Assembly (NCBI GenBank): GCA_012522575.1
Contig: JAAYKE010000049.1
Span: 2,445 to 66,444 of the forward strand
Source: Armatimonadota bacterium
GTDB taxonomy: Bacteria > Armatimonadota > UBA5829
Reading direction: 5' to 3'
DNA length: 64,000 nt
This document shows positions 1 to 64,000 of this stretch, piece by piece (the first letter of the stretch is position 1; every line of letters starts with the position of its first letter). The translations under genes were made by a program, and so were the position numbers. The notes under the pieces were generated by a model that made no database searches, was not told the origin of the DNA, and saw only the letters and a program-made list of their open reading frames with translations.

Positions 1-143
1 CAGCAGCGTGGCAGAATATTTATTCGATGGCGTAAGCTGCCACGCCGCAACAAGCTCGGCCGGCTCCGAACGACCGCAGCCGACGATACTGCATAATGTG
101 GCGGCAAAGCCCAGTATGATAAATGCTACAACGATGGCTCTAA
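1..143 (-). CDS. 5' end of a lipoprotein gene; the rest lies beyond the window edge
   Basis: Reverse strand reads MKIRAIVVAFIILGFAATLCSIVGC..., a signal peptide with a lipobox-like 'IVGC'; start codon at 143-141. Confidence 0.35.
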
Positions 144-200
144 TTTTCATTGACTCAACCCCAACCTGACCAACCCTTTCAATGAGCAAACCAACTGCAT

Positions 201-1817
201 CTACGGCAATGTGACAGGCAGCGTTCCCTTTGCATTAACTGCTCCGAAAATCACCGCAGCAGCAGCGTCAAGAGACTCTTTGCGATAGCCATAGGTGCAC
301 AGATATACCCCGATCTCCGGGAAATTGCGGATGTCGTATGGCTCGCGCACAGCCACAACTATTAGCTTTTTGCCAAGCCCATTCAGCATCTTTACCAGAT
401 CTGTCTGCAACACCTGATCGGTGGGAGCTTTCCAAGGCTCGCTGGGACAGGTTGGCATAATTATAACATCCGCGCCCGACGCAGCATCTGTAGCGGCCTT
501 GAGCACCCTTTCGCGGTCGCCTTCAAGTGGCACTATATTAGCGTCCTCAGAGTATTTTTGCACCGCCGATCCCAGATCACGAGTAGTGGTATGCAATCCC
601 ATAACAACGACTTTCTCCTCTGACTTGGGATGCAGCGGCACCACACTGCCTTCATTACGCACTATAGTTATGGAAAGTTCGGCTATATCGCGTTGAGTGG
701 AGAGGTGCGCAGACTTTCTCAGAGTCTTGTTAAGGGCGGCCGTATCGGTGAATCGGCGGTCATGAAGTTTATATTGATTTTTCAGCGCAGTAAGTCGGCC
801 TACGGACTCGTCTATGCGGGATTCGGAGATGCGCCCGTCCTTGACGGCCTTGATAATAGCCTCCCGCGAAGCCCTCTGCGTTTCCAGCGTATGGGGAATG
901 AGCACCAGGTCTACCCCGGCCTCGATAGCCATAACACACGCCTCCGGCACGCTCCATTTATCCGCTATGCCCTTCATCTCCATCGAATCGGTGACTATGA
1001 CTCCGTCGAAGCCCAACTCCTGTCTCAACAGACCTGTAATAATTTTGTGTGACAGCGTGGAAGGCAGGTCGGGATCCAGGGCCGGAAACATAATGTGCGT
1101 GGTCATAATGCTGGATACGCCGGCAGCGATCGCCCATCGAAATGGCGTCAGTTCAATCTTGTCCAGTCGTTCTCGCGGATATGGAACCGACGGCAGAGCC
1201 AGATGGGAATCTACGGCTGTGTCCCCGTGACCGGGGAAATGCTTGGCGCACGCGATCACTCCGGCGTTTTGATATCCGCCAATGGCCTGCGCTCCGAATT
1301 CACCAACCGCGTCCGGTGATTCCCCATAAGACCTTGTGCCAATTATCGGGTTGTCCGGGTTGTTGTTTACATCGACGCTTGGAGCAAAGTCGTAGTTGAC
1401 GCCAATGGCCAGCAACTCCTCCGCACATACAGCCGCAGCCGCCCGCGCAAGATCGGGCCTGCCGGTGGCTCCCAGGGCCATATTCGATGGCATAACGGTG
1501 ACTCCATCGACAAATCGAGCCACCATCCCGCCCTCTTGATCCACATTGATGAGCAGAGGCTCAACGGACATTTTCTGCAGTTCATTGATAGTGTTTGCAG
1601 TGACGCTAAGATCGTCGTGGCGTATATTGCGTCCCATAAGGATAATGCCGCCGACCTGCATATCTTCGACGATTTCACGAGCTTTATCGCAGACGGTAGT
1701 GTCCTGTTCGAGATCGTCGCCTTCCCAGCCTAACATCAACATCGCGCCTATTTTTTGTTCTACGTTCATATCATCTCCAAAATGGTCGTCGGTTTTCACG
1801 CCAAAATATAATGTCAC
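201..1817 (-). CDS. Glycoside hydrolase family 3 (beta-N-acetylhexosaminidase/beta-glucosidase NagZ-like)
   Basis: GH3 N-terminal domain signature 'KHFPGHGDTAVDSH', plus a C-terminal alpha/beta sandwich-length extension; 538 aa. Confidence 0.75.
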   Translation of the reverse strand: MTLYFGVKTDDHFGDDMNVEQKIGAMLMLGWEGDDLEQDTTVCDKAREIVEDMQVGGIILMGRNIRHDDLSVTANTINELQKMSVEPLLINVDQEGGMVARFVDGVTVMPSNMALGATGRPDLARAAAAVCAEELLAIGVNYDFAPSVDVNNNPDNPIIGTRSYGESPDAVGEFGAQAIGGYQNAGVIACAKHFPGHGDTAVDSHLALPSVPYPRERLDKIELTPFRWAIAAGVSSIMTTHIMFPALDPDLPSTLSHKIITGLLRQELGFDGVIVTDSMEMKGIADKWSVPEACVMAIEAGVDLVLIPHTLETQRASREAIIKAVKDGRISESRIDESVGRLTALKNQYKLHDRRFTDTAALNKTLRKSAHLSTQRDIAELSITIVRNEGSVVPLHPKSEEKVVVMGLHTTTRDLGSAVQKYSEDANIVPLEGDRERVLKAATDAASGADVIIMPTCPSEPWKAPTDQVLQTDLVKMLNGLGKKLIVVAVREPYDIRNFPEIGVYLCTYGYRKESLDAAAAVIFGAVNAKGTLPVTLP

Positions 1818-3322
1818 CTGACCGAAGCCGGAACTTCTTCGACTTCGGGTTCCTTTGGTTGTTCGGCAATCACATTGAAGTCTACGCTAACCTGCTGTGA
1901 GCCGTAAAACACCGTTATCGGGCCTTTTCGAGCGCGTGACGGAATCCAATAGCCCTGCTGATTGACGAATCCCATGCCGTTGCTGACGGTCCATATAATC
2001 TTGTCGAGCTGCTCCTTAGATAGCGGGCAGCCGTCTTCTCCCTGTGTCAAGGATAGTTGGACTCCGTTGCCTACCACAAGGTCAGATCCGGGAGCGCATA
2101 TTGATAGATTCGGAATTTCATCGACAACTACGGGGTTTGCAAACACCAGCACTCCGTTGGCTACATTGCGCATAATTCCGCCGGAGAGGCTGTTGACGAT
2201 GCCTCCTCTATAGGACATCGTAGTTGAACCGCCGCCGTCGAGGTTGATCGCATCCGTCGCTCCCAGACGTTTCATAACAGCGGACAAGTCCGGCAGATTG
2301 ATCCCGCGGCTGATGCTTTGCCGCCCGTCCACTGTCACCATCATTAACTTGCCGTCGGCTGTTGCTCCCAGAGCGGTGCGGGGATGTCTTGCGGTGGAAA
2401 ATGAAGCTCCTACGCGCTCGTATTCGAGGCTGATATGCTCCTTGCCGTCCTTGAGAATCCACGGCCTGCCTCCTACCGCCTGCTGCACCTGGGTCCAGTC
2501 TATGCCGTTTGTGCTCTTGATATCAAAGCGCACGGTGAGTTTATCCCCGGGCTTGAGGTTCGCCTTAAGAAATGATGCGGCCGGGCCGCCCGCGGACAGC
2601 ACCATGCCATCTTTTGGTATAGGCGTGTGGACCGAGTCAGGCCGGACTTCGACAACGGTGAGATTGATGGTTTTGCCGCACTGCACCGGCAGGTTTTCCG
2701 CGCTGCAGATTATTTCCGTGCCTTTATATTTGCTGCGCGTCTGTGAATCGAACATGCCGGTATATGCGATCACCTGATTGGTTTCCCGGTCTCGATTTAT
2801 GCCGTCTATCTGCCGGCTGACACCGCTTGTCAAAGACAACTTGGCCTGCCATATCGGGTTATCAAAACGGCAGGTTCCATCTGCAAGAATAGCGGCAACC
2901 GCATGGCGAAATGAAGGCTCGCTGACCAATTCTCCGTCTATTATGCACACGCCCAGCGGATCGCCCGCTCGATCTGTCCCCATAGGAAAGAAATCGGCGT
3001 TGACTCCGAGAACTGCGCCGCGCCTGCCGGTCATCGAACCAATGGTTTCGCAGCCCTTTGTCGGTTGTTCGGTGAGGATGACATCCTGTCCAATGGCCGC
3101 TTTTATCGCGACTCCCTCCGCCTTTGGGTCCACCGTAACTGCATTTATAATCAGTTGCGCATCGCTGGTGGTGTTAATTTCCTGATATAACACCACTCCT
3201 TGAGCAAGCTCTCTGGTGGTAGTCGTCGTTGCCGCAGAGCACGAAGCCGACACCAGTAATATCAGACACAATGAGAGGCTGTAAAATCGAAAACGAGTCA
3301 ACACGTCACTTTCTCCTTGCAT
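1814..3322 (-). CDS. Secreted phosphodiester glycosidase family protein (NAGPA-like)
   Basis: N-terminal signal peptide; 'INLDGGGSTTM' motif typical of the phosphodiester glycosidase/NAGPA domain; 4-nt overlap with the downstream GH3 gene. Confidence 0.6.
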   Translation of the reverse strand: MQGESDVLTRFRFYSLSLCLILLVSASCSAATTTTTRELAQGVVLYQEINTTSDAQLIINAVTVDPKAEGVAIKAAIGQDVILTEQPTKGCETIGSMTGRRGAVLGVNADFFPMGTDRAGDPLGVCIIDGELVSEPSFRHAVAAILADGTCRFDNPIWQAKLSLTSGVSRQIDGINRDRETNQVIAYTGMFDSQTRSKYKGTEIICSAENLPVQCGKTINLTVVEVRPDSVHTPIPKDGMVLSAGGPAASFLKANLKPGDKLTVRFDIKSTNGIDWTQVQQAVGGRPWILKDGKEHISLEYERVGASFSTARHPRTALGATADGKLMMVTVDGRQSISRGINLPDLSAVMKRLGATDAINLDGGGSTTMSYRGGIVNSLSGGIMRNVANGVLVFANPVVVDEIPNLSICAPGSDLVVGNGVQLSLTQGEDGCPLSKEQLDKIIWTVSNGMGFVNQQGYWIPSRARKGPITVFYGSQQVSVDFNVIAEQPKEPEVEEVPASVR

Positions 3323-3337
3323 AATTAAAGACCTGCG

Positions 3338-5020
3338 TTAATGACAGTCGGCCTGCCGGGCAAACAATACCGCGTTGGGCAGCAGGGCCTTGCTGCAGAT
3401 CCTGATTTCATCGAGCAGCCCTTTATACCGGTCTGCATATTTCCCATCCCGCCTCGCGCAGCCGACAAACCATCGACCATTTGAGAGTTCAAAGGGCTTT
3501 GAGCCAAGCTCGGCAGCGGTGTCAAGCTTCGGCCCGTCCCCATCGTCAATATAAAGCTTCAATTTGAAACCATTGCAGGCCACAGCGAGATTATACCAGT
3601 TATCAGCGATAAGAGCTTTGCGGGATACAATACGCTGGCCGCCCAATCGGACTTCTACCCGGCCATCGGAGGTCAAGGCAAAATCTATAACGGATTCTCT
3701 GCACAAGAACACCTGCCGTTGGGAGAGGCTACCGGGACGAAGAGATACTTCAACTGTCCAATTAGAAAACTTCTCAGTCTCTATCGATCCGTCAACGCTG
3801 CGCAAATAGCGCGCTTCTACACCCTGTTCCGGAGGCTCGGAGTTATCGTAGCTTCCCAGATTGAGCCTGAGAGTGGAGGTTATCCTGCGCGCAGGGACCG
3901 ACGCCGAGCCGGACCCGGTAGTATTGTAGGCATCCCCGCGCAGGTGATTATCCCTGCCCGATGAATCTAAAATATCGATCGACGGCAGCAGATTGCGCCC
4001 CGGAGTGCTGTCCTCGAACCGCCAGTATGCCTGCACGTAGCCCGGCGTCCTAGGGTCGGCCATAGTGAGCTTGCAGTTATCCTCATATACAGGCAGAAAC
4101 AACGGATACGGCGTCCCTCCGCTGTTCGGCTGATGTACGCTCAGGACAAGCCCCATTGACGGATGCCGAAAAATCTGCCCGTGACCGGCAAATCCATTAT
4201 ATAATATGCCTTCGTGCACCCACGGCCCCTCTACATCGCCGCCGACAGACCTGGCTATGGATACGGTGTAGCCCCAATGGACAGGGGCCGGCAGGATATT
4301 GTTTGTGGACCATGCCAGCACCAAGTCCCCGTTTGACAGGCGCAGCATCTGAGGCCCATCTGTGAGATAACAGGTTTGGCCTTCCTTGTTTCGCCAGGAA
4401 GCTGCGTATGGCGCGCTGCTGGCCTTGAACAGGAGTATGTCGATAAGCGGCTCAAGGGGCGCGGTGAGGTCGTGCTTCAGGCGAAGCGCCCTCATCTCCC
4501 CGTCCTGAATGGATACATGCTCGCGGGAATATACCATCCAGGGCTGTCCCTGCTTGTCTATATGCAAAGTGCCGTCTAGTGAGAAATATTCCGGGCCGTT
4601 GATCGGTTCGGGGCTGTGCACATGAAACGGCCCTCGCGGGGAATCGGCAGCAAGTATCTGCACCGCCCTTGCGCGACCCGGTCCTTCGAATGTCGCAAAG
4701 AGATAGAATTTATCCTTGTAGCGGAATACTTCAGGCGCCCAGTATGCCCAAACGCCCCAGAAATCGTCGGGTTTGCGCCACACTGGTTTGAGTTGGCTCC
4801 AGGTTTGCAGCGTGGGATCCGACGTCTCTCGAACATCAAACCCGCGCTTTCCGTCAGATGTGCGGCCGGTTCCGTACAGATAGCATCGACCTGTGGCTTT
4901 ATCGCAATAGATAAACGGGTCCCGAATTACAATATCGGATCTGGAGACCGTCTGGCCTGCCAGGGCTGTCGCCAGGCACATACAAAGCCCGACGGCATAA
5001 GAAATTACATTCATTTTCAC
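3338..5020 (-). CDS. Secreted GH43-like glycoside hydrolase with a C-terminal concanavalin/LamG-like domain
   Basis: Signal peptide; 'WAPEV..YKDKFYLFAT' and 'DPF' blocks typical of 5-bladed beta-propeller GH43/GH32-clan enzymes; the C-terminal 180 aa are lectin-like. Confidence 0.5.
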   Translation of the reverse strand: MKMNVISYAVGLCMCLATALAGQTVSRSDIVIRDPFIYCDKATGRCYLYGTGRTSDGKRGFDVRETSDPTLQTWSQLKPVWRKPDDFWGVWAYWAPEVFRYKDKFYLFATFEGPGRARAVQILAADSPRGPFHVHSPEPINGPEYFSLDGTLHIDKQGQPWMVYSREHVSIQDGEMRALRLKHDLTAPLEPLIDILLFKASSAPYAASWRNKEGQTCYLTDGPQMLRLSNGDLVLAWSTNNILPAPVHWGYTVSIARSVGGDVEGPWVHEGILYNGFAGHGQIFRHPSMGLVLSVHQPNSGGTPYPLFLPVYEDNCKLTMADPRTPGYVQAYWRFEDSTPGRNLLPSIDILDSSGRDNHLRGDAYNTTGSGSASVPARRITSTLRLNLGSYDNSEPPEQGVEARYLRSVDGSIETEKFSNWTVEVSLRPGSLSQRQVFLCRESVIDFALTSDGRVEVRLGGQRIVSRKALIADNWYNLAVACNGFKLKLYIDDGDGPKLDTAAELGSKPFELSNGRWFVGCARRDGKYADRYKGLLDEIRICSKALLPNAVLFARQADCH

Positions 5021-5050
5021 TTCCGCTGGGTTTTATAGTCGGCATCCGGT

Positions 5051-7858
5051 TCAATTCGCCGCCGCAGACTGATCGGACACCTCAACGGGAACAACCAGCA
5101 TATCCCCGCCCCGGCTCAGCGACTCGGTTGACAGCCATTTGTTGTCGATGTTCAAATCCCACACCAGAATATATTTGCCTTCTTTTGATGGAACCTTGAC
5201 CTTGGCCGGCTGCACCAGCGCAACTGACGGGCCTAGCGTGGACGCAAGAGGACTGGTCTCGCTTTCCCATTGCACCTCGACGCCTTCATCGTCATACCAA
5301 TGATAGCCAAGAGAGGTCTTTTTGGCGTTCCACGGCTGCACTCCGGTATTGCGCAGAACCACCATAGCGTCCACGGTCTGTCCCTTCGGCAAAGTCGAGG
5401 CCAAATCCGTATCGACTATCCTCGGGCCATAGTCACTGTCCAGGACGCATATAGTCTGATTGAGAGTCCTCCCGCCGGCCTCTGAGAGCCGCTTTGAGCC
5501 GCTTGTAATATCGAAGCTGAGCTGGTATGTCCAGTCATCGTCGAGGTTTGACAAATCTAGCGTTTTTTTGGCGGCAGGGGCTAGAGTGAGGGTCATCGGC
5601 ACATCGACGATCTCACCCGGCTTGAGGTCTTTGCGCAGGTTTGCCCGCAGAGCCGGCATATCGACCTCTTGGGCCGGTTCATCCGGCTGACTCCGCATAA
5701 CCCTGACCAGTTTACACTCAATTTTGGTGTTTGAAGATTTCAGCGCCTCGGTTCCGTCGTTTCTGATCTTCACGGAAATGGGATAATTTGCGCCAAGGGC
5801 AACCATATTCGGCGCAGCGCTCGACAACATAGTCACTCCGAACTCTTCCGATGCGCCTATTGTGACGGGAATCATCATCGGAGTGTCGCCGAGAGCGGAG
5901 AACCACTTGCCGTCGGTCCCTCGCACAAGCTCAATGTGCAGTTCGCATGGCCCTTCTATCAAAGGGGAGCCTTGCGCCGTTACCGTGGCGATGCCGATGT
6001 TCATAGCCACGGAGTCGCCCGGGGCCACGTCTTTGTCCAGCGGCCTGCGAATCTTGCTCTCCCCAAAGAAGCGTCCGTTGCGATACCATCTATACCCAAG
6101 CGCATGGCCGGACTTCGCCCGCCAGGTCGTCTTGCCCACATTTCGAATGACAACATGAGCCTGCACGATCTGATTGGCAGCCAGCACCTTCGGAATATCG
6201 CAGCGCAGGAACCGAGCGGAATAGTCCCTGTCCACGACAAAGCGCTTGACGGAGTTCTTTGTGATATTAACCCTGCTTATGCCGAGTTTTTCGGTCGGGC
6301 AAATGCATTTTCCCGATGAATAGTCGTTCCACGCATCGCATACTACCCAGAGAGGGTTTGCCGCAATCGCGTCGTTCCACTGTTTGTCGTATGAATCGTC
6401 GGCGGTGATCCATGCCAAGCTTATGCGCGACTCTGATCCGCCCGCAACTGCATCGAGGGTATCCGCTTTCGACGCAAAGCCGGAATCGCCCATCCAAATC
6501 AGCGGGGAGCCGAAATCCTTGTCAAATCGCTCACTGCATCGGTCTACAAACTCCCGGCTCCACACGCCAGCCGACTCCGCATTAGCCAAACAGACTATCG
6601 CGGCTGGCCGCCCGGCATCCGGCTTGGCAGAGGGCGCAGAGGCGCGATACTGCGGAGGAATGCGATTGAAAAAATCTTTAATTGCGCCATATACGGCCAG
6701 CAGCGGCTGACTGCCGGATTTCAGGTAGGAAGTGTCGAAATACATGCCCACCACAGGATACGGCTTGCCCTCTTTGCGAAGCTCATCGAGAGCGGCCACC
6801 ATACAATCCAGACCCTTGTCGGCAGCCCCGGGACCCGCGCTGACCGCGGCCAGATAGTCCGGCAGGGCTACCGTAATACCCGCCAGAGCCATATTCGACA
6901 GCTCATCTTTGTGCCATTGCACTCGATCGTAGCTAAACCACGGCCCGACGCCATTGGCAGGAACGTCCTGCATATCCAACGAGCCGTTTTCATTGCGAAT
7001 ATTTTGCACCGGAGCCCGTTTTCTGGGGTCCGCCTGATACCAGTAGGTGTAACGGGCAAACACGGTTCTTTGGACGGGGAACTTGGCTTCATAGACAAAT
7101 CCCTCCGGCATCGGCAGATCCAGGGCAAAGGAGGTGTTATTATTCCACTCCTTGGCGTTGATTATCCCGTCAATCAGAGGGGAGCGCACGACATATTTGG
7201 TGGATAATATTTTCTCAATGCTGACCGTGGATGCAATGAAAGTATGCGCCGCATAGACCATCTTGACCCATTTTTCCGGAACCAGCAGGTCTTGGTCGGT
7301 TTTTACCTTCGGGGATAGGCTGATAAAGTCGTCCGGGTTGCTGTGCCTGCGTATGATAACATTGAACCCGACCATTTTGCCCATCGATGGAGCTTTCATG
7401 TTGAGCATTTCCCACGGCACGGCCATCTCAACGCAGTATGTGGTATCGATATCCTCGGGATTGTTTATAGTGCCCTGAACCGTAGCTCCGTATTTGAAAG
7501 TGTAGGCCGGGGTCATTTTCAGTCCCCCCGATTCATCGCCCGCCCTAAACCTCGACCCGCCTGCATCCGACACAGCCATTGCAAAGCAGGCAGGGGTAAT
7601 AGACTCGGAGCCTTTGTTGTCGGTCTCAATATAGAACTCGACCATGTCATCGCCTGCCAGATCGACGTTAGGCTTATCGTTGGTCGCCCTCACATCGGGG
7701 CTGTCGACCTTAAACGCGATGTAGAAATAGCTATCATCCCAGGTCGTATAGCAGTTGACCTGGTCTTTGGCGGCATCCTGCGCGAATGCGACGGAACCTA
7801 TAAACATCAAAACCACTGCACATAATATTGCACGCTTGACAATCATCCTGGACTCCAT
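5051..7858 (-). CDS. Large secreted protein with a CBM9/DOMON-like N-terminal domain, a putative glycosidase-like core and two C-terminal repeat domains
   Basis: Signal peptide 'MIVKRAILCAVVLMFIGSVAFA'; 'WDDSYFYIAFKVDSPD' is CBM9-like; an internal duplicated motif 'N.GxxxWxAKxxxLGYxWY' occurs twice near the C-terminus. Confidence 0.4.
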   Translation of the reverse strand: MESRMIVKRAILCAVVLMFIGSVAFAQDAAKDQVNCYTTWDDSYFYIAFKVDSPDVRATNDKPNVDLAGDDMVEFYIETDNKGSESITPACFAMAVSDAGGSRFRAGDESGGLKMTPAYTFKYGATVQGTINNPEDIDTTYCVEMAVPWEMLNMKAPSMGKMVGFNVIIRRHSNPDDFISLSPKVKTDQDLLVPEKWVKMVYAAHTFIASTVSIEKILSTKYVVRSPLIDGIINAKEWNNNTSFALDLPMPEGFVYEAKFPVQRTVFARYTYWYQADPRKRAPVQNIRNENGSLDMQDVPANGVGPWFSYDRVQWHKDELSNMALAGITVALPDYLAAVSAGPGAADKGLDCMVAALDELRKEGKPYPVVGMYFDTSYLKSGSQPLLAVYGAIKDFFNRIPPQYRASAPSAKPDAGRPAAIVCLANAESAGVWSREFVDRCSERFDKDFGSPLIWMGDSGFASKADTLDAVAGGSESRISLAWITADDSYDKQWNDAIAANPLWVVCDAWNDYSSGKCICPTEKLGISRVNITKNSVKRFVVDRDYSARFLRCDIPKVLAANQIVQAHVVIRNVGKTTWRAKSGHALGYRWYRNGRFFGESKIRRPLDKDVAPGDSVAMNIGIATVTAQGSPLIEGPCELHIELVRGTDGKWFSALGDTPMMIPVTIGASEEFGVTMLSSAAPNMVALGANYPISVKIRNDGTEALKSSNTKIECKLVRVMRSQPDEPAQEVDMPALRANLRKDLKPGEIVDVPMTLTLAPAAKKTLDLSNLDDDWTYQLSFDITSGSKRLSEAGGRTLNQTICVLDSDYGPRIVDTDLASTLPKGQTVDAMVVLRNTGVQPWNAKKTSLGYHWYDDEGVEVQWESETSPLASTLGPSVALVQPAKVKVPSKEGKYILVWDLNIDNKWLSTESLSRGGDMLVVPVEVSDQSAAAN

Positions 7859-7902
7859 AAATCAGACAATAGATTGTATATCTGACCACCACATCTCATA
7901 AC

Positions 7903-9059
7903 TCAGGAAAACTTTTTGACAAACCGAGCAATGCGCTGCATGGCTTGCTCGATCTTCTCTATAGAAGTCGCATACGAACAGCGGACATGACCTTCTCCGC
8001 AGTCACCAAATGCATTCCCCGGCACAACAACCACTTTTTCTTCGAAAAGCAGACGCTCGGAGAAGTCATTTGAATTGAGGCCGGTTTCTTTGATCGATGG
8101 AAACGCATAGAACGCGCCTCCCGGCATCAGGCACGGCAGTCCCGCCTCATTCAGCCCTTTGACTATGACCCGTCTGCGCTGTGCATACTGGTCGATCATC
8201 TGCTGGCTGTCGTCGTAGCCGTTGTTAATGGCCTCCAGCGCGGCAATCTGCCCCATAATGGGCGCGCAGAGCATTGTATATTGATGAATTTTCATCATAG
8301 CTTCGATAATATCCGCCGGTCCGGCCGCATATCCGATCCGCCAGCCCGTCATCGCGTATGCCTTCGAAAAACCATTGAGATAGATAGTGCGTTCGTATGC
8401 TCCGCTCAAGGCAGGAACACATGTATGGGGCGCATCGTAGCTCAGGCGGTCGTAAATCTCATCGGTGATTATATACAGATCGTGCTCTTTTGCAATAGCG
8501 ACTATTTTTTCGAGGGTCTTGCGAGGCGCGACCGCTCCGGTAGGGTTGGATGGATAGCTAATGAGCAGCGCTTTGGTTTTCGGCGTGATCGCGGCTCGTA
8601 TTTTTTCCGGCTCGACACAGAATTCGGTCTCAGTGGTAGTTGGTATGCTTACGGGAACGCCGCCGGCAAATAGAATGCATGGCTTGTATGAAACATAACA
8701 CGGCTCCGGGCAGATAACTTCCTCTCCAGGATTGAGCAACGCCCTCATAACCAGATCCATAGCTTCGCTGACGCCCACAGTAATAAGAATCTGATCGTCA
8801 GGGTTGTATTCGAGTTTCTCCTGATTGAACAGATATGCTGATATGGCGTCGCGCAGTTCCTGCAGGCCGTAGTTTGACGTATAGCTGGTGCGGCCTCGTT
8901 CAAGTGACTGTATGCAGGCTTCGCGCACCGCCAGGGCGTGACGAAATCCGGCTCACCCACGCCAAGCGAAATCGCTTCCGGCATCTGAGCAGCAACATCA
9001 AAAAACCTGCGTATGCCCGACGCAGGCGTGGAATTTACAACATCAGAAATAGGCTTCAT
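7903..9059 (-). pseudogene. Class I/II (aspartate-type) aminotransferase, interrupted by a frameshift near 8930-8945
   Basis: The N-terminal 'ISDVV..PSGIRRFFDVA..ISLGVGEPDFVTPW' lies in ORF 8745..9137; the remainder 'REACIQSLERGRTSYTSNYG...KAYAMTGWRIGY' lies in ORF 7903..8928 in another frame; a +1 shift at '...ccctggcggtgcgcgaagcc' joins them. Confidence 0.6.
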
Positions 9060-9150
9060 TATAGTATTTTGAATTACGAGGTCCGGATTGCGAACAAAAC
9101 GCCTCAACAGGCTCCCGCTCGCGACTCGTAACCGCAATATTCAGCATCGT

Positions 9151-9696
9151 CTACGGCGCAACGGCTAATCGATAATCCTCGCCGGTGTCGTCAAAAATAT
9201 CCCCGCCGTCCTTATACTTTTTGAGCAGGAAATTGGTCCGGGTTGACAGCACGCCTTCCAGATTAGACAACTTCTCCGCGACGAAGAACGCAACCTCCTG
9301 CATGGTCTTGCCTTCGACTACCACGCGCAGATCGAAGTCTCCCGATACTAAAAACACCGAATGCACCGCATCGTATTTGTATATCTCGCGGGCAATTTCG
9401 TCATAGCCGACTCCCTTGCGCGGGGTGACGCGCACATCAATGAAAGCAAATACGCGCTCCTTGCCTGCCTTGTCCCAGTCTACGATAGTCTTGTAGTGCC
9501 TGATGATCCCTCTTTTTTGCATCTCTTCGATGGCATTGACGATAACCTGCTCGGATTTGCCCAGCATAACAGCTATTTTCGATGCCGGAGTGCGAGCGTC
9601 CTGTTCGAGTATCGTGAGTATTTGGCGTTCCATATCACGTCCTGTTGTCGAGTTGTTCCAATGATACATCCCCTGCCGGGCATAGTCAATCGTCAC
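9151..9696 (-). CDS. Lrp/AsnC family transcriptional regulator
   Basis: HTH 'ARTPASKIAVMLGKSEQVIVNAIEEMQKRGII' followed by a RAM/AsnC_trans-like domain 'VFAFIDVRV...HSVFLVSGDFDLRVVV'; the real start is probably the internal Met near 9633. Confidence 0.65.
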   Translation of the reverse strand: MTIDYARQGMYHWNNSTTGRDMERQILTILEQDARTPASKIAVMLGKSEQVIVNAIEEMQKRGIIRHYKTIVDWDKAGKERVFAFIDVRVTPRKGVGYDEIAREIYKYDAVHSVFLVSGDFDLRVVVEGKTMQEVAFFVAEKLSNLEGVLSTRTNFLLKKYKDGGDIFDDTGEDYRLAVAP

Positions 9697-9733
9697 CAGC
9701 CGACCGGGGAGTCTGCACGGTCGAAATCTCGAT

Positions 9734-11677
9734 TTATTTCACATTGGATCCGGGGCTTACGTCTGCGTCGGGCTGCAGCAAAACCGCCCCTCCATTTTCA
9801 TCGGTGGCCGCCAGTAGCATGCCATTGGAAACAACGCCGCGAATCTTCGCCGGTTCGAGGTTTGTCAGCAGCACGATTTTGCGTCCGGACAATGTGTCGG
9901 GATCATAGTTCTGTGCGATCCCCGCCACGATCTGTCGCTGCTCGTCGCCAAGGTTCACGGTCAGCTTGAGCAGCTTATCGGCGCCTTCTATGCGCTCAGC
10001 CGTCATTATTTCCGCTATGCGAATGTCGAGCTTGCTGAAGTACTCATAGTTGATCTGATCCTGTGATTTCTCCTCTTTGGGAGCCGGAGGCCGGTCTGCC
10101 ATTTTTGTCCCCTCTTTTCGTTTGCTGCCGAGCCTTGGAAAGATCGGATCAGGGCCTTGAATCGCGGTTCCAACAGCAAAAGGCCTGCTTGTCGCTATAT
10201 CGGACCATCTCAGCGATGCAAAGGTGTCGGCTATGCCGAGTTGGCGGGCTATTTCGCGGGCAGTAGCCGGCATAAACGGGGAGATCATTATCGCCGCCGC
10301 GCGTGCGACCTCAAGGGCCGAGTAAAGCGCCCCTGCCAGCTCGTCGAGTTTGTTTTCCTTTGCCAGATTCCAGGGTTGCGTATCGTTTACGTATTTGTTG
10401 CCGATGCCTATCATCTGCCAGACGGCTTCGAGGGCGCGGGTAAACTCGAACTTGTCGCAGGACTCCTGAGCCGATATAGCGGTCTGCGAAATAACGTCCC
10501 CCAGACCTCCGCCGAAATCTTTAGGATCCGGCAGCAGCCCGTCGAAATATTTGCCGAGCATGCTCAGTGTGCGATTGAGCAAGTTGCCGAGATCGTTGGC
10601 CAGATCAGAATTGAACCGGTTTCTGAATGACTTAATAGAGAAGTCCCCGTCCTGACCCAACGGCACTTCGCGCGCCAGAAAATATCTTACCGCATCCAGA
10701 CATACGCCGCGCGTCGCGCCCGATTCATTTGACAACTCTTCGGCTAGAGCGGCAGGGGATATGGCGTTGCCCTTTGACTTGGATATTTTTTCGCCGTCGA
10801 TTGTCCAGAACCCATGCCCGAAAAGCGCCCTGGGCAGCGGCAGATCGAGCGCCATAAGCATGGCAGGCCAGAAAGTGCAGTGGAATCGAACAAATATGTC
10901 CTTTCCCATAAGCTGCAAATCCGCAGGCCAGATGCTTTTGAATCGTTCGTCGTCGCTGAGGTATCCGGTGGCGCTGATATAGTTGATGAGCGCATCGAAC
11001 CAGACATATATGACCTTGCTTTCATCTTCCGGCACGGGGATCCCCCACCCTTTATTGTCCCGGGTTATGGAGACGTCGCGCAGACCTTGCTTGATGAAGT
11101 TGACAACCTCGTTTTTTCGGAACTCCGGCTGTAAAAAATCCGGGTTGGCGTCAATATGGGCAAGCAGTCTGTCGCCATAAGCCGAAAGTTTGAAATAATA
11201 GTTGGTCTCCTCCACCCACTCTACATCACGTCCGCAGGATGGGCACTTGCGATCTACAAGCTCGGAATCTGCAAGAAAAGTCTCACAGGGCACGCAGTAC
11301 CATCCTTCGTAGTTGCCCTCAAAAATATCTCCCTGTTCGAGCAGCCTTTTGAATATCTCCCTGACTACGGTCACGTGCCTCTGCTCGGTGGTCCTGATGA
11401 AATCGTCATATTCTATATCGAGGCTTGCCCACACCTTTTTGAAGTCCTCGGCAAGCTGATCGACATACTCAGCGACGGCAACGCCTTTGTCGGCGGCGGC
11501 TGCGGCGACCTTGATGGCGTTTTCATCGGTTCCGGTGAGAAAATATGTATCGTCACCTTTGAGCCTGTGGTAACGGGATACAATATCCGCCATTATCGTC
11601 GTGTAGGCGTTTCCGATGTGCGGGACATCGTTGACATAATATATCGGAGTGGTGATGTAGTATGCTTTATTGGTCAT
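9734..11677 (-). CDS. metG: Methionine--tRNA ligase with a C-terminal tRNA-binding (EMAP/Trbp111-like) domain
   Basis: 'PIYYVNDVPHIGNAYTT' (HIGH region), 'KISKSKGN' (KMSKS), a CxxC...CxxC zinc knuckle, and a C-terminal 'KLDIRIAEI...LLKLTVNLGDE' tRNA-binding domain; start moved to the internal Met (MTNKAYYITTP). Confidence 0.9.
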   Translation of the reverse strand: MTNKAYYITTPIYYVNDVPHIGNAYTTIMADIVSRYHRLKGDDTYFLTGTDENAIKVAAAAADKGVAVAEYVDQLAEDFKKVWASLDIEYDDFIRTTEQRHVTVVREIFKRLLEQGDIFEGNYEGWYCVPCETFLADSELVDRKCPSCGRDVEWVEETNYYFKLSAYGDRLLAHIDANPDFLQPEFRKNEVVNFIKQGLRDVSITRDNKGWGIPVPEDESKVIYVWFDALINYISATGYLSDDERFKSIWPADLQLMGKDIFVRFHCTFWPAMLMALDLPLPRALFGHGFWTIDGEKISKSKGNAISPAALAEELSNESGATRGVCLDAVRYFLAREVPLGQDGDFSIKSFRNRFNSDLANDLGNLLNRTLSMLGKYFDGLLPDPKDFGGGLGDVISQTAISAQESCDKFEFTRALEAVWQMIGIGNKYVNDTQPWNLAKENKLDELAGALYSALEVARAAAIMISPFMPATAREIARQLGIADTFASLRWSDIATSRPFAVGTAIQGPDPIFPRLGSKRKEGTKMADRPPAPKEEKSQDQINYEYFSKLDIRIAEIMTAERIEGADKLLKLTVNLGDEQRQIVAGIAQNYDPDTLSGRKIVLLTNLEPAKIRGVVSNGMLLAATDENGGAVLLQPDADVSPGSNVK

Positions 11678-11806
11678 TTTATCTCTCTGTATATTGAATA
11701 GGGCATTGGATGCCCGATGAGTATCGGCGCCTGATTTGGCTATCGAAGCGGAGTTCGGCACATCGACGGCCGGTTCCTTCGTGATATCGGTGCAGCGATA
11801 TTGTCG

Positions 11807-12034
11807 CTAACATCCGCCGCATGTGGCGCAATTGCCTGACGAGCAACCCGAGCATCGATCCGCCGAACTATCACAACATTCGCTGTCGGCTGTTCGCGAG
11901 GCGAAGGTAGATATCAACCGGTTTATCTTGCTTGAACCGCAGGTCGGGCATTTGGCTTCGTGTATGCGATTGATTCCTATCAACAATTCAAAACGCCCGC
12001 TGCACCTGCTGCATTCGAACTCGTATACAGGCAT
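11807..12034 (-). CDS. FmdB family zinc-ribbon protein
   Basis: 'MPVYEFECSRCSGRFE....CPTCGS', the typical FmdB CxxC...CxxC architecture. Confidence 0.6.
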   Translation of the reverse strand: MPVYEFECSRCSGRFELLIGINRIHEAKCPTCGSSKINRLISTFASRTADSECCDSSADRCSGCSSGNCATCGGC

Positions 12035-13254
12035 CAGTCCTGATCTCCGTTTGGCCGCAAACGTGATTCGCGTTTATCGTTTGCGCTGTTTCCATTTGTT
12101 TTTTTACGGCGAACCGATCTTCCTGCGCGCTTGCCGCCGTTTCCTGCCTGACCGTTTTGATGTTTGTTGAATCTGCCCTTATTGGCTTTGCGGCCGGAGC
12201 CTTGGTCATGAGAAGTTGTTTCTACAATGTGCACGGCGTCGTCAATATCAGCCGGGGGATCGTCGTCGACTATCACTTCTTCGGCCTCTATTTCCTCTTC
12301 TATCCGGCTGCAATCCTGCCCGTCAAGACAGATCGGATGGCAATGCGAATCAGACATATTGCATCCGATGCCATGCCTGCGGCACATCCCTCTCATATCG
12401 ATGCTGGATGCAGGCAGGTGAAATTGGACGCCTTCCTCCGTTTGCACCGTGATTTCACCGCTCACATAATTTACGTCGATGACCTTGCCGCGTCCCTGTT
12501 CGAGCGGCAGAATAGCTCCGACCAGTGGCATTGACAACTGAGCTTCTTTGTAGAAATCGTGTTCGTATCTGAGGCAGCACATCAGCTTGCCGCAACATCC
12601 GGAGAACTTGGCGGGATTCAAAAACAGGCTCTGGTCCTTGGCCATCTTCATGGAAATAGGATCAAATGAGCTTAGAAACGTCGAGCAGCACAGCGGGCGG
12701 CCGCAGGTGCCGTATCCGCCGATCAGCTTTGCCTCGTCACGTACGCCTATCTGGTGCAGTTGGACTTTGATCCGCAGAGCGCCCGCGACATCTTTTACCA
12801 GCTCTCGAAAGTCAATCCTGCCATCGGCTGAAAAGGAGAACGTAACCTGAGATCCGTCGAATGCGTATTCGGCTTCCAGCAGTTTCATCGGCAGGCCGTG
12901 GTCGGCTATTTTTGTCTGGCATACCTGAAAAGCATGAATCTCGCGCTCTCTGTTTGCGGCTTCACGTTGAAGATCGTCCCCTGAAGCCAGACGAACGATT
13001 CTCTTCAGCGGCGCTACCAGATCGGTCTCGGCCACCTCCCGCGGCTCCAGCACTACCTCGCCAAACTCCATTCCTCGCGCGGTCTCGGCGATTACGAAAT
13101 CACCCTCGTTAAGAGCAAACTCTACTGGATCGAAATAGTAGACCTTACCTACTTTTCTGAAGGAAACGCCAACAACAAGCGGCATATATAAAGTCCTTTG
13201 ACCCGGGGTCAGTTCAGTTGGTTCGTGCGCACGACATTCGGACGCACAGCCCAT
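12034..13254 (-). CDS. PSP1/RicT (YaaT-like) domain protein with a long basic C-terminal tail
   Basis: Cys-rich PSP1 C-terminal core 'GGYGTCGRPLCCSTFL...FSGCCGKLMCCLRYE'; the C-terminal 90 aa are Lys/Arg/Gly/Asn-rich low complexity; the real start is possibly the internal Met near 13185. Confidence 0.7.
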   Translation of the reverse strand: MGCASECRAHEPTELTPGQRTLYMPLVVGVSFRKVGKVYYFDPVEFALNEGDFVIAETARGMEFGEVVLEPREVAETDLVAPLKRIVRLASGDDLQREAANREREIHAFQVCQTKIADHGLPMKLLEAEYAFDGSQVTFSFSADGRIDFRELVKDVAGALRIKVQLHQIGVRDEAKLIGGYGTCGRPLCCSTFLSSFDPISMKMAKDQSLFLNPAKFSGCCGKLMCCLRYEHDFYKEAQLSMPLVGAILPLEQGRGKVIDVNYVSGEITVQTEEGVQFHLPASSIDMRGMCRRHGIGCNMSDSHCHPICLDGQDCSRIEEEIEAEEVIVDDDPPADIDDAVHIVETTSHDQGSGRKANKGRFNKHQNGQAGNGGKRAGRSVRRKKTNGNSANDKRESRLRPNGDQD

Positions 13255-13405
13255 CGGCTACTTCTAATTTTACCACAGCCAAAAAACACCGGCAAATTTT
13301 CTAAAAACTGGTGGAACAAATATGTTTGCTGCGTCGTATATATATTAGCAAACCTTCCCACCCTCTTTTCTCCTCCCCGGTCTTCCAAAGATCGGGGAGC
13401 TTTTT

Positions 13406-13512
13406 TGTAACTGCTCACGAATGATGAGTACACCTGCCGTAGTTTCCGATCTCCATTTCGGACAAGGCTTCGACAGAGGCCAGCCACAATCACTCACGAA
13501 GAGTAAGTTGTT
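13406..13512. repeat. MITE-like repeat, minimal copy (copy E)
   Basis: Begins 'GTAACTGCTCACGAATGATGAGTAC..CTG.CCGTAGT.TCCGATCTCC' and ends 'CACTCACGAAGAGTAAGTTGTTAT'; its termini are inverted complements, and it shares modules with the copies at 20945, 31502, 34612 and 61047. Confidence 0.6.
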
Positions 13513-13637
13513 ATTTTTTCATCCCTGACAGGCACAAAAGCCGGGCAGGATGGTTGGTCGCAGGGATGCTGAAACGAGACAGGCGAGGTCGATTCGGACC
13601 CCACCTGATTCACAATGGTAACGTCACAGACAAATAA

Positions 13638-15551
13638 TCAGCGAACCTGAGACGCATTCACGCCTACGCTTTCACCGACCAGCGCGCAGGCTTTCGCGTA
13701 ACCGCCGACGTCAAATACCGTCCGATCACCGATCAGACAAGGCGCGGAGTCCATAACCAACTCCTGCCCGTTGACTCTCGCAACCCAGCTGCCTATCCGC
13801 ATCTCAAACACGATATCGCCGACATAGGCCGTGACCGTGCGCGTAGCAGAGTCCCAGAACAACACTCCGCCCATATCTTCGAAGAACGACCTGGCCTTGA
13901 CCTTGCCGGTTACCGGCTTGGCGGGTTTTGTTATACGAGCAGGCGCGCGTTTGGGCGCATCCGGAGGGCTTGCTATGGCCGGGCTTGCCTGCAGATTGCC
14001 CGGCATAGAGTGCAGATTCGGAGCTAATGCTACCTGAACCCTTGCCAGCATTTCCTTTGACAGCCTGGCAGGCTGATCGATTATCACAGGAGCAGCGCAA
14101 ACAGGCGCGCTGAGCGATGCAGGAGAAGTGTCAGCTTGTTTTAGATCGCCGCATATTGACGACGACACCATATTCCCTGCAGAGGACGCCGAAGGGGAAT
14201 CCAGCGTAATCGGAGCTGCCGCTACGGCAGGCTGCACAGCCGGATTTTGCCGGGTTTGTTGCAATAAAGCGGATGGGTTTGCAGAGATTGCCTTGCCCGC
14301 ATCAGCTGTAAGTTTAGCAGGTTCGACCGCCACCTCTGTAGCCGAGGGCTTGCCGGCGACGGGCGCGGCAGCAACCATATTGACCGCATCCAACCGATAA
14401 GTCGGGGATGACGCGGTGGCAGATGCCATTTTCACCGGCTCCTGCGCCAGCACGGGAGCTGCTATTTTAGCGGTAGTTTCCCTGCCTGCGATCTGAGGAG
14501 CGGCCGCAGCCATTCTCAAATCCGGCTTGGGAGTCGGGTTTGCGGATTGCAGGTCGGGTTTAGCCGATACAGGGACGGTTTTGGGAGCCGCCAACGACGC
14601 CTTCGGCATTTCGACAGGCTTGGGAGCCGCCGTCACAGCTTTGGCTACCTGCACGGGTGTAGGTGCGGATGCCACCGCTTTAGGCTGCGGTTTGACCGAT
14701 GCGGCAGGAGGGGCTGTATAGGTTTCTTCGTGATTCCTTGACACACTTCTACCGGCAGACGAAAACGATGATTCGGTTACAGGGTCGAGGCTGGGAACGT
14801 AGTCATCTTCCATGACTTCGTCCGGCAGTTCGCCATCCTGCCGCACAACAGAAAGCGTGGTCACAACCGGCCTTTGCGATCCGTTGCGGAACCTCACATT
14901 GACTACAGCCGGGTCGCTTTTGTTGCCCGCGCCATCGTAAGCGTAAGTGGTGAGGGAGTGATCTCCATCGGGATATGTCGTGGTGTCTAAATCATAGTTA
15001 TATGGCGGCGTGTTTTTGATGAGCTTGAGCACGTCGTCGACAAGCAAACTGACCATCGGAGCTTCGCCGCTATCGTCTGTTGCATGGATTTTAATCGTTG
15101 CAGAGCCGGTCAAAATATCTTCGGAGCTGATATTGACGAAGGTCACCACGGGAGGTCTGGTGTCTATTACTCCCCGGCCCTGACCGTTTCGACCGACAGC
15201 GCCGGTTCCGTAGACTTTTGATATCAATTGATCCCCGGAAAGCACCTTTACTACCAGGTTGTGGGTTCCCTGCGCCTCACGGGTTACATCCCACCAAAAT
15301 GAGCATACGCCTCTGGACTCCGGGTTGCCCAGAATCTTTCGGGAATAAAATTTGCCGTCTACATATAGCTCGAGCGATGTAACCAGAAGCTCAGACTGAG
15401 TATTGTAACCGACAGCCACTTCTACCCTTGCCCCGGATACGATCTGTCCGGGCTGCGGGGATAGCCAGGCAGCCATCGTTCCTTCGGCCGCCGAAACTGC
15501 TGCGGGGGTGAACATGGCCATCACGATAGCCAAAGAAATCCAGCGTCTCAT
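13638..15551 (-). CDS. Secreted protein with Ig-like/Big-type domains, a Pro/Ala-rich linker and a C-terminal copper-amine-oxidase-N-like domain
   Basis: Signal peptide 'MRRWISLAIVMAMFTPAAVSAAEG'; a long 'PKP..APKPVE..AAP' low-complexity stretch; C-terminal 'TVTAYVGDIVFEMRIGS..ARVNGQELVMDSAP'. Confidence 0.4.
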   Translation of the reverse strand: MRRWISLAIVMAMFTPAAVSAAEGTMAAWLSPQPGQIVSGARVEVAVGYNTQSELLVTSLELYVDGKFYSRKILGNPESRGVCSFWWDVTREAQGTHNLVVKVLSGDQLISKVYGTGAVGRNGQGRGVIDTRPPVVTFVNISSEDILTGSATIKIHATDDSGEAPMVSLLVDDVLKLIKNTPPYNYDLDTTTYPDGDHSLTTYAYDGAGNKSDPAVVNVRFRNGSQRPVVTTLSVVRQDGELPDEVMEDDYVPSLDPVTESSFSSAGRSVSRNHEETYTAPPAASVKPQPKAVASAPTPVQVAKAVTAAPKPVEMPKASLAAPKTVPVSAKPDLQSANPTPKPDLRMAAAAPQIAGRETTAKIAAPVLAQEPVKMASATASSPTYRLDAVNMVAAAPVAGKPSATEVAVEPAKLTADAGKAISANPSALLQQTRQNPAVQPAVAAAPITLDSPSASSAGNMVSSSICGDLKQADTSPASLSAPVCAAPVIIDQPARLSKEMLARVQVALAPNLHSMPGNLQASPAIASPPDAPKRAPARITKPAKPVTGKVKARSFFEDMGGVLFWDSATRTVTAYVGDIVFEMRIGSWVARVNGQELVMDSAPCLIGDRTVFDVGGYAKACALVGESVGVNASQVR

Positions 15552-15665
15552 CGCTGTCCTCCCATTGGTGCTTTCATCCTGTCAAGAATTACAAAACTGT
15601 ACCACGAGCCATCCCAAAAGTCAACGATAAAGGCGTAATTTTCGGCCTGCCATTGGCGCGCTGCA

Positions 15666-16886
15666 TCAGGGTATCGCTTTTCTGATCTGCTCCGGGCTGA
15701 CCAGACGGGCAGCAATGCCCTGAGCGGAAGCTATTGCCCCGGCAGCACCTGCTGCGGCCCCAATGCCCAGGCATATTGTCATCACTCTGTATGATGCGTG
15801 CGCGTCGTGGCTGCCGCTGATGCATCTGCCTGCGAGCAGCAATCCGTCGATTTCACGCGGGACCAGACACCCATAAGGTATGTCGTACGGGCGGCATTCC
15901 ACCGCAGATCCCTCCGATTGTCCCGGCCCGTCGGGGTTGTGTATATCGATCACGAACAGTGCGTCCTGCACCACTGCATCCGGCCTTTTTCGCCCTTCGA
16001 GCAGATCGCTGCGCGTGAGATATTCGCATCCCAAAAACCGCCTTGTTTCCCGAACTCCTATTACGGCAGGCATCTCGCTGATAAAGCAATCTTTGTATCC
16101 GGGAGCGTGTTTTCTGAGGAACTCGGTCACCTGATATGCCTGTTTGCGGCCCTCTATCTCCGCTTTGGTGAGATCGGCGGCGGAGGTTGGGTCTATATAG
16201 TTGACTTGAGTGGCGTTTACGGTGACTTCGGAGGGTCGCCGGGTTGCGTAGGTGCGAATAACGCCGACGTTTTTCGGCAGTTCGCCATCGCGCATGCCCT
16301 GTTCTACTATCTGTTCCCAACTGCCTTTAGCAAGCATGAGGGCCGCCGCCGCCCCTTCGCTGCCGCACAGCAACGGAGAAGGCCCTACTCCGCCGATTCT
16401 AAACATAATCGAAACCGGCTGGGTGAGTCCATCTTCAGGACGGCCCTGCTCGAATGGGACTCCGGCTGAATGCGCAATGATCCCGTCCCCGGTTGCGTCG
16501 ATCGTAACCGCCGCATATAAATCTAATTGTCCCTGATTCGTATAGCACGTACAACCTGTGACTGTGTCGCCATCCATAATCGCCCGAACTGCATAAGTAT
16601 GTAGAAGTATTTGCACGTTTTCTTGGACAAGCAAATCGGCATAATCGATGTCCAACCTGGCGGGATCGACCTCTCGCCCTCCAAGGTATTGGAGTATATC
16701 GTTTACAAATTGGCTGTTAACCATGCCAAGGAATGGGGAGACCAGGGCATTGGTGGCCATCCCGCCAAGCCGCCCGCTGCGTTCTATAAGAAGCGTATTC
16801 GCACCTGCCCTGCCTGCCGCGAGAGCCGCCGCGAACCCTGCCGGCCCTCCCCCTGCCACAAGAACATCAACTCGACTTTTGTCCAC
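15666..16886 (-). CDS. FAD-dependent oxidoreductase (pfam12831-like)
   Basis: N-terminal dinucleotide fold 'VDVLVAGGGPAGFAAALAAGRAG...LLIERSGRLGG'. Confidence 0.6.
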   Translation of the reverse strand: MDKSRVDVLVAGGGPAGFAAALAAGRAGANTLLIERSGRLGGMATNALVSPFLGMVNSQFVNDILQYLGGREVDPARLDIDYADLLVQENVQILLHTYAVRAIMDGDTVTGCTCYTNQGQLDLYAAVTIDATGDGIIAHSAGVPFEQGRPEDGLTQPVSIMFRIGGVGPSPLLCGSEGAAAALMLAKGSWEQIVEQGMRDGELPKNVGVIRTYATRRPSEVTVNATQVNYIDPTSAADLTKAEIEGRKQAYQVTEFLRKHAPGYKDCFISEMPAVIGVRETRRFLGCEYLTRSDLLEGRKRPDAVVQDALFVIDIHNPDGPGQSEGSAVECRPYDIPYGCLVPREIDGLLLAGRCISGSHDAHASYRVMTICLGIGAAAGAAGAIASAQGIAARLVSPEQIRKAIP

Positions 16887-17026
16887 CTTTGCATACCCCG
16901 CTCAGAATATTATCGATTTCACCCCATACGGCCTGTGTAAAATCTTAGCCAGACGGCCGGTACTTCCCTTTGTTTTGCATGCGTTGTAGAATGTAGACCT
17001 ACTAGCCCCAAAAACGGGAGGTATCA

Positions 17027-19474
17027 ATGGCGCTCGATAAATATGGATATTTTTCCGAAGACGGCAGGGAATTCATCATCACTCGTCCGGATACTCCGGC
17101 TCCGTGGGTAAATTATATATCCAATGGCCGATATACCGGGCTTGTCTCCAATACGGGAGGCGGGTTCAGCTACTGGATGGATCCGCGGGATAGCCGAATC
17201 ACCCGGTTCCGCTATAATTCGCTCCCCATAGACCGACCGGGCCGCTACGTATATATAAAGGATGAGGACGGCGAGACGTGGAGCCTGTCCTGGCAGCCTA
17301 CCGGTCATAAACCGGACAGCTATGAATGTCGCATTGGACAGGGATATCAGACGATTAAGCAGCAATATCGCGGCATTGGCAGCGAGATTGCGTATTTTGT
17401 GCCGCTCGGAGATGACCTCGAGATATGGCTCATCAAGCTGCGTAACGAGACCTATGAGCCAAAGCGACTGTCGATTACAAGCTACGTTGAGCTTTGTTTG
17501 GGACACGCGCTGCAGGATCTCATAATGCAGCCAAACGATCAGCATTTCAATCTTGCCAGATTCTCACACGATGATAATGCCATTTTCGCCACCAAAAACT
17601 ACTGGGTAACGAATAGAGGAGTCTCGGTCGCGCAGCCGAATCAGGCGTGGGATAAGTATGTCTTCTTCACATCGGACCTTGCGGCAAACTCATGGGATTG
17701 TCTGAAAGATGCGTTCATCGGGCCTTGGCGAAGCGAGGCTAACCCCGTTGGAATAGAGAAAGACCTGCTGGCGAACACGGATATTACGTCCGGGGACGCC
17801 TGCGCTGCACTGCGTGGTGAGGTTGTGCTTGAGGCCAAACAGGAGGCGGAGTTTGTGGTGCTGATGGGCTGCACCCCCGCTTCTGCTGATAAAGACGGGC
17901 TGGCTATTCCCCCTCCCGGCGCTAGGGAGATGATAGCGAAATATCGTTCTCCGAAAGCGGCGCACGAAGAGCTTGATAAGGTCAAGGCTTACTGGGATGC
18001 ATATCTAGCCTCCGTTCAGGTGCAGACGCCTGATGATGAGATGAACATTATGCTCAACGTCTGGGGCAAACGGCAGAGCTGGGTTACTTTCAACATGAAC
18101 CGCAACGCGGGTTATTATCACGGCGGGTTGTTGTTTGGAGTGGGAATCCGCGATCAATGCCAGGATATGATGGGGCCGATTTTGAGCGTGCCTGATCAGG
18201 TCGAGGATAGACTGCTGGAGGTGCTTTCCAAGCAGTTTGCCGACGGCAGCACCCTGCATAACTATTTCAAGCTTACCGGAGTCGGCGAAAAGACCGGCCA
18301 TTCCGACACGCCGCTGTGGCTTCCGCTGGCTGTGATCAACTATCTTAAGGAGACCGGGGACTGGACTTTCCTTATGAAGATCGTCCCGTTTTATGATGGC
18401 GGGGAATCTGACGTGCTTGATCACGTGATGCGGGCGTGCGATTATGTGCTTTCGCAGTTGACGGAGAATAATTTGCCGAAGTTCGGGCCTGGGGACTGGA
18501 ACGACACGCTCGACTACGTTGGCCGCAAAGGCATAGGAGAGAGCGTGTGGGTGGCGCATTTCCTGTGTTATATTCGGCGGGAGACCGCCGAGATGCTGGA
18601 TAATTTCTGCGAGGGAACTCCGTGTCCGGGCGCTGTCAGAATAAAAGAAGCCGCCGCTCGATATCGGGCGCAGTATGACCTGATAAAAGCCGCCCTCAAC
18701 GATCGATGCTGGGATGGAGAATGGTATATCAGAGGCATTCGAGACGATGGCAAAGTTATCGGATCTGCCAAAAATACGGAAGGGCGTATATTTATGAACG
18801 CCCAAAGCTGGGCAGCGATATCCGGGGTTGCCGACAGCAGACGTGCCAAGATGGCGATGGACTCAGCGGACCGACTGTTGATAACTTCGAGAGGGCCAAA
18901 GATCTTATCCCCAAGTTATACACAGGTTGATTCCGGTGTCGGGCTTGCGACTAGATGTGTGCCGGGCAAGAAAGAAAACGGTGCGATTTTCAATCATGTG
19001 GCGGCCTGGGCGATTTTGGGCAACTGCGTCATCGGGGAAGGCAATCGCGCATATAGCTATTACCGAAAAACTTTGCCAATGGTGCAAGCGACGGACCCTG
19101 ATGTGTATAAGATGGAGCCGTATGTTTATTCAGAATATGTCACCAGCGACGATCATCCGACATTCGGGCAGGCGAGCCATGCCTGGCTTACGGGGTCGGG
19201 AGTGTGGATGTTCCGCGATGGGCTGGATTATATTCTCGGCGTCCGTCCTGCATACGATGGTCTATTGATCGACCCGTGCATTCCCGATTCATGGGATGGA
19301 TATAAAGTCACTCGAAAGTTCCGTGGCGCGACATACCAGATCGAGGTAAAAAACCCGAACCACGTGCAACGGGGAGTTGCCAGTATCACCGTGGACGGCC
19401 AGCCAATCGAAGGCAATGTTATACCCGCGTTTGACAAGGGCAGCCTCGTCAGGGTTGTATGCGTGATAGGATGA
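17027..19474 (+). CDS. GH94 family glycoside phosphorylase (cellobiose/chitobiose phosphorylase-like)
   Basis: The N-terminal block 'FSEDGREFIITRPDTPAPWVNYISNG...GGGFSYWMDPRDSRITRFRYN..P.DRPGRYVYIKDEDGETWS' closely follows the conserved cellobiose phosphorylase N-terminal domain; 815 aa is typical of GH94. Confidence 0.65.
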   Translation: MALDKYGYFSEDGREFIITRPDTPAPWVNYISNGRYTGLVSNTGGGFSYWMDPRDSRITRFRYNSLPIDRPGRYVYIKDEDGETWSLSWQPTGHKPDSYECRIGQGYQTIKQQYRGIGSEIAYFVPLGDDLEIWLIKLRNETYEPKRLSITSYVELCLGHALQDLIMQPNDQHFNLARFSHDDNAIFATKNYWVTNRGVSVAQPNQAWDKYVFFTSDLAANSWDCLKDAFIGPWRSEANPVGIEKDLLANTDITSGDACAALRGEVVLEAKQEAEFVVLMGCTPASADKDGLAIPPPGAREMIAKYRSPKAAHEELDKVKAYWDAYLASVQVQTPDDEMNIMLNVWGKRQSWVTFNMNRNAGYYHGGLLFGVGIRDQCQDMMGPILSVPDQVEDRLLEVLSKQFADGSTLHNYFKLTGVGEKTGHSDTPLWLPLAVINYLKETGDWTFLMKIVPFYDGGESDVLDHVMRACDYVLSQLTENNLPKFGPGDWNDTLDYVGRKGIGESVWVAHFLCYIRRETAEMLDNFCEGTPCPGAVRIKEAAARYRAQYDLIKAALNDRCWDGEWYIRGIRDDGKVIGSAKNTEGRIFMNAQSWAAISGVADSRRAKMAMDSADRLLITSRGPKILSPSYTQVDSGVGLATRCVPGKKENGAIFNHVAAWAILGNCVIGEGNRAYSYYRKTLPMVQATDPDVYKMEPYVYSEYVTSDDHPTFGQASHAWLTGSGVWMFRDGLDYILGVRPAYDGLLIDPCIPDSWDGYKVTRKFRGATYQIEVKNPNHVQRGVASITVDGQPIEGNVIPAFDKGSLVRVVCVIG

Positions 19475-19664
19475 GATTTGCCGTCTGAAGATGTCATATC
19501 GCGGGCTTGTGATATAATGAAGGGGATTGAAGCCGCTGTTTTGTAACCGGCAGCGATTGGAGACCTTTGTAAGCTTGCGGTCGGGCCGGTAACCGTTGCA
19601 TCGAAGGATTTTATGGTGGGTTAAACCACATCACATTTCAGGATAAACAAAAAGGAGTCCAGTT

Positions 19665-20879
19665 ATGTCCAGCAAACCGAAAGTAGCCATATCGAAGGTA
19701 TCGGACATTGACAGTATGCAGGCTGTCGAGTTGGCAGTTCGCGAGGCTGTCGCATTAGCTTGTGATTTCACGGCGTTGTGCAAGGACAAGCATGTCATCC
19801 TCAAACCAAACGTCTATTGCCCAAGTCCCGCCCCTACCACTACCGACCCGCGTGTGATCGCTTCATTGATTCGAGCGGCCAAGGCCGCAGGAGCGCGCAG
19901 GGTAACCGTGGCGGAAGGACGCTCGATTTCGACGGCGCTGTTCCGCAAGAACACCAGCACCACCGAGGCTTGCTTTGAGGCTATCGGAATGAAACAGGCC
20001 GCGCTGGAGAACGGCGCGGACATCGTATATCTGGAAAATGATGAGTTCCTTAACCCGTCCAATCCGGATGCGCTCGTGCTTAAGCACCCAAGCATTCCTC
20101 GCACCATACTCGAGGCAGAGGTGCTTATCAACGTGCCGGTGTTAAAGAATCACAGCTTAACCTTAACAACCTTAGGCATCAAGAACCTGCACGGAACAAT
20201 CTCCGACGCCGACAAGCTCTTCGGCCATGACTATACGCGCATCCCGCAGAAGCTCGTGGACATCCTGCACTACAACAAGCCTGACCTGACGGTCATCGAT
20301 GGCGTTCGAGGACAGGAAGGCGACCACGCAGATATGGGCAAGGTGGTGGATATGGGGATTATCATATCCGGCGCGGATATCGTTGCGGTTGACGCGGTTG
20401 CGGAATCGGCGATCGGATTCGACAACCTTCAGATCGATACTACCCGACTGGCGCACGAGCAGGGCTTCGGAGTTGGCGACATCAACGAAATCGAGGTTGT
20501 GGGGACGCCGGTTGCGGACATCCGCCGTGTCTTTGAGAAGCCTGACATCGAGATCACCGAGGAGCGATTCCCCGGCATCAAGATCTGTGCCGGCGACTAT
20601 TGCAAGGGCTGTGAGTATTACGTTCGACGCGGCATCGACAGGCTTGTCGATCTGGATGCGCTCGATCCCAATGATCCGGTGACCCTGGTATATGGCAAGG
20701 ACCCAAGCGTCGATCCCAACACCGAGGGCAAAGTGATTCTGCTAGGCGACTGCGCAATGGAGAGCCAATCGGTGAAGCGACTGAGAGATAAACTGTGGCT
20801 TACCGGTCGACTCAAAACCGTCTATTGCTGCCCTCCGATGGAGTTCCGAATGAGAGCCCTGGAGCTTGCCGGGGATTAA
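19665..20879 (+). CDS. DUF362 domain protein
   Basis: 'KVAISKV......ILKPNV' and 'TDPRV' are DUF362 hallmarks; a C-terminal Cys cluster 'CAGDYCKGCEYY' is present; RBS 'AAAAAGGAG' upstream. Confidence 0.55.
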   Translation: MSSKPKVAISKVSDIDSMQAVELAVREAVALACDFTALCKDKHVILKPNVYCPSPAPTTTDPRVIASLIRAAKAAGARRVTVAEGRSISTALFRKNTSTTEACFEAIGMKQAALENGADIVYLENDEFLNPSNPDALVLKHPSIPRTILEAEVLINVPVLKNHSLTLTTLGIKNLHGTISDADKLFGHDYTRIPQKLVDILHYNKPDLTVIDGVRGQEGDHADMGKVVDMGIIISGADIVAVDAVAESAIGFDNLQIDTTRLAHEQGFGVGDINEIEVVGTPVADIRRVFEKPDIEITEERFPGIKICAGDYCKGCEYYVRRGIDRLVDLDALDPNDPVTLVYGKDPSVDPNTEGKVILLGDCAMESQSVKRLRDKLWLTGRLKTVYCCPPMEFRMRALELAGD

Positions 20880-20944
20880 GCGATCGAGTTTCAGTTTGGC
20901 ATATATCTTTGCAGTCCCGGTTTTTGTTGAGCCGGGGCTGCTTT

Positions 20945-21221
20945 GGTAACAGCTCACGAATGATGAGGTCTAGAGGTTAGAGGTTGGAAGTTGGAGGTTA
21001 GATGAGTTATTGAGAGGGTTATGCGTAGCCTCCAATTTTTGTCATTCCGAGGCGAATGCCGAGGAATCTGCTTTTTCCCTTCTCATTTCTGGGTCTCGCT
21101 TCTTTCGGGCTTTCGCGATTTACGTAAAAGCAGATTTCTCACTTCGTTCGAAATGACATAGTTTGTGTGGCTGGGACAGAGACCAGTCACTACAATCACT
21201 CACGAAGAGTGAGTTGTTACC
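20945..21221. repeat. MITE-like repeat, full-length copy (copy A)
   Basis: 5' end 'GTAACAGCTCACGAATGATGAG', 3' end 'CACTCACGAAGAGTGAGTTGTTAC'; the terminal 12-mers are inverted complements (11/12). It contains an internal short tandem 'GGTTAGAGGTTGGAAGTTGGAGGTTAGA' and the 'GTCATTCCGAGGCGAATGCCGAGGAATCTGC' module. Confidence 0.65.
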
Positions 21222-21295
21222 TACTTTGTTTGTGATTGACACGCCGCAAAGAGGGTGGTAGACTCTGACCGAAATCAGCTCAGGAGGGTTCCCAA

Positions 21296-21899
21296 AGTGT
21301 ATGTTGGACGAATCGTGGCGGTTGGTAAAACCGACAGGCCGTTTGTAGCTTATAGAGTCTCTTCGAGGTCATTTCCCAACAGAGTTGCACGGATAACCGA
21401 TGTTGGCGTCGCAATTCAGCCGCTTGACCCGGAGGATATGAAACGCAACCCGTATATTGCATACAACTGCATTAGGGTTTCGCGAAATGGAGTAGTCGTA
21501 TCGAACGGTTCACACACCGACCCGATTTTCGAGAAACTGGAGTCCGGAGTAGAGCCGGAGACGGCGCTGCAGCAGACCCTTGAGGAGATGGGCTATGAAC
21601 GCGATGATTTTAATACCCCGCGAATAGCCGGTATCGTCACCGATAAGGTTGGTTATGTGGCAACCATTCGGGCAGATGGATTTGAGGTCGCAAGTTTTGA
21701 ACTCAAAGACAACTCCTGTCAGGTGATCTGCACCTATGAGATGGATAAAATACAAGGCGATGGGCATCCGTTCGCCGCGCAAACTGCCCTTGAGGCGGCT
21801 GAATATGTTGTGGATGGAGGGATTTTTGCGGATCTCGAGCTGCCGATCTGCGCTGCGGCGTGGATGGGTGAATTGGCTGTGTTGAACCCGCATGAGTGA
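21296..21899 (+). CDS. IMP cyclohydrolase PurO-like protein (archaeal-type)
   Basis: '(M)YVGRIVAVGKTDRPFVAYRVSSRSFPNR....NPYIAYNCIRV....VVSNGSHTD.IFEKL' resembles the PurO/IMP_cyclohyd family; start set to the GTG at 21296 with 'GGAGGG' about 8 nt upstream (the ORF track starts at 21255). Confidence 0.5.
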
Positions 21900-21947
21900 G
21901 ATTGCCGGTATAATTCCAGGTTATGCTGTGTTATAATCATCAAGCGC

Positions 21948-22023
21948 GCACCCGTAGCTCAGTGGATAGAGCGCTTGCCTCCGGAGCAAGAAGTCGGGCG
22001 TTCGAATCGCCCCGGGTGCGCCA
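21948..22023 (+). tRNA. tRNA-Arg (anticodon CCG)
   Basis: A manually folded cloverleaf: acceptor GCACCCG/CGGGTGC, D-arm GCTC-AGTGGATA-GAGC, anticodon stem CTTGC/GCAAG with loop CTCCGGA, T-arm GGGCG-TTCGAAT-CGCCC, discriminator G plus an encoded CCA. Confidence 0.85.
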
Positions 22024-22124
22024 TTGCATCGAATTCCACAGCCAATATCTTCCGAATGCGATTTTTATTGATTCTTCGACGGTGTATAATGCAGGAGTCG
22101 CCGCAGCAAGGAAAGGAGTCTGTT

Positions 22125-23909
22125 ATGCGCGTATGTCTGCTTGTCGCAGCCGCGATGGTCGCAATTTTGAGCAGTCCGGGAGGAGCTGATATGAAACTTG
22201 TACAAGACGGCCGGACCGATTATTGTATCGTTCTGGCAAAAGATGCTTCGCCATCTGAGCATTGGGCCGCTAGTGAACTCAAACAGTTTATCGGGGAGAT
22301 GTCCGGTGCGGTGATACCGTATGCCGAGGATAGCAATGAAGCGCCTGCACACGCTATTTTGCTGGGAGATTCCAGGGCGCTGCAATCTTTGGGCGCGGGC
22401 ATAGACTTTGACGACCTCGGCGAGGAAGGGTTTGCCATCAAGACGGTCGGGGATCGTTTGGTGATTGCAGGCGGCAGGCTTCGCGGCACGATGTATGGCG
22501 TCTATGAGCTTCTGGAGAGGCTCGGCTGCAGATTTTTGACCGATAAAGTTAATAAGGTCCCAAAGACGAGGGATATTTTCGTTGGGACAATAGACATTAC
22601 GCAAAAGCCCGCATTTGAATATCGCGATGTCTATATTCGCGAAGCTATGACCCCAAATTATGCAGCCCGAAACCGCGGCAATAGCTATATGGCGAAAATC
22701 GACAAGAAGCGCGGAGGCAGCATAGCCTATTATCCGTTCGTTCATAGCTTCAACATGCTCGTTCCGCTGGAGAAATACTGGGATAGTCACCCTGAGTATT
22801 TCTCGATGATCGAGGGCAAACGCATCAAAGACCACACTCAGTTGTGTATGTCGAACCCGGAAGTTCTTAGAATCGCGACGGAGACTGTGATGGGTTGGAT
22901 GCGTGACAAATCGGAGGCCAAAATCTGCTCCGTCTCGCAAAACGACTGGTATAACAACTGCCAGTGCCCGAACTGCAAGGCCATTGACGATGAAGAAGGA
23001 AGCCCGTCCGGCTTGATGCTGCGGTTTGTGAACGCGATTGCCGAGCAGACTTCTAAAGTATATCCCGATAAGCTGATTGATACTTTGGCGTATCAGTGGA
23101 CAGAGAAGCCGCCGAAGGTCACAACGAAACTGCATCCCAATGTGCGAGTGCGGCTGTGCCCGATATTTTGCTGCGAATCGCATGCTTATGAGAGCTGCGG
23201 CACCAAAGAGAATAATGATTTTGTAGAAAACCTCAAAGAGTGGAGCAAGATCACCGATCAGCTTTACATTTGGCACTACAATACTAGTTTCGCGCACTAT
23301 CTGAACCCGTTCCCGGATTTTTGGCAGTTGATGGATACTGCGAAGCTGTATAAGCGTTATGGAGTGAAGGGCATCTTCTGGGAGGGATCCTATCCGCCGG
23401 GCGGCGGCGGAGAGATGGCCTATCTGCGCTCCAATTTGCTGTCTAAGATCACCTGGGACCCGGAGGTCGACGGAAACGCGGTTATGCGCGAGTTCTGCGA
23501 CGATTTCTATGGCAGGAGCGGCAAATATATCTATGAGTATGTGCAGATGCTTCTGAACAAGGTGACAAAGGATCATATTCACATGAAAATATGGTCAACG
23601 CCGACTGAGCCGTTTTTGACGCCTGAGATTATCGCCGCCGCCGATAAGTTGTTTGATAAGGCGGAGGCTGAGGCTGAGTCCGATGAGATTCTGGACCGGA
23701 TCAAGCATGACAGGATTCCGATTCAGTATGTGAAGTTTATGCAGCCGGTTATGAACAAGCAGGTCCAGGGCAAGGAAGCCGACTTTCTCAAGCAACTCGA
23801 TGACTTTGTTGCGCTGTGCAGGAGTCGCGGTATGACGCATATCAGCGAATGGGAGGATTTGTCCGCCTATCACGAGCGCACGAAGAAAGCTATCGAAGGT
23901 AAAGAATAA
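22125..23909 (+). CDS. DUF4838 domain protein (GH20-like TIM-barrel, alpha-glucuronidase-like fold)
   Basis: Signal peptide 'MRVCLLVAAAMVAILSS'; the N-terminal 'DYCIVLAKDASPSEHWAASELKQFIGEMSG..IP' pattern is typical of DUF4838 proteins; RBS 'AAGGAG' upstream. The ORF-track start at 21975 would run through the tRNA and is rejected. Confidence 0.5.
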   Translation: MRVCLLVAAAMVAILSSPGGADMKLVQDGRTDYCIVLAKDASPSEHWAASELKQFIGEMSGAVIPYAEDSNEAPAHAILLGDSRALQSLGAGIDFDDLGEEGFAIKTVGDRLVIAGGRLRGTMYGVYELLERLGCRFLTDKVNKVPKTRDIFVGTIDITQKPAFEYRDVYIREAMTPNYAARNRGNSYMAKIDKKRGGSIAYYPFVHSFNMLVPLEKYWDSHPEYFSMIEGKRIKDHTQLCMSNPEVLRIATETVMGWMRDKSEAKICSVSQNDWYNNCQCPNCKAIDDEEGSPSGLMLRFVNAIAEQTSKVYPDKLIDTLAYQWTEKPPKVTTKLHPNVRVRLCPIFCCESHAYESCGTKENNDFVENLKEWSKITDQLYIWHYNTSFAHYLNPFPDFWQLMDTAKLYKRYGVKGIFWEGSYPPGGGGEMAYLRSNLLSKITWDPEVDGNAVMREFCDDFYGRSGKYIYEYVQMLLNKVTKDHIHMKIWSTPTEPFLTPEIIAAADKLFDKAEAEAESDEILDRIKHDRIPIQYVKFMQPVMNKQVQGKEADFLKQLDDFVALCRSRGMTHISEWEDLSAYHERTKKAIEGKE

Positions 23910-23915
23910 TTGGTA

Positions 23916-23945
23916 AAGGGTGTCGATTTGGCGATTGACACCCTT
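23916..23945 (+). terminator. Hairpin downstream of the DUF4838 gene (possible terminator)
   Basis: 'AAGGGTGTC-gatttggcgattg-GACACCCTT' is a 9-bp perfect stem, but no U-tract follows. Confidence 0.3.
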
Positions 23946-24139
23946 AATTGTTGCTTGCAGTTGTTCATAACTTCTGAGAAACTGCCAATGAGCTACTTCT
24001 TTAATTGACAGGGCAATAAGCTCTACATATAATTTGTACGCACCCCAGTCCCGGGGTTCGCTCTATTGAGCATATTGATATGTAGCCGCTTCGGCATAAT
24101 TGGGACCGGCCCGAAGCGAAGAACGGAGGAAACATCGGT

Positions 24140-25246
24140 ATGGCACAAGTCGTGCTGAAGGATTTGACCAAGACCTTCAAGACTGTGGTCGCGGTCAACA
24201 ATATGAACCTTGAGATCAAAGACAAGGAATTTCTCGTGCTTGTCGGGCCATCGGGCTGCGGTAAGACGACAGCTTTGAGAATGGTTGCAGGGCTTGAGGA
24301 ATCGACAGAAGGCGAAATTTACATTGGAGATCGGCTGGTCAACGATGTTTCTCCAAAAGATCGTGATATCGCGATGGTCTTTCAGAACTACGCTCTGTAT
24401 CCGCACATGAGCGTGTATGACAATATGGCGTTTGGATTGAAGCTGCGAAAGCTGCCTAAAGAACAGATTCAGGCGCGGGTCAACGAAGCGGCGGACCTTT
24501 TGGGATTGGCCGATTTGCTTAATCGCAAACCCAAGCAACTCTCCGGCGGGCAGAGACAGCGCGTTGCTCTTGGACGTGCGATAGTGCGCGAGCCGAAGGT
24601 CTTCCTTATGGACGAACCTCTCTCCAACCTAGACGCAAAGCTGCGCGTACAGACTCGCGCTGAACTGATCAAGCTGCACCGCAGGCTGGGGATCACCACC
24701 ATCTACGTCACACACGACCAGGTGGAAGCGATGACGATGGGCGATCGCATTGTGGTTATGAAGGATGGAGTTGTCCAGCAGGTGGACTCTCCCCTTGGGC
24801 TGTATAATACTCCGGCCAACGTGTTCGTGGCAGGGTTTATCGGCACGCCCTCGATGAACTTTATCGAGGCTAAGATCACTAATGGCGCGGATGGCTATGG
24901 AATTGATACCGGATGTTTCACGGTGAAGCCGCCTGATGATAAAACGAAACTGCTGGCAAATTATGTCGGCAAGGACGTGATTTTTGGCGTGCGACCGGAA
25001 GATATCTTCGACAAATCTCTGGTCAATATTATACAAGCGACTCCGTATAATACTATCAGAGCGGTAGTGGACGTGATGGAGCCGATGGGCAACATCGTGA
25101 CGATGTATCTGAGCTGCGGCAAGCACGACATTGTCGCCAGTATCGACGCCGATTCCAAAGCCAAAGACGGCGAAGAGATGGAGCTGATTCTGGATATGGC
25201 AAAGACCCACGTCTTTGATAAAGAGACCGAGAAAGCGATATATTGA
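24140..25246 (+). CDS. Sugar ABC transporter ATP-binding protein (MalK/MsiK/UgpC family)
   Basis: Walker A 'GPSGCGKTT', Q-loop, signature 'LSGGQRQRVALGRA', Walker B 'FLMDEPLSNLD', and a C-terminal MalK-type regulatory (TOBE) domain. Confidence 0.9.
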   Translation: MAQVVLKDLTKTFKTVVAVNNMNLEIKDKEFLVLVGPSGCGKTTALRMVAGLEESTEGEIYIGDRLVNDVSPKDRDIAMVFQNYALYPHMSVYDNMAFGLKLRKLPKEQIQARVNEAADLLGLADLLNRKPKQLSGGQRQRVALGRAIVREPKVFLMDEPLSNLDAKLRVQTRAELIKLHRRLGITTIYVTHDQVEAMTMGDRIVVMKDGVVQQVDSPLGLYNTPANVFVAGFIGTPSMNFIEAKITNGADGYGIDTGCFTVKPPDDKTKLLANYVGKDVIFGVRPEDIFDKSLVNIIQATPYNTIRAVVDVMEPMGNIVTMYLSCGKHDIVASIDADSKAKDGEEMELILDMAKTHVFDKETEKAIY

Positions 25247-25313
25247 TCGGTTTTTGAAGTCTGATATCAGTGGCCTCGGAGGAATCCGGGGCCATTTTTG
25301 CGTATGAGGCAGT

Positions 25314-27497
25314 ATGACATTGACTAGGAAGTGCGAAATGAGAGTAGTGGTGATGATGGTTTTTATGCTGATGCTTGTAAATGCAGGATTTGCGGATGTA
25401 GAAGGGCCGAGGATCACGGATGCTGAGTTTTTTGATGCGATGAACCTAGATTATCCGGGACTGGAGAGCGTGAAAACGGCGGCGGATGCGTCGGATTTTG
25501 CAGCGGCGAAACACGAGTTTGCCGAGTATCTGAGGGAGCGCAAAAAACCTGTGTATAAGCCGGATTGGTTGGCTGGTCTTGCTCGTGGAAAACGCACTGA
25601 TAAGACCGACACCAGGCAGGCTGACCGGATTTTGCAGCGGGATTTGCCGAGCGTGGGAGTCTATCATAAATATGAAGGCAGAATCGACTGGAGCCTGGAC
25701 CCGATAAACTATCGAGAGTGGCCGTTTCAGTTGAACCGACATTCGTTTTGGACGACTCTGGGTTTGGCGTACCTGGAGACCGGCGAGGAAAAATATGCCG
25801 AAGAGTTCGTTTATCAGATGACAGACTGGGTCAAGCAGTGCCCTGTGCCGATCAACGACAGCGGCAATAGAGGTGTGCTGTGGAGAACCATCGAGCAGGG
25901 AATCAGGATGGGACAGACCTGGCCTGCTGCGTATTTTCTGTTTATCAAATCGCCATCGTTTACTGATGAGGCTATTGTGACGATGGTCAAGTCGATGGTG
26001 GAACACGCACGGCATTTGATGATCCACCAAACGACCGCTAACTGGCTGTCGATGGAGTGCAACGGGTTGATGCACGTAGGGGTGCTGTTTCCTGAGTTCA
26101 AAGAGGCCGACGAATGGAGAAAGACCGCCATTGACAGGATGTATGTGGAGCTTGACAAGCAAGTCTACCCTGATGGCGCACAAATTGAGCTGTCTACGGG
26201 GTACCATCAAGTGTCGCTGAACAATTTTTTGATGCTGTGGAATGTGGCGCATATCAACGATGTGCCTGTGCCGGAGGACTATATCGCCAGGCTGGAGAAA
26301 ATGTTTGATTACAATCTCTACGCCTCTATGCCTAACGGGTATCTGCCGGGGCTGAACGATGCGGGGGCGACTAACGTCAAGGGGCAGGCTCAGATGGGGC
26401 TGACATATTTTCCAGACAGGAAAGACTATCTGTGGCTTGCGACGCTTGGCAAAGAAGGAACGAAGCCGGATGTGGATTCGATAGCCCTGCCATTTTCGGG
26501 ACATTTAATTATGCGGTCCGGATGGGATGCAGATGCGCGGTATATGCTCTTTGATGCAGGGCCGTTTGGGTATGGCCACCAGCACGAGGACGCGCTCAGT
26601 TTTGTGATCTTCGCCTATGGCAAGTATATGCTGATCGACCCTGGTAACTATCCTTATGACAGCTCTCAATGGCGGAAATATGTGCTGTCGACGAGGGCGC
26701 ATAATACGATAATGGTCGATGGATGTGAGCAGCATCGCAGAGATCGACCGAGACAGGAATATGTGCTCGCCAAACCAATGCCGATCAAGTGGGCATCGGC
26801 TGAGAAATACGACTATGCGTCGAGCGTTTATGGGGACAACTACTGCAGTGATAATTCGGTGAAGGTGGAGCACGAGCGCAGCATTTTCTTCGTGAAGCCG
26901 GATTATTGGATCGTTGTGGATAAGCTGACTCCGGAAGATGATAAGCCTCATAAATATGAGAGTATGTTTCATCTCGATATGAGCGGAACGGAGGTGGATG
27001 CTGCAACAAAGGCCGTGCATACAACTGATGAGAAGGGCGCGAATTTGTCGATCTGGCCTGCGTATGACGATTCGCTTTCGGTCTCGGTGATAGCCGGGCA
27101 GGAGGAACCGATCGTGCAGGGTTGGATACGACTCAAAGATTATGAATGCAGGCCCATCCCCACACCAGTTTATGAAAAAGAGCACTCTGGCGTGACCAGG
27201 CTGGCCTATGTCTTCTACCCTACGCCTGAGGGTGCAAAATGTCCGGTGAAGGGTGTGGAGTATGTGCCGGTGCGTGTAGGAGAAGGTGTTGCGCTGGCGA
27301 TTGACTTCGGAGAAGGCAGAATAGACTACTTCGCGCTGTCTGATGCGCCGGGCAAGCAGATCAAATTCGGCAACTTAACAACCGATTCCAGAGCCGCTTA
27401 TTTCCGAACATCAAACGGCAAAGTCGAGGACTCGGTGATGGTCAGGCACGCGATCAGAGACCTGTCGAAGACGGCGCAAAGACACGTCTTTGAGTGA
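25314..27497 (+). CDS. Heparinase II/III-like family protein (polysaccharide lyase-like)
   Basis: Signal peptide 'MRVVVMMVFMLMLVNAGFA'; heparinase II/III-like blocks 'NWLSMECNGLMHVGVLFPEF' and 'DALSFVIFAYGKYMLIDPGNYPYD'. Confidence 0.6.
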   Translation: MTLTRKCEMRVVVMMVFMLMLVNAGFADVEGPRITDAEFFDAMNLDYPGLESVKTAADASDFAAAKHEFAEYLRERKKPVYKPDWLAGLARGKRTDKTDTRQADRILQRDLPSVGVYHKYEGRIDWSLDPINYREWPFQLNRHSFWTTLGLAYLETGEEKYAEEFVYQMTDWVKQCPVPINDSGNRGVLWRTIEQGIRMGQTWPAAYFLFIKSPSFTDEAIVTMVKSMVEHARHLMIHQTTANWLSMECNGLMHVGVLFPEFKEADEWRKTAIDRMYVELDKQVYPDGAQIELSTGYHQVSLNNFLMLWNVAHINDVPVPEDYIARLEKMFDYNLYASMPNGYLPGLNDAGATNVKGQAQMGLTYFPDRKDYLWLATLGKEGTKPDVDSIALPFSGHLIMRSGWDADARYMLFDAGPFGYGHQHEDALSFVIFAYGKYMLIDPGNYPYDSSQWRKYVLSTRAHNTIMVDGCEQHRRDRPRQEYVLAKPMPIKWASAEKYDYASSVYGDNYCSDNSVKVEHERSIFFVKPDYWIVVDKLTPEDDKPHKYESMFHLDMSGTEVDAATKAVHTTDEKGANLSIWPAYDDSLSVSVIAGQEEPIVQGWIRLKDYECRPIPTPVYEKEHSGVTRLAYVFYPTPEGAKCPVKGVEYVPVRVGEGVALAIDFGEGRIDYFALSDAPGKQIKFGNLTTDSRAAYFRTSNGKVEDSVMVRHAIRDLSKTAQRHVFE

Positions 27498-27535
27498 CGG
27501 GTTCAGAGGCAGGAAAAGACGATCGTCGATTTGAC

Positions 27536-27587
27536 ATGGGTGGCGATTCAGCGCGTCGCCACCCATATATGATATTTCTTTTTATTT
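27536..27587. terminator. Bidirectional rho-independent terminator between convergent genes
   Basis: 'ATGGGTGGCGA-ttcagcgcg-TCGCCACCCAT' is an 11-bp perfect stem followed by 'ATATGATATTTCTTTTTATTT'. Confidence 0.6.
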
Positions 27588-28730
27588 CAAATACGCAAAA
27601 GCCTGGTCGAGGTCGGCGATAAGGTCTTCTACATCCTCGATTCCGACAGACAGCCTGACCAGGCCGTCCGGAACTCCGAGGGCTTTGCGTTCCTCAACCG
27701 TGCACTCTACGTGGCTGGTGGTTCGCGCCGGACCGTAGGTGGTCTCAACCGCGCCGAGGTTTGCGGCCCGGTTTGCATATTGCAGTTTGGGCAGCAGTAT
27801 CGATGCCGACTCCATTCCACCCTTGAGCGCAAAGCTCATCATCGCTCCAAAATCGCTCATTTGTCTGGCCGCTACGTCGTGGTGCAGATGGCTCGTCAGG
27901 CCGGGATAGTGGACAGCTTCGACCATTTTCTGCGTTTGCAGATATGCCGCCATTTTCTTTGCGCTTTCACACTGCCGCAGCACTCGCAGATTGAGCGTCT
28001 TCATTCCCCTGAGCAAGAGATATGCATCCCATGGGGCCAGGGTAGCTCCGTTGATCTCGCGATAGTGATGTATCTGTGTGATAAGTTCCTTGCTGCCGCA
28101 TACCGCTCCGCCCAGAGCATCGGCGTGGCCGCCGAGATATTTGGTCGCGCTGTGCAATGACAAGTCCGCTCCAAGCTCCAGAGGCTGCTGAAGGACGGGA
28201 GTTGCCATCGTATTGTCTACTATCAACAGCGCGCCGACGGCCTTTGCCGCTTTGGATATGCGAGCGATATCGGTTATCTTAACAAGTGGGTTGGTGGGAG
28301 TTTCAAGGTAGACGATCTTGCAGCCGCGGGCGATTTCGCGTTCGAGTTCTTCGTGGTCGCCGGTGTCACAAAGGGTGACATCTACGTTGATATTCGGCAG
28401 AAATTCACAAAAAAGCCTGTGGGTTCCGCCGTAGGAGTCTTTTATCGATACAACGCGGTCCCCGGGCCGTATGAACGCGTAAATGGAGTTGCTGACCGCG
28501 GCCATTCCCGTGGAGAAGCTCGTAGCGGCCTGCGCACCCTCCAGTTCTTTGATTTTATCTTCAAACGCATTCACGGTCGGGTTGGTATTGCGCCCGTAGA
28601 TATGGCCGGGCTTGTTGCCGATCGCCACATCGTACCACTCTTCCATATCGTCGTAGCCATAGGCGGAGCTAACGATCACCGGAACCTGAGTTGCGTGATG
28701 AACCCGCTGCGGTTTTTCGCCTGCCCACAC
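27582..28730 (-). CDS. Cys/Met-metabolism PLP-dependent enzyme (cystathionine gamma-synthase/beta-lyase family)
   Basis: 'SATKYLGGHAD' PLP-lysine block; overall length and layout match the MetB/MetC family. Confidence 0.75.
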   Translation of the reverse strand: MWAGEKPQRVHHATQVPVIVSSAYGYDDMEEWYDVAIGNKPGHIYGRNTNPTVNAFEDKIKELEGAQAATSFSTGMAAVSNSIYAFIRPGDRVVSIKDSYGGTHRLFCEFLPNINVDVTLCDTGDHEELEREIARGCKIVYLETPTNPLVKITDIARISKAAKAVGALLIVDNTMATPVLQQPLELGADLSLHSATKYLGGHADALGGAVCGSKELITQIHHYREINGATLAPWDAYLLLRGMKTLNLRVLRQCESAKKMAAYLQTQKMVEAVHYPGLTSHLHHDVAARQMSDFGAMMSFALKGGMESASILLPKLQYANRAANLGAVETTYGPARTTSHVECTVEERKALGVPDGLVRLSVGIEDVEDLIADLDQAFAYLK

Positions 28731-28831
28731 GGCGGCTGTGCCGATGCCGGGCTTTGCAGTTTTCTTGTCAGTAAATTGGTTTCACTCCTTTTTATATCGA
28801 GGCCGAAGTCGGAAATCCGCGATCCGATCTG

Positions 28832-29578
28832 TTAGCCGTGATCATGCTTTGATTTGGCAATTCTGGAAAATGGTCTTGGGAATTGCGGCGGGGTTGGACT
28901 ATGCTTTCGCACCACAACCAGCCGACGCACGATATTCTCCTTCGGTATGGTTATCTGCCTGACCTTCTCTATTGAACCTCCGAGTTGACCGATGAGCGGC
29001 CTTGCGGCGTCGACCTCGTTTGCGGATGCGTCGCTTTTCTGCGCGATGAAAACGCCGCCTACTTTAACCAAAGGCAGACAAAACTCGACAAGTATGGTCA
29101 TATCGGCCAAAGCGCGAGCGATCGCGATATCGTAAGCCTCTCTATGATCGGAATCTCGACCGGCGTCCTCTGCGCGCGCGTGGACTGTGCGTGCTCCGCT
29201 AAGCTCAAGCTCGGAAATCGCGTCTTCTATAAACTTGAGCTTTTTGGCCGATGAATCCATCAGCGTCATATCGAGATCCGGACGGGCGATTTTCATCGGT
29301 ATGCCGGGGAAACCCGCTCCGGCTCCGACATCAATCACCCTGACTCCCTGTTTAATGTTGATAGCGGCCAGGCATGTGAGCGAATCGAGATAGTGGCCGG
29401 TGACGATCTGGTCGGGCTGGGTTATGCGCGTCAGGTTAAGGGTCCTGTTTGTATCCACAAGCAGACGCGCGAAACAATCGAATTGGCCGATTTGATCGTC
29501 ATTGAGGCTGATGTCCAGTTCCTCGGCCCCTGTGCGAAGTAGTTCCACAGGTAAGAATGCGCTATCGGATTTACTCAC
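28832..29578 (-). CDS. rsmG: 16S rRNA (guanine527-N7)-methyltransferase
   Basis: '[19 protein letters not shown]' and the SAM motif '[21 protein letters not shown]'; a GTG start overlaps the mnmG stop ('gatGTGagTAA'); the ORF-track start at 29671 is likely too far upstream. Confidence 0.8.
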
Positions 29579-31448
29579 ATCCGCCCTCTTGTCTGCTGGT
29601 GTTGGATATCGTGACGGCGAGTATGGCGACATCGGCTGGGGTGACGCCGGGCACTCGTGAAGCCTGGCCAAGGGTGGCGGGACGAACCTTTGCGAGTTTT
29701 TCGGCCCCTTCTCGTGAGAGCGCTCTGATTGCGGGGTAGTCGATGGATTCAGGGATGGATTTCTCCTCCATCTTCCTGGCCTGCCGCACCTGCGTCTCCT
29801 GTCGTTCTATATAACCCATATATTTGACGCTAATCTCTACTTGCTCGGCAACATCGGGAGGCGTATCGCCGTTTGGAGCGGCCTTCGCAATATCGCTGTA
29901 TTCGATATCCGGCCTGCGCAATATCTCCTCCAACGAGATGCTTCTGCCGCTGATAGTGATGCCGAGCGAGTCGATCGCTTCTTTATCGGACGGACGCAGG
30001 AAGGTATTGGCCAGGCGGATATGCTCCTTTTCTACAAGCGTCTGCTTGGTCTGAAAGCGTTCCCAACGCTCGTCCGATACCAGTCCGACCTCCCGGCCAA
30101 TCGGAGTCAGCCGCTGGTCTGCATTGTCCTGCCGCAGAAGAAGTCTATATTCCGCCCTGGATGTCAAGAGTCGATACGGGTCGCTGACGCCCTTGGTGAC
30201 GAGATCGTCAACGAGCACCCCTATATAACCCTGGTCGCGTCGAATCACTACCGGCTGGCCGCCTCGAATTAGTTGCGCTGCGTTTATCGCAGCCATAATC
30301 CCCTGCGCGGCGGCCTCCTCGTAACCGGATGTACCGTTGATCTGCCCTGCAAAAAAGAGTCCATCGACGAGCTTGGTTTCCAGGGTAGGCTTAAGCTGAG
30401 TCGGAGGAGAAAAATCGTATTCGATTGCATAGCCCGGACGAATCACACGGCATTGTTCGAGGCCGGCAATTGTGCGCAGAGCTTCTATTTGCACGTCCTC
30501 CGGCAGGCTCGTTGACATTCCCTGAACGTAGATTTCGTCGGTGTTCCAGCCCTCCTGTTCGAGGAATATCTGGTGGCGGAGCTTGTCCGGGAACTTGACG
30601 AGCTTATCCTCTATTGAAGGGCAATATCTCGGCCCGACTCCTTCTATTCTGCCGCCATACATAGCGGAACGGTCGAGGTTGCGTATTATAATGTCGCGAG
30701 TGCGGTCGTTTGTATAGGTAAGAAAACACGGAAGCTGGTTTTCGGCGTTTTGATAAGGCTCGGTCCGCATAAAGGAGAACGGGACGGAGTCAGGCTCGGA
30801 GTCCTGTCTTTCGCACTGTGAATAGTCGACGCTTTTTTTGTCTATTCGGGCAGTAGTTCCGGTTTTGAGTCGACCCAACTCGAAGCCGAGGTTGCGCAGA
30901 CCCTCGGACAGGTTGTGCGCGGCGAACTCCCCTGCCCTGCCCGCCGATATCTGAGTCTCTCCAATATGAATCAAGCCGTTTAGAAACGTGCCGGTGGTTA
31001 CTATCACGCACTGCGCGGCATATTTCAGGCCGGTTTGAGTGGCAACAATCAGCCTCGATGGAGCATGCTGTTTGATATCGTCAACCATTGCCTGCTTGAT
31101 GTCGAGGTTAGGCTGCGCCATCAAAACCCGGCGCAGGTAGTCCTCATAGAGTCGTTTATCGACCTGCGCGCGCAAGGCTCGCACGGCAGGGCCTTTGCCG
31201 GTGTTGAGCATACGGACGTGCGTCAGGGTGGCATCGGTGGCAAGGGCCTGCTCCCCTCCGATGGCGTCTATCTCACGCACCAGATTGCCCTTCGCAGGAC
31301 CTCCGAGGCTGCAGTTGCAGGCCATGTGGCCGACTGTATCCATATTAATAGTCAAAAGCAGGGTTTCCAGCCCCATTCGAGCCGACGCCAGCGCTGCTTC
31401 ACAGCCCGCGTGCCCTGCCCCGACAACTATGACTTGATAGGTTTGCAT
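29571..31448 (-). CDS. mnmG: tRNA uridine 5-carboxymethylaminomethyl modification enzyme
   Basis: '[23 protein letters not shown]' FAD fold; 625 aa is typical of GidA; the conserved mnmG-rsmG order holds. Confidence 0.9.
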
Positions 31449-31501
31449 AACTATTTTATTATAGCAGGTTTGCGATTCCCCATATCAGAGCATTCTGTCT
31501 C

Positions 31502-31694
31502 GTAACAACTCACTCTTTATGAGTAGTTGTATTGGCTGGCCTCTGTCTCAGCCACACAAACTATGTCATTTCGAACGAAGTGAGAAATCTGATTTTATGT
31601 AAATCGCGAAAGCTCGAAAGAAGCGAAACCCGGAAAAGAGAAGGGAAAAAGCAGATTCCTCGGCATTCGCCTCGGAATGACAATGAGCTGTTAC
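31502..31694. repeat. MITE-like repeat, short variant (copy B), inverted relative to copy A
   Basis: Starts 'GTAACAACTCACTCTT..' and ends '..GAATGACAATGAGCTGTTAC'; it lacks the internal ~85-bp 'GAATGATGAG...GGTTAGAGG' module; it lies directly upstream of the 1024-aa gene. Confidence 0.6.
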
Positions 31695-31741
31695 CCTGTC
31701 TCTTATTAGCCGTTCGGGTTATAATAGGACGATATAACTGT

Positions 31742-34606
31742 ATGGAGGCGATTGATTTGAACAATGTGAGCCTTATCGCGCTTGCTCTTCTGGTGCTGGG
31801 AACTGCGTCGGAGTGCTCCGCCAATGTATATGCATGTGACATGAAGTCGGGCAAGTTCAGCGTTAACTTCAATTGCGGAGGCAAAGGTCTCTCGGTGTGG
31901 TATGACGACGTCTGCGTCATTCGCGAATCGTCAATGTGGCTGCACAACCCTGGCTGGAACGTGCATTATTATGGCCTGCATCAGATGAGCGACAATATCG
32001 AGATGCGTGATATCGATGGCGGCAAAGAGGCCGTTGTCACCCATAAATCTGAGTTTTTTGATGGCACGCAGACGATAAGGGTCACCGCCGACAAAGTCAG
32101 CGTTGATTTCAAAAGCAAGCTGATAAAAGAAATTGAAGACGCGGATATGGAATACTGCTTCGGCAAGTTCTGTGCGGCTCCGATACTCGGCAGACCATAC
32201 ACAGGCGTCACGCACACAGGCAAAAATGAAAAGGGAGTTGTCCCTATTCGCGCTACCAGTCCGGATTCCTGGTCGCAACTACTCACATCCGAATCTTTCA
32301 ATAAACTCGAAATTGATACGCGGATTGGCAAGATGACGCTGGAGGTGAGCGGATACCCGAGTTCGTTGATGATGATGGACTATCGGTTGAACCAATACCA
32401 CGACATCGACGAGATTCCATATTTCTGGTGTGGAACGAATTGGCATTATGAATATGGCAGGGAATACGCCGGAAACGTCACTCTCACTATGCAGCCTCAC
32501 GCTAAAGCCGCCGCCCCTAAGCCCGTTTCGATTCCAGCCGCTTTGGTGTCGGACAAGAACCTGCGAAAGGCGCAATATGGGCCGGTGTATGTTATCCCGG
32601 AGCCGCAGGAGATGAAGCTGACACAGGAGGCGTTTCGACTGACTCCGAGCACGATGATCGTTGTTGCGGACTCGGCAAAGCGCGCTGATTTGCGCGGAGC
32701 TATGTCATTTGCCGAAGAAGTCAAGTTGCTGTATGGATTTCTGCCAAAAGTTGTGCGGGAGCGCGAGGCAGGCAAGAATCCGGCGATTCTGGTTGGTGAA
32801 GCGGCGTCCAATAAGCTGCTGGCTGCGCAAGCCGGCAAACGCGGTTTGGCCGCGCCGACCAAAGAGGAAGGCTATGCGCTGAGCGTGACTCCATCTCAGG
32901 CGCTGGTGCTTGGATATGACCAGCGCGGATCGTTTTATGGCATGCAAACCCTGAAGCAGCTTCTGGTGTCGGACGCCGGAGGGGCTGCGATTCACGGGTG
33001 CGAGATCAACGACTGGCCGAGCATGGCTTTCCGCGGGGTGCATTTGTTTACATCCAACGAGGCTCTGCCGTTTCATAAGAAACTCATCGACCGCATTCTG
33101 GCGCGTTATAAGATGAATAACATTATCCTTGAGGCGGAGTTTGTAAAATGGAAGGCCGACCCGGATATTGCGGTTTCCTGGGCGCAGGATCAGTCTGAGA
33201 TCAAAGAAGAGATCAAATATGCGAAGGATAATTTCATAGAAATCAATCCGCTGATGCAGTCCCTTGGGCATTGCGACTGGTTGTTTATGACTGGCAGAAA
33301 TCGCGATATCGCGGAGAACCCCGGCAAGCCGTATGCGTATTGCCCGACAAATCCTAGGACTTATCCGTATATCTTTAAGTTCTATGACGAGTTAATTGAG
33401 CTTTTTGATACCCCTAGATATGTGCATATCGGGCACGATGAGGTGTCGGAGACGTGGGGATTCCCGCTGGATGAGGAGTGCAAAAAGATCGGCGGCCAGC
33501 AGTTGTTTTTAGACGATACCCTCAAAGTATATAATCACATCACCAAACAGGGGCCAAAAGTGATGCTTTGGGGCGATATGCTGTTGTCTCGAGGAGACGG
33601 GCCGGATGCTACCCACGCGAAGGATGCGCAGACTGCGAAGTGGCTGAGGGATCAACTGCCAAAGGACATCGTGGTCACGGACTGGCATTATGCCGCGGCC
33701 AAACCCGAAGAATATAAGTCCCTGAAGCTGTTTATGGACGATGGGTTTGACGTGATCGCTTCGACGTGGGATACGCCGACCAACATCGAACAGTTTGCGC
33801 AGCAGGCCAAAAACGTGGGAGCTATGGGATTGCTGCAAACCACATGGGCGGGATTCAAAAGCGCGGAGAGCAACATTAAGGAGAACTTCAAACAGTTTTC
33901 CGCGTTTATTCTCGCCGCTGAGTATGCGTGGAACAGCGGCAAGACCGACCTGGATCACCTGCCATATAATCACGATGAGGAGTTTCGGCGGCAGTGGACT
34001 CCCAAGTCGATCGCGGCTGTTGATAAGTCCGGGTTTGCCATCGACCTTGCACAGGCATATAACGTGAGCCTTGCCGACAATGAGTCGCTGACAGGGTGGC
34101 TTGGGCTTGGCCCTCAACACGATATGTCGGCAGTGCCAAACGGGCCAACCCGATTCAGAGGGGACCTGTTTAAGCTGGCCGCCGATAACACAAAGCCGTC
34201 GGCAATTAAACTGGCCAGTTCCCTTGACGATAAAGCGATGCCTGAGAGCGTGAAGCTGAATGTCGGGCGAAAGGCGGAGTCGTTATTGTTCCTGCACACC
34301 TGCGCATGGCCGGATAAGAACAACCGCAAAGTCGGCTCATATAAGATCAATTACGCCGACGGATCATCTGAAGCCATCGACCTGCAGTATGGAGCGAACA
34401 TCGTATCCTGGCTGGATCAGCGCTCAATTGGCGGCGCGGAGAAGGTATGGGGCGGGCGCACGAAAGATGACCAGCGCGTGGCACTGTGGCAGTTGCAGTG
34501 GGATAACCCGCATCCGAATAAGAGCATTGAGTCCATTGAGTTCAATTCGACCCGCACGGAAGCCGGGCCGGTGTTGCTGGGGCTGAGCGCGTTGGAAGCT
34601 AAGTAG
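31742..34606 (+). CDS. Large secreted protein with a GH20-like (beta-hexosaminidase-like) TIM-barrel core
   Basis: Signal peptide 'MEAIDLNNVSLIALALLVLGTASECSA'; 'GVHLFTSNE...NNIILEAEF...HIGHDEV' resembles the GH20 catalytic region (the H.GGDE-like block); the C-terminal ~200 aa form a beta-rich domain; the ORF-track start at 31532 runs through repeat B and is rejected. Confidence 0.4.
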   Translation: MEAIDLNNVSLIALALLVLGTASECSANVYACDMKSGKFSVNFNCGGKGLSVWYDDVCVIRESSMWLHNPGWNVHYYGLHQMSDNIEMRDIDGGKEAVVTHKSEFFDGTQTIRVTADKVSVDFKSKLIKEIEDADMEYCFGKFCAAPILGRPYTGVTHTGKNEKGVVPIRATSPDSWSQLLTSESFNKLEIDTRIGKMTLEVSGYPSSLMMMDYRLNQYHDIDEIPYFWCGTNWHYEYGREYAGNVTLTMQPHAKAAAPKPVSIPAALVSDKNLRKAQYGPVYVIPEPQEMKLTQEAFRLTPSTMIVVADSAKRADLRGAMSFAEEVKLLYGFLPKVVREREAGKNPAILVGEAASNKLLAAQAGKRGLAAPTKEEGYALSVTPSQALVLGYDQRGSFYGMQTLKQLLVSDAGGAAIHGCEINDWPSMAFRGVHLFTSNEALPFHKKLIDRILARYKMNNIILEAEFVKWKADPDIAVSWAQDQSEIKEEIKYAKDNFIEINPLMQSLGHCDWLFMTGRNRDIAENPGKPYAYCPTNPRTYPYIFKFYDELIELFDTPRYVHIGHDEVSETWGFPLDEECKKIGGQQLFLDDTLKVYNHITKQGPKVMLWGDMLLSRGDGPDATHAKDAQTAKWLRDQLPKDIVVTDWHYAAAKPEEYKSLKLFMDDGFDVIASTWDTPTNIEQFAQQAKNVGAMGLLQTTWAGFKSAESNIKENFKQFSAFILAAEYAWNSGKTDLDHLPYNHDEEFRRQWTPKSIAAVDKSGFAIDLAQAYNVSLADNESLTGWLGLGPQHDMSAVPNGPTRFRGDLFKLAADNTKPSAIKLASSLDDKAMPESVKLNVGRKAESLLFLHTCAWPDKNNRKVGSYKINYADGSSEAIDLQYGANIVSWLDQRSIGGAEKVWGGRTKDDQRVALWQLQWDNPHPNKSIESIEFNSTRTEAGPVLLGLSALEAK

Positions 34607-34611
34607 AGCGC

Positions 34612-34905
34612 AGCGAGACATCTGCTTTTCGTAAAACGCGAAAGCTCGAAAGAAGCGAAATGCAGAAAAGGGAAGGGAAAAAGCAGATTCCTCGGCATTC
34701 GCCTCGGAATGACAATTTAGTTGACACATCCAAGCGCAGTGGCTGGCCTCTGTACCCAGCCACACAAACTATGTCATTTCGAACGAAGTGAGAAGTCTGC
34801 TTTTTTCGAAGTCCGAGGTCAGATGTCCGATGTCCGATACGGGAAACCGCAAACCCTCTCAATAACCCTTCTAACCTCTAACTTCCAACCTCTAACCTCT
34901 AGATT
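34612..34905. repeat. MITE-like repeat, rearranged/degenerate copy (copy C)
   Basis: It contains the 'GCCTCGGAATGACAA', 'GGCTGGCCTCTG..CAGCCACACAAACTATGTCATTTCGAACGAAGTGAGAA' and 'CTAACCTCTAACTTCCAACCTCTAACC' modules of the family in permuted order; no clean TIRs. Confidence 0.5.
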
Positions 34906-35022
34906 CAACGGGCGGCTTTCTTGACCTCAAGTTGAGCATAGGGTTATAATGTGTTCGTTGAACAGAAGCGTAAGGCCCCTGGTTTAGACAGGGGCTTTAC
35001 GGTATGTACTGGGGGTGCAGAG

Positions 35023-35874
35023 GTGCGGGTTTTAGTCACAGGCGCGTGCGGTATGCTGGGGTCGCTGGTGTGCCGTTCGCTGGAGGGCAGCCACACAGTT
35101 GTCCCGACCGATATTGCGGATGGATGCGAGCGGCTGGATGTGGCTGATACTGGGGCTGTGTTTGATATTATCAGCCGGGTTCACCCTCAGACAGTCATCC
35201 ACTGCGCCGCAATGACCGACGTCGATGGCTGTGAGCGCGCTCCCGATGCGGCCCATAAAATCAACGCTATCGGAGCCTGGAACCTGGCCTGTGCGTGCGC
35301 TTCCATTAACTGCGCTATCATATATGTCAGCACGGATTATGTATTTGACGGAGAAAAAGGGGAGCCTTACACCGAGTTCGATTCCCCAAACCCTCAGGGA
35401 GCATACGGAGCAAGCAAGCTGGCAGGCGAACAGGCGATTGAGCAGATATGCCGCAAACATCATATCGTTCGCACTTCGTGGCTGTTTGCGCCACACGGAA
35501 AAAACTTTGCCCTGAGCATATTGAATGCGGCTGAGACAAAATCGGAACTGCGGGTGGTGGCGGATCAGGTGGGTTCGCCGACTTATGCGAGGGATTTGTC
35601 CGAATATCTCGCGTCGCTGGTCGGCTCGCAGTTGTATGGCACATATCATTTCACGAACTCCGGAAGCTGTTCGTGGTACGAATTTGCCAGGGAGATTTTG
35701 AACGCTGCCGGCAAAACCGAGGTAAAAGTAGAGCCTATTACGTCTGAGCAGTGGCCTACTCCCACGAAAAGGCCGAAGTATTCGGTGCTGCGGCGCTACA
35801 GGATGGAGCTTCTCGGACGTGACGACACGCGGTCGTGGCAAAGCGCGGTCGCTGAATTTGCCGCTGCGCTGTAA
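35023..35874 (+). CDS. rfbD: dTDP-4-dehydrorhamnose reductase
   Basis: '(M)RVLVTGACGMLGS' Rossmann start, 'YGASKLAGE' catalytic YxxxK; GTG start at 35023 with 'GGGGG' upstream (the ORF-track start at 34951 is probably too long). Confidence 0.75.
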   Translation: MRVLVTGACGMLGSLVCRSLEGSHTVVPTDIADGCERLDVADTGAVFDIISRVHPQTVIHCAAMTDVDGCERAPDAAHKINAIGAWNLACACASINCAIIYVSTDYVFDGEKGEPYTEFDSPNPQGAYGASKLAGEQAIEQICRKHHIVRTSWLFAPHGKNFALSILNAAETKSELRVVADQVGSPTYARDLSEYLASLVGSQLYGTYHFTNSGSCSWYEFAREILNAAGKTEVKVEPITSEQWPTPTKRPKYSVLRRYRMELLGRDDTRSWQSAVAEFAAAL

Positions 35875-35924
35875 AATAAATTCGGAAACATATTGCATTT
35901 TGAACGATTTGGAGCACCTGTTGG

Positions 35925-38678
35925 ATGGACTATAGCAAAACCGTAAACCTGCCCAGGACGGACTTCCCGATGAAGGCAAACCTGCCGAACAGGGAGCCGG
36001 AATTCCATAAATACTGGGAAGAGCACGAGATTTATAACAAGATATCCCAACGCGACGACGCCAAAGGGACGTTTGTATTCCACGATGGCCCGCCCTATTC
36101 TAACGGCGATATTCACATGGGACATGCGCTCAATAAGTCCCTTAAGGATTTCATTGCGCGTTATAAGGCGATGACCGGCTATCGAGTGCCGTATATCCCC
36201 GGCTGGGATAATCACGGGCTGCCCATCGAACAGAAAGTGGCCGAGGAGTTCCGCAAGAAGAAGCAGAATCCGAGCAAGCTGGAACTGCGTAAAGCGTGCC
36301 GCATCTATGCCGAAAAATGGGTCGGAATCCAGCGTGAGCAGCTCAAAAGGCTGGGGCTTCTCAGCGATTGGGATCACCCATATCTCACCATGAGCCGCGA
36401 ATATGAGGCCACAATCATCAAAGTGTTTGGCGAGATGATGGAGAAGGGCTATATCTACCGCGGGCTTCGGCCAATTTACTGGTGCACCAACGACGAAACC
36501 GCGCTTGCCGAAGCGGAGATCGAATATGCCGACCATACCTCGCATTCGATATTCGTTCGCTTCCCGCTAGTGTGTGACCCAAATGGCATATTCGAGCGCA
36601 AAGAAAACGCTTATACGATAATCTGGACGACGACTCCTTGGACCATCCCGGCCAACCTGGCGGTTGCGGTTCACCCGGACTATGAATATGCCGTTGTGGA
36701 TGTCGCAGGGGATCGTTATCTTATAGCAGCCGAGCTTGTCAGTCGGACGATGGAAGCCGCCGAGGTGGCCGAATATTGCGTCGTCAAGACCGTCAAGGGC
36801 AGCGAACTTGAAGGGCTGGTGTTTAAGCACCCTATTTATGATCGTGAATCCGTGCTGACCCACGCCAACTATGTCACGCTGGAAGATGGAACCGGCATTG
36901 TTCATACCGCGCCGGGACATGGCCGCGAAGACTTTGAGACCGGCAAAAAGTATGGATTGGAAGCGCTGAACCCGGTTGATGAGCGGGGCTACTTCACCGA
37001 GGCCGCCGGACAGTTCGAAGGGCTTCACATTACCAGGCAGGGCAATCAGGCGGTTATCGACGCGATGCGAGAAAACGGCTCTCTGATGGCCGAAAGCAGC
37101 ATAACCCACAGCTACCCGCACTGCTGGAGGTGTCATAAGCCGGTAATATTCCGAGCGACTGAGCAGTGGTTCGTGAGCATCGACCACGACGATTTGCGAA
37201 AGCGCATTCTTAATGAGATCGAATCATCGGTGAGGTGTTTCCCGAAGGAGGGTCGCAATCGACTGTATGCGATGATCGAAAGTTCTCCGGACTGGTGCTT
37301 GTCCAGACAGCGGTCGTGGGGAGTGGCGATCCCGGTGTTGTTCTGTGACGCCTGCCGCGAACCGGTGTTGAGCAAGGATGTCATTGATCTTGTCTATGCG
37401 GATGCGCTGGAAAACGGGTCGGACTCGTGGTTCGAGAAAGATGCCTCGGAGTTTGTGCCGGCAGGGTTCAAATGCGCAGTCTGCGGATGCGAAACATTCG
37501 TCAAAGAAGAGGATGTCCTGGATGTGTGGTTCGATTCCGGGTCGAGCTGCAGAGCCGTGACTGAGCGCCTATATGGTGACTTTGTAGCGGATGTATATCT
37601 GGAAGGCTCAGACCAGCACAGGGGCTGGTTCAACAAGTCGATCATAGTCGGGACCGCAACGAAGGGCGCGTCTCCGTTCAAGGATCTGGTCACACACGGC
37701 TATGTGCTGGACGCCGAAGGCAAGAAGATGAGCAAGTCCGGCGGCAATACGATTGCTCCAAAGGAAGTAACCAAGCATTTCGGCGCGGATATTCTCAGAT
37801 TGTATATCTCATCGCTGAACTATTTTGAGGATGTGCGGTTTGGACAGGAGATGTTCACCCGTGCGGTGGACGCATACAGGCGCATCCGCAACACGTTCAG
37901 GTTCATTCTGGGCAATTTGTCTGACTTTGACCCGGATAACGACGCCGTTGATTATGCGGATATGCCTGAGATCGATAAATTCGCTCTGCATCGGCTTGCC
38001 GAGTTCACCGCCGAAGTGACAAAGGCTTATGAAGTCTATGAGTTTCATAAGGTCTACCATGCGGTGCACAATTACTGCGCGGTGGATTTGAGCGGGTTCT
38101 ATCTGGATGTGCTCAAGGACAGGCTCTATGCATCCGCGGCGGACTCCGATGAGCGTCGCTGTGCTCAGAGCGCTTTGTATCATATATTATCCGTTCTGAC
38201 GCGGGTTGTGGCTCCCGTGCTGGTGCATACATCCGAAGAGGCCTGGCTGGCTATGCCGGGTGAATCCAAAGCGGAGTCGGTGCATCTGGCTCCGTTCGCT
38301 GAGGCGGACTCACGGTGGATCGATTCCGAGCTTGCCGGGCGATGGGGACGCATACTCGAAGTGCGCGACCGTGTGCTGGCGGCTTTGGAAGAAGCAAGGC
38401 AGTCCGGGGCCATAGGCAAGCCGCTGGAGTCCAGGATTATAGTCTCCGCAGAGGATGAACTGCTCGCGTTTTTGAAGGGATATGAGGGCATTCTTCCATC
38501 GGTCTTTATAGTATCACAGGTAGAGCTAAGGCAAGCCGATGAGTTGGCTGTCGAAGTGCAGGCTCCTGCGGGCGCAAAGTGCGCGAGGTGCTGGCTGGTG
38601 CTCGAATCAGTCGGCACAAACGAGGAACACCCGGAACTGTGCAGCCGGTGCGCAGAAGCAATAGCACACTCTCACTGA
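35925..38678 (+). CDS. ileS: Isoleucine--tRNA ligase (bacterial type 1 with a C-terminal zinc finger)
   Basis: 'PPYSNGDIHMGHALNK' (HIGH), 'KMSKSGGN' (KMSKS), C-terminal 'CARCW....CSRC'. Confidence 0.95.
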   Translation: MDYSKTVNLPRTDFPMKANLPNREPEFHKYWEEHEIYNKISQRDDAKGTFVFHDGPPYSNGDIHMGHALNKSLKDFIARYKAMTGYRVPYIPGWDNHGLPIEQKVAEEFRKKKQNPSKLELRKACRIYAEKWVGIQREQLKRLGLLSDWDHPYLTMSREYEATIIKVFGEMMEKGYIYRGLRPIYWCTNDETALAEAEIEYADHTSHSIFVRFPLVCDPNGIFERKENAYTIIWTTTPWTIPANLAVAVHPDYEYAVVDVAGDRYLIAAELVSRTMEAAEVAEYCVVKTVKGSELEGLVFKHPIYDRESVLTHANYVTLEDGTGIVHTAPGHGREDFETGKKYGLEALNPVDERGYFTEAAGQFEGLHITRQGNQAVIDAMRENGSLMAESSITHSYPHCWRCHKPVIFRATEQWFVSIDHDDLRKRILNEIESSVRCFPKEGRNRLYAMIESSPDWCLSRQRSWGVAIPVLFCDACREPVLSKDVIDLVYADALENGSDSWFEKDASEFVPAGFKCAVCGCETFVKEEDVLDVWFDSGSSCRAVTERLYGDFVADVYLEGSDQHRGWFNKSIIVGTATKGASPFKDLVTHGYVLDAEGKKMSKSGGNTIAPKEVTKHFGADILRLYISSLNYFEDVRFGQEMFTRAVDAYRRIRNTFRFILGNLSDFDPDNDAVDYADMPEIDKFALHRLAEFTAEVTKAYEVYEFHKVYHAVHNYCAVDLSGFYLDVLKDRLYASAADSDERRCAQSALYHILSVLTRVVAPVLVHTSEEAWLAMPGESKAESVHLAPFAEADSRWIDSELAGRWGRILEVRDRVLAALEEARQSGAIGKPLESRIIVSAEDELLAFLKGYEGILPSVFIVSQVELRQADELAVEVQAPAGAKCARCWLVLESVGTNEEHPELCSRCAEAIAHSH

Positions 38679-38761
38679 GTGCAATCCGGACATATTCACG
38701 CGCTAAATATAACCGCAAGCCGGGATAAATTGGTCAATGAAATGATTGGAGCCTGAACAGC

Positions 38762-39277
38762 TTGGATCGAAAAAATACGATATTGTTCTATTCGACGGCA
38801 GCGGATGTGGCGGTTATAGATCAGTTGACCAAGTATCTGGCGCGGCAGAACCTCGCGTCCGGCAAGCCTGTGGAGGTGATCGCGGGTCTGCTTGACCTCC
38901 CCCTCAACTTCAACACGGGGGCTGCGTTCGGTCTGCTGCCGGATTGGGCGCCGCTGCTCATAATCATGGCCCTTGTGGCGATATTCATAATCGTAAAACT
39001 GCGCGGCGTTGGCGGCGGTTCTTTGCCTGTTTCGATTGGCCTTGGCCTGCTGCTGGGCGGTGCGATTGGCAACCTCATCGACCGCATCGCATTCCCCGCT
39101 CGCGGCGTGACCGATTTTATCGATATCCACATATTTGTTAAAGGTCAGACGCACGCCTGGCCTACTTTCAATATCGCGGATGTCGGGATAGTGGTCGGCG
39201 CGATTCTGGTTTTGTTTCACGTATATATCCTCGAAAGGATGAGAATGGATGATGGAGACACAGAGGCCGCAGATTGA
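38762..39277 (+). CDS. lspA: Lipoprotein signal peptidase (signal peptidase II)
   Basis: 'NFNTGAAFGLL', 'GNLIDR', 'FNIADVGIVVG' conserved blocks; conserved position downstream of ileS. Confidence 0.85.
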   Translation: MDRKNTILFYSTAADVAVIDQLTKYLARQNLASGKPVEVIAGLLDLPLNFNTGAAFGLLPDWAPLLIIMALVAIFIIVKLRGVGGGSLPVSIGLGLLLGGAIGNLIDRIAFPARGVTDFIDIHIFVKGQTHAWPTFNIADVGIVVGAILVLFHVYILERMRMDDGDTEAAD

Positions 39278-39752
39278 GATAGAGCCGACACCGATTGATC
39301 GAGTGGTGGATACGCTGGCGATGATAGGGCTGTTGTATATGGTGGCGATAACCGTGATCTATTATCCGCAGCTTCCGGCGACCATTCCCACGCATTTCGA
39401 TCTTGCAGGCAAAGTCGACGGCTGGGGATCAAAGTTGACCCTGTCGTTTTTGCCTGTGATAAGCGCGGTCTTTTATTTCGCTTTATCTACGATCACCCGT
39501 TTTCCGCACATATATAACTATCCCGTGCCGATAACCGCGGAGAACGTCGAGAAGCAGTATCGAATCGGAATATCGATTATGCGATGGCTGAAGATGGAGT
39601 TCGTGTGCATTTTCGCATTTCTGACTCAGCAGATAATCGCTGCGGCTCAGGTGAAACATCTTTCGATGCAGCCGTGGGTTCCGATGTTGTTTGTGGCGGC
39701 GATACTGATTACATCGGCTGTGCATATAGTGTTGGCTTATCGCGCGAAGTAG
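39249..39752 (+). CDS. DUF1648 domain membrane protein
   Basis: 'IPTHFDLAGKVDGWGSK' is the DUF1648 signature; four predicted TM helices. Confidence 0.5.
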   Translation: MMETQRPQIEIEPTPIDRVVDTLAMIGLLYMVAITVIYYPQLPATIPTHFDLAGKVDGWGSKLTLSFLPVISAVFYFALSTITRFPHIYNYPVPITAENVEKQYRIGISIMRWLKMEFVCIFAFLTQQIIAAAQVKHLSMQPWVPMLFVAAILITSAVHIVLAYRAK

Positions 39753-39761
39753 TATTGTTTC

Positions 39762-40523
39762 ATGCATAGTACCCTGTTTAAGATATTTGGATTTCCGGTG
39801 CACTCCTATGGCCTGATGATGGTCGTTGGGTTTGCGCTTGGGCTGTGGCGCGCGAGCAGAATATCGAAGAAGCGATATGGAATTGAGCCGGATCGGGTCT
39901 ATGATATGGCCCTGACGCTGCTGATCAGCGGCATAGTGGGATCGCGAATCGTATTTGTGCTCATTAACCCGGACACGGAGAGCTGGAAGGATATGCTGTC
40001 GGTGTGGCAGGGCGGACTAAGTTTCCACGGCGGGCTGATCAGCGCGATGGTTGCAGGAGCTATTTATGCGCGTATTGCGAAGCTGAATTATTGGGTTTGC
40101 GCTGATCTGTTCTCCCCTTCGCTGACGATTGGCTATGCCTGCACTCGAATCGGATGTTTTTTGAACGGCTGCTGCTATGGCGCGCCCACCAATCTGCCCT
40201 GGGGAATGAGATTCCTCGATGAAGGCTTCCTGACTCCGCCCTCTCACCCCACCCAACTCTATGCTGTCGGCGCAAATATTCTGATCCTGTGGGCGTTGAT
40301 TAGGTTGGAGAAGCTGCGCCGAAAGCCCGGTTTCGTATTTGTCGGATATGTCGGGCTTTACTCCATATACAGATTTCTGATCGAGTTTTTGCGCAGCGGA
40401 TATACCGCCAAACTGCTCGCGTTCGGGCTGACTGAGGCGCAGTGGGTAAGCCTGGCGGCCATATTAGCCTCGGCTGTTTTGATGCTCACGGTGTATCGCA
40501 ATCCCCTCAAATCTTCACAATAG
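39762..40523 (+). CDS. lgt: Prolipoprotein diacylglyceryl transferase
   Basis: 'GFPVHSYGLMMVVGFALG', 'GGLSFHGGLI', 'R.GCFLNGCCYG' Lgt signature blocks. Confidence 0.85.
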   Translation: MHSTLFKIFGFPVHSYGLMMVVGFALGLWRASRISKKRYGIEPDRVYDMALTLLISGIVGSRIVFVLINPDTESWKDMLSVWQGGLSFHGGLISAMVAGAIYARIAKLNYWVCADLFSPSLTIGYACTRIGCFLNGCCYGAPTNLPWGMRFLDEGFLTPPSHPTQLYAVGANILILWALIRLEKLRRKPGFVFVGYVGLYSIYRFLIEFLRSGYTAKLLAFGLTEAQWVSLAAILASAVLMLTVYRNPLKSSQ

Positions 40524-40605
40524 ACGATCTCATACTTCGAAGAACGAGATATTTCTGCAATTCGACGCCGATTTAATCCATACTCAGGTCATCAACTGAC
40601 AATTT

Positions 40606-40628
40606 TTGACATAGCCGTATGCTATAAT
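40606..40628 (+). promoter_or_regulatory. Putative sigma70-type promoter with an extended -10 (TGcTATAAT) upstream of the E2-like gene
   Basis: TTGACA at 40606-40611 and TGCTATAAT at 40620-40628; the spacer is short (11 nt), so the extended -10 would have to compensate. Confidence 0.3.
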
Positions 40629-40723
40629 ACCGGTGGGCGGTTGCGGATAAATCAACATCCATCTATAGCCATAATACTCATATAGTAAAAGAATATTGAG
40701 CGATAGATCGGCAAGGGTCGAAT

Positions 40724-41227
40724 ATGAATGTCAGACAACGCAGACTCAACTCGGATTTCCAGGCGCTCATCGAGCTTTCCCGCGACAATCCGCTTATTGA
40801 TTTTGATATATTAAGCAACAACAAGGACAGATATGTAGTGATTTATCGATGCAGAGGTCTGCATTGGCTGCCGGGTCGTCCGCGTCCATCCGTTGCTAAT
40901 CTGCATCGTATGGAAATTTATCTTCACCTGGACTACCCGCGCCTGCCTCCGCAACTGCAGTGGCTGACCGATATTTTCCATCCCAACATCCTGCCTCCTT
41001 CGATGAACGGCGGGGTATGCATAGGCAAATGGACCCCGGCGGAATCTCTGGACAGGCTGGTGGTGCGTCTCGGGGAGATGGTGCAGTATAAAAACTATAA
41101 CACAAAGGATCCCATGAACCTGCAAGCGGCCGCTTGGGCGGAAGAGAACTCCTCGTCGCTGCCCGTAGACAACAGGCCGCTGACAAATCATTCTAACCCT
41201 TTGGACATAGGCATAGGAGCGCAATAA
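40724..41227 (+). CDS. Ubiquitin-conjugating enzyme (E2/UBC)-like protein, copy 1
   Basis: 'DIFHPNILPPSMNGGVCIGKWTPAESL' matches the UBC active site (HPN, then the catalytic Cys, then the downstream Trp/Pro); the N-terminal 'RRLNSDFQAL' matches UBC helix 1. Confidence 0.7.
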   Translation: MNVRQRRLNSDFQALIELSRDNPLIDFDILSNNKDRYVVIYRCRGLHWLPGRPRPSVANLHRMEIYLHLDYPRLPPQLQWLTDIFHPNILPPSMNGGVCIGKWTPAESLDRLVVRLGEMVQYKNYNTKDPMNLQAAAWAEENSSSLPVDNRPLTNHSNPLDIGIGAQ

Positions 41228-41228
41228 A

Positions 41229-42167
41229 ATGTCATTTCGGTGTGGAAGGTATTTGCTGTTAGTTATTTGTTTGGGTGTTTTGTTTATCAGTTGCGTGTTC
41301 GCCGACGCCAGAGATGTGGTGGATAAAGTGGGCGATGCAGTGGTAAGCATAGAATGTGATACTCCCGCCGGCGTTTCGGGAGGTTCGGGCGTATTAGTAA
41401 ACCCGGACGGCTACATTCTGACCAACGCTCACGTCATTGATAAAGCAAAAAAAGTGCGGATTAAAATGACGGATGAGAAGCAGTTGAGCGCGAAGGTGGT
41501 GGCTAAAGACAACGAAAATGACCTTGCGATCATCCGCATCAATATCCGAAACCTGCCGGTGGCGGTTATCGGCAACGCGAAGAACGCCAAATCCGGGGAC
41601 AGCGTGGTTGCGATAGGCAGTCCCAAAGGGCTGGATCATACCGTCACCAGCGGGATTGTATCCAAAAGCGACAGAGTAATAAACGGACGCCATTATATTC
41701 AAACCGACGCAGCCCTCAACGAAGGCAACAGCGGTGGCCCGTTGCTGAACGAAAATGGGGAAATTATTGGCATCAATACAATGATTCATAAGAATGCCAA
41801 TCAACTTGGGTTTGCGATTCCCATAAATACGGCTTATGAACTGCTGAACAAAAATAATGTGGCTGTGCTCACGCCGCTGGATAATGAAGAACTTGCAAAG
41901 ACCAAATTGCCAGCCAACAAGACAGAGGGAGCAGGCAGACCATCGACCAAAAAGCCGGGCTGGATTTTATATGTGATTTTGGGAGTGGTTGCGGCGGCTG
42001 TTGCAGCAACCGTTGTGATACTGATTAGAAAGCGCAAAGCGCGAAAGCGGCAGGGAGGTAATGAGGGAGCGCTGGATATCACCCTGCATCCAAAGCTGGC
42101 ACAGGCTCAGCCGGCTGGCCAGGATAACGCCGACGACGGCGATGATTTGGAAATAGAACTGAAATAG
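41229..42167 (+). CDS. Membrane-anchored trypsin-like (S1/HtrA-type, no PDZ) serine protease with an acidic C-terminal tail
   Basis: 'ILTNAHVI' (His), 'NDLAIIRI' (Asp), 'GNSGGPLLN' (Ser) triad blocks; TM helix 'WILYVILGVVAAAVAATVVILI'; ends '...DDGDDLEIELK'; the start lies 1 nt after the E2 stop. Confidence 0.7.
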   Translation: MSFRCGRYLLLVICLGVLFISCVFADARDVVDKVGDAVVSIECDTPAGVSGGSGVLVNPDGYILTNAHVIDKAKKVRIKMTDEKQLSAKVVAKDNENDLAIIRINIRNLPVAVIGNAKNAKSGDSVVAIGSPKGLDHTVTSGIVSKSDRVINGRHYIQTDAALNEGNSGGPLLNENGEIIGINTMIHKNANQLGFAIPINTAYELLNKNNVAVLTPLDNEELAKTKLPANKTEGAGRPSTKKPGWILYVILGVVAAAVAATVVILIRKRKARKRQGGNEGALDITLHPKLAQAQPAGQDNADDGDDLEIELK

Positions 42168-42192
42168 AAACAGAGAGGAGATACACAAGATT

Positions 42193-42462
42193 ATGGGAAA
42201 AGTGGATGTCACGATTATTGACGCTACGGGAAACAAGGAGCAGCAGGCCTCGCTGCCGGACGATGCGCCGGTGAGGAGAATTATCGCCAGGCTGACGGAG
42301 ATGATGCAACTGCCGGCAACCGATCCGGGCGGACAGATGTTGAGCTACAAGTTTCAGCATAAGGCGTCCGGCACGCAGCTTACCGATGATCAGACCCTTG
42401 CCGATGCAAACGTAAAAGATGGGGACGTGCTGCGGATGCTGCCGGAGATTACTGCAGGATGA
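42193..42462 (+). CDS. Ubiquitin-like beta-grasp protein (Ubl) with a C-terminal Ala-Gly
   Basis: 89 aa; ends '...LRMLPEITAG*'; the stop overlaps the E1 start (ATGA); RBS 'GAGAGGAG' upstream. Confidence 0.6.
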   Translation: MGKVDVTIIDATGNKEQQASLPDDAPVRRIIARLTEMMQLPATDPGGQMLSYKFQHKASGTQLTDDQTLADANVKDGDVLRMLPEITAG

Positions 42463-43730
42463 TCGACGATACAGATGATCTCGGCATTGAACTGATCGGC
42501 GACGACGCCGTTGCGCCGGATGCCCAACAGCCGAAACAGGCGGACGAACAAAAGTTGGTGTCAACCGAGGAGGAAGAGGATCGCTACAGCCGTTTCCGAC
42601 TGATTCCGTGGTGGGATCAGGAGTTGCTTAAACGGACGCGCGTGCTGGTAGTTGGAGCGGGTGCGCTCGGCAATGAGATTCTCAAAAATCTTGCCCTGCT
42701 GGGAGTCGGCAAGATATTTCTGATCGATTTGGATCGGATAGAGAACTCCAACTTGTCCAGGTCGGTGCTTTACAGGCTGTCGGATGAGGGATCCGGCAAA
42801 GCGGAAGTAGCTGCGCGGTCGGCGATGGAGATCAACCCTGACATTACCGTGCATCCGTTTATGGGCAATATCGTGCACGATGTGGGCCTGGGTGTGTTCA
42901 GATCAATGGATGTGGTGATCTGCGGACTGGATAATCGAGAGGCGAGGCTGTGGGTCAACCAGTGCTGCTGGCGGGTGAACAGGCCGTGGATCGACGGAGC
43001 TATAGAGGTATTGCACGGCATAGTGCGAGTGTTCGTCCCGCCTGATGGCGCGTGTTATGAATGCACAATGAACGACACCGACTATGAGATGCTGCGGCGG
43101 CGAAAGTCCTGCGCTCTGCTGACCAGAGAACAGATGCTGGAAGGCAAAGTGCCGACCACGCCAACCATATCATCGGTAATCGCGGGAATACAGTGTCAGG
43201 AGGCCGTAAAACTGGTTCACGATCGCCCTGAGCTACCGGTGCTTGAGGGAAAGGGATACTTCTTCAACGGATTGACCCATGACTCATTTGTGGTGAATTA
43301 TACCCGCAAGCAGGATTGTTTGAGCCATGAGACCTTTGAAAACATCAAGGAGATGGACTGGCGGGCGCAGGACCTGACCTTGAGGCAGGCTCTCGAACAT
43401 ATTCGAGCGGATCTCGGAGACGAAGCGGCTCTGGAGCTTAACCGCGAAATTGTATATGAGATGACCTGTGAGCAATGCGATGTCTCGGTTCCGACTTCGA
43501 TGCTGCTGGGGAAGATGACCGAAGCCGATGCCGCTTGCCCGAAATGCCGCGAAGTGATGGCTTTGGAGATGTGTCACAGCGTCTCCGGAGACGAGGCGTT
43601 TGTTGACAAGACCTTCGCCGAAATAGGGCTGCCCGCATTTGACATAGTTGCGGGCAGGTGCGGGATGGAAGAAAGGTACTATGAGTTGAGCGGTGACAGG
43701 GCAAAGATGCTCGGCGACATCGCGGATTGA
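42459..43730 (+). CDS. E1-like ubiquitin-activating enzyme (ThiF/MoeB/HesA family) with a C-terminal CxxC zinc module
   Basis: 'RVLVVGAGALGNEILKNLALLGVGKIFLIDLDRIENSNLSRS' adenylation Rossmann fold; C-terminal 'CYEC', 'CEQC', 'CPKC' pairs; N-terminal acidic 'DDTDDLGIELIGDD'. Confidence 0.8.
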   Translation: MIDDTDDLGIELIGDDAVAPDAQQPKQADEQKLVSTEEEEDRYSRFRLIPWWDQELLKRTRVLVVGAGALGNEILKNLALLGVGKIFLIDLDRIENSNLSRSVLYRLSDEGSGKAEVAARSAMEINPDITVHPFMGNIVHDVGLGVFRSMDVVICGLDNREARLWVNQCCWRVNRPWIDGAIEVLHGIVRVFVPPDGACYECTMNDTDYEMLRRRKSCALLTREQMLEGKVPTTPTISSVIAGIQCQEAVKLVHDRPELPVLEGKGYFFNGLTHDSFVVNYTRKQDCLSHETFENIKEMDWRAQDLTLRQALEHIRADLGDEAALELNREIVYEMTCEQCDVSVPTSMLLGKMTEADAACPKCREVMALEMCHSVSGDEAFVDKTFAEIGLPAFDIVAGRCGMEERYYELSGDRAKMLGDIAD

Positions 43731-44707
43731 GCAAAAAAAGAACGGGTGGGAAGGCTATGACTGCAGAGGATAGACACAATGATGCAGATATTGAGCTTAT
43801 TGTAACCGAAAATCGGCCCAGCGGCGCGATGGATTGTCCGGACATCCGGATCGACCCTGAAGTAGATAAGCAGATACAGACCTTCGCAAAAACAGACACC
43901 GGCAAAGAGTTGGGAGGAGTGCTGCTTGGGGAGCTTATCGCTGATTCCGTAATCCCGCAGGTGAGAATCAAGGCCGCTATTGAGGCCAAACATACGGAAG
44001 CCGTTCAGACAAGCGTCAAATTCACCCACGATACCTGGGACGACATCAACCGGGTCAAGGATGAAAAATATCCGGATATGCGGATAGTCGGGTGGTTCCA
44101 CACTCATCCCGGCTTTGGCATATTCCTGTCGCGGTGGGATATGTTTATCCAGGAAAACTTCTTTAATCTGCCGTGGCAGGTGGCCTATGTGGTCGATCCT
44201 GTCGGTAAAACGAGCGGGTTTTTCCGGTGGGAAAACGGCAAAGTTGCTCAGGTCGGCAAGAAAAAAGAAATTGCGCCTCCTATTGAGGTCACGCTTCCGA
44301 AAGTGGAAAAAGTCGGCAGGTCATTTAACTGGGGAACGGTATTCTCTGTTGTCTTGAACGTTGCGCTGATTGCGGCCGTGGTATATCTTGGCCTGTTCAA
44401 GCCTCCGGAGGTTCGGGTTGAGGAGAAAATCGTAACCGAAGAAGCGCCGGTTAACGTTGAGCGGCAATCGACAACTGAGATGACCGAGCAAGCGCAGACG
44501 TGGACGGAATATGTTGTGCAGAGGGGGGATTCTTTCTGGTCGATAGCCAAGAATTGTTATGGAGAGGGTGAATTATATACCGCTATCCAACTCTTCAACA
44601 ATATGCCCGATAAAAAGGTACTGCACACAGGGGAGCGCTTGCGGCTGCCGTCCAAAGAGATCGCCGTTACGATGCTTGACAAGAGGATCAGACCAGGGAT
44701 TGATTAA
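43727..44707 (+). CDS. JAB/MPN (JAMM) metalloprotease fused to a TM segment and a C-terminal LysM domain
   Basis: 'E..AV' glutamate plus 'WFHTHPGFGIFLSRWD' (HxHx7Sx2D); TM helix 'VFSVVLNVALIAAVVYLGLF'; LysM 'YVVQRGDSFWSIAKNCYG....AIQLFNNMPDKKVLHTGERLRLP'. Confidence 0.75.
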   Translation: MSKKRTGGKAMTAEDRHNDADIELIVTENRPSGAMDCPDIRIDPEVDKQIQTFAKTDTGKELGGVLLGELIADSVIPQVRIKAAIEAKHTEAVQTSVKFTHDTWDDINRVKDEKYPDMRIVGWFHTHPGFGIFLSRWDMFIQENFFNLPWQVAYVVDPVGKTSGFFRWENGKVAQVGKKKEIAPPIEVTLPKVEKVGRSFNWGTVFSVVLNVALIAAVVYLGLFKPPEVRVEEKIVTEEAPVNVERQSTTEMTEQAQTWTEYVVQRGDSFWSIAKNCYGEGELYTAIQLFNNMPDKKVLHTGERLRLPSKEIAVTMLDKRIRPGID

Positions 44708-45301
44708 ATGCGTTCGTCTGTCGGCAAAACGTGTCCATATTGCCAGTATCCCATCAAGCCGGATGAGCCGGTAATCGAGTGCAGTCATTGCGGCATGCCG
44801 CATCATAGGGCTTGCTGGGAATATAACCGCGGGTGTACGACTTATGGCTGCAGCGGAGTGCAGCGGCATGGCAGATTGCCCGTTGCAGGCAATCAGCAGG
44901 GGTCTGATCATATCGACCTTACAGACATAATGCACGAGCCGGAACAGCCGACTCCATACTATCCGCAACAACCGGGATACCAGCCCGCGGAATCGGAAGC
45001 TCCGCTTTTAGCGACATCGAACTCATTAGCGGGCAGCGGAGGAGTGATTGGAGCGATAATCGGAGGATTTATCGGTCTGAGCGGCGGGTGCGCAGGCTGC
45101 ATTCCCGGCGCAATTTTCGGTTTTATCATAGGCGCCTTGATCGGCGGGTTTATGCTCTATGGCATTATAATAACTGTGACCAGCGGGATTGGGTATATGT
45201 TCGGATCAGTCGGCGGGCAGGACGCGGCTATCGGCGGAGCGGCAATCGGGCTGATAGTCGGAGTCATAATAATCGTAATCGGTTGCTGCAAGCAGGCATG
45301 A
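44708..45301 (+). CDS. PHD/RING-like binuclear zinc-finger protein (paralog 1) with a glycine-zipper membrane C-terminus; candidate E3
   Basis: N-terminal 'CPYCQYPIKPDEPVIECSHCGMPHHRACWEYNRGCTTYGC' (C-x2-C-x12-C-x2-C-x3-HH-x2-C-x6-C-x4-C); the C-terminal half is GxxxG-rich and hydrophobic. Confidence 0.55.
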   Translation: MRSSVGKTCPYCQYPIKPDEPVIECSHCGMPHHRACWEYNRGCTTYGCSGVQRHGRLPVAGNQQGSDHIDLTDIMHEPEQPTPYYPQQPGYQPAESEAPLLATSNSLAGSGGVIGAIIGGFIGLSGGCAGCIPGAIFGFIIGALIGGFMLYGIIITVTSGIGYMFGSVGGQDAAIGGAAIGLIVGVIIIVIGCCKQA

Positions 45302-45339
45302 CGATTCATACAAGATCAAGATAGCAGGAGGTTTGATCT

Positions 45340-45939
45340 ATGGCTAATACAGTGGCCGGACCCGCAATAGCCGGCAAGACATGTCCGTTTTGTCAGACTC
45401 CGATAAAACCAAATGAACCTGTGCACATTTGTGACCAGTGCAATATCCCGCATCACCAGGATTGCTGGCGGGAAAATGGCGGCTGCACGACTTTCGGGTG
45501 CAGGGGAGCCAATGCAGCACGCCCAATCATCCCGCAACGAGCTTACGACGATCACTCTCAACCAGTCCAACAGCAGCCCTATTTTCAACCAAATCAGCAA
45601 CCCGGATACGGTAATCAATATCAACAACATTATCAATATGCGCCCGATGTGCCGCCTGAAATAATGGGCAAGCTCAACTGGGGAGCATTTCTTTTGCCTT
45701 TCTTTTGGGCGATAGCCCACAATGTGTGGATCGGACTCTTAATACTGGTTCCCTACGTTGGATGGGTTATGCATTTTGTTCTGCTGTTCAAGGGCAACGA
45801 ATGGGCGTGGAGAAATCGCAGATTCCAGAGCGTTCAACATTTCAACGAAGTGCAAAATGCCTGGGTGATAGCGGGACTCATATTGTTCTTCGGGTCGATA
45901 GTGTTCGTTTTTATATTAATGTCACTGGCGTACGCTTAG
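45340..45939 (+). CDS. PHD/RING-like zinc-finger membrane protein (paralog 2); candidate E3
   Basis: 'CPFCQTPIKPNEPVHICDQCNIPHHQDCWRENGGCTTFGC' has the same ligand spacing; a Gln/Pro/Tyr-rich linker; two or three C-terminal TM helices. Confidence 0.55.
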   Translation: MANTVAGPAIAGKTCPFCQTPIKPNEPVHICDQCNIPHHQDCWRENGGCTTFGCRGANAARPIIPQRAYDDHSQPVQQQPYFQPNQQPGYGNQYQQHYQYAPDVPPEIMGKLNWGAFLLPFFWAIAHNVWIGLLILVPYVGWVMHFVLLFKGNEWAWRNRRFQSVQHFNEVQNAWVIAGLILFFGSIVFVFILMSLAYA

Positions 45940-45962
45940 TTTAGTCAAGTTAGCTGAAATCC

Positions 45963-46847
45963 ATGACCGGCAAGCTCTGTCCATATTGTCAAAATCGTAT
46001 TACGTCGGGGAGCGCGGTTACTGCCTGCCCTGCCTGCAACACTCCGCATCATAGCGAGTGCTGGAACTACAATGGCGGGTGCACGACTTTTGGGTGCCGA
46101 TATATGCCCGGAGCAAGTGCGCATTCTTCAGCACAAGCATACGATGCATACGATGACCTGGATATAGAGCTTTATCCTCCGGGTGGCGGGTATCCGCCTT
46201 CGCGAAGCGGTCATGTGGAGCAGCAACACTACCGGCAGAGCCAGCCCAGGTCAAAGAATTCGTGGTTGTGGGCGATTATTTCGATAACTGCGTTTCTGGG
46301 CATGGTCGCCATTATGATAAGCACGACATTCAATAACCCGACGAATGCATCTTACATGAAACGCGCCATAAAATGCGTCAATCAAGAGCAGTATGAAACT
46401 GCAAAAACCTACTGTAATCTGGCTATTGAACAGGACCCCGAGTGTATGGAGGCATATTATCTGAAGGGCACATTGCTGCTGGAGCTTTGCAATTGGCGGC
46501 ACAACAACATTGAGGTGTGGATGAACCAGGCCAGACACGGTAACACTGAGCGGTTCGATGCGGCAGATGAGTGCTTTAGGCAATGTATCAGGTTCGCGCC
46601 AACTGATACGACTGAATATAACAAATATCTGAAGCTGGATAACTCTGAGATTGTGAGCCGGGCGTATGTCCACCTGGCGATGACGGCAACTCTGCGGATG
46701 CTGGCTAATTATGATGCCAATCGTATGAACGACGCGCTACTATGGGCCAGAATCGCGCGGCAATATCTTAACAAGGTGACATATTACCACCTTGGAACGG
46801 AGTATTACGAACTGGCAGATGCCCTGCAAAAGTTTGTGCCCGGTTAA
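45963..46847 (+). CDS. PHD/RING-like zinc-finger membrane protein (paralog 3) with a C-terminal TPR-like helical domain; candidate E3
   Basis: 'CPYCQNRITSGSAVTACPACNTPHHSECWNYNGGCTTFGC'; one TM helix 'WLWAIISITAFLGMVAIMI'; TPR-like 'YETAKTYCNLAIEQDPECMEAYYLKGTLLLE'. Confidence 0.55.
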   Translation: MTGKLCPYCQNRITSGSAVTACPACNTPHHSECWNYNGGCTTFGCRYMPGASAHSSAQAYDAYDDLDIELYPPGGGYPPSRSGHVEQQHYRQSQPRSKNSWLWAIISITAFLGMVAIMISTTFNNPTNASYMKRAIKCVNQEQYETAKTYCNLAIEQDPECMEAYYLKGTLLLELCNWRHNNIEVWMNQARHGNTERFDAADECFRQCIRFAPTDTTEYNKYLKLDNSEIVSRAYVHLAMTATLRMLANYDANRMNDALLWARIARQYLNKVTYYHLGTEYYELADALQKFVPG

Positions 46848-46897
46848 GATACGCAGCGGCTTAATATACTTGATCAACACAACTGGAGACGATATAT

Positions 46898-47467
46898 ATG
46901 AACCCTAGAATGATGCGTCTGAATGCCGATTACGAGAAGATCAGGACGGAATTTCTCGGCCATAGATATGTTACGGTCGAACCGATGGGTTCGCTGCCGC
47001 CTGAGAGATATAGAATCACATATCGAGTGCCGGGGCTGCGATGGGATAGCTTCGGCAACAGGCCGATTGTCGTCAACGAACATGTCGCGGAGATATATCT
47101 TCACGCTGATTACCCGCGTCAAACGCCAAAAGCTACCCTCAAAACCCCGATTTGGCACCCGAACTTTGGCACATATATCTGCATTGGAGATCACTGGGCG
47201 GCAGGAGAGACGCTGGTGGATATAATCGTGCAGATTGGGGATATGATTCAATATAAGTCCTACAATCCCAAGAGTCCGCTCAATGCAAATGCCGCGATAT
47301 GGTCGATGCAAAACCAGCATCTCTTCCCGGTAGGGACGATCGATATCCTGCAGCCGGAACCGGAGGTGGAGTTTGGCGGCGCAAGCGCAGATGTTGAGGA
47401 GGATGACCTTGGAATTGTGCTGGGGCCAAGCTCCGATAACGATGATCTGGAGATAGAATTCAAATGA
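46898..47467 (+). CDS. E2/UBC-like protein, copy 2, with an acidic C-terminal tail
   Basis: 'PIWHPNFGTYICIGDHWAAGETL' HPN...C motif; N-terminal 'MRLNADYEKI'; ends '...DNDDLEIEFK'; RBS 'GGAGACG' upstream. Confidence 0.7.
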   Translation: MNPRMMRLNADYEKIRTEFLGHRYVTVEPMGSLPPERYRITYRVPGLRWDSFGNRPIVVNEHVAEIYLHADYPRQTPKATLKTPIWHPNFGTYICIGDHWAAGETLVDIIVQIGDMIQYKSYNPKSPLNANAAIWSMQNQHLFPVGTIDILQPEPEVEFGGASADVEEDDLGIVLGPSSDNDDLEIEFK

Positions 47468-48231
47468 CACGGCCAGATGACGCCGGCAATCAAAAAATTG
47501 AAGTGACACTGGACGAGCCGGTCGATACGCCTGAGCAGGGATCAAATAGACCGCAAGGGGAATCGGAAGGCGCGATTCCACCGGGAGCCGTTGAGGTCTA
47601 TATAGACAAGGCTGTGCTTGAATCGACCTGGGAGCATGTGCTCACAAACAGGCGCACCGAGCTTGGCGGAGTGCTGATTGGGCGGCGCAGGGAAGCGGAC
47701 GGAACCTTTACGCACATCACAAACTGGCTTGACGCGAGGCACACGACCACCACCTCCGGCAGCCTGACATTCACACACGATGCCTGGGCCGATATAGCGC
47801 AACGAATGAGCGATATGGATCCGGATGACAAAATTGTCGGATGGTATCATTCTCATCCCGGCCACGGCGTTTTTATGAGCGGCCAGGATAGATTTATCCA
47901 TAATAACTTCTTTGCCAATGACTGGCAGTGTGCGCTGGTGATTGACCCAATTAAAAACGACAGGGGATTGTTTCAATTAGTCAACGGACAGATTGTGCGC
48001 ACCGGGTATTGGTGTGTGCCCGACAAGCCGGTGTATGTGACTCAACAAGATAGTAAGCCCGTTGCCGTGGAAACGCCGCCGCAACAGGATGGGTTGCACG
48101 AAGCGGCAAGCGATTTTCTGGAAGCGGGAGATCATATCGCATCGGGAATAGAGAAATTCGTAAAATATTCTGCACAGCGCATACGCAATTCTAAAGGCCC
48201 GCTTGGCCGGAACATCGACAAAAAGGCGTAA
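47464..48231 (+). CDS. JAB/MPN (JAMM) metalloprotease, copy 2 (soluble)
   Basis: 'ELGGVLIG' glutamate plus 'WYHSHPGHGVFMSGQD' (HxHx7Sx2D); the start overlaps the E2 copy-2 stop (ATGA). Confidence 0.75.
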   Translation: MTRPDDAGNQKIEVTLDEPVDTPEQGSNRPQGESEGAIPPGAVEVYIDKAVLESTWEHVLTNRRTELGGVLIGRRREADGTFTHITNWLDARHTTTTSGSLTFTHDAWADIAQRMSDMDPDDKIVGWYHSHPGHGVFMSGQDRFIHNNFFANDWQCALVIDPIKNDRGLFQLVNGQIVRTGYWCVPDKPVYVTQQDSKPVAVETPPQQDGLHEAASDFLEAGDHIASGIEKFVKYSAQRIRNSKGPLGRNIDKKA

Positions 48232-48258
48232 GACATCGCGCTATAAGGAGCGACTGAG

Positions 48259-49344
48259 ATGAGCAACGACAAAATTGAAATCAGCTTTGACGATGAGGAC
48301 GAGCAGCCGAAGCCCCGGGAAAAGAAACTGATCATTACGAGCGATGACCTGCTCAACGTGCCCGACCCGCAGCCGCTTGCCGCACAGAAGCCTGTGGGGT
48401 TTGATGCGCCTGCGGATTCATATATGCAGTATCAGAAGAAACCATCGGCCTCAGCGGTGTCCGGTCACAGTATTATGCAGGGAGCAATCGCCGGGCTTAT
48501 TGGCGGTTTTTTGGCGTGGGCTGTCACTGAGCCTTTATTTGGGGACAATGTGGCCAGCAGCAATTTTGTCAGTATCATCGTTAAAATGGGTTTTTTCGGC
48601 GGACTGATCGGAGGGCTGATTGGCGGTTGCCTGGGAGCTGCGGATGGAGTTGTTTCAGGAGTTGCTGAAAAGGCGTTCAAGGCCGGCGCAATTGGCTTGG
48701 GGATCGGAATGGGCGGCGGTTTTCTGGGCGGAGTTTTTGGGCAGATTGTCTATGGCGCTCTGCTGCAATCGGGAGAACCCGGACTTGGCACATATATGGT
48801 GGCGCGAACAATCGGCTGGTCGGTGGTGGGTGTGTTCGTTGGGTTGGGACAGGGAGTAGGACGAGGCTCCGGCAAGCGCGTGACTAACGGTTTGCTGGGA
48901 GGTCTGGCTGGCGGTTTTATTGCAGGAATTCTGTTTGACCCAATTTCGGTTTTATTTGCTACCGGATTGTTGAGCCGACTCTTTGGAATCACGATACTCG
49001 GCGCTGCTGCCGGGCTGGCGGTCGGATTGGTGGAGGAAATGCGAAAGCAAGCCTGGTTATCTATAGTCAAAGGGCCGCTTGCGGGCAAGCAGTTTATTTT
49101 ATATGAACAAAGAACGAGAATTGGCAGTTCTCCCAAGTGTGAAATTAGTCTGGTAAAAGACCCGCAGGTGATGCCGGAACACATTGCCATAGATAATCAC
49201 GGCAGCAGTTTCAGCCTCAGCGCTCTTATGGGACAGGCGCTGGTGGACGGACGACCGGTACATCAAACCCGGCTGCAGGCGGGGAATATGATCACACTCG
49301 GTTCGACGTCGCTGCTCTTTGAGGAGAAGGCGATCGGTCAGTAG
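48259..49344 (+). CDS. Membrane protein with a glycine-zipper TM region and a C-terminal FHA-like domain
   Basis: N-terminal acidic 'KIEISFDDEDEQ'; GxxxG-rich hydrophobic core 'GAIAGLIGGFLAWAV...GGLIGGLIGGCLGAADG...GIGMGGGFLGGVFG'; C-terminal 'GKQFILYEQRTRIGSSPKCEISLVKDPQVMPEHIAID.....L.....ALVDGRPV....L..GNMITLGSTSLLFE' matches an FHA fold pattern. Confidence 0.55.
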   Translation: MSNDKIEISFDDEDEQPKPREKKLIITSDDLLNVPDPQPLAAQKPVGFDAPADSYMQYQKKPSASAVSGHSIMQGAIAGLIGGFLAWAVTEPLFGDNVASSNFVSIIVKMGFFGGLIGGLIGGCLGAADGVVSGVAEKAFKAGAIGLGIGMGGGFLGGVFGQIVYGALLQSGEPGLGTYMVARTIGWSVVGVFVGLGQGVGRGSGKRVTNGLLGGLAGGFIAGILFDPISVLFATGLLSRLFGITILGAAAGLAVGLVEEMRKQAWLSIVKGPLAGKQFILYEQRTRIGSSPKCEISLVKDPQVMPEHIAIDNHGSSFSLSALMGQALVDGRPVHQTRLQAGNMITLGSTSLLFEEKAIGQ

Positions 49345-49380
49345 ATATCTGACTAAGGAGCGATAAGGCCATTAACGCAG

Positions 49381-49500
49381 TCATCGGGAAAATCTGCCCT
49401 TTTTGCCAGACTCCTATAAAATCGGAGGACGATTGGGATTCGGATGACGACGACGATGGTTGGGATTCCGAGGAATATGATGATGACTGGGATTACTGAT
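49381..49500 (+). pseudogene. Fragment of a fourth zinc-finger paralog fused to an acidic Trp-rich tail (no ATG start)
   Basis: The in-frame translation '...GKICPFCQTPIKSEDDWDSDDDDDGWDSEEYDDDWDY*' carries only the first CxxC of the paralog motif; the upstream in-frame stop leaves no canonical start. Confidence 0.4.
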
Positions 49501-49526
49501 TTGGTTATAGGGTTGGGAGGGCTAAT

Positions 49527-50102
49527 ATGATCGCGCCTAGGCGCATTTTGGGCCTTATCTGCGGGGTGTGCGCGGTGATATTGGTCGTGGGATGCAGCGG
49601 TGGTAATTCATCCGCGCCTGCCGAGGGAAATCGGCCCCAGTCGCTGTTTAGCGCAGATTTGGCCGAACGACTGGACAGACACGATGCGCAAACCGGGGAT
49701 GTGCAGGCGAGTTTGATCTGGAATAACTACAACGACCTCGACTTGCACATTATTGATCCGAATGATGAACGGATATATTTCGCGCACAAACGGGCCAGGT
49801 CAGGAGGGGAACTCGATGTGGATATGAACGCGCGCGGTCGGGAATCTAATGAGCCGGTCGAAAACATCTATTTCCCGCAAGGCGGAGCGCCCGCCGGACG
49901 CTACAGGGTCTACGTTCATTACTATGCCAAGCACGACTCCGATAACCTCACCCCGTTCAGATGCGAAGTGCTGGTCAAAGATGAGGTGCATAAATTCTCC
50001 GGGGAGATGTCCAAAGGCGATCCGATCCGACTGATTTATGAATTCACACTGGAAGGCAAGCAGGAAAAACCAATTCCACTGCTGTTTTCACCGAGAAGAT
50101 AG
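49527..50102 (+). CDS. Lipoprotein of unknown function
   Basis: 'MIAPRRILGLICGVCAVILVVGCSGG' lipobox; conserved-looking 'LIWNNYNDLDLHIIDPNDERIYF....GGELDVDMN' beta-rich domain; RBS 'GGGAGGG' upstream. Confidence 0.5.
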   Translation: MIAPRRILGLICGVCAVILVVGCSGGNSSAPAEGNRPQSLFSADLAERLDRHDAQTGDVQASLIWNNYNDLDLHIIDPNDERIYFAHKRARSGGELDVDMNARGRESNEPVENIYFPQGGAPAGRYRVYVHYYAKHDSDNLTPFRCEVLVKDEVHKFSGEMSKGDPIRLIYEFTLEGKQEKPIPLLFSPRR

Positions 50103-50229
50103 ATGAACGCTCAAAACGGACCGGCGATACTTGCAAGCAAATAACCCGTCGGAGTTTTCAAGTAAGCAAATTAGCCAGGATGGATTCGAAAGGCACATCT
50201 GCCAGCTAGGGAAATAGTAGGCCGACTTG

Positions 50230-50934
50230 TCAATAATTAAATGCCAGTGCTTTTCCAAAGCCCGCGTAAGGCACCTTCACAAAGAACGCCCCGGCAGCAT
50301 AGTAGCTGACGGCATATTGCTCTATCAAAAAAGTGACCCCGGCAGGAGTGATAACGAACTCCTTGGTCAGTTTGTCGCTGTCGGCGGTCACTGTCCCATC
50401 CTGCACCCAGGTCGCGTTTTGGTTGCTCTGAAGCTGCGCATAGACCCTCTCGCCCGCCAGCTTTTTTGCGTCCACTTCGGGTTTGAACAGATCTTGCAGG
50501 GCCAGCAGTTTCGGTTTACCGTTTATAACCCCGTAGTTCCTGCCGTGGAAGTAGGTCATGCCATGTGCTCCGCCGGTATAGGTATACTCGGTGAAGTATA
50601 GGCTGATGAGGTCGGGCCGGGCGATGGATACGGCAGGCTCAAGCACATAGGAGTAACGCAACGGAATATCTTTTCCCTCAAAGTCTTTCTTCATCTGGGC
50701 AAGGTCTTTTCGAAAAGCTTGAAGCCGTTCACCGGCGAACTTCAGCAGGTCAGCGTTTGCCGTTTTTATTACCGTGTCTGAGCCGGCAAACTGCGGATAA
50801 GTTACCTTTATCTCGGCATCTCCAGTTCTTATTGAAGCTATCTTTACGCCGAGCTTCTCCTGAGCTATAGACATCTGAAGCCCGGCAAGCGTAAGCACCA
50901 TACAAACCAAAGCTGTGCTAAATATGCGCTTCAA
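50230..50934 (-). CDS. DUF3298/DUF4163 (RsiV-like) domain secreted protein
   Basis: Signal peptide; 'TYTGGAHGMTYFHGRNY' is the DUF3298 hallmark. Confidence 0.55.
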   Translation of the reverse strand: MKRIFSTALVCMVLTLAGLQMSIAQEKLGVKIASIRTGDAEIKVTYPQFAGSDTVIKTANADLLKFAGERLQAFRKDLAQMKKDFEGKDIPLRYSYVLEPAVSIARPDLISLYFTEYTYTGGAHGMTYFHGRNYGVINGKPKLLALQDLFKPEVDAKKLAGERVYAQLQSNQNATWVQDGTVTADSDKLTKEFVITPAGVTFLIEQYAVSYYAAGAFFVKVPYAGFGKALAFNY

Positions 50935-51066
50935 GAGTGTGCCTCCTCATACATATCTTTCCAAGTAAGACCGCATGCGCGCCGTTGGATTTAGAGATAT
51001 CCGTCAAAACCCCGCCGGAACCCGACGAGGTCAATTTCGCATAGAGAACGGTTCTATTTTGATTAT

Positions 51067-51144
51067 TGGTCGGGGCGGAGAGATTTGAACTCTCGGCCTC
51101 CAGTTCCCAAAACTGGCGCGCTAACCAAGCTGCGCTACGCCCCG
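51067..51144 (-). tRNA. tRNA-Pro (anticodon TGG)
   Basis: A manually folded reverse-strand cloverleaf: acceptor CGGGGCG/CGCCCCG, D-arm GCGC-AGCTTGGTTA-GCGC, anticodon stem CCAGT/ACTGG with loop TTTGGGA, T-arm GAGAG-TTCAAAT-CTCTC, discriminator A plus CCA. Confidence 0.85.
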
Positions 51145-51225
51145 ATCGACAATATTATATCACACACCACGCCCGTATAACAGGCTTGGTGACCCTCACT
51201 TTACATCATCCCAAAAGCGCGTCGA

Positions 51226-52422
51226 TTATTGAGACAACTCCAAAACCAGCAACTCCATAATCATTCGCGGATCCTCCACGTGTGCGCCCCCATCAGCCCC
51301 TTTTAGCATAGAATCGGCCCTGGCAATCGCATCGAACCCGTTTATGAGATGATCGCGCGACATAAGCGATGCCTGCGATCTGAGACGGTTTTCCTGCCAA
51401 CTCTGCCTGCTCAGGATGTCGAGCAGATTCGGAGTAGATGGCAGAAATGACAGCAACTCCTGCGGAACCGAGCCTTTTTGAAAGTATCTGACTCCGGCCT
51501 TTGAAAGCATTTTATACTGCCATATCAATCTGAACGTGCGAGCAATGTTCGCCAGCACCTTGGGAGCCTCGGATTCCGGTCGGTCGCCGGTCTCAAATAA
51601 TTCATCCAGAAATCGCATAGCCTCTCTGGGTTTTCGAGCGCCAATCGCATCCACCAGCTTGAATACCTTCTCCTCCGGAGTCTCACAGACCACCCTGGCG
51701 ACATCGGCAGCCTTGATTGCAGAGCCGTCACCGGAATAATCGATCAGCTTTTGAGCCTCAGAAGTCAACACCGAAAAATCTGCGCCTACACGCTGAATGA
51801 ATGCAGTGAGAGTCTTTTCATCGATTTTTTTGCCCGCTGCGGCAAATATAGAGGCGGCGTGTTTGCGAGCGCTGTCGGTTCGAGCACGACCCTTTTCCCC
51901 GCCAACCTTTACTACGCTGCCCACCTTGCGAATGGCCCTGGAAATATCCCCGATAACCTCATCGCCCTTTTTAATCCTGCCCCCCGTTTTGTCCGATGCA
52001 GGAGTGACCAATATCAAACACGCGCTCGAAGGCGTATCAGGTAGCTGCCGTGCAAGTTTCTTCTGTTCGGCCTCATCCATCTTATTGGCGAACTTGACCA
52101 GCACAACTCTTTTGGTAGAAGAAAACGGAGGGATGGCAAGCCCTGCCATAATGCGATCCGAAGTTGCCGAATCGCCCTCCATCTGCTCGAAGTCGAAGTC
52201 CGCGAAATCAGGCGCGACAAGATCGCCGAGCAATTTTTCAAGCTCCTGCTGTTTGCGATAATCATCGTCCCCCGCGAACAGATATGCGCGAGGCTGGTTG
52301 GCAGATTTGTCTTTCGAACTCATAGCATACGCATTATCGCACTCCAGGCCACAATTGGCAACCGTTTCCAATAACCCAGCAATTTTACCTGTTTTGGCAG
52401 GTAATAAAGGTATTTGGGGCAT
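51226..52422 (-). CDS. holA: DNA polymerase III subunit delta
   Basis: N-terminal 'YLFAGDDDYRKQQELEKL', then 'PPFSSTKRVVLV', then 'CLILV': an LxxG(E/D)-type clamp-loader delta layout; about 400 aa. Confidence 0.55.
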   Translation of the reverse strand: MPQIPLLPAKTGKIAGLLETVANCGLECDNAYAMSSKDKSANQPRAYLFAGDDDYRKQQELEKLLGDLVAPDFADFDFEQMEGDSATSDRIMAGLAIPPFSSTKRVVLVKFANKMDEAEQKKLARQLPDTPSSACLILVTPASDKTGGRIKKGDEVIGDISRAIRKVGSVVKVGGEKGRARTDSARKHAASIFAAAGKKIDEKTLTAFIQRVGADFSVLTSEAQKLIDYSGDGSAIKAADVARVVCETPEEKVFKLVDAIGARKPREAMRFLDELFETGDRPESEAPKVLANIARTFRLIWQYKMLSKAGVRYFQKGSVPQELLSFLPSTPNLLDILSRQSWQENRLRSQASLMSRDHLINGFDAIARADSMLKGADGGAHVEDPRMIMELLVLELSQ

Positions 52423-52681
52423 AGAAGGGGAATATTATAAATGTCCGACCATTTAGTGGTTGGGAATATAGGCTGCTCCTCGCGGGTAAGGCTCGCGAAG
52501 TCAGCAATCAATGGAGGATCGAATGGTCCTTTCCCTTTACCACGAACTCGCAAAAAGCGAGCGACGGACCTGAGCCAGGCGACGCGGAAAGTTCGGGGCA
52601 ACTGCGATTTCCACTAGCCTGGCTCAATCTTGTCCGGACGATAATGCAGGGTTTATCGTTATCTGCATAGAATCCCACACT

Positions 52682-53665
52682 GTGAACGAATCTATTTTTC
52701 TCGTTGAACCCCAGGATGCCGGCAAGCGGCTCGACGTGTATCTGGCGGAGCGGATTCCGGAGATTTCTCGGTCTCATATACAAAAACTCATCGCCAGAGC
52801 TTGCGTGACGGTGAACGGATCGACGGCCAGATCAGGGTATAAGATCCAAACCGGAGAAGCTCTGCGCGTGGAAATACCTCCCCCTGAACCCGCCGATATC
52901 AGCCCGGAGCAAATACCGCTGGACGTCGCCTACGAGGACGAACATATCATCGTCATCAACAAACCCAAATCCATGACCGTGCACCCTGCGCCGGGCCACA
53001 GAAGCGGCACCCTTGTCAACGCGGTGGTTGCGTATTCCGATGACCTGTCCGGGATTGGAGGCACGGAGCGGCCGGGGATCGTTCATAGACTGGATAAAAA
53101 CACCTCCGGGCTGCTGGTTGTAGCCAAGACCGATGCGGCGCATTCATCGCTGCAGGCTCAGATTCAGAGCCGAAGCGCCGAGAGAAAATATCTTGCCCTC
53201 GTCTGGGGGTCGACTAATTTCAACGAGGCCGTTGTCGATGCTCCCATAGGACGTCACCCGACCGACCGTCAAAAGCAGGCGGTGATAAAAGATACCGAAC
53301 GCTACACCGCTCGCGAGGCTATCACTCACTTAAAGGTCCTGGAAAGGTTTGACGGATTTACTTTCCTTGAGGCAAAACTCGACACCGGACGCACGCATCA
53401 GATTCGCGTCCACTGCGTATTTATCGGTCATCCGGTAGTCGGCGATCCCACCTACGGCGGCACAAAACGCGCTATGCCATCATCCTATGGAAAGCTTGAT
53501 GCGCCCGATCTATTGCAACTTATAGAAGCTCTGCAAGGGCAGGCTCTGCATGCATATTCCCTGTCGTTTGATCATCCCGCAACCGGCAAGCGATTGAGCT
53601 TTGAAGTTCCGATGCCATCGGATACAGCGGCGTTGGTCGATTGGCTGAGGAATTGGACCCAATAA
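52682..53665 (+). CDS. rluD: RluA-family 23S rRNA pseudouridine synthase (RluD-like) with an N-terminal S4 domain
   Basis: 'GIVHRLDKNTSGLLVVAKT' catalytic Asp block; N-terminal S4-like 'RLDVYLAE...SRSHIQKLI'. Confidence 0.8.
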   Translation: MNESIFLVEPQDAGKRLDVYLAERIPEISRSHIQKLIARACVTVNGSTARSGYKIQTGEALRVEIPPPEPADISPEQIPLDVAYEDEHIIVINKPKSMTVHPAPGHRSGTLVNAVVAYSDDLSGIGGTERPGIVHRLDKNTSGLLVVAKTDAAHSSLQAQIQSRSAERKYLALVWGSTNFNEAVVDAPIGRHPTDRQKQAVIKDTERYTAREAITHLKVLERFDGFTFLEAKLDTGRTHQIRVHCVFIGHPVVGDPTYGGTKRAMPSSYGKLDAPDLLQLIEALQGQALHAYSLSFDHPATGKRLSFEVPMPSDTAALVDWLRNWTQ

Positions 53666-53755
53666 AACAAAGATGGATGGCAATACGGTAAATGCCACCC
53701 ATCCAGGATATATGCAGAACAAATTCGCATACTATTGCATCAGGTAATCGACGTC

Positions 53756-54646
53756 CTAATCAGTAGTTGTCGGACTAGCAGAGCCGTAGTAGTATGAATT
53801 GCGATGCCACGGACACCGGCAAGGCGTATTTGCCCTATGTGTAGTTCCGCCGGCATACGTGTCGTGCAATCCTCGTATTTTTAGGATCTCTTTCTTTGGA
53901 ATCCACTTAGTGTGGCCATCTGCGAACGAACAGGTCGTGCCTTCCCAGTGAATATCGCCGGGATCGTCGAATGACGCGTAGCTCCACCACTGGAAGAACC
54001 CGTCGTTCTGGCCATTCAAGCCGGCTTTTGTGCCGCGTTTTTCGTGTATCAGGAACATAATCTGCCCGGACCGGCCTGCCGTAGCAGCCGCAAGTTTAAC
54101 GGTAAACGGCGCAGCTTGCTTGTCGCAGAGGTCCTCATTGACCGCATAGCTGACCCCGAAACCTGCCGGCAAAGTAGACGCCTGATATTCAGTCGCTCCT
54201 TTAGGCCAGGATGCCTTATCCATCCAACCTATTCTGCGGCCGCCATAATAGCAAGGAATGTTCATATCCGATGGGCAGTTGAACAAGGCTATGCCTCTGG
54301 CATATCCGCCGATAGCCAGCGATCCTTTGCGGGGGTCACAAGGCACTATGCTTGTGTCTCCGCCGGCAACTCCTCTGTCGAAGGTGGAGCCTGTCCACTC
54401 TATCGTTGCTCGACCGGTGTAGTTCGCCATTCGGCTTCTGGAGGAAACCGGCAGAAATCCGTCATTGTCATCAGCATAGCTGAACATCGCCAAAGTGAGC
54501 TGTTTGAGGTTGGAGGTGCAGGTAGCCTGTCTGCCGCGCTCTTTCGCGTTCAGGAACACAGGAAAAAGAATGGCTGCTAAGATAGCAATAATTGCAATTA
54601 CAACCAACAGCTCAATGAGTGTGAATCCTCGCTTGGTCATTATCAA
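53756..54646 (-). CDS. Prepilin-type N-terminal cleavage/methylation domain protein with DUF1559 (H-X9-DG family pseudopilin)
   Basis: '[26 protein letters not shown]' class III signal peptide; 'CTSNLKQL..A...[10 protein letters not shown]' DUF1559-like. Confidence 0.7.
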
Positions 54647-54891
54647 ACCTCATTTCAATCTAAGAAGCAGGTCTTGCGGGCGTGCGGACACGCATATGTC
54701 CATCACAGCTTAAGTATCGCATGCCGCTGATTGAATGTCAACATATAATTACCTGCTTTTCAATGCACGCTGACTTGATATCGTGATCCGGGTTAATTAT
54801 GACCCGTGAATGGGGTATGTATACTCCTGAGCCTGTATTCACCGGGCGTGCGATACCTAGTTTTCGCCCAATAAAAGATGGAGGACTATGA

Positions 54892-55206
54892 ATGGAGAGA
54901 ATCAAACACCTCAACGATCAAATCGAGTTTCCCAAAGAAGGCATTCTGAGCAAGACCGTATTTGAAGATGCTTGCGGAGAAGCGGACCTTTTTATGCTTC
55001 CAAAAGGAGCGAAAATATCGACGCACACCTCGTCACGCCCTGCCGCTATTATCGTTTTGCAGGGAGAAGCCGAGTTTGTGCTCGGAGATGAGCCATATAA
55101 CGTGAAGGCCGGGGACTGGTTTTTTATGGAGGCCGAGCTTCCGCACTCGCTGGCTGCAATCGAGGACTTTGCTTTTCTGCTGACCCTTTTCGGAAGCAGC
55201 GACTGA
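54892..55206 (+). CDS. Cupin domain protein
   Basis: 104 aa with 'HTSSRPAAIIVLQGEAEF......Y.VKAGDWFFMEAELPH', the two-His cupin motif pattern. Confidence 0.5.
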   Translation: MERIKHLNDQIEFPKEGILSKTVFEDACGEADLFMLPKGAKISTHTSSRPAAIIVLQGEAEFVLGDEPYNVKAGDWFFMEAELPHSLAAIEDFAFLLTLFGSSD

Positions 55207-55273
55207 GCTATCACAAATAAACGAGGCGGCGATGAATCCCATGCCGCCTCGTTGAAATCACACTACCCTGAGA

Positions 55274-57010
55274 TCAATTTCCCTCTGCTATCTCCGCCTG
55301 CTCACTTTCGAACTGAGGCGGGCAGTTGGGCAACTCAAATATGAATGATGAGCCTTGGCCTTCCTCGCTTTCGACCCATATTTTGCCGCCGTGCGCCTCG
55401 ACGAGGTGTTTGACCAGATAAAGCCCGATTCCGGTTCCCCCTACCTTGCGGGTGTCACGGTTGTCGATGCGATGGAATCGGTCGAAGAGTTTTTCGATAT
55501 GCTCTTTAGGGATACCCATGCCCTGGTCGCTGACCGATATCCTGACTACTCCATCCTCCGGCTTGCCGGTGACGGTGATTATGCCGCCCTTGGGCGAGTA
55601 TTTTACGGCGTTGTTTGTCAGGTTGGTCAGTATCTGATCCACCTTGTCGTTATCGGCCACGATCGTCGGCAGGTTCGGGTCGAGGTCAATTTCAAATTCG
55701 TGCTTGTTGGTATATGACTTCTGCGCGGCGACGACTTTTTCGACCACCTCAGACAGATTGACCTGTCCCGGATTGAGATCCAGCGCCCTGCCCGCCTCGA
55801 TTCTCGACACGTTGAGCAAATCGCTTATCAGTCGCGTCAGCCTGTCGCATTCCTGATCGATAATAGTATAGAACTCGTGCACCGTATCGGCATCGTAGAA
55901 GCCGTCGACATCCTGCAGCAGGGTAGAGATGAAGCCTTTAATCGAGGTGAGCGGGGTGCGCAGTTCGTGTGATACCGTGGATACAAATGCGGTCTTCATT
56001 CGCTCGATGCTTCGTATTTCCGTGATGTCGTTGAAGATCGCAACAACGCCGATCACGCTCTGATCTTCTCCTCGAACAAGGGCGGTCTGAACCTGGTAGA
56101 TGCGCTCATTTTCGTCATCTCCGGGAACGGTCATTGAGATTTCTTCTTCGAGTTCGTCGGTTTCCTCCAGGGCTTTATTTATCAGCGCCTGGACTGCTTC
56201 ATTTTTGACGATTGATACATAGTCACCGGTGAGCCGCTCCCCTTGATCGACACCGAACATTGTGCGCGCAGAGGAGTTCATCTGCATAACTCTGCCGTTT
56301 TGGTGAACCATCACGATGCCGGCATATACGCTTTCAATAACGTGTTCGAGTTCTTCCTTTTCTTCGATGATCTCGCGATACATCTTCGCGCTCGCGACCA
56401 CCGAAGCTAGGTTATGGGCATATCTGCTGAGCAGATTGACGTCTTCCTGCACAAACACATTGCCGAGTCGCTGGTTGAAAACCCACAGCACCCCGATGAC
56501 TCTACGTTCGAGGACTTTGTTGGTATCCTCATCACGCTTTTCTACTATGAGCGGCACGCAGACTCCGTTGGTGATCTTCAGCAGGGCGACGTTTTCGCGT
56601 ATGGTGCGGGGATCGTTCAGCGCGTCGTAGAGTATGATCGGCTTCTGGTCGCGAAACACTTCACCGGAAATGCCTGCGGTTACGGGAACTCTGAACGCCT
56701 TTATCTCGGCATCGTTGAAGCCCAGGGCGGGCTTTGCCGCAACGAGGTCTCCATCGTCCTCATCATAGAGCATAAATACGCACTTCTCTCCCTGGAGAAG
56801 CATACTCGTGCGCACCATAAGGCGCTTGATCATTTCCTCGAGTTCGGAAAGCGAAGTCGCGCCAGGACCCTGTGACTCCGACTCCTTTATGCGCTCCTCA
56901 AGCCGTTTATTGGCCTGCTCCAGAGCAGAAACGGCCATTTCCTTTTCTGACAGGAGCTTTTCGAGTTCTGCAACTCTAATGTTAAGGGACTTGGGATCGG
57001 CGTCCAACAT
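55274..57010 (-). CDS. Sensor histidine kinase (coiled-coil, GAF, PAS, HisKA, HATPase_c)
   Basis: H-box 'VSHELRTPLTSIKGF'; N/G boxes 'LTNLTNNAVKYSP', 'DQGMGIP', 'GGTGIGLYLV'. Confidence 0.85.
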   Translation of the reverse strand: MLDADPKSLNIRVAELEKLLSEKEMAVSALEQANKRLEERIKESESQGPGATSLSELEEMIKRLMVRTSMLLQGEKCVFMLYDEDDGDLVAAKPALGFNDAEIKAFRVPVTAGISGEVFRDQKPIILYDALNDPRTIRENVALLKITNGVCVPLIVEKRDEDTNKVLERRVIGVLWVFNQRLGNVFVQEDVNLLSRYAHNLASVVASAKMYREIIEEKEELEHVIESVYAGIVMVHQNGRVMQMNSSARTMFGVDQGERLTGDYVSIVKNEAVQALINKALEETDELEEEISMTVPGDDENERIYQVQTALVRGEDQSVIGVVAIFNDITEIRSIERMKTAFVSTVSHELRTPLTSIKGFISTLLQDVDGFYDADTVHEFYTIIDQECDRLTRLISDLLNVSRIEAGRALDLNPGQVNLSEVVEKVVAAQKSYTNKHEFEIDLDPNLPTIVADNDKVDQILTNLTNNAVKYSPKGGIITVTGKPEDGVVRISVSDQGMGIPKEHIEKLFDRFHRIDNRDTRKVGGTGIGLYLVKHLVEAHGGKIWVESEEGQGSSFIFELPNCPPQFESEQAEIAEGN

Positions 57011-57299
57011 ATTACCTCGCTTAAATCATCCCGACGACTAAATAAAACGGCGCTCTCGCGCCTACGCCGGAAGCTAAAAACAAACCCATAAGGGCCGGTT
57101 TCACCAATCGAATTATATCACGGAGCAATCTCATGGTCAAACTGATCGACAACCCGAAAAGACATCGAGCGTAAGCCGCAATTTCTGACCTATTGCTACC
57201 AAATCGCACAAAACAGCAGCTATCTCCCCATATCAGCAGCTTTAGCCTAAATCTTCAGCCTGCACTCACGCAATTAACGTAATTTGCCGATACTAATGC

Positions 57300-59222
57300 A
57301 TGACAGTTATTGGAGATGGAGATATGGAGGAAAATATGATCATTCGGCCCCAGGGAGCGACCGACCAGCACGTGCCCTACGCTGCAGGGCGTTTCACAGA
57401 CGGGGACGCGTTCGCTATTAACCAGATAGGAGCGGCAAGTCCGTTCGGCGGGCTGTTGTGCAGCATAGGCTCGGACTACTCCGTGGACCTTATGCCCGAC
57501 GGCTCAGGGTGCAGCCAGTTTGCCGGCAGGGAGTTGACCCACTCATCACGCCTGAGCAAAGCCTGGTATATTCGCGACAAGGAAAGCGGCGAACAATGGA
57601 GTATTTTCTTCAGTCCTATGGGCAAGCGCAGTGACGAATATGAGGTGACTTTCGAGCCGGGACAGGCAAGCGTCTACGCTCTGAAACATAAGATAGCATC
57701 TACATTGACCATCGCCACCGTGCCTAATATGCCCTGTGAAGTGTGGCATTTAGTTCTCGAAAATCGCTCGGCGACGACCCGAACCCTTGAGTTTACGACC
57801 TATATAGAACCTCGTGCTGATTCGTTGATGGAGGCGGCCTTTCATCCAAACGATAACGTGCTGCTGATGCGGCGTCCTCTCAGCGCAGTAGATGTCATTC
57901 ATGACGAGGGACTGGTCAACGATCTGGTGCTGTTCCATTCCTGCACTCTGGCTCCGGTTCGGATGGCCATAGAAAAGAACGAATTTATCGGGGACGGCCG
58001 CAGTCTGGCCAACCCCATTCATATTGAAGACAATAACAAAAACTCTGAAAACGGAAACGTGCGCAAGCTGATAGCCGCGTTGACAATAGAGGTCGAACTG
58101 CCGGTAGAGGGCGCGGCTGAGTGCGGTTTCAGCTTCGGAGTAGCTCCAAATCCGGAATCTGCAATGCGCGTCGCTCGCAACCTGAATAAATCGGAGGCTG
58201 TCCGAGAGGCGATACAATTATCCCGGCAATGCTGGAGAGACCTGTCCGCCACGGTGCAGGTAAGCACCTCGGATCGTGTTTTCGATGCGCTGGTAAATAC
58301 GTGGCTGCCTTATGAGACCTATTCAGGCTGGATTCGACAGCGTAACTCTCCGGGCAACCTCGACCCGTCACAGGTAGCCGACATTTTGCGGTGTCTGCAT
58401 TCATTATCGGCAACCGCCGCACACATCATACGCCCTGCTCTATTGAGCTTTGCGGCGGGACTGTCTTTGCTGGGGTCCTATTCCCCGGACGAACGATCCA
58501 TAGTCAGCATACCGCCAACCGAACTTCTCTGGCTGGTAATCGGCACTGCAAGATATGTCGCCGAGACAGGGGACAGCAGCATTCTCGCCGAAAGCATTGC
58601 ACTTCGTGACGGCCCTGCAATGCCGCTTTACGAACACTGTGAGCGCATCATCAGGATGGCTCTGGACACCAAGGCCGCTGATTCAAACTTCGGCGATGAC
58701 AGATTGCTTGCCGAGACGATTCGGTCGTGGTCGCTGATCCAGGCGGGAGCTGCCGACCCTGCGAAAATGCTTGAGACTCTGCAGCGCAGGAATCTGGACA
58801 GGGAAGACGTCTCCGAACGACGCTCACTGCCAAGGCGAATAAAGTATCTTCAATCGATCACCCCTGCGCTGGCGGATAAAGTGATCATCGACGATCTGAT
58901 CGACTTTCTTGGCAGCGACCATCTCGGAACCGGGGATGTAGATGCCCTTAACGCGCTATATAGCGTGCTCGTTGAGTGGACACTCGGCCTGAGCGCCACC
59001 AGAGAAGGGCTGCTGTTGCATCCAAGGCTGCCGGATTCGTGGATAGAATGCGAAATCGAGCGCATTTTCCGCGGCGATACATATAAAATCGTAATGCGTC
59101 GCAACATAGTGGAGCCGGGCTGCGGGTCTTCTATGATCGTGGACGGGGAGCCGGTGCTGGGATATATGCTGCCGTTTTTTGGCGATGGCGGCGTCCATAA
59201 TGTCGAGGTCACGGTTGGCTAA
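57300..59222 (+). CDS. Hypothetical protein (possible six-hairpin glycosidase-like fold)
   Basis: 640-aa ORF with a plausible start and no recognisable short motif; the glycosidase idea is only by size/composition analogy. Confidence 0.3.
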   Translation: MTVIGDGDMEENMIIRPQGATDQHVPYAAGRFTDGDAFAINQIGAASPFGGLLCSIGSDYSVDLMPDGSGCSQFAGRELTHSSRLSKAWYIRDKESGEQWSIFFSPMGKRSDEYEVTFEPGQASVYALKHKIASTLTIATVPNMPCEVWHLVLENRSATTRTLEFTTYIEPRADSLMEAAFHPNDNVLLMRRPLSAVDVIHDEGLVNDLVLFHSCTLAPVRMAIEKNEFIGDGRSLANPIHIEDNNKNSENGNVRKLIAALTIEVELPVEGAAECGFSFGVAPNPESAMRVARNLNKSEAVREAIQLSRQCWRDLSATVQVSTSDRVFDALVNTWLPYETYSGWIRQRNSPGNLDPSQVADILRCLHSLSATAAHIIRPALLSFAAGLSLLGSYSPDERSIVSIPPTELLWLVIGTARYVAETGDSSILAESIALRDGPAMPLYEHCERIIRMALDTKAADSNFGDDRLLAETIRSWSLIQAGAADPAKMLETLQRRNLDREDVSERRSLPRRIKYLQSITPALADKVIIDDLIDFLGSDHLGTGDVDALNALYSVLVEWTLGLSATREGLLLHPRLPDSWIECEIERIFRGDTYKIVMRRNIVEPGCGSSMIVDGEPVLGYMLPFFGDGGVHNVEVTVG

Positions 59223-59229
59223 GGTTAAA

Positions 59230-59508
59230 TCAGCCGCCAATTCGCGCCCGAACCTCAGCGTCGGACAGCCCGATGATTCTGAGGGTCTTTTCTCGACTTT
59301 TATCCCCGGAGACAAGCTCGACCTGGGACTTACGCACGCCGAGCTTATCGGCGACGAATTTGACGATAGCAGCATTGGCAGCGCCTTCGACGGGGGGTGC
59401 GGTGATCTTGATGCACAGAGCATCTCCGCGCCACCCGGTTACCTCGTTTCGGGAACCGCGGGGGATAACGTGCAGCTTAAGAAGAGCTTTGGGGAGTTGC
59501 GCTACCAT
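59230..59508 (-). CDS. DUF167 (YggU) family protein
   Basis: '[32 protein letters not shown]' is typical of DUF167. Confidence 0.6.
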
Positions 59509-59891
59509 CTGATCAGGCGCTCGTGGGCTTTGTCGATGTTAAGTATTGGCCGGCGCGCCTGAAAATCGATGAACAGATCGCCCTGATAGGTAAGCACGCC
59601 ATCGGCGCCACCCTCCGTCCAATCCCATACCTCGTCCGGCACGTCGTATTCTCGCTCAACGCCGTCCTCGCATTCGAAGACTATCAGTTTTCTGATCGTC
59701 TCAGTCTGCCAGCTTAGGGAGTGGAACCCCTGCTCCCCTATTTTTCTCTTGATGACGGCGTTGACACTGGTCTTAGCCTGGCGTTTGCTCTTGAAATACG
59801 GCCCAAGGCCCCTTCTGATGATGTAAAACAATACTCCCCACATCGCGATGACGTAGATCGAGAGGAGTATGACTATCAGCCATCTAACCAT
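59502..59891 (-). CDS. Small membrane protein (DUF2500-like)
   Basis: N-terminal TM helix '[22 protein letters not shown]', followed by a ~100-aa soluble domain. Confidence 0.4.
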
Positions 59892-60969
59892 CTATGTTTA
59901 CACCCATAATTTTGTATCCGTTAGCGGGCAATTCAATTTCGACTCCGGCGGGTGACGCAGCATCAATTTTGGCTCCGCTCTCCATATTCGTCCAGTCAGA
60001 CAGTGCAATTTGGCCGGAAGAGGCGAACAGCGGGTCGGTTAGAGGCAATTTTACCTTCGCATCAGCATCGGATGGGTTGAAAATAAATATGAACCCTTTT
60101 CCATCGACTGCCCGCGCCTCCATATCGATTCCTGCAGAGTTATCATAGGGCAGATTTCGGCACACAGCGAAATAATTTGCAAATCTTTTCTGCAGCGCGG
60201 CCAATTTAGAATCTCTGGCCAGCGCCGGGAACCTTGTATCCATCAACATCCGCCTGTATGCCGCGAACATCTCTTCCGGTTTGCCCGATACTGCTCCGAG
60301 AGTGAATCTTGCGGTCTGGTATCCTTTTTCGACGGGCACATCTACGGTTTCATAGACGGTCAAGCTTTGATTTCTACCGGGCGTTATCGTTTTCGACGGC
60401 AAATCCCAGCACAGACCCCTGTTGGTTTTTGGATCGATAAGCGCAAAACTTGACTTTGTTTCGTTGACAAATTCGAGGCCGTCTGGGGCGATCGGAACCG
60501 CGGTGTTCTTGATGCGGATTGATTCTATGGTGATGCGTTTTAATACCGCGTCCTTGGCTTTGTTGCACGGCAAAATTACGATGGATTTCTGCTGAAATGA
60601 ACCGCGCTCCTCGCGGAAGTAGTCGATATACATTCGCAGAGGCAGATCGGAACGGCGGCAGTTAAGCTCGATGCTGGTGCATATTTCCCGATCCTTGGTG
60701 ACCGTGTTGGCGCCTTTTATATTGAAATCTGAAGGAACCAGCGTTATGGCTTCATCTTTATAATCGAGATCGATCATAAACTCCACGCTCGGCTGGGCAA
60801 GCATCTCGGATCCGGCGACCACGATTTCCGTCGTTTTGATTATATTGTTTACGTAGGACAAGGTGCGCGAGAACCCGAGGTTTGTGATCTTGATATGCTC
60901 GACTTTTGCCGCATCCGCGCCAGTGGAGATCGCTATAAGCAACCCTATCGCAATATATATCACCCGCAT
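59884..60969 (-). CDS. Secreted hypothetical protein
   Basis: Signal peptide 'MRVIYIAIGLLIAISTGADA'; no recognisable motif. Confidence 0.4.
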   Translation of the reverse strand: MRVIYIAIGLLIAISTGADAAKVEHIKITNLGFSRTLSYVNNIIKTTEIVVAGSEMLAQPSVEFMIDLDYKDEAITLVPSDFNIKGANTVTKDREICTSIELNCRRSDLPLRMYIDYFREERGSFQQKSIVILPCNKAKDAVLKRITIESIRIKNTAVPIAPDGLEFVNETKSSFALIDPKTNRGLCWDLPSKTITPGRNQSLTVYETVDVPVEKGYQTARFTLGAVSGKPEEMFAAYRRMLMDTRFPALARDSKLAALQKRFANYFAVCRNLPYDNSAGIDMEARAVDGKGFIFIFNPSDADAKVKLPLTDPLFASSGQIALSDWTNMESGAKIDAASPAGVEIELPANGYKIMGVNIDG

Positions 60970-61046
60970 TTCATACCTCCTGACTTATGGTATCACACGC
61001 CCTGCTTCCCGGCAATTGTTCTTATGCTTTGCCTGCTATCCGGCAG

Positions 61047-61348
61047 GTAACAGCTCACGAATGATGAGTACTCCTGTCCGTAGTGTCCGATCTCCGTCTC
61101 GGACTAGGCCGTTTGGAGGTTAGAAGTTGGAAGTTAGAGGTTAGAAGGTTTATTGAGAGGGTTCGAGTAGCCTCCAAATTTTGTCATTCCGAGGCAAATG
61201 CCGAGGAATCTGCTTTTTTCCGGGTTTCGTTTCTTTCGAGCTTTCGCGATTTACGAAACGGTATCTAACTTCGTTCGAAATGACATAGTTAATGTGGCCG
61301 GGACAGAGGCACGGCCACTACAATAACTCACGAAGAGTGAGTTGTTAT
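61047..61348. repeat. MITE-like repeat, full-length copy (copy D), same orientation as copy A
   Basis: 5' 'GTAACAGCTCACGAATGATGAGTACTCCTGTCCGTAGTGTCCGATCTCC', 3' 'ACTCACGAAGAGTGAGTTGTTAT'; it contains the 'GGAGGTTAGAAGTTGGAAGTTAGAGGTTAGAAGG' short tandem repeat and the 'GTCATTCCGAGGCAAATGCCGAGGAATCTGC' module. Confidence 0.65.
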
Positions 61349-61424
61349 TCCCGGCAGCAATATTTTGACCGTGCGGCGCGAAAGTGGTAGACTATAGATG
61401 ATGCCGGTCGGCCAACTGGTCGAC

Positions 61425-61525
61425 GCAACTGGCCCGCTGGGGGTGCTCCGGAGAATATACGGGGCTGAGAAGCTCGAATGAGCTAACCCTTTGAACCTGC
61501 GTATAGAGAATGCAGAGCGTTTTCG
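61425..61525 (+). promoter_or_regulatory. TPP (THI-box) riboswitch upstream of thiE-thiC-thiL
   Basis: 'CTGGGGGTGC....GGGGCTGAGA......ACCCTTTGAACCTG.......AATGCAGAGCG' matches the THI-element conserved blocks (GGGGUGC / GCUGAGA / ACCC..ACCUG / AAUGC.AGCG). Confidence 0.75.
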
Positions 61526-61643
61526 TCCCTCCGTGGCATATCCACGGACCTGCAGGGAAGCGGAGAGGGTGCTTTTAGGCCGTGAGTCCCCGTCTCCGGA
61601 GGATTTGCGGCTTTTGTTATTTTTGGAGCCGGATTGAACTGTT

Positions 61644-62273
61644 ATGATTGAAGGGTTATACATAATAACAGACGAGGAACTGCATCCCGGCAGGACGCAT
61701 TTGATGATCGCGGAAGCTGCGATCGCAGGCGGAGCCGGATTGATTCAGATTCGAGACAAACACGCCTCCGACCGAGACCTATATGAGGCGGCAATGGCTG
61801 TTCGCGAGGCGTGCACTCGAGCAGGTGCGCTGCTTTTTGTAAACGATCGAGTGCATATTGCCGCTGCGGTCGGGGCTGATGGGGTAAATATAGGCCAGAG
61901 TGACCTGCCTGTTGCGGCAGTCAGAACGATACTGGGTAAGAATGCCGTCATAGGAGTCTCTTGCGATTGCCTTAAGCAGGCTCTGCAAGCTGAAAAGGAC
62001 GGTGCGGACTACATCGGGTATGGCCCTGTTTTTCCTACCTCGACCAAGCTCGATGCAGGGCCAGTGTCCGGCTTGGAGACGCTCAGAAAAGTATGTGATT
62101 CGGTTAACATTCCGGTGGTAGCGATTGGCGGAATCAATGCGGACAATATCGATCAGGTCGCAGCCGCGGGCGCACAATGCGCGGCAGTGATCTCTGCAAT
62201 CGTATGCGCTGACGATATGAAACAAGCGACTATCGAATTAATAAGGAGGTATGGGACCAAACGACAGGCGTAA
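61644..62273 (+). CDS. thiE: Thiamine-phosphate synthase
   Basis: 'GLYIITD', 'LIQIRDK', 'LFVNDRVHIAAAVGADGVNIGQSDLP', 'VAIGGIN' ThiE blocks. Confidence 0.85.
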   Translation: MIEGLYIITDEELHPGRTHLMIAEAAIAGGAGLIQIRDKHASDRDLYEAAMAVREACTRAGALLFVNDRVHIAAAVGADGVNIGQSDLPVAAVRTILGKNAVIGVSCDCLKQALQAEKDGADYIGYGPVFPTSTKLDAGPVSGLETLRKVCDSVNIPVVAIGGINADNIDQVAAAGAQCAAVISAIVCADDMKQATIELIRRYGTKRQA

Positions 62274-62295
62274 AGCAACTGTCCGTTGATCCCTG

Positions 62296-63597
62296 TTGCC
62301 TGAAATGACACAGTTGGAAGCCGCCCGCAAGGGCAGAATAACTGAGGAGATGGAGCGGGTCGCTCAGAGCGAAAACGTCAACATCGATGTGCTGGTCAAA
62401 CACGTCGCAGCCGGCAGCGTGGTGATTCCGAAAAATGTGAACCGCGACCTGAAGCGCGTCGAGGCCGTCGGGTTGGGGTTGCGCACAAAGGTCAACGCCA
62501 ATATCGGCACATCCGCAACGTTTCCGGATATAAAAGATGAACTGGCGAAACTGCAGGCCGCCCTCGATGCAGGCGCGGATGCCGTGATGGACCTATCGAC
62601 CGGCGGCAATTTGACCGATATTCGCAAGGCCATATTGGAGAACTGCGATGTGGCTCTGGGGACCGTGCCTATCTATGAATGCGCGGTCGATGTGGTCGGG
62701 GAGCACGGCGGGATAGTCAAAATAACCGGCGATGACCTGATGGGCACTATCGAGCGACAGGCCAGGCAGGGAATTGACTTTATGACGCTGCACTGCGGCG
62801 TCACGCTGGAGAGCATATCCCGTATGCGTGATCAGGGCAGATTGATGGACGTCACCAGCAGAGGCGGAGCTTTTCTGGTCAACTGGATTTTGGCCAATGG
62901 AAAAGAGAACCCGCTGTATGAACGGTATGACGACGTATTGGCGATCGCCAGAAAATATGATATCACCCTCAGCCTTGGGGATGGTTTCAGGCCGGGATGC
63001 CTGGCGGACGCGACCGACCGAGCGCAGGTTCAAGAGCTTATAATCCTTGGTGAACTGGTGAAGCGCGCCAGGGAAGCCGGCGTGCAGGCGATGGTCGAAG
63101 GGCCGGGACATGTGCCTCTTAACCAGATTGCCGCTAATATGCAGATTCAGAAAAGTCTGTGCGAGGGCGCGCCGTTTTATGTGCTTGGGCCGCTGGTGAC
63201 GGATGTGGCCCCGGGTTATGATCATATAACCTCGGCTATTGGCGGCGCGATAGCAGCGATGAATGGCGCGGATTTTATCTGCTATGTCACTCCGAGCGAA
63301 CACCTCGGCCTGCCCACTGTGCAAGACGTTAAAGAAGGCGTCATCGCCGCAAGAATCGCCGGACACGCTGCCGATATTGTAAAGGGTTTGCCCGGAGCGG
63401 CCGAGTGGGACAGACAGATGGCGATCGCCCGCAAGGATCGAGACTGGGAAAAACAACTTGAACTGGCCATCGACCCGGTTAAGGCTCGCGAAGTCTATAA
63501 TAAGCGATCCGGCGATGTTGACGAAGTTTGCTCAATGTGCGGTGAGTTGTGCGCGATGAAAGTTGTTGAAGAATACCTGGGCAAAACGAAGATTTGA
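62296..63597 (+). CDS. thiC: Phosphomethylpyrimidine synthase
   Basis: Short-form ThiC: 'DLSTGGN', 'TVPIYE', 'MTLHCGVT', C-terminal 'CSMCGELCAMK' Fe-S motif (CxxCxxxxC). Confidence 0.9.
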   Translation: MPEMTQLEAARKGRITEEMERVAQSENVNIDVLVKHVAAGSVVIPKNVNRDLKRVEAVGLGLRTKVNANIGTSATFPDIKDELAKLQAALDAGADAVMDLSTGGNLTDIRKAILENCDVALGTVPIYECAVDVVGEHGGIVKITGDDLMGTIERQARQGIDFMTLHCGVTLESISRMRDQGRLMDVTSRGGAFLVNWILANGKENPLYERYDDVLAIARKYDITLSLGDGFRPGCLADATDRAQVQELIILGELVKRAREAGVQAMVEGPGHVPLNQIAANMQIQKSLCEGAPFYVLGPLVTDVAPGYDHITSAIGGAIAAMNGADFICYVTPSEHLGLPTVQDVKEGVIAARIAGHAADIVKGLPGAAEWDRQMAIARKDRDWEKQLELAIDPVKAREVYNKRSGDVDEVCSMCGELCAMKVVEEYLGKTKI

Positions 63598-63631
63598 TAA
63601 GCTACAGGCAAAATGTGAGGCATTGCTGGCA

Positions 63632-64000
63632 GTGAAGATTTCCGAAGCGGGCGGCGAGAGAGCCATCATAAAGCTGATTCGGGATCAATTCGGCTCCCCG
63701 GCAGAGGGCGACCTCGCGCTAGGCATCGGGGACGACGCTGCACTGATTCGATCGGGAGATATGTTTCTGATCGTCACCACCGATATGCTTCTCGAAAACA
63801 CCCATTTTCGCATGGAGCTTATCGACGGATATCAGTTGGGCTGGAAAAGCGCGGCGGTAAACATATCGGACGTTGCGGCTATGGGAGGGACGCCGACTTA
63901 CTCATTTGTCAGCATCGGCCTGCCGGATATAGAAATCGGCGTCGTCGAATCCATCTATGAGGGCATAAGGGATGTCTCGGCGAAATATGGCAGCGTGCTG
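63632..64000 (+). CDS. thiL: Thiamine-monophosphate kinase (5' part; continues beyond the window)
   Basis: 'GERAIIKLI....GIGDDAALI......LIVTTDMLLENTHF....GWKSAAVNISDVAAMGG' AIR-synthase-related ThiL N-terminal domain; GTG/TTG start near 63623-63632. Confidence 0.7.
   Translation, partial: MKISEAGGERAIIKLIRDQFGSPAEGDLALGIGDDAALIRSGDMFLIVTTDMLLENTHFRMELIDGYQLGWKSAAVNISDVAAMGGTPTYSFVSIGLPDIEIGVVESIYEGIRDVSAKYGSVL

Follow-up and report, generated by a model that had tools for sequence, protein, structure and literature searches.

An acidic DDLxIEL-type peptide on the proteins of a bacterial ubiquitin-like conjugation cassette as a candidate Ubl-interacting motif

A short acidic peptide of the DDLxIEL type occupies a flexible cytoplasmic end of almost every protein encoded by a ubiquitin-like conjugation cassette in the 64-kb window (the whole stretch of DNA that was analysed). 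The motif is real, positionally conserved, selected at the protein level, and set in a disordered cytoplasmic context. We lean slightly towards the view that it is a beta-strand Ubl-interacting motif, resembling a UFIM or a SIM, by which each enzyme and each membrane partner of the pathway would keep hold of the Ubl.

Together, the cassette genes make up a full ubiquitin-like conjugation system of bacterial type. Their products are a Ubl, an E1, two E2s (copy 1, E2a, and copy 2, E2b), two JAB peptidases (the JAB-TM-LysM protein JABa and the soluble JABb), three RING proteins, a membrane-anchored trypsin-like protease, and the FHA membrane protein, which has its FHA domain at aa 269-356. The Pfam content of the cassette includes a ThiF E1, UQ_con E2, JAB, and Prok-RING_1, and its Ubl is a small beta-grasp protein. 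PADLOC gave weak, generic matches for the E1 and JAB proteins, and zero matches for the E2, Ubl, and RING proteins of the cassette. This gene content matches the Prok-RING_1 E1/E2/RING/JAB/Ubl operons of Burroughs, Iyer and Aravind 2011 (PMC5938088), the gene-neighbourhood class that served to define prokaryotic RING fingers. The Bil, Bub, and CBASS Cap2/Cap3 systems share bacterial E1/E2/JAB/Ubl conjugation machinery with the cassette but, unlike them, the cassette has separate canonical UBC E2s, RING E3s, and membrane-anchored partners. In agreement with the original prediction, no published description of the motif was found in the literature searched, which included Bil, Bub, and CBASS and excludes Burroughs, Iyer and Aravind 2011; close functional analogues do exist in eukaryotes, namely the UBA5 LIR/UFIM and the SIMs on the SUMO E1 and proteases.

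Copies of the motif in the window

The pattern DDL.IE[LF] matched four times in a six-frame translation of the window, each time in a cassette coding frame (Table 1). Residue-shuffled cassette proteins yielded a mean of 0.00035 matches, and 0 of 20,000 shuffles reached four. The four strict copies differ in synonymous codons (Leu TTG, CTC, or CTG; Ile ATA or ATT; Glu GAA or GAG). Orthologues differ in the same manner with the amino acids kept, and this codon variation among copies and orthologues indicates a protein motif rather than a DNA repeat. Seven weaker copies are spread over six cassette proteins, and the consensus was defined as [DE][DE]-psi-x-I-[DE]-psi, where psi is L, I, V, or F.

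Table 1. Motif copies, the Ubl, and one rejected candidate, with positions in the window
Feature	Class	Sequence	Residues (aa)	Nucleotides	Strand	Context and orthologues
E2a C-terminus	degenerate, psi-x-psi-x-psi; doubtful	PLDIGIGAQ	159-167	41198..41224	+	orthologues end PTDVTIGAK, KKLEILLNV, ADDEIIIL
Protease extreme C-terminus	strict	DDGDDLEIELK	302-312	42132..42164	+	cytoplasmic tail after TM 246-264
Ubl (89 aa)		C-terminus ...PEITAG		42193..42462	+	Pfam YukD 2e-14
E1 N-terminus	strict	MIDDTDDLGIELIGDD = DDTDDLGIELIGDD	3-16	42465..42506	+	upstream of ThiF domain (aa 46-287)
JABa N-terminus	weaker	NDADIELIV	18-26	43778..43804	+	orthologues DDINVELTL, DDDIELTI, DDLEISLNP, LDFDIELGE
RING protein 1	degenerate	SDHIDLTDI	66-74	44903..44929	+	between RING and membrane segments; YIDLTDI / VVDLSDI in cassettes L001-L003
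RING protein 3, internal	strict	YDDLDIELY	63-71 (core DDLDIEL 64-70)	46149..46175	+	between Prok-RING_1 and TM 102-120; orthologues DDDLGIELHPP, DDDLEIELHPP, DDDLGIVLYPE; other Armatimonadota RING proteins EVLEIELE, DVDIELLE, VLDIEF
E2b tail copy 1	weaker	QPEPEVEFG	152-160	47351..47377	+	immediately C-terminal to UBC fold; counterparts QPE[PV][ED]I[ED][FL] in small E2s, DTVEIDLF at ~aa 162 in long Clostridial E2s
E2b tail copy 2	weaker	EEDDLGIVLG	167-176	47396..47425	+	DDLGIVLG kept in close E2 homologues
E2b tail copy 3, extreme C-terminus	strict	DNDDLEIEFK	180-189	47435..47464	+	pattern match; C-terminal in E2 homologue clusters
JABb N-terminus	weaker	NQKIEVTLDE	9-18	47488..47517	+	orthologues DLDIEF, DLEIEF, KIEIKL, EEIQIDIE, ADIQIELH
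FHA membrane protein N-terminus	variant	MSNDKIEISFDDEDEQ = NDKIEISFDDEDE	3-15	48265..48303	+	orthologues NDKIEISFDGEDNE, NRVEISFDGDDEQ; acidobacterial form QPLRITLEDLAD
Zinc-finger remnant, acidic Trp-rich tail	rejected as a copy	DDWDSDDDDDGWDSEEYDDDWDY	48-aa ORF	49353-49499		remnant of RING-TM-acidic-tail gene

The five motif sequences quoted in the original prediction (protease, E2b, E1, FHA protein, and E2a) are all present as written. Four of them lie inside its range of 42100-48310, and that of E2a lies outside. It missed the fourth strict copy, which lies not at a terminus but inside RING protein 3. The weaker copies absent from its list (JABa, JABb, E2b tail copies 1 and 2, and RING protein 1) are equally conserved or stronger in orthologues. 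The copy in RING protein 1 is the least secure of our assignments, and E2a is a doubtful motif bearer, several Armatimonadota E2a proteins being without it. Meanwhile, the acidic tail of the zinc-finger fragment, DDWDSDDDDDGWDSEEYDDDWDY, which had been counted as a sixth occurrence, is a different feature: intact 184-aa orthologues place this aromatic/acidic tail after the membrane helix, so that the membrane separates it from the RING.

Conservation and structural context

The sites of the motif are constant across 80 related cassettes from several phyla: the C-terminus of the protease and E2, the N-terminus of the E1, JAB, and FHA proteins, and the position just after the RING. It occupies these constant termini in Armatimonadota, Clostridia, and other Bacillota; Acidobacteriota and Planctomycetota have a variant of it. 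The protease ends in the motif in 33 of 42 non-acidobacterial orthologues, as against 3 of 962 control ORFs, and keeps this copy with either the Ubl or a JAB as the next gene. In nearly all of the 80 E1 orthologues, EDRYSRLRLIPWWDQE is preceded by a psi-[DE]-psi strand motif at the N-terminus. Among 120 independent clusters of E2 homologues, the last 9 residues contained the loose motif in 108 and the strict motif in 67, with exactly one residue following it in 63 of these 67. The resulting C-terminal logo is D-D-[LIV]-[EDG]-I-[ED]-[LF]-x-COOH, its Ile being present in 65/67, and tails with two to three copies were found in 96 of the 120 clusters. Conservation at constant termini in homologous cassettes, the test that the original prediction set for itself, and in E2 clusters bears out the idea of a shared motif distinct from low-complexity acidic tails. 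With this positional conservation as its basis, the common docking site originally proposed is the natural reading of such a shared short linear motif.

In the AF2 model of E2b, the tail displayed pLDDT values of 45-58, no secondary structure, and no docking, while most of the UBC core exceeded 90. The E2 tail consists of conserved islands within otherwise unconserved sequence. Conserved islands in a disordered, undocked tail are a hallmark of linear motifs and speak against a structural role in cis. By topology, every motif copy maps to the cytoplasm, the same side as the Ubl, E1, and E2.

The Ubl as candidate receptor and the competing readings

The Ubl is the sole universal cassette protein without a copy of the motif. 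The minimal cassette of Anoxynatronum sibiricum (L051) has a Ubl, E1, E2, JAB, and RING only, lacking the FHA protein and the protease, and carries the motif on all but the Ubl; likewise, 0 of 79 Ubl orthologues displayed a match. By elimination, this points to the Ubl as the receptor. The AF2 model of the Ubl (pLDDT 93.6) is a beta-grasp fold, with Foldseek matches to ubiquitin, NEDD8, SUMO, and Caldiarchaeum ubiquitin, and with the Bil Ubl (8tyx) as another structural neighbour. Strands beta3 and beta5 and the tail are invariant at 16 of 19 positions, as against 7 of 25 in beta1, beta2, and alpha1, which vary between clades. Charge at the E1 leader (rho -0.63, n=77) and at the E2 C-terminus (rho -0.68, n=33) covaried inversely with net charge over Ubl residues 1-39, correlations that are phylogenetically confounded and that on 8 clade means give rho -0.61, p = 0.11. 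For Ubl residues 40-89, the corresponding values were -0.02 and +0.21. The original prediction omitted the Ubl, the most obvious candidate, from its list of receptors.

Some observations count against a Ubl receptor. In acidobacterial cassettes the Ubl is ~60% identical, yet the motif is weakened or changed in form (ETIRVDAG, PLRITLEDL, PWAEKIVIR) and absent from the protease. By sequence, the Ubl falls outside the UFM1/SUMO family (Pfam assigns it to YukD, and Rad60-SLD is below the cut-off), and ubiquitin and NEDD8, which are among its nearest structures, are said to lack groove-type motif binding. The alternating core of the motif, though UFIM-like, also departs from the classical SIM and LIR patterns. 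A search for natural Ubl fusions found none.

The motif could instead dock on a folded domain of a core enzyme, such as the E1 C-terminal domain, the E2 backside, or the JAB domain, and so unite soluble and membrane components into a multi-enzyme complex. We consider this possible but unlikely. Its presence on each enzyme and on the membrane partners would fit, the elimination argument still allows a receptor that itself bears the motif, and E1 tails in eukaryotes have E2-binding sequences as well: the R3 region beside the UFIM of UBA5 binds UFC1. Such a receptor protein, however, would bear the motif itself and cis/trans competition would be needed, the AF2 model leaves the E2b tail undocked from its own UBC domain, two to three tandem E2 copies suit multivalent Ubl binding better than one docking site, and the charge of the motif follows the N-terminal half of the Ubl. 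It is quite improbable that the motif is no heterologous docking site and acts instead by self-association as an acidic beta-strand, possibly with divalent cations as bridges, as a shared signal for localisation, or as a shared degron or pseudosubstrate resembling the Ubl tail (…PEITAG against …LEIELK). The hydrophobic/acidic alternation could build intermolecular sheets, Ca2+-mediated assembly has been reported for other bacterial Ubls, several motif bearers are membrane proteins, and the motif has "EI" in common with the Ubl tail, which is invariant. Nevertheless, strongly acidic strands would repel one another, and a single sequence at N-termini, C-termini, and internal sites is unusual for bacterial terminal degrons. 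In addition, the motif varies by clade while the Ubl tail is invariant, the RING, FHA, and protease proteins lack a tail-binding catalytic cleft for a pseudosubstrate, and a degron or localisation signal has no positive support.

Recognition by the phospho-threonine-binding FHA domain or by LysM, as originally suggested, is very improbable. It would agree with the invariant Thr in the protease tails of Clostridia (ERTDFEIDILE, T-x-x-[DE]), with the fusion of Clostridial E2s to an FHA domain, and with the type VIIb secretion system, where YukD contacts FHA domains. The strict copies of the window contain no Thr or Ser, however, the cassettes have no kinase, and the LysM of JABa lies beyond the membrane helix, extracytoplasmic, with the motif on the cytoplasmic side. 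Minimal cassettes without an FHA protein keep the motif on all four enzymes (E1, E2, JAB, and RING in L051), and cassettes L045, L051, and L055 rule out an FHA ligand as the general mechanism. The probability that the motif is a by-product of chance or nucleotide sequence, either generic acidic low-complexity tails or purine-rich Shine-Dalgarno-like sequence at overlapping junctions, is close to nil. Stop/start overlaps are indeed the site of several copies (Ubl/E1 at 42459-42462, E1/JABa at 43727-43730, and E2b/JABb at 47464-47467), but this reading is refuted by the free turnover of synonymous codons with the amino acids kept, the internal copies, the independence of the protease copy from the next gene, the shuffles, and the rarity of matches at control ORF termini.

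Resemblance to eukaryotic motifs and a possible role

The closest likeness is to UBA5. Its LIR/UFIM, part of a disordered extension of this E1, contacts UFM1 first, binds it on alpha1/beta2, and aids trans-activation within the E1 homodimer. The human motif NEWGIELVSE (EIIHEDNEWGIELVSE, EDNEWGIELVSE) and the window E1 sequence DDLGIELIGDD (DTDDLGIELIGDD) are nearly identical, sharing GIEL, a hydrophobic residue two before the Ile, another after the Leu, and acidic flanks. In both, the motif is carried outside the catalytic fold, by an extension of an E1 with a single adenylation domain, although it is N-terminal in the window E1 and C-terminal in UBA5, with Leu, Ile, or Phe at position 0 in the cassette motif and Trp in UBA5. 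Furthermore, the UBA5-type motif is found only on the E1 and a few readers, whereas the cassette motif is on every pathway component. The window E1 is nearer to UBA7, UBA1, and UBA3 than to UBA5, and the cassette Ubl is not UFM1, with only weak pairwise similarity to a UFM1 sequence.

The SIMs of SAE2, SENPs, and SUMO E3s likewise have a short hydrophobic beta-strand as their core, flanked by acidic residues, on flexible extensions of E1, protease, and E3. One SIM is at the very C-terminal end of SAE2, and others are on the extensions of SENPs. While the catalytic domains hold SUMO, its SIM groove is free, so that the motif adds a second tether. The tandem SIMs of RNF4 display a multivalency resembling that of the cassette motif. 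The cassette core is psi-x-psi-x-psi, as in the UFIM, unlike the classical SIM psi-psi-x-psi or psi-x-psi-psi, although GIELI, IDIL, and IELL fit the latter. The SUMO system also differs in that the cassette is bacterial and its Ubl is outside the SUMO family by Pfam threshold. In the Atg8 pathway (ATG4B C-terminal LIR, Atg3 AIM, and Atg7 tail), an acidic hydrophobic motif is present at the very end of the processing protease and on E1-like and E2-like enzymes, as in the cassette. The LIR core, defined as [W/F/Y]-x-x-[L/I/V], is unmatched, since the window copies have no aromatic residue and a hydrophobic spacing of 2, not 3.

Given its conservation across several phyla and its closeness to the UBA5 peptide, the motif most likely serves the cassette proteins as a handle for gripping the small tag protein. 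We propose that, on disordered cytoplasmic extensions, it may bind the cassette's own Ubl non-covalently, adding a beta-strand beside Ubl strand beta2 (residues 16-22). Its alternating hydrophobic side chains would pack on helix alpha1 (residues 27-37), and its acidic flanks or C-terminal carboxylate could contact basic Ubl residues such as K15, R28, R29, and R33. The N-terminal copy of the E1, just upstream of the adenylation domain, would capture the Ubl for activation, and the two to three E2 tail copies and the post-RING copy would tether it during transfer. Meanwhile, the JAB copies may recruit Ubl conjugates for removal, and the copies on the protease and FHA membrane protein may bring the Ubl or Ubl-modified partners to the membrane.

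Motif copies in the window

The conjugation cassette brings together a ThiF E1, UBC-fold E2s, a beta-grasp Ubl, JAB peptidases and Prok-RING_1 domains in three proteins, with folds confirmed, which makes it a cassette of the Prok-RING_1 type. Pfam E-values were 1e-10 and 7e-9 for the two E2s against UQ_con, and 6e-11 and 9e-12 for the JABs. The bioinformatic first outline of this eukaryote-like E1/E2/RING/JAB operon type is that of Burroughs et al. 2011 (PMC5938088).

Genes of the cassette (40724-50102, all on the + strand), its upstream neighbours and the motif copies carried by each protein
Feature	Window positions	Strand	Basis	Motif copies
Upstream neighbours ileS, lspA, small membrane protein, lgt	35925-40523
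E2a, UBC-fold E2	40724-41227	+	Pfam	C-terminus PLDIGIGAQ (doubtful)
Trypsin-like protease, N-terminal signal/anchor and second membrane helix	41229-42167	+	Pfam	C-terminus (strict)
Ubl, 89 aa, C-terminal ...PEITAG	42193-42462	+	Pfam YukD, 2e-14
ThiF-type E1, ThiF domain aa 46-287	42459-43730	+	Pfam ThiF, 2e-54	N-terminus, aa 6-13 DDLGIELI (strict)
JABa, JAB peptidase with membrane helix and LysM domain	43727-44707	+	Pfam	N-terminus NDADIELIV (weaker)
RING protein 1, Prok-RING_1 and membrane segments	44708-45301	+	Pfam	SDHIDLTDI (weaker)
RING protein 2, Prok-RING_1 and membrane segments	45340-45939	+	Pfam
RING protein 3, Prok-RING_1, membrane segments and TPRs	45963-46847	+	Pfam	aa 64-70 (strict)
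E2b, second E2	46898-47467	+	Pfam	C-terminus (strict); tail QPEPEVEFG, EEDDLGIVLG (weaker)
JABb, soluble JAB peptidase	47464-48231	+	Pfam	N-terminus NQKIEVTLDE (weaker)
Multi-pass membrane protein, FHA domain at C-terminal end	48259-49344	+	Pfam	N-terminus NDKIEISFDDEDE (weaker)
48-aa ORF	49353-49499	+
DUF2135-like predicted lipoprotein	49527-50102	+	Pfam

Translated in all six frames, the 64-kb window contains four matches to the strict motif, DDL.IE[LF], and all of them fall in coding frames of the cassette. Every sequence quoted in the original prediction, which had proposed a docking motif shared by protein termini, was found in the window as stated; the copy in RING protein 3, which comes after the RING and ahead of the membrane helix, had been overlooked. 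In shuffled cassette proteins, the expected number of copies was 0.00035, and four were reached in 0/20,000 shuffles. The strict copies use different synonymous codons, as do their orthologues, while the amino acids are kept, which indicates selection on the peptide. An origin at the nucleotide level or by chance is thereby refuted: codon analysis, together with the change of gene order from clade to clade, rules out a DNA repeat or a Shine-Dalgarno element. The weaker copies of the window are of equal or greater strength in orthologues.

The acidic zinc-finger tail listed as a further copy turned out to be a different thing. Of a Prok-RING_1 finger, the 48-aa ORF that carries it retains only the first zinc knuckle, GKICPFCQTPIK, to which an acidic tail rich in Trp and Tyr is fused directly. 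In two related cassette loci (L001 17466-18020 and L003 17489-18043) the orthologous protein is intact, with 184 aa that comprise RING, membrane helix and then the acidic tail, and the window ORF is therefore an internal-deletion remnant.

In the AF2 model of E2b, most of the UBC core has pLDDT above 90 and is similar to UBE2K, UbcH5 and Ubc13, while residues 151-189 have pLDDT 45-58, lack secondary structure and are not docked onto the core. A structural role of this tail in cis was rejected, since the model leaves it disordered. Analysis of hydropathy and of the positive-inside rule assigns all copies to the cytoplasmic face. The protease tail lies behind a transmembrane segment (246-264) and seven Lys/Arg, the JAB N-terminal copy precedes the single helix of that protein, the RING protein 3 copy precedes TM 102-120, and the FHA protein has its N-terminal copy and its FHA domain on one side. 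Disorder of the tail and cytoplasmic placement together indicate a short linear motif borne by flexible extensions that face the cytoplasm.

The surroundings of the cassette were also inspected. The upstream neighbours, which immediately precede the cassette, include lipoprotein maturation genes, and GC content does not mark the cassette as an island. The DUF2135-like lipoprotein at the 3′ end lacks the motif and is kept there in the closest relatives (L001 18017-18646 and L003 18079-18672). Membership in a defence system (Bil or CBASS Cap2-Cap3) was rejected, as PADLOC gave only generic and partial matches, with weak E-values, for the E1 (E1-E2, BilD) and JAB, and none for Ubl, E2 or RING. 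No relatives were found in IMG/VR that would point to a viral origin.

Conservation across related cassettes

An E1 scan with one genome per species gave 80 loci, spread over Armatimonadota, Clostridia and other Bacillota, Acidobacteriota, Planctomycetota and a few others. The position of the motif on each protein is constant despite the clade-to-clade changes in gene order. Orthologous proteases carry it at the extreme C-terminus (DDLSDIDIELR, DNLEDIDIDLK, ERTDFEIDILE), as do small E2s (DDLEIELR, EDIEIELL, DDVDIKLW), which have an additional copy right behind the UBC fold (QPEVEIDLL); the corresponding copy of the long Clostridial E2s is DTVEIDLF, at about aa 162. The N-terminal copy of the E1 stands directly ahead of a conserved EDRYSRLRLIPWWDQE, with variants DDLDIQLIG, QVLDIDLEEDRY and ENILELQSSDFEEDRY. 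One JAB has it at the N-terminus (NDFDIDILDEE, DELQIEIEA), the FHA protein keeps it at its N-terminus, and it recurs in the post-RING linker (EVLEIELE, DDDLGIELHPP). Under a fixed definition for the protease (psi-x-[IV]-[DE]-psi with two acidic residues, within the last nine residues; psi is L, I, V or F), 33/42 non-acidobacterial cassettes matched, against 3/962 control ORFs outside cassettes.

An independent database search with E2b yielded 120 homologue clusters. The last nine residues held the loose motif in 108/120 and the strict motif in 67/120, and two to three psi-x-psi-x-psi copies were present in 96/120 tails. Among the 67 strict tails, Ile occupied position 2 in 65, D or E stood at -1 in 64 and at -2 in 52, L or V followed at +5 in 23, and exactly one residue came after the motif in 63. 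The family logo reads D-D-[LIV]-[EDG]-I-[ED]-[LF], and the alignment shows no conservation of the tail outside the motif islands. The original prediction was to be given up if the motif proved unconserved or a matter of mere low-complexity acidic tails; these comparisons revealed neither.

In acidobacterial cassettes the motif takes a less acidic form (ETIRVDAG in the E1, QPLRITLEDLAD in the FHA protein, PW[AS]EKIVI in the E2) and is missing from the protease. The E2 tails of four Acidobacteriota-like loci (L066, L068, L069, L072) end in PW[AS]EK[IL][VT]I[SERI], which contains Trp and is non-acidic; the protease of these loci has another kind of C-terminal region, in which the motif is absent. 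Internal matches in the E1 were not counted as motif copies, because they are a structural element of the Rossmann fold: its signature VDLDRIELSNLSR fits the loose pattern (e.g., L064 10121-11212), which explains the matches in Clostridia and Acidobacteriota, and DLDRIELSNL was discounted as belonging to this class of false positives.

Two further features of the Clostridial cassettes were observed. Their first JAB (e.g., L016 14030-15052) has a Lys-rich start, MAKKKNVKNTKKK..., in place of the acidic motif; the JABa of the window has both elements, MSKKRTGGK... and then NDADIELIV. The Clostridial E2 (L016 11184-13109, and likewise in some 30 more loci of Clostridia) is about 620 aa long. Its UBC fold is followed by two copies of the motif, then by a middle region and, at the C-terminus, by an FHA domain, so that it is the fusion counterpart of the separate E2b and FHA membrane protein of the window.

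Candidate partners of the motif

The smallest cassettes narrow the choice of partner. Two loci of Anoxynatronum (L045, L051) and one of a clostridial MAG related to it (L055) consist only of Ubl, E1, E2, JAB-LysM and a 119-aa RING protein, with unrelated metabolic genes on either side. All four non-Ubl proteins bear the motif (KPIEIDLEKED; DDFAITLKP with C-terminal DDVDIKLW; FLDFDIELGE; KLPIIEIDFDDP). FHA, protease and TPR are absent from these cassettes and therefore cannot be the general receptor. Of the two modules originally suggested to recognise the motif, FHA fails on this ground, and LysM is located across the membrane from the motif copies. Recognition by FHA remains tenable only for Clostridia, as an addition peculiar to that clade: an invariant Thr (T-x-x-[DE]) is present in their protease tail, and their E2 has an FHA domain fused to it. 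In the Clostridial protease tail ...ERTDFEIDILE (e.g., L011 7713-8639), what looks like a phospho-ligand of the FHA type overlaps with the motif; the cassettes showed no kinase gene.

The Ubl is the sole universal component that never bears the motif (0/79). No natural Ubl-motif fusion was found in the best 120 of 550 Ubl matches, all of 89-105 aa, and the only fusions within the loci are of Ubl, Zn-ribbon and TM, without the motif. Its beta3, beta5 and tail are invariant at 16/19 positions across clades, as expected for a surface common to E1, E2 and DUB, whereas beta1, beta2 and alpha1 are invariant at 7/25 positions and differ between clades. Net charge over Ubl residues 1-39 correlates with the charge of the E1 leader (rho -0.63) and with that of the E2 C-terminus (rho -0.68); over residues 40-89 it does not (rho -0.02 and +0.21, respectively). 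When clade means are compared, the covariation is not significant (p = 0.11) and may thus reflect shared ancestry. These two weaker observations, the clade-variable face and the charge covariation, are suggestive of the Ubl as receptor. Docking onto a folded domain of one enzyme, so that the motif would be an assembly code, is the main rival and seems to us unlikely. Self-association, localisation, a degron or a tail-mimic, even when taken together, appear less probable still.

On balance, we consider it slightly more likely than not that the motif adds a beta-strand to the Ubl and tethers it to the proteins of the cassette. The strand would be added to Ubl beta2, with the Leu/Ile/Leu of the motif on alpha1 and the acidic flanks against K15, R28, R29 and R33, giving a second tether that is independent of catalysis. 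The E1 copy may capture the Ubl for adenylation. In MoeB/ThiF-type dimers, the N-terminal leader emerges beside the active site of the partner subunit, and the tether may therefore act in trans. The copies of the E2 tail and RING linker would retain the Ubl during transfer, those of the JABs may recruit conjugates, and those of the protease and FHA protein might bring the Ubl or Ubl-modified proteins to the membrane.

As regards the Ubl itself, its model has pLDDT 93.6 and mixed structural neighbours (ubiquitin, Caldiarchaeum ubiquitin, NEDD8 and SUMO), and its sequence is 100% identical to that of a protein from an Armatimonadetes MAG in database searches. The C-terminus is exactly ...PEITAG in Armatimonadota and Acidobacteriota, with 1-6 extra residues in many Clostridia. 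In three loci (L008, L015, L023) the Ubl, encoded upstream of the E1, runs in frame into a zinc-ribbon and membrane protein, and C-terminal processing is needed there.

Relation to known Ubl-interacting motifs

The closest precedent is the UFM1-interacting sequence (UFIM) of human UBA5, whose LIR/UFIM peptide EIIHEDNEWGIELVSE is strikingly similar to the start of the window E1, MIDDTDDLGIELIGDD. The UFIM type, acidic-[W/hydrophobic]-G/x-I-E/x-L-V (NEWGIELVSE in HsUBA5), is matched by DDLGIELI of the E1 and by the family logo, although UBA5 has Trp at position 0, where the motif has an aliphatic residue or Phe. UBA5 is a homodimeric E1 with a single domain, and its UFIM is located in an extension that is disordered. 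This sequence is the first to contact UFM1, binds it at alpha1 and beta2, and supports trans-activation. The E1 copy likewise lies outside the catalytic fold, upstream of the ThiF domain, disorder being modelled for the E2b tail only. Among eukaryotic E1s, which are nearest to that of the cassette, its best solved relatives are UBA7, UBA1 and UBA3; we found no solved structures of this family, and the Ubl matches ubiquitin alone, weakly.

In the SUMO pathway, SUMO-interacting motifs (SIMs) are found in protease extensions and in the E1 subunit SAE2, at its very C-terminal end, and the SIM groove stays open while SUMO is held by catalytic domains. The SIM core ([VIL]-x-[VIL]-[VIL] or [VIL]-[VIL]-x-[VIL]) is only partly matched by the alternating psi-x-I-[DE]-psi, with psi-x-psi-psi fitted only by copies with a hydrophobic +5 (GIELI, IDIL, IELL). 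A SIM-like acidic flank is present, both in the strict E2 tails (positions -1 and -2) and as acidic runs behind the internal and N-terminal copies, but the Ubl is not of the SUMO family, scoring 21.3 bits for Rad60-SLD (Pfam cut-off 23.8) and 54.5 bits for YukD. The core of the Atg8-interacting motif (LIR/AIM), [W/F/Y]-x-x-[L/I/V], is missing: the window copies have no aromatic residue at position 0, and the Clostridial F-E-I-D-I-L has Asp three positions past Phe. By analogy, the motif would work like a UFIM or SIM, yet it is filed under neither, because its putative partner is neither UFM1 nor SUMO, position 0 is not Trp, the SIM core is partial and the LIR core is absent. It is best described as a candidate new variant within the beta-strand Ubl-interacting linear motifs. 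It occurs in bacteria, and it is unusual in standing on every pathway component, with a fixed place one to two residues from the C-terminus. We found no description of the motif and no experiments on this operon type in the literature; an earlier mention in the 2011 Prok-RING paper is possible.

More speculatively, and with little confidence, acidic-strand groove reading of the Ubl might organise the whole bacterial E1-E2-RING-DUB system, with a multivalent network assembling the pathway at the membrane and the near-identity to the UBA5 UFIM reflecting common descent, not convergence. In such a network, a single peptide would serve as the handle of every enzyme as well as of membrane-anchored, sensor-like partners (LysM peptidase, extracytoplasmic protease, FHA protein).

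To our knowledge, no ubiquitination machinery of bacteria is closer to that of eukaryotes than this cassette family, with its separate E1, canonical UBC E2, RING E3, JAB DUB and ubiquitin-fold modifier. Acidic beta-strand groove reading of Ubls has been regarded as a eukaryotic speciality of SUMO, UFM1 and Atg8. A conserved linear motif on every component offers a direct experimental handle, through peptide pull-downs and mutants that separate recruitment from catalysis, and its pattern can be used to search genomes for more readers or substrates. It also corrects the annotation of the 'disordered acidic tails' of hundreds of metagenomic proteins to that of functional elements. If the Ubl is the receptor, class I motif-based Ubl recognition would not be a eukaryotic invention, and the motif would provide a simple model for the sharing of one modifier among E1, E2, E3 and DUB.

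Follow-up and report, generated by a model that had tools for sequence, protein, structure and literature searches.

Organization of the gene cluster

The window, a stretch of 64,000 nucleotides of DNA from an Armatimonadota bacterium, contains a cluster of 11 genes, which are all located on the forward strand from 40724 to 49344 and are either separated by gaps of 0-50 nt or overlap by 4 nt (Table 1). The gene under study is an ORF with an ATG start codon, which codes for a ubiquitin-like protein (Ubl) with the sequence MGKVDVTIIDATGNKEQQASLPDDAPVRRIIARLTEMMQLPATDPGGQMLSYKFQHKASGTQLTDDQTLADANVKDGDVLRMLPEITAG. Its C-terminus, ...VLRMLPEITAG, is directly followed by the TGA stop codon at 42460-42462, and the ATG of the E1 gene was identified at 42459-42461, the two genes sharing the sequence ATGA. 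In the first-pass annotation, a protein of 89 aa terminating in RMLPEITAG had been described, with a TGA overlapping the ATG of the E1; the translation of the ORF and the ATGA seen in the DNA agree with both statements.

Table 1. Positions of the Ubl gene, its neighbours and associated sequence signals in the window
Feature	Position	Strand	Basis
E2a, UBC-fold ubiquitin-conjugating enzyme, soluble	40724..41227	+	Pfam UQ_con 41.7 bits
HtrA/trypsin-like serine protease, signal-like N-terminus, one TM anchor, short cytosolic tail ending DDLEIELK	41229..42167	+	Pfam Trypsin_2 119 bits; NCBIfam DegP/HtrA core
Shine-Dalgarno-like AGGAG, 12 nt 5' of the Ubl ATG	42176..42180	+	read directly in the sequence
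Ubl, beta-grasp modifier, 89 aa, ends ...LPEITAG before the stop	42193..42462	+	Pfam YukD, model, structural matches, invariant A88/G89
GGAG within the Pro84-Glu85 codons, 11 nt 5' of the E1 ATG; possible internal Shine-Dalgarno sequence	42444..42447	+	
ATGA, E1 start codon overlapping the Ubl stop codon, 4 nt	42459..42462	+	
E1, ThiF/MoeB/UBA5-type core, crossover-loop Cys218, C-terminal domain with Zn ribbon, 423 aa	42459..43730	+	Pfam ThiF 184.6 bits
JABa, JAMM metallopeptidase, one TM helix (205-223), extracytoplasmic LysM domain	43727..44707	+	Pfam JAB 42.7 bits, LysM 29 bits
RING1, prokaryotic RING finger, glycine-zipper TM segments	44708..45301	+	Pfam Prok-RING_1 40.5 bits; hydrophobic segments
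RING2, prokaryotic RING finger, TM segments	45340..45939	+	Pfam Prok-RING_1 38.1 bits; hydrophobic segments
RING3, prokaryotic RING finger, DDLDIEL at residue 65, TM 102-120, TPR repeats	45963..46847	+	Pfam Prok-RING_1 42.3 bits, TPR_1
E2b, second UBC-fold E2, C-terminal tail with DDLGIVL and DDLEIEFK	46898..47467	+	Pfam UQ_con 35.9 bits
JABb, second JAMM peptidase, soluble, 4-nt overlap with E2b	47464..48231	+	Pfam JAB 45.4 bits
Multi-pass membrane protein, C-terminal FHA (Yop-YscD_cpl) domain	48259..49344	+	Pfam Yop-YscD_cpl 46.8 bits, FHA 27.4 bits

The residues required for catalysis are well preserved among the enzymes of the cluster. For E2a, the best PDB matches were canonical eukaryotic E2s, with the HPN motif and the cysteine aligned; 49 orthologues were compared, and at least 95% of them have H86-P87-N88 and C99. 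H87-P88-N89 and C95 of E2b show the same degree of conservation (at least 95%) among 47 orthologues, and the motif in its tail is conserved as well. The JAMM residues of JABa (E61, H125, H127, S135 and D138; 30 orthologues) and of JABb (E66, H129, H131, S139 and D142) were found in at least 95% of the orthologues, and the same was observed for H68, D98 and S168 of the protease, together with D306, I309 and L311 of its tail (32 orthologues). In all three RING proteins, the finger is located N-terminal to the TM segments.

The E1 has its best PDB sequence matches in the eukaryotic proteins UBA7, UBA1 and UBA3, with MoeB and ThiF scoring lower. In the alignments of E1 orthologues, GxGxxG, D158, R160, A162, R163, C199 and C218 were invariant, S217 was kept in at least 95% of the sequences, and N159 and E161 in at least 90%; C202 was invariant in one alignment and kept in at least 90% of the sequences in another. 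C287 and H290 were kept in at least 95% of a set of 69 sequences, and the zinc-ribbon cysteines C337, C340, C360 and C363 were invariant in an alignment of 60 sequences. At the N-terminus, a stretch of 40 residues is disordered and contains a DDLGIEL motif. In the model of the protein (pLDDT 88.1), UBA3 was aligned over the full length of about 430 columns, while the core of about 250 residues resembles ThiF and MoeB with a TMt of 0.84-0.89. This combination describes a compact E1 with an extra C-terminal domain. A catalytic cysteine in the crossover loop is the arrangement present in enzymes of the UBA5/MoeB type.

The cluster was found again in dozens of genomes. The FHA-domain membrane protein is present in many of the related loci and is fused to an E2 in Clostridium taeniosporum; in the Ignavibacteria, the cluster consists of Ubl, E1 and RING only, with E2 and JAB not being adjacent. 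A conserved housekeeping context was considered and rejected, since an ileS-lspA-lgt flank is common only to the window and two other loci (L003 and L004), which indicates that the cluster is a self-contained module. A phage or mobile origin was also rejected, as a tblastn search of 50,697 phage and 72,556 plasmid records with Ubl as the query gave no match. A scan of positions 40400-49700 for promoters and terminators gave counts no higher than those in shuffled sequences.

Fold and family of the ubiquitin-like protein

By sequence, Ubl belongs to the Pfam family YukD (PF08817), with a score of 54.5 bits at a gathering cutoff of 27; weaker matches below threshold were obtained to Rad60-SLD and ubiquitin. 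The same Pfam family is precomputed for all 120 listed homologues, and the NCBI label of the homologues is 'EsaB/YukD family protein'. An AlphaFold model from the single sequence has a mean pLDDT of 91.1 and a pTM of 0.77, and its elements follow in the order beta1-beta2-alpha-beta3-beta5 (beta-beta-alpha-beta-beta). When the model was compared to the PDB with Foldseek, 539 matches at E<=0.001 were obtained, the best of which were ubiquitin variants, the ubiquitin of Caldiarchaeum subterraneum, NEDD8, SUMO1 and BilA (8tyx), with TM values of 0.65-0.86. The Foldseek probability was 1.00 for ubiquitin, Caldiarchaeum ubiquitin, NEDD8, SUMO and BilA (8tyx). Further down, the Ubl domain of EccD1 (4kv2) was matched with 30% identity. 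The beta-grasp fold, for which structure prediction had been named as a check in the first-pass annotation, is borne out by this confident model and by its matches within the ubiquitin family.

The register of the C-terminus with ubiquitin was obtained from two independent alignments, with phmmer and with hhalign, which place Ubl residues 59-84 on ubiquitin residues 46-71. Since residues 83-84 are located on ubiquitin 70-71, E85-I-T-A-G89 is in register with R72-L-R-G-G76, so that A88 corresponds to G75 and G89 to G76. The tail of Ubl is of the same length as that of ubiquitin. The earlier description of a mature-type C-terminal glycine without a pro-peptide is upheld by this placement of A88 and G89.

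Conservation of the Ala-Gly terminus

A database search with Ubl revealed 550 relatives, and an entry identical to Ubl is from an Armatimonadetes MAG. The best 120 of these, which are 72-100% identical, all contain ...TAG; 69 of them end exactly there and the rest carry tails. In a scan with one genome per species, 224 genomes with a relative were identified, and the best 80 loci, with 64-90% identity, were taken further. The hosts of these 80 loci are Armatimonadota, Bacillota (Syntrophomonadaceae, Gelria, Anoxynatronum and Clostridiaceae), Ignavibacteria/Bacteroidota, WS1, Abditibacteriota and 'Zipacnadia'. Every complete copy among the 80 loci contains PE[ITVL]TAG or a near variant. For 46 of 79 loci (about 58%), the stop codon is located directly after the glycine, while the other 33 (about 42%) have tails of 1-23 aa that are not conserved. 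In 36 aligned homologues, A88 and G89 are invariant. The codons were compared in 79 sequences, namely 78 of the species-level loci and the window: at the last three positions, all four codons for each of Thr, Ala and Gly are in use, but the amino acids are invariant, which shows purifying selection on the terminus of the protein.

The same end was identified in more distant proteins. A profile search over 1.84 billion representatives gave 1210 matches at E<=0.001, and in divergent relatives the domain still ends in x-A-G (PEIVAG, PEMTAG, AEIIAG, PVMTAG and others); among the matches listed, a polyubiquitin (P0223) was also found, which ends in LRGG. Some relatives are natural fusions that start exactly after the AG, among them zinc-ribbon proteins with TM segments and a head-to-tail di-Ubl. 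In one fusion of a di-Ubl to a Pretoxin-HINT domain, the HINT part begins with CFPAG immediately after ...PEMTAG. HINT domains cut the bond before their first cysteine via a thioester on the preceding residue, and by this chemistry the reactive acyl group would fall on the same glycine of the Ala-Gly. Taken together, the invariant AG, the variable tails and the fusions starting after the AG mark the bond after Ala-Gly as the probable point of processing and activation.

Judged by these sequence comparisons, Ala-Gly is a feature that defines the family and is strongly selected, and an invariant glycine followed either by the stop codon or by an unconserved tail is what would be expected as the signature of a conjugated modifier with its reactive end at this glycine. 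The penultimate residue is glycine in ubiquitin, NEDD8, SUMO, the SAMPs, ThiS and MoaD, whereas a Gly-Gly terminus is absent from Ubl, in which Ala-Gly is invariant family-wide. Among eukaryotic modifiers, a residue other than glycine at this position is present in UFM1 (Val-Gly), ATG8/LC3 (Phe-Gly) and ATG12. These belong to Ubl families different from the one described here and use other E1/E2 pairs (with UBA5 and ATG7 as E1), and ATG8 is attached to a lipid. For adenylation by an E1, only the terminal glycine is required, and the penultimate position can be taken by other residues. The reading of the C-terminus as 'AG' and not 'GG' in the first-pass annotation is correct. Ala-Gly by itself is unsurprising, because it is invariant in the family and has an experimental precedent in BilA.

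A similarity of LPEITAG to the sortase signal LPXTG was considered and rejected. The motif is not LPXTG, the consensus of the family is LQPEITAG, and neither a signal peptide nor a hydrophobic or positively charged sorting tail is present.

The assignment to the YukD family raises the question of whether Ubl might be a non-covalent adaptor of the YukD/EsaB type, for example of the FHA domain in the protein encoded at 48259-49344, which is never conjugated and uses its C-terminus as a binding epitope. The founding member of the Pfam family, YukD, serves type VIIb secretion as a structural subunit and is not conjugated (PMC1779556; PMC12637312), and in B. subtilis its binding to the FHA domains of YukB is non-covalent (PMC12637312). 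Like YukD/EsaB and the N-terminal Ubl domain of EccD, the Ubl of the window combines PF08817 and a beta-grasp fold with an FHA-domain partner, and conservation of the cluster extends to the FHA-domain membrane protein; the Pfam score and the NCBI names of the homologues point in the same direction. However, YukD is a permanent, unconjugated subunit, while Ubl has an invariant, exposed glycine and is encoded next to an E1, catalytically intact E2s, RING proteins and JAMM peptidases that could act as deubiquitinases, being bound to the E1 gene in 74 of 80 loci. A function as the YukD of a type VII secretion system was rejected on the same context, and none of the 11 genes of the cluster or of the seven flanking genes scanned codes for a component of such a system. 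A binding epitope would also leave unexplained why 58% of the copies end exactly at the invariant glycine and the rest carry unconserved tails beyond it, and why fusions and an autoprocessing HINT domain start right after the AG. In a PDB profile search with Ubl, ubiquitin and Caldiarchaeum ubiquitin were found, but YukD (2bps) was not among the matches at E<=1. An adaptor role is consequently considered improbable, and the conjugated modifier is the preferred reading.

Linkage of the Ubl and E1 genes

In 74 of the 80 loci, the E1 gene is located directly downstream of the Ubl gene on the same strand, and three of the six loci that differ are cut off by a contig end. The start of the E1 could be placed in 69 loci. 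Here, the two genes overlap in 11 cases, are 0-20 nt apart in 35, 21-150 nt in 19 and more than 150 nt in 4, so that they overlap or are separated by at most 20 nt in 46 of the 69. The exact ATGA overlap was present in a minority of loci and is confined to L001, L003 and L004, which are the nearest relatives. Tight linkage of Ubl followed by E1 is general, and the exact overlap is local.

Translational coupling of Ubl and E1 is plausible from this arrangement. By the ATGA overlap, synthesis of the E1 would be tied to ribosomes finishing Ubl, and less E1 than Ubl would be produced. The alternative is that Ubl is conjugated, but that the ATGA reflects ordinary compact packing of the operon, with the E1 being translated independently from its own GGAG. 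This alternative comes close to an even chance while staying somewhat below it. The GGAG 11 nt upstream of the E1 start would serve such independent initiation. Among the orthologues, this GGAG is not universal, Pro84 being encoded by CCG in 37 of 79 sequences and Glu85 by GAG in 33 of 79. The same 4-nt overlaps are present at E1/JABa and at E2b/JABb within the cluster, and in 23 of the 69 scorable loci the gap between Ubl and E1 exceeds 20 nt. Against mere packing, the order Ubl-then-E1 is near-universal and mostly tight, and in five orthologues with tails (L023, L028, L036, L052 and L053) a 4-nt overlap is regained between the stop codon of the tail and the E1 start.

The location of a C-terminal glycine next to an adenylating enzyme would also suit a sulfur carrier like ThiS or MoaD, and for such a carrier the E1 would adenylate Gly89 for the formation of a thiocarboxylate used in the thiolation of a cofactor or of tRNA. 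The ThiF/MoeB-like structure of the E1 core and NCBIfam matches to ThiF and MoeB below threshold are in line with this possibility. However, the ThiF equivalog gave 128 bits at a cutoff of 275, the MoeB models were well below their cutoffs, and the sequence of the E1 is nearest to the UBA proteins named above. No gene for a rhodanese, a cysteine desulfurase, or a thiazole or molybdopterin synthase was identified in the cluster, whose E2s, RING E3s and JAMM peptidases are not a sulfur-transfer set, and the AG terminus differs from the GG of the sulfur carriers. On these grounds a carrier function was rejected as very improbable, and Ubl is further considered as a protein modifier.

Comparison to known conjugation systems

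Burroughs, Iyer and Aravind (Mol Biosyst 2011) reportedly predicted, by computational means, prokaryotic E1-E2-RING-JAB systems with YukD-like Ubls. This class is said to contain the same set as found here, a YukD-family Ubl, an E1, an HPN UBC-type E2, a Prok-RING_1 E3 and a JAB in one operon. In the window, a Ubl, a ThiF-type E1, HPN-containing UQ_con E2s, RING proteins and JABs were identified on one strand from 40724 to 48231, and the cluster matches the class as it is reported. In two later papers, the 2011 study is cited for 'complete operons' in bacteria and for tri-ligase systems (PMC5654768; PMC7159879).

The architecturally nearest relative that has been reconstituted biochemically is the operon of Caldiarchaeum subterraneum, which codes for ubiquitin, E1, E2, srfp (RING) and Rpn11. 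It has the same layout of Ubl, E1, HPN E2, RING and JAMM, and the modifier is activated at its terminal glycine (PMC5654768; PMC6043591). The Caldiarchaeum ubiquitin is among the best structural (6fno, 6fj7) and profile matches of Ubl. It is synthesized as a pro-protein that ends in Gly-Gly and a pro-peptide of nine residues, which is cut by Rpn11, and placing a stop codon after the terminal glycine results in a ubiquitin that is active with the E1 (PMC5654768). In contrast, the Ubl of the window ends in Ala-Gly without a pro-peptide and belongs to Pfam YukD rather than to the ubiquitin family. Beyond the Caldiarchaeum operon, the cluster codes for a pair of E2s, a pair of JABs and three membrane RINGs, and a protease and an FHA protein are also encoded in it.

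For the Ala-Gly terminus itself, the nearest precedent is the Bil system. Mature BilA from E. aridi ends in Ala-Gly (A96-G97) and is conjugated to lysine by an E1 and an E2; a single residue after the Ala-Gly is removed by the JAB peptidase BilC, which cuts after the glycine, and in BilA homologues the conserved glycine is followed by 0-9 variable residues (PMC10557695). BilA resembles Ubl in the beta-grasp fold, with TM values of 0.71/0.76 between 8tyx and the Ubl model, in the Ala-Gly mature end and in the conserved glycine before unconserved residues. However, Bil contains no RING E3, and its E2 has a CEHH motif instead of HPN (PMC11354881), while both RING E3s and HPN E2s are present in the cluster of the window. 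Furthermore, the Bil E1 has a separate CYS domain, whereas the E1 described here has its cysteine in the crossover loop, and Bil is a defence operon, whereas the cluster is without homologues in phages or plasmids. Membership in Bil was rejected with PADLOC, in which no match was obtained for Ubl (BilA) or for either E2 (BilB), BilD scored 34.5 bits, which many generic E1-E2 models exceeded, and BilC scored 14.1 bits. On the PADLOC scores, membership in CBASS was likewise rejected.

In bacteria, ubiquitin-like conjugation has been demonstrated biochemically for three systems only, CBASS Cap2, Bil and Bub, none of which contains a RING E3 or a canonical HPN E2. Unlike these, the cluster of the window combines both. 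No paper was found in a full-text literature search for 'PEITAG', a search for YukD-like conjugation gave nothing beyond Iyer et al. 2006, and no paper describing the Ubl family or its terminus was found in the searched literature. Both the kind of system, which has been predicted computationally, and the Ala-Gly end are already known.

Proposed function of Ubl

At this locus, a beta-grasp fold, a terminal glycine which in orthologues is the last residue or is followed by an unconserved extension, and an E1 and E2s with catalytic cysteines were found together, as is expected for a conjugatable Ubl. We consider it probable, at roughly 0.8, that the gene codes for the modifier in a bacterial ubiquitination system of eukaryote-like type and that this modifier is made in its mature form without a pro-peptide. 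The individual steps of adenylation, thioester formation and conjugation, as well as the targets, we infer by analogy to the established E1-E2-E3 mechanism. The E1 would bind the beta-grasp body of Ubl and adenylate the carboxylate of Gly89, after which Ubl would be taken over as a thioester on the crossover-loop Cys218 and would move to the catalytic cysteine of an HPN-type E2 (C99 of E2a or C95 of E2b). The three membrane-anchored RING proteins would then direct its transfer to lysines of target proteins on the cytoplasmic side of the membrane, and the two JAMM peptidases would take Ubl off again.

For the gene of the window, in which the stop codon is located directly after the glycine, it had been proposed at first pass that conjugation would not require processing by the JAB or the trypsin-like protease, and this is a sound deduction. 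The protease has hydrophobic segments at residues 9-27 and 246-264. With its signal-like N-terminus and the sequence RKRKARKR after the second TM helix, its protease domain is predicted to be extracytoplasmic and so is unlikely to meet Ubl and act on it. The tails in about 42% of the orthologues suggest that a capacity for processing has been retained in the family, and in these the JAMM peptidases may also expose the Ala-Gly end. In the cluster of the window, the JABs would act mainly in deconjugation.

Since Ubl is encoded in its mature form, it could enter an assay with the E1 without a processing step. Two bacteria with orthologues of Ubl, Clostridium taeniosporum and Anoxynatronum buryatiense, are in culture; in C. 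taeniosporum (CP017253.2), the cluster is located at about 1.480-1.487 Mb and Ubl ends in ...PEITAGA. The mature end and the cultured hosts together make the reported 2011 prediction of conjugation by YukD-like proteins directly testable.

The interest of the system rests on its ubiquitin-like conservation across phyla, on its membrane-tethered machinery and on the cultured hosts. With 64-90% identity among Armatimonadota, Bacillota, Ignavibacteria, WS1 and Abditibacteriota, Ubl is conserved almost as strongly as ubiquitin. In a wider picture, which we regard as speculative and on the whole unlikely, the PEITAG protein would serve as ubiquitin in a membrane-tethered tagging system that is chromosomal and not concerned with defence. 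Through the three RINGs, the JAMM-LysM peptidase, the HtrA-like protease and the FHA protein, the tagging of proteins on the inner side of the membrane would be linked to the condition of the cell envelope, the parts being assembled via the shared acidic docking peptide DDLxIEL. If this were true, bacteria would have in this system an equivalent of ERAD-type or receptor-linked ubiquitin signalling, kept at 64-90% identity over at least four phyla. The family may also have a bearing on the origin of the E1-E2-RING architecture before eukaryotes.

Predicted Membrane Tethering and Genomic Setting of the Cluster

Six of the eleven proteins encoded in the cluster are predicted membrane proteins, namely the protease (41229-42167), JABa-LysM (43727-44707), the three RING proteins (44708-46847) and the FHA protein (48259-49344). 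The tagging system therefore seems to be anchored to the cytoplasmic membrane, and its LysM, protease and TPR domains would face the envelope. The Ubl, E1, E2a, E2b and JABb are predicted to be soluble. The genes flanking the cluster were found to be shared only with L003 and L004, two loci containing relatives of the window Ubl; the cluster is therefore a module complete in itself that has been inserted at differing genomic sites. A search of phage and plasmid collections gave no homologue.

The cluster is also present in cultured bacteria. In Clostridium taeniosporum (CP017253.2; locus L082, 6727-12594), the Ubl ends in ...PEITAGA before its stop codon, the E1 starts 1 nt further on, and genes for a trypsin-like protease, a RING protein and a JAB-LysM protein have been identified. 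Here, the E2 and the FHA membrane protein are fused in one protein of 574 aa, an arrangement that speaks for a functional partnership between the FHA protein and the E2. A second cultured host is Anoxynatronum buryatiense (L069), with a Ubl ending in ...PEITAGS before the stop codon.

In the window, the YukD-family Ubl (42193-42462) co-occurs with the FHA-domain membrane protein (48259-49344). In type VIIb secretion, the FHA domains of YukB are bound by YukD (PMC12637312). The co-occurrence may reflect a Ubl-FHA partnership that is ancestral and common to both systems.

Reduced, Apparently Disrupted and Fused Relatives

In Ignavibacteria/Bacteroidota, a minimal three-gene form, Ubl-E1-RING, was identified (L054-L058, L060-L063, L066-L068, L072-L080), of which many Ubls carry C-terminal tails. 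The neighbouring genes are unrelated, as checked with Pfam in L062, and no E2 or JAB gene is adjacent at these loci; either both are encoded elsewhere, or this form works in a different mode.

Two E1 genes appear disrupted. In L001, the closest species-level relative, the E1 gene (5210-6478) has an in-frame TAA as the codon that aligns with R316, and in L062, two overlapping ORFs are present instead of one (10281-11457). Both are probably assembly errors of the MAGs; pseudogenisation is possible.

A distant relative, P0229 (L081, 8001-9527), is a tandem di-Ubl, with the first unit ending in PKMTGG and the second in ...PEMTAG, the latter followed immediately by a Pretoxin-HINT domain starting with CFPAG. 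This Hedgehog/intein-type junction could generate a Ubl-Gly thioester without an E1. SIR2_2, EAD7 and nSTAND1 genes lie close by, as does a further YukD di-Ubl; the setting is that of a conflict system.

Natural precursors exist in the wider Ubl family (P0140, P0154, P0172, P0246), including a zinc ribbon and TM domain fused to Ubl-PEITAG, a head-to-tail di-Ubl similar to a polyubiquitin gene, and a di-Ubl that carries a further domain at its C-terminus. Some of the long representatives may be gene-calling artefacts.

A Recurrent Acidic Motif in Cluster Proteins

The disordered termini of several cluster proteins share a short motif, [DE][DE][LI]x[IV]x[LF], which is acidic and beta-strand-like. 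Five strict matches were found in 2,812 cluster residues, and two looser matches in 20,785 residues of background ORFs. JABa, JABb and the FHA protein have looser copies close to their N-termini, and at the C-termini of the protease and E2b the motif is conserved across phyla. It is similar to a SUMO-interacting motif. It may serve to dock the components of the cluster onto the Ubl or onto a common hub.

Acidic motifs and flanking genes of the cluster (window positions)
Feature	Position	Strand	Basis
Protease C-terminus, DDLEIELK	42141-42164	+	motif match
E1 N-terminus, DDLGIELI	42471-42494	+	motif match
RING3, DDLDIELY	46149-46172	+	motif match
E2b tail, DDLGIVL...DDLEIEFK	47402-47464	+	motif match
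Upstream flank: ileS, lspA, DUF1648 gene, lgt	35925-40523		
Downstream flank: PdaC/DUF3298 gene, holA	50230-52422	opposite

What the first reader, a model, noticed from the sequence alone, without database searches (positions are those of the whole stretch)
43727..44707. JAMM deubiquitinase-like domain fused to a transmembrane helix and a C-terminal LysM domain
The catalytic JAB domain (Glu..., HTHPGFGIFLSRWD) is followed by a TM helix, a ~70-aa linker and a canonical LysM 'YVVQRGDSFWSIA...GERLRLP'.

LysM binds peptidoglycan/chitin-type glycans outside the cytoplasm. This gives the topology JAB(cytoplasm)-TM-LysM(periplasm), which would physically tie deconjugation to the cell wall. Such a fusion is not a feature of described bacterial Ubl systems. 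It hints that the cassette senses or reports envelope status.
Basis: partly seen in the sequence, partly recalled or inferred. Interest (0 to 1): 0.55.

Follow-up and report, generated by a model that had tools for sequence, protein, structure and literature searches.

The report
Membrane-anchored Rpn11-like deubiquitinase with LysM
This gene encodes a ubiquitin-removing type of protease anchored in the cell membrane, with a cell-wall-binding LysM domain on the far side; it is a real and widely conserved core part of an uncharacterised bacterial ubiquitin-like tagging system, but the fusion has been noticed before and is not a one-off.

Summary
ORF 43727-44707 encodes an intact JAMM/Rpn11-type domain (E61, H125-x-H127-x7-S135-xx-D138), one transmembrane helix (aa 204-224) and a canonical LysM domain (aa 262-308). 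Both domains score above Pfam's thresholds. The TM-to-LysM linker is about 37 aa, not about 70.

The fusion is not peculiar to this window. JAB-TM-LysM, always in that order, occurs in hundreds of protein clusters across Armatimonadota, Clostridia, Zipacnadia, WS1, Synergistota, Chloroflexota and other phyla. It almost always sits in a cassette with a YukD-like Ubl ending in ...PEITAG, a ThiF-type E1, an HPN-Cys E2 and membrane-anchored Prok-RING_1 E3s. A periplasmic trypsin-like protease, an FHA protein and a second JAB are often present too.

The topology JAB-in/LysM-out is inferred from several independent lines of evidence but has not been measured.

The most likely role is a membrane-tethered enzyme that processes the Ubl precursor or removes the Ubl from its targets, with LysM positioning it on peptidoglycan. 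Whether LysM senses envelope status cannot be told from sequence.

The operon type was described computationally in 2011, and "bacterial lysM-associated JAMM sequences" were mentioned in passing in 2018. I found no functional study. I rate it a new member of a known but uncharacterised kind, of moderate interest.

The parts
43727..44707 (+). Whole ORF: JAB-TM-LysM protein, 326 aa from TTG 43727 or 316 aa from ATG 43757
   Evidence: ORF list, sequence, Pfam JAB and LysM. The database twin P0001/NLN75490.1 comes from an Armatimonadota MAG.
43781..43804 (+). N-terminal acidic/aliphatic motif DADIELIV (aa 19-26). It is shared with E1, E2, protease-tail and RING proteins of the cassette and is a putative docking peptide.
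   Evidence: N-termini of homologues. Enrichment near protein termini: 39/52 proteases, 25/55 E2s and 34/136 JABs, against 6/776 background ORFs. PSSM test: 43% of JAB-TM-LysM N-termini reach p<=0.05 against shuffles.
43838..44254 (+). JAB/MPN+ catalytic domain (aa about 38-176), Rpn11-like fold
   Evidence: Pfam. AF2 pLDDT is mostly above 85. Foldseek top hits are the Caldiarchaeum Rpn11 homologue 6fnn (TM-score 0.78 normalised to the target), yeast Rpn11, CSN5 and AMSH. Profile against PDB: Rpn11 at E about 1e-13.
43907..43909 (+). Catalytic Glu61 codon (KELGG)
   Evidence: Invariant column in alignments A1 and A2 (E51 in the numbering from the ATG start).
44099..44140 (+). JAMM zinc/catalytic motif H125-T-H127-PGFGIFL-S135-RW-D138
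   Evidence: Sequence. The HxHx7SxxD motif is present in 59/59 JAB-TM-LysM homologues.
44336..44398 (+). Single transmembrane helix (aa 204-224)
   Evidence: Hydropathy 2.48. Predicted as a helix with pLDDT about 89-95. A TM segment between JAB and LysM is found in 61/64 LysM-bearing homologues in the loci.
44399..44509 (+). Extracytoplasmic acidic, low-complexity linker (aa 225-261, 37 aa)
   Evidence: Low pLDDT. The family median linker is 56 aa, range 31-105. By eye the linkers look Pro/Ala-rich in several Armatimonadota homologues and heptad-like (possibly coiled-coil) in several Clostridia; no coiled-coil predictor was run.
44510..44650 (+). LysM domain (aa 262-308)
   Evidence: Pfam 29 bits against a cut-off of 20.9, full-length match. 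AF2 gives a beta-alpha-alpha-beta fold at pLDDT about 97. Profile hits to the LysM domains of LytE, Ecp6 and CEBiP.
40724..41227 (+). E2 number 1 (UQ_con, HPN...Cys99)
   Evidence: Pfam. HPN and Cys are invariant in 79 E2s.
41229..42167 (+). Trypsin-like serine protease: signal peptide, periplasmic protease domain, TM, RKRKARKR cluster, then a cytoplasmic tail ending DDLEIELK
   Evidence: Pfam Trypsin_2 at 3e-34. TM segments. Family statistics on K+R content and on which side of the TM the motif lies.
42193..42462 (+). YukD-like Ubl, made in mature form ending ...LPEITAG*
   Evidence: Pfam YukD at 2e-14. Conserved C-terminal PEITAG across loci.
42459..43730 (+). E1 (ThiF) with invariant Cys218 and CxxC zinc sites. 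Its N-terminus carries the DDLGIEL motif.
   Evidence: Pfam at 2e-54. Conservation. Motif.
44708..45301 (+). Prok-RING_1 E3 number 1 with a glycine-zipper TM region
   Evidence: Pfam, TM segments.
45340..45939 (+). Prok-RING_1 E3 number 2 with 2 or more TM segments
   Evidence: Pfam, TM segments.
45963..46847 (+). Prok-RING_1 E3 number 3: RING, DDLDIEL motif, one TM, then a C-terminal TPR domain predicted to lie outside the cytoplasm
   Evidence: Pfam RING and TPR. TM with a positively charged N-flank. Motif.
46898..47467 (+). E2 number 2 (HPN...Cys). Its C-terminal tail carries two motif-like stretches (DDLGIVL and DDLEIEFK).
   Evidence: Pfam. The regex scan matched DLEIEF at aa 183; DDLGIVL was read from the translation.
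47464..48231 (+). Second, soluble JAB paralogue with an intact JAMM motif
   Evidence: Pfam. JAMM motif census. No TM.
48259..49344 (+). Multi-TM glycine-rich membrane protein with a C-terminal FHA (YscD-like) domain
   Evidence: Pfam Yop-YscD_cpl at 3.6e-12 and FHA. TM segments.

Best explanation
The gene encodes a bitopic membrane protein. On the cytoplasmic side it has an N-terminal docking motif and an active Rpn11-type JAMM isopeptidase. It has a single TM helix. Outside the membrane, a flexible linker leads to a LysM domain that binds peptidoglycan.

It is the core deconjugating or precursor-processing peptidase of a conserved, largely membrane-embedded bacterial ubiquitin-like conjugation cassette. 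The other parts are a YukD-like Ubl ending in -TAG, a Cys-dependent ThiF E1, an HPN-Cys E2 and TM-anchored Prok-RING_1 E3s. A periplasmic trypsin-like protease, an FHA membrane protein and a second JAB are often present.

The JAB cleaves after the Ubl's C-terminal Gly. Where the Ubl carries an extension this releases mature Ubl from its precursor, and in all cases it removes Ubl from membrane-proximal targets. The TM anchor confines this activity to the membrane, and LysM fixes or positions the enzyme on the cell wall.

Shown here: domain identities, intact catalytic motif, conserved architecture, and near-obligate linkage to the cassette.
Inferred: topology, peptidoglycan binding, Ubl as the substrate, and the positioning role of LysM.
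For: Domains and catalytic residues:
- Pfam JAB and LysM both score above their cut-offs.
- The E...HxHx7SxxD motif is invariant in 59/59 family members.

Fold:
- The AF2 model is confident for JAB, the TM helix and LysM.
- The nearest structures are the Caldiarchaeum Rpn11 homologue bound to ubiquitin, yeast and human Rpn11, and CSN5.

Conservation:
- 506 species genomes carry this JAB subfamily.
- 453 50%-identity clusters match at E<=1e-30; 91 of the top 150 have LysM; the order is JAB<TM<LysM in 84/84.

Cassette linkage, in 41 well-flanked loci:
- E1 41/41, E2 41/41, Ubl 40/41, RING 40/41.
- A minimal five-gene version (Ubl-E1-E2-JAB/LysM-RING) exists in Tindallia and Anoxynatronum.

The cascade looks competent for conjugation:
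- E1 Cys218 and the E2 HPN...Cys99 are invariant.
- The Ubl C-terminus is a conserved ...LQPEITAG. 24/64 Ubls end exactly at AG; the rest carry extensions of 1-250 aa. In several Clostridia the extension is a Zn-ribbon plus one or two predicted TM segments, so those precursors are membrane-anchored and would need cleavage at the membrane.

Topology:
- No signal peptide, and about 200 aa of folded N-terminal domain.
- Across the family, flank net charge is +1.68 on the JAB side against +0.04 on the LysM side (p=2e-4).
- The shared D-[LIV]-x-[LIV]-[DE]-[LIVF] motif occurs on the soluble cytoplasmic E1 and E2.
- On the protease tail the motif lies only after the TM and its Arg/Lys cluster (39/50 after, 0 before; K+R 4.6 against 2.3, p=6e-8).
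- The motif also lies at the N-terminus of JAB-TM-LysM proteins. This puts the JAB side in the cytoplasm.
Against: - No dedicated topology predictor or experiment was available, and the positive-inside bias around this TM is modest (K+R 3.09 against 2.42, p=0.024).
- LysM is not always extracytoplasmic. The cytoplasmic K+-binding protein Kbp also matched the LysM part of the profile.
- Some orthologues keep the TM anchor but lack LysM (45/150 representatives; 18/79 genome loci have only LysM-less TM-anchored JABs). LysM is therefore not needed for the core reaction.
- In this window the Ubl is already mature (ends in AG), so processing is unnecessary here and deconjugation is only assumed.
- Two active JAB paralogues are present, and nothing shows which one does what.
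- Peptidoglycan binding, the Ubl as substrate and the conjugation targets are all untested.
Confidence: 0.6

Rival explanations
1. LysM is a sensor, not just an anchor. Binding of peptidoglycan, or of released muropeptides when the wall is damaged or remodelled, changes the oligomeric state or orientation of the protein across the membrane. That switches JAB activity and so sets the level of Ubl conjugates. This would be a wall-integrity to ubiquitin-like signalling pathway, analogous to PASTA kinases and plant LysM receptor kinases. It is the first reader's reading.
For: - Several other cassette proteins are also predicted to put domains outside the cytoplasm: the trypsin-like protease and the TPR tail of RING number 3.
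- FHA domains in the cassette suggest a link to Ser/Thr phosphosignalling.
- By eye, the outside linkers in several Clostridia look heptad-like, which would fit dimerisation; this was not tested with a coiled-coil predictor.
- In this lineage the cassette lies directly downstream of lspA-lgt, and that arrangement is kept in a 74%-identical relative.
Against: - A single LysM joined to the TM by a disordered linker of 31-105 aa is a poor conduit for allosteric signals.
- LysM is replaced by unrelated tails that look helical, TPR-like or acidic, or is simply lost, in many orthologues and paralogues.
- Nothing in the sequence separates sensing from tethering.
Confidence: 0.2
2. The whole cassette is an anti-phage or other conflict system, like the Bil, Bub and CBASS Cap2/Cap3 systems. 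In this reading the wall-bound JAB-LysM keeps the system off until a phage breaches or degrades the wall.
For: - The experimentally characterised bacterial E1/E2/Ubl/DUB operons with a known role (Bil, type II CBASS) act in phage defence, and uncharacterised RING-containing operons are predicted to do the same (PMC10557695).
- The distribution is sporadic and spans many phyla: 506 of 185,579 species genomes.
- One Clostridia locus is flanked by ImmA/HTH and resolvase genes.
Against: - PADLOC gives only weak, generic JAB and E1 domain hits and no system-level match.
- No relative was found in 2.9 million viral contigs.
- The flanks examined are mostly housekeeping or metabolic genes: ileS-lspA-lgt, acetate kinase/PFOR, metal ATPases, glycosidases.
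- The locus is syntenic within the Armatimonadota lineage.
Confidence: 0.12
3. The hydrophobic segment is not a true TM, or is re-entrant, so JAB and LysM are in the same compartment. Either both are cytoplasmic, as with the LysM of Kbp, or both are outside, with the JAB acting as a peptidoglycan stem-peptide hydrolase targeted by LysM.
For: - LysM is most often fused to wall hydrolases (LytE and others appear among the PDB hits), and a cytoplasmic LysM exists in Kbp.
- JAB domains cleave isopeptide-type bonds.
Against: - The segment is 21-22 aa long, strongly hydrophobic (2.48), conserved in position in 61/64 homologues, and modelled as a helix with high confidence.
- There is no signal peptide to export a 200-aa N-terminal domain.
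- The gene is linked to cytoplasmic, ATP-dependent E1/E2/Ubl genes in 39-41 of 41 loci.
- The N-terminal motif is shared with cytoplasmic E1 and E2.
Confidence: 0.04

Closest known systems
Prok-RING_1 / YukD-type bacterial E1-E2-RING-JAB operons (Burroughs, Iyer & Aravind, Mol Biosyst 2011; Pfam PF14446)
   Same: Same gene set: YukD-like Ubl, ThiF E1, UQ_con E2, Prok-RING_1 proteins with TM segments, and JAB. The window's cassette is an instance of this operon type.
   Different: The system is known only from comparative genomics. I could not read the paper, so I cannot say how far it discusses the LysM fusion. No experimental work was found.
Caldiarchaeum subterraneum Rpn11 homologue (CsRpn11, PDB 6fnn/6fjv) and eukaryotic Rpn11/CSN5
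   Same: These are the best structural and profile matches of the JAB domain (TM-score 0.78 normalised to the target; E about 1e-10 to 1e-13). The JAMM motif is the same, and both sit in operons with Ub-like, E1, E2 and RING genes.
   Different: CsRpn11, Rpn11 and CSN5 are soluble and work alone or in lid complexes. This protein adds a TM helix and an extracytoplasmic LysM. Fuchs et al. left 'bacterial lysM-associated JAMM sequences' out of their map.
Bil (BilABCD), Bub and type II CBASS Cap2/Cap3 bacterial Ubl systems
   Same: All are Ubl plus E1 plus E2 plus JAB-type peptidase operons in bacteria.
   Different: - These systems have no RING E3, TM-anchored DUB, LysM, FHA or trypsin-like partner.
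- Bub works through oxyester intermediates and uses a DUF6527 protease, whereas this cassette keeps the E1 Cys and the E2 HPN-Cys.
- Only weak, generic PADLOC hits were found.
PASTA Ser/Thr kinases (PknB/PrkC) and plant LysM receptor kinases (CERK1/NFR) - an analogy in architecture only
   Same: A wall- or glycan-binding ectodomain, a single TM, and a cytoplasmic enzyme of a post-translational modification system. This comparison rests on general knowledge.
   Different: The cytoplasmic enzyme here is a JAMM isopeptidase, not a kinase. There is no homology outside LysM, and signalling is not shown.
Membrane-anchored eukaryotic DUBs (USP19 at the ER, USP30 on mitochondria; AMSH recruited to endosomes) - a functional analogy
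   Same: In both cases deubiquitination is confined to one membrane surface. AMSH is also a JAMM enzyme and appears among the structural hits.
   Different: The anchoring modes and catalytic families differ (USP enzymes are Cys proteases). None of these has an ectodomain that binds an extracellular polymer.

Membership tests
JAMM/MPN+ (Rpn11-type) metalloisopeptidases | Catalytic motif E...HxHx7SxxD | tested here: met
   E61, H125, H127, S135 and D138 are present. The columns are invariant in A1 and A2. The HxHx7SxxD regex matches 59/59 family members.
JAMM/MPN+ (Rpn11-type) metalloisopeptidases | Profile match above the curated threshold, and the MPN fold | tested here: met
   PF01398 scores 42.7 bits against 22.5. 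Foldseek probability is 1.00 to CsRpn11, Rpn11 and CSN5, rmsd 2.5-3.0 A over about 150 columns.
JAMM/MPN+ (Rpn11-type) metalloisopeptidases | Zn-dependent cleavage after the Ubl C-terminal Gly (isopeptidase or precursor processing) | not testable with these tools
   This needs an enzyme assay with the cognate Ubl (...PEITAG).
LysM domain (PF01476) | Profile match above the curated threshold over the whole domain | tested here: met
   29.0 bits against 20.9, profile positions 1-43 of 43. The family profile hits the LysM domains of LytE, Ecp6 and CEBiP.
LysM domain (PF01476) | Beta-alpha-alpha-beta fold | tested here: met
   AF2 model: strand 249-253, helices 260-268 and 271-280, strand 294-298, pLDDT about 97.
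LysM domain (PF01476) | Binds GlcNAc-containing glycans (peptidoglycan or chitin) | not testable with these tools
   A pull-down or ITC experiment is needed.
LysM domain (PF01476) | Extracytoplasmic location | tested here: inconclusive
   Indirect evidence agrees: one TM, no signal peptide, flank charge bias (p=2e-4), and the sidedness of the shared motif. No topology predictor or experiment was available.
Prok-RING_1/YukD-type E1-E2-RING Ubl cassette | Co-located YukD-like Ubl, ThiF E1, UQ_con E2, Prok-RING_1 and JAB genes | tested here: met
   All are present in window 40724-49344 on one strand. The same set is found in 39/41 well-flanked loci.
Prok-RING_1/YukD-type E1-E2-RING Ubl cassette | Residues needed for a thioester cascade (E1 Cys, E2 HPN-Cys, Ubl C-terminal Gly) | tested here: met
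   E1 C218 is conserved in 100% of sequences, and E2 H86-P87-N88 and C99 are invariant. The Ubl ends ...PEITAG.
Bil / Bub / CBASS Cap2-Cap3 defence systems | Match to the system-specific protein models and gene set | tested here: not met
   PADLOC gives only weak JAB hits (27 bits or less) and generic E1-E2 or BilD hits on the ThiF domain. There are no hits for the Ubl, E2, RING or FHA proteins. The cassette lacks DUF6527 (BubE) and has RING E3s instead.

The most novel reading that the evidence does not exclude
The LysM ectodomain reads the state of the peptidoglycan (intact wall versus damage or released muropeptides) and gates the cytoplasmic Rpn11-like isopeptidase. A eukaryote-like E1-E2-RING ubiquitin-type cascade in bacteria would then be wired as a transmembrane envelope-integrity signalling or quality-control pathway. 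All its enzymes would be recruited through a shared SIM-like D-phi-x-phi-E-phi peptide that docks on the YukD-like Ubl.
Probability: 0.15. Interest if true: 0.8.

Novelty: new member of a known kind. Interest (0 to 1): 0.45.

Why it matters
The bacterial E1-E2-RING-Ubl cassettes look like the bacterial operons closest to the archaeal and eukaryotic ubiquitin system. Here the DUB is Rpn11-like, the E2 has the HPN-Cys motif and the E3s are RING-type. Their biology is still unknown.

The DUB, the E3s, often the E2 and sometimes the Ubl precursor are all membrane-anchored. The DUB usually carries a peptidoglycan-binding domain on the outside. Together these give a concrete, testable lead that the system works at the envelope.

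Cultured hosts exist for testing it: Tindallia magadiensis, Anoxynatronum sibiricum and Clostridium weizhouense.

As a discovery the fusion itself is not new. It is abundant in databases, is auto-annotated as a 'LysM peptidoglycan-binding domain-containing protein', and has been mentioned in the literature.

Tried and rejected
- **Key paper not readable.** Burroughs et al. 2011 (PMC5938088) is not held. What I say about its content rests on my recollection and on citations in other papers.
- **Literature searches.** Searches combining LysM, JAB or JAMM, YukD, Prok-RING and FHA found no functional study. The only hit was one passing mention of lysM-associated JAMMs.
- **PADLOC.** No system-level match, so I did not file the cassette under Bil, Bub or CBASS.
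- **Viral contigs.** No relatives, so a phage-borne origin is rejected.
- **LysM detection method.** Single-sequence phmmer with the window's LysM missed LysM domains that Pfam calls in Clostridia. I replaced it with an HMM built from alignment A1.
- **Positive-inside rule on this protein alone.** Uninformative: 3 against 3 K+R residues in the 15-aa flanks. I used family-wide statistics and the motif-sidedness argument instead.
- **JAB as a peptidoglycan hydrolase exported with LysM.** Considered and rejected: no signal peptide, the TM lies between the two domains, and the gene is linked to E1/E2/Ubl.
- **Gene-fusion artefact.** Considered and rejected, because the architecture recurs in hundreds of independent assemblies.
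- **Complex modelling.** A multimer prediction to ask what binds the shared motif was not possible. I judged that the structure tool, which is restricted to window and search-result sequences, would not take a joined construct, so I did not submit one.


Full report
**1. The observation**

ORF 43727..44707 (+) encodes 326 aa from a TTG that overlaps the stop codon of the upstream E1 gene. An ATG at 43757, preceded by a GGGAAGG stretch, gives the 316-aa form present in public databases. Pfam places a JAB/MPN domain at aa 40-145 (42.7 bits, cut-off 22.5). It places a full-length LysM at aa 262-308 (29.0 bits, cut-off 20.9).

The catalytic signature is complete: E61 and H125-x-H127-x7-S135-xx-D138. 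There is one hydrophobic segment, aa 204-224 (Kyte-Doolittle 2.48), and no N-terminal signal-like segment.

An AlphaFold2 model built on 69 homologues has a mean pLDDT of 80.8. It gives a confident MPN fold, a TM helix, a disordered linker and a beta-alpha-alpha-beta LysM at pLDDT about 97.

The TM-to-LysM linker is 37 aa, not about 70.

**2. The fusion is a conserved family, not an accident**

- A word-indexed search found 1435 relatives. Nearly all of the best 120 carry both PF01398 and PF01476.
- An exhaustive HMMER scan of 1.84 billion cluster representatives found 453 at E<=1e-30. Of the best 150, 91 have a LysM. In all 84 with a JAMM motif, a TM and a LysM, the order is JAB<TM<LysM.
- A scan of one genome per species found this JAB subfamily in 506 genomes.
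- In the 79 loci kept, 58 carry JAB-TM-LysM. They come from Clostridia and other Bacillota, Armatimonadota, Zipacnadia, WS1, Synergistota, Desulfobacterota, Sumerlaeota and Chloroflexota.
- A further 18 of the 79 loci carry only LysM-less TM-anchored JABs. These include loci from Planctomycetota, Acidobacteriota, Bacteroidota, Methylocystaceae and Abditibacteriota.
- The window matches an Armatimonadota MAG protein that NCBI names 'LysM peptidoglycan-binding domain-containing protein' and JGI names 'proteasome lid subunit RPN8/RPN11'.

**3. Genomic context**

In the window the gene lies in a same-strand cassette, 40724-49344. The gene order is:

1. E2
2. trypsin-like protease
3. YukD-like Ubl
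4. ThiF E1
5. JAB-TM-LysM
6. three Prok-RING_1 membrane proteins
7. a second E2
8. a second, soluble JAB
9. a multi-TM FHA protein

The same set recurs elsewhere. In 41 loci with enough flanking DNA the counts are:

| Partner | Loci with it |
|---|---|
| E1 | 41/41 |
| E2 | 41/41 |
| Ubl | 40/41 |
| RING | 40/41 |
| Protease | 33/41 |
| FHA | 27/41 |
| Second JAB | 24/41 |

Tindallia and Anoxynatronum carry a minimal five-gene version: Ubl-E1-E2-JAB/LysM-RING. JAB-TM-LysM is therefore a core component.

The cascade looks competent for canonical thioester chemistry. E1 Cys218 and the E2 HPN...Cys99 are invariant. The Ubl has a ubiquitin-like conserved tail...LRLQPEITAG.

About 40% of the Ubls end exactly at AG, as in this window. 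The rest carry extensions of 1-250 aa. In several Clostridia the extension is a Zn-ribbon plus one or two predicted TM segments, so the precursor is itself membrane-anchored. Such precursors need a peptidase at the membrane, which fits a TM-anchored JAB.

**4. What kind of JAB**

The profile search against PDB and Foldseek both put the domain closest to three groups:

- the Caldiarchaeum Rpn11 homologue solved with its ubiquitin (6fnn; TM-score 0.78 normalised to the target);
- yeast and human Rpn11;
- CSN5.

This is the eukaryote-like branch, not the Prok-JAB branch.

**5. Topology**

No topology predictor was available, so this is an inference from four lines of evidence.

- There is one TM and no signal peptide, and about 200 aa of folded enzyme lies N-terminal to the TM.
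- Across 57 distinct homologues the JAB-side flank is more positive. K+R is 3.09 against 2.42 (p=0.024). Net charge is +1.68 against +0.04 (p=2e-4).
- A short motif, D-[LIV]-x-[LIV]-[DE]-[LIVF], is shared by the cassette proteins. On the protease it occurs only after the C-terminal TM and its Arg/Lys cluster: 39/50 after, 0 before, with K+R 4.6 against 2.3 (p=6e-8). It also sits on the soluble E1 and E2 and at the N-terminus of JAB-TM-LysM proteins. The motif therefore marks the cytoplasmic face, and that is the JAB side.
- The partners of the JAB (ATP-dependent E1, E2, Ubl) are cytoplasmic.

The caveat is that a cytoplasmic LysM exists in Kbp, which also matched the profile. With a TM between the two domains, however, JAB and LysM must lie on opposite sides of the membrane.

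**6. Mechanism**

- *Most likely (about 0.6).* The protein is a membrane-tethered Rpn11-like peptidase. It matures the Ubl and/or strips it from membrane-proximal targets. LysM fixes it to peptidoglycan.
Other cassette proteins are also predicted to expose periplasmic domains: the protease and the TPR tail of RING number 3. FHA domains hint at phospho-signalling. Against it, the long disordered linker and the frequent loss or replacement of LysM fit a positioning module better than an allosteric sensor.
- *Defence reading (about 0.12).* This cannot be excluded, but it gains no support from PADLOC, viral contigs or most flanking genes.

**7. Comparison with what is known**

- The experimentally studied bacterial systems (Bil, Bub, CBASS Cap2/Cap3) have no RING, no TM-anchored DUB and no LysM. 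The cassette fails their model-based membership test.
- It does fit the E1-E2-RING-JAB operons with YukD-like Ubls. By my recollection these were predicted by Burroughs, Iyer and Aravind in 2011. [quoted passage not shown] I could not read the 2011 paper itself.
- Fuchs et al. 2018 explicitly mention 'bacterial lysM-associated JAMM sequences' and leave them out of their JAMM map.
- I found no functional work on them.

**8. Verdict**

I class it as a new member of a known but uncharacterised kind, with interest 0.45.

The most useful new leads from this check are:

- the quantified, near-obligate linkage of JAB-TM-LysM to the cassette;
- the membrane-anchored Ubl precursors;
- the shared SIM-like terminal motif.

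Noticed in passing
window 43781-43804 (JAB-LysM N-terminus); E1 N-terminus near 42477-42494; protease C-terminus near 42144-42164; RING number 3 near 46155-46172; E2 number 2 C-terminus near 47444-47464; also many loci (L001, L002, L012, L025 and others): A short acidic/aliphatic motif, D-[LIV]-x-[LIV]-[DE]-[LIVF] (for example DDLEIELK, DDLGIEL, DADIELIV), sits at the termini of nearly every cassette enzyme but not on the Ubl. It resembles a SUMO-interaction motif and may be a common docking peptide, possibly for the YukD-like Ubl. It is enriched roughly 15- to 20-fold over background ORFs.
   Followed up: partly
L002 3576-4181, L016 3505-4095, L017 3752-4342, L069 3163-3951, L056 3755-4771: In several Clostridia the Ubl is made as a precursor: YukD domain...PEITAG, then a Zn-ribbon (or another tail) and one or two predicted TM segments. 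The Ubl would start out membrane-anchored and need cleavage after AG.
   Followed up: partly
window 41229-42167: The trypsin-like protease has a signal peptide, a C-terminal TM followed by RKRKARKR, and a roughly 40-aa acidic cytoplasmic tail ending in the shared motif. It is a periplasmic protease wired to the cytoplasmic Ubl machinery. The arrangement is conserved in 50/52 homologues.
   Followed up: partly
window 44708-46847: Three tandem Prok-RING_1 paralogues have different membrane or extracytoplasmic parts: a glycine zipper, a two-TM module, and one TM plus a TPR domain predicted to be periplasmic. Close relatives have four or five copies.
   Followed up: no
L002 5376-7301 and many other Clostridia loci; window 48259-49344: In Firmicutes the E2 is fused to the multi-TM region and the FHA domain, which are a separate protein in the window. 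In the type VIIb secretion system, YukD is reported to bind non-covalently in a region involving the FHA domain of YukB (PMC12637312). The FHA domain here may likewise bind the YukD-like Ubl rather than a phosphopeptide.
   Followed up: no
window 35925-40523 and L085 2203-6714: The cassette lies directly downstream of ileS-lspA-(DUF1648)-lgt on the same strand, next to the lipoprotein maturation genes. The arrangement ileS-(dksA-like)-lspA-lgt-cassette is kept in a relative whose JAB-LysM is 74% identical.
   Followed up: partly
window 49527-50102 (+) and 50230-50934 (-): Just after the cassette there is a putative lipoprotein (lipobox LVVGC; weak DUF2135 match below the Pfam cut-off). On the opposite strand there is a secreted PdaC/DUF3298 protein; by my recollection this domain pair also occurs in the lysozyme-binding anti-sigma factor RsiV. 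A link to the cassette was not examined.
   Followed up: no
window 47464-48231 and JAB paralogues in L004, L008, L009, L002: All but one of the JAB paralogues in these cassettes keep an intact JAMM motif (135/136). Unlike Rpn11/Rpn8 or CSN5/CSN6, there is no obvious inactive MPN- partner. A second class of TM-anchored JABs has outside tails that look helical, TPR-like or acidic instead of LysM.
   Followed up: partly
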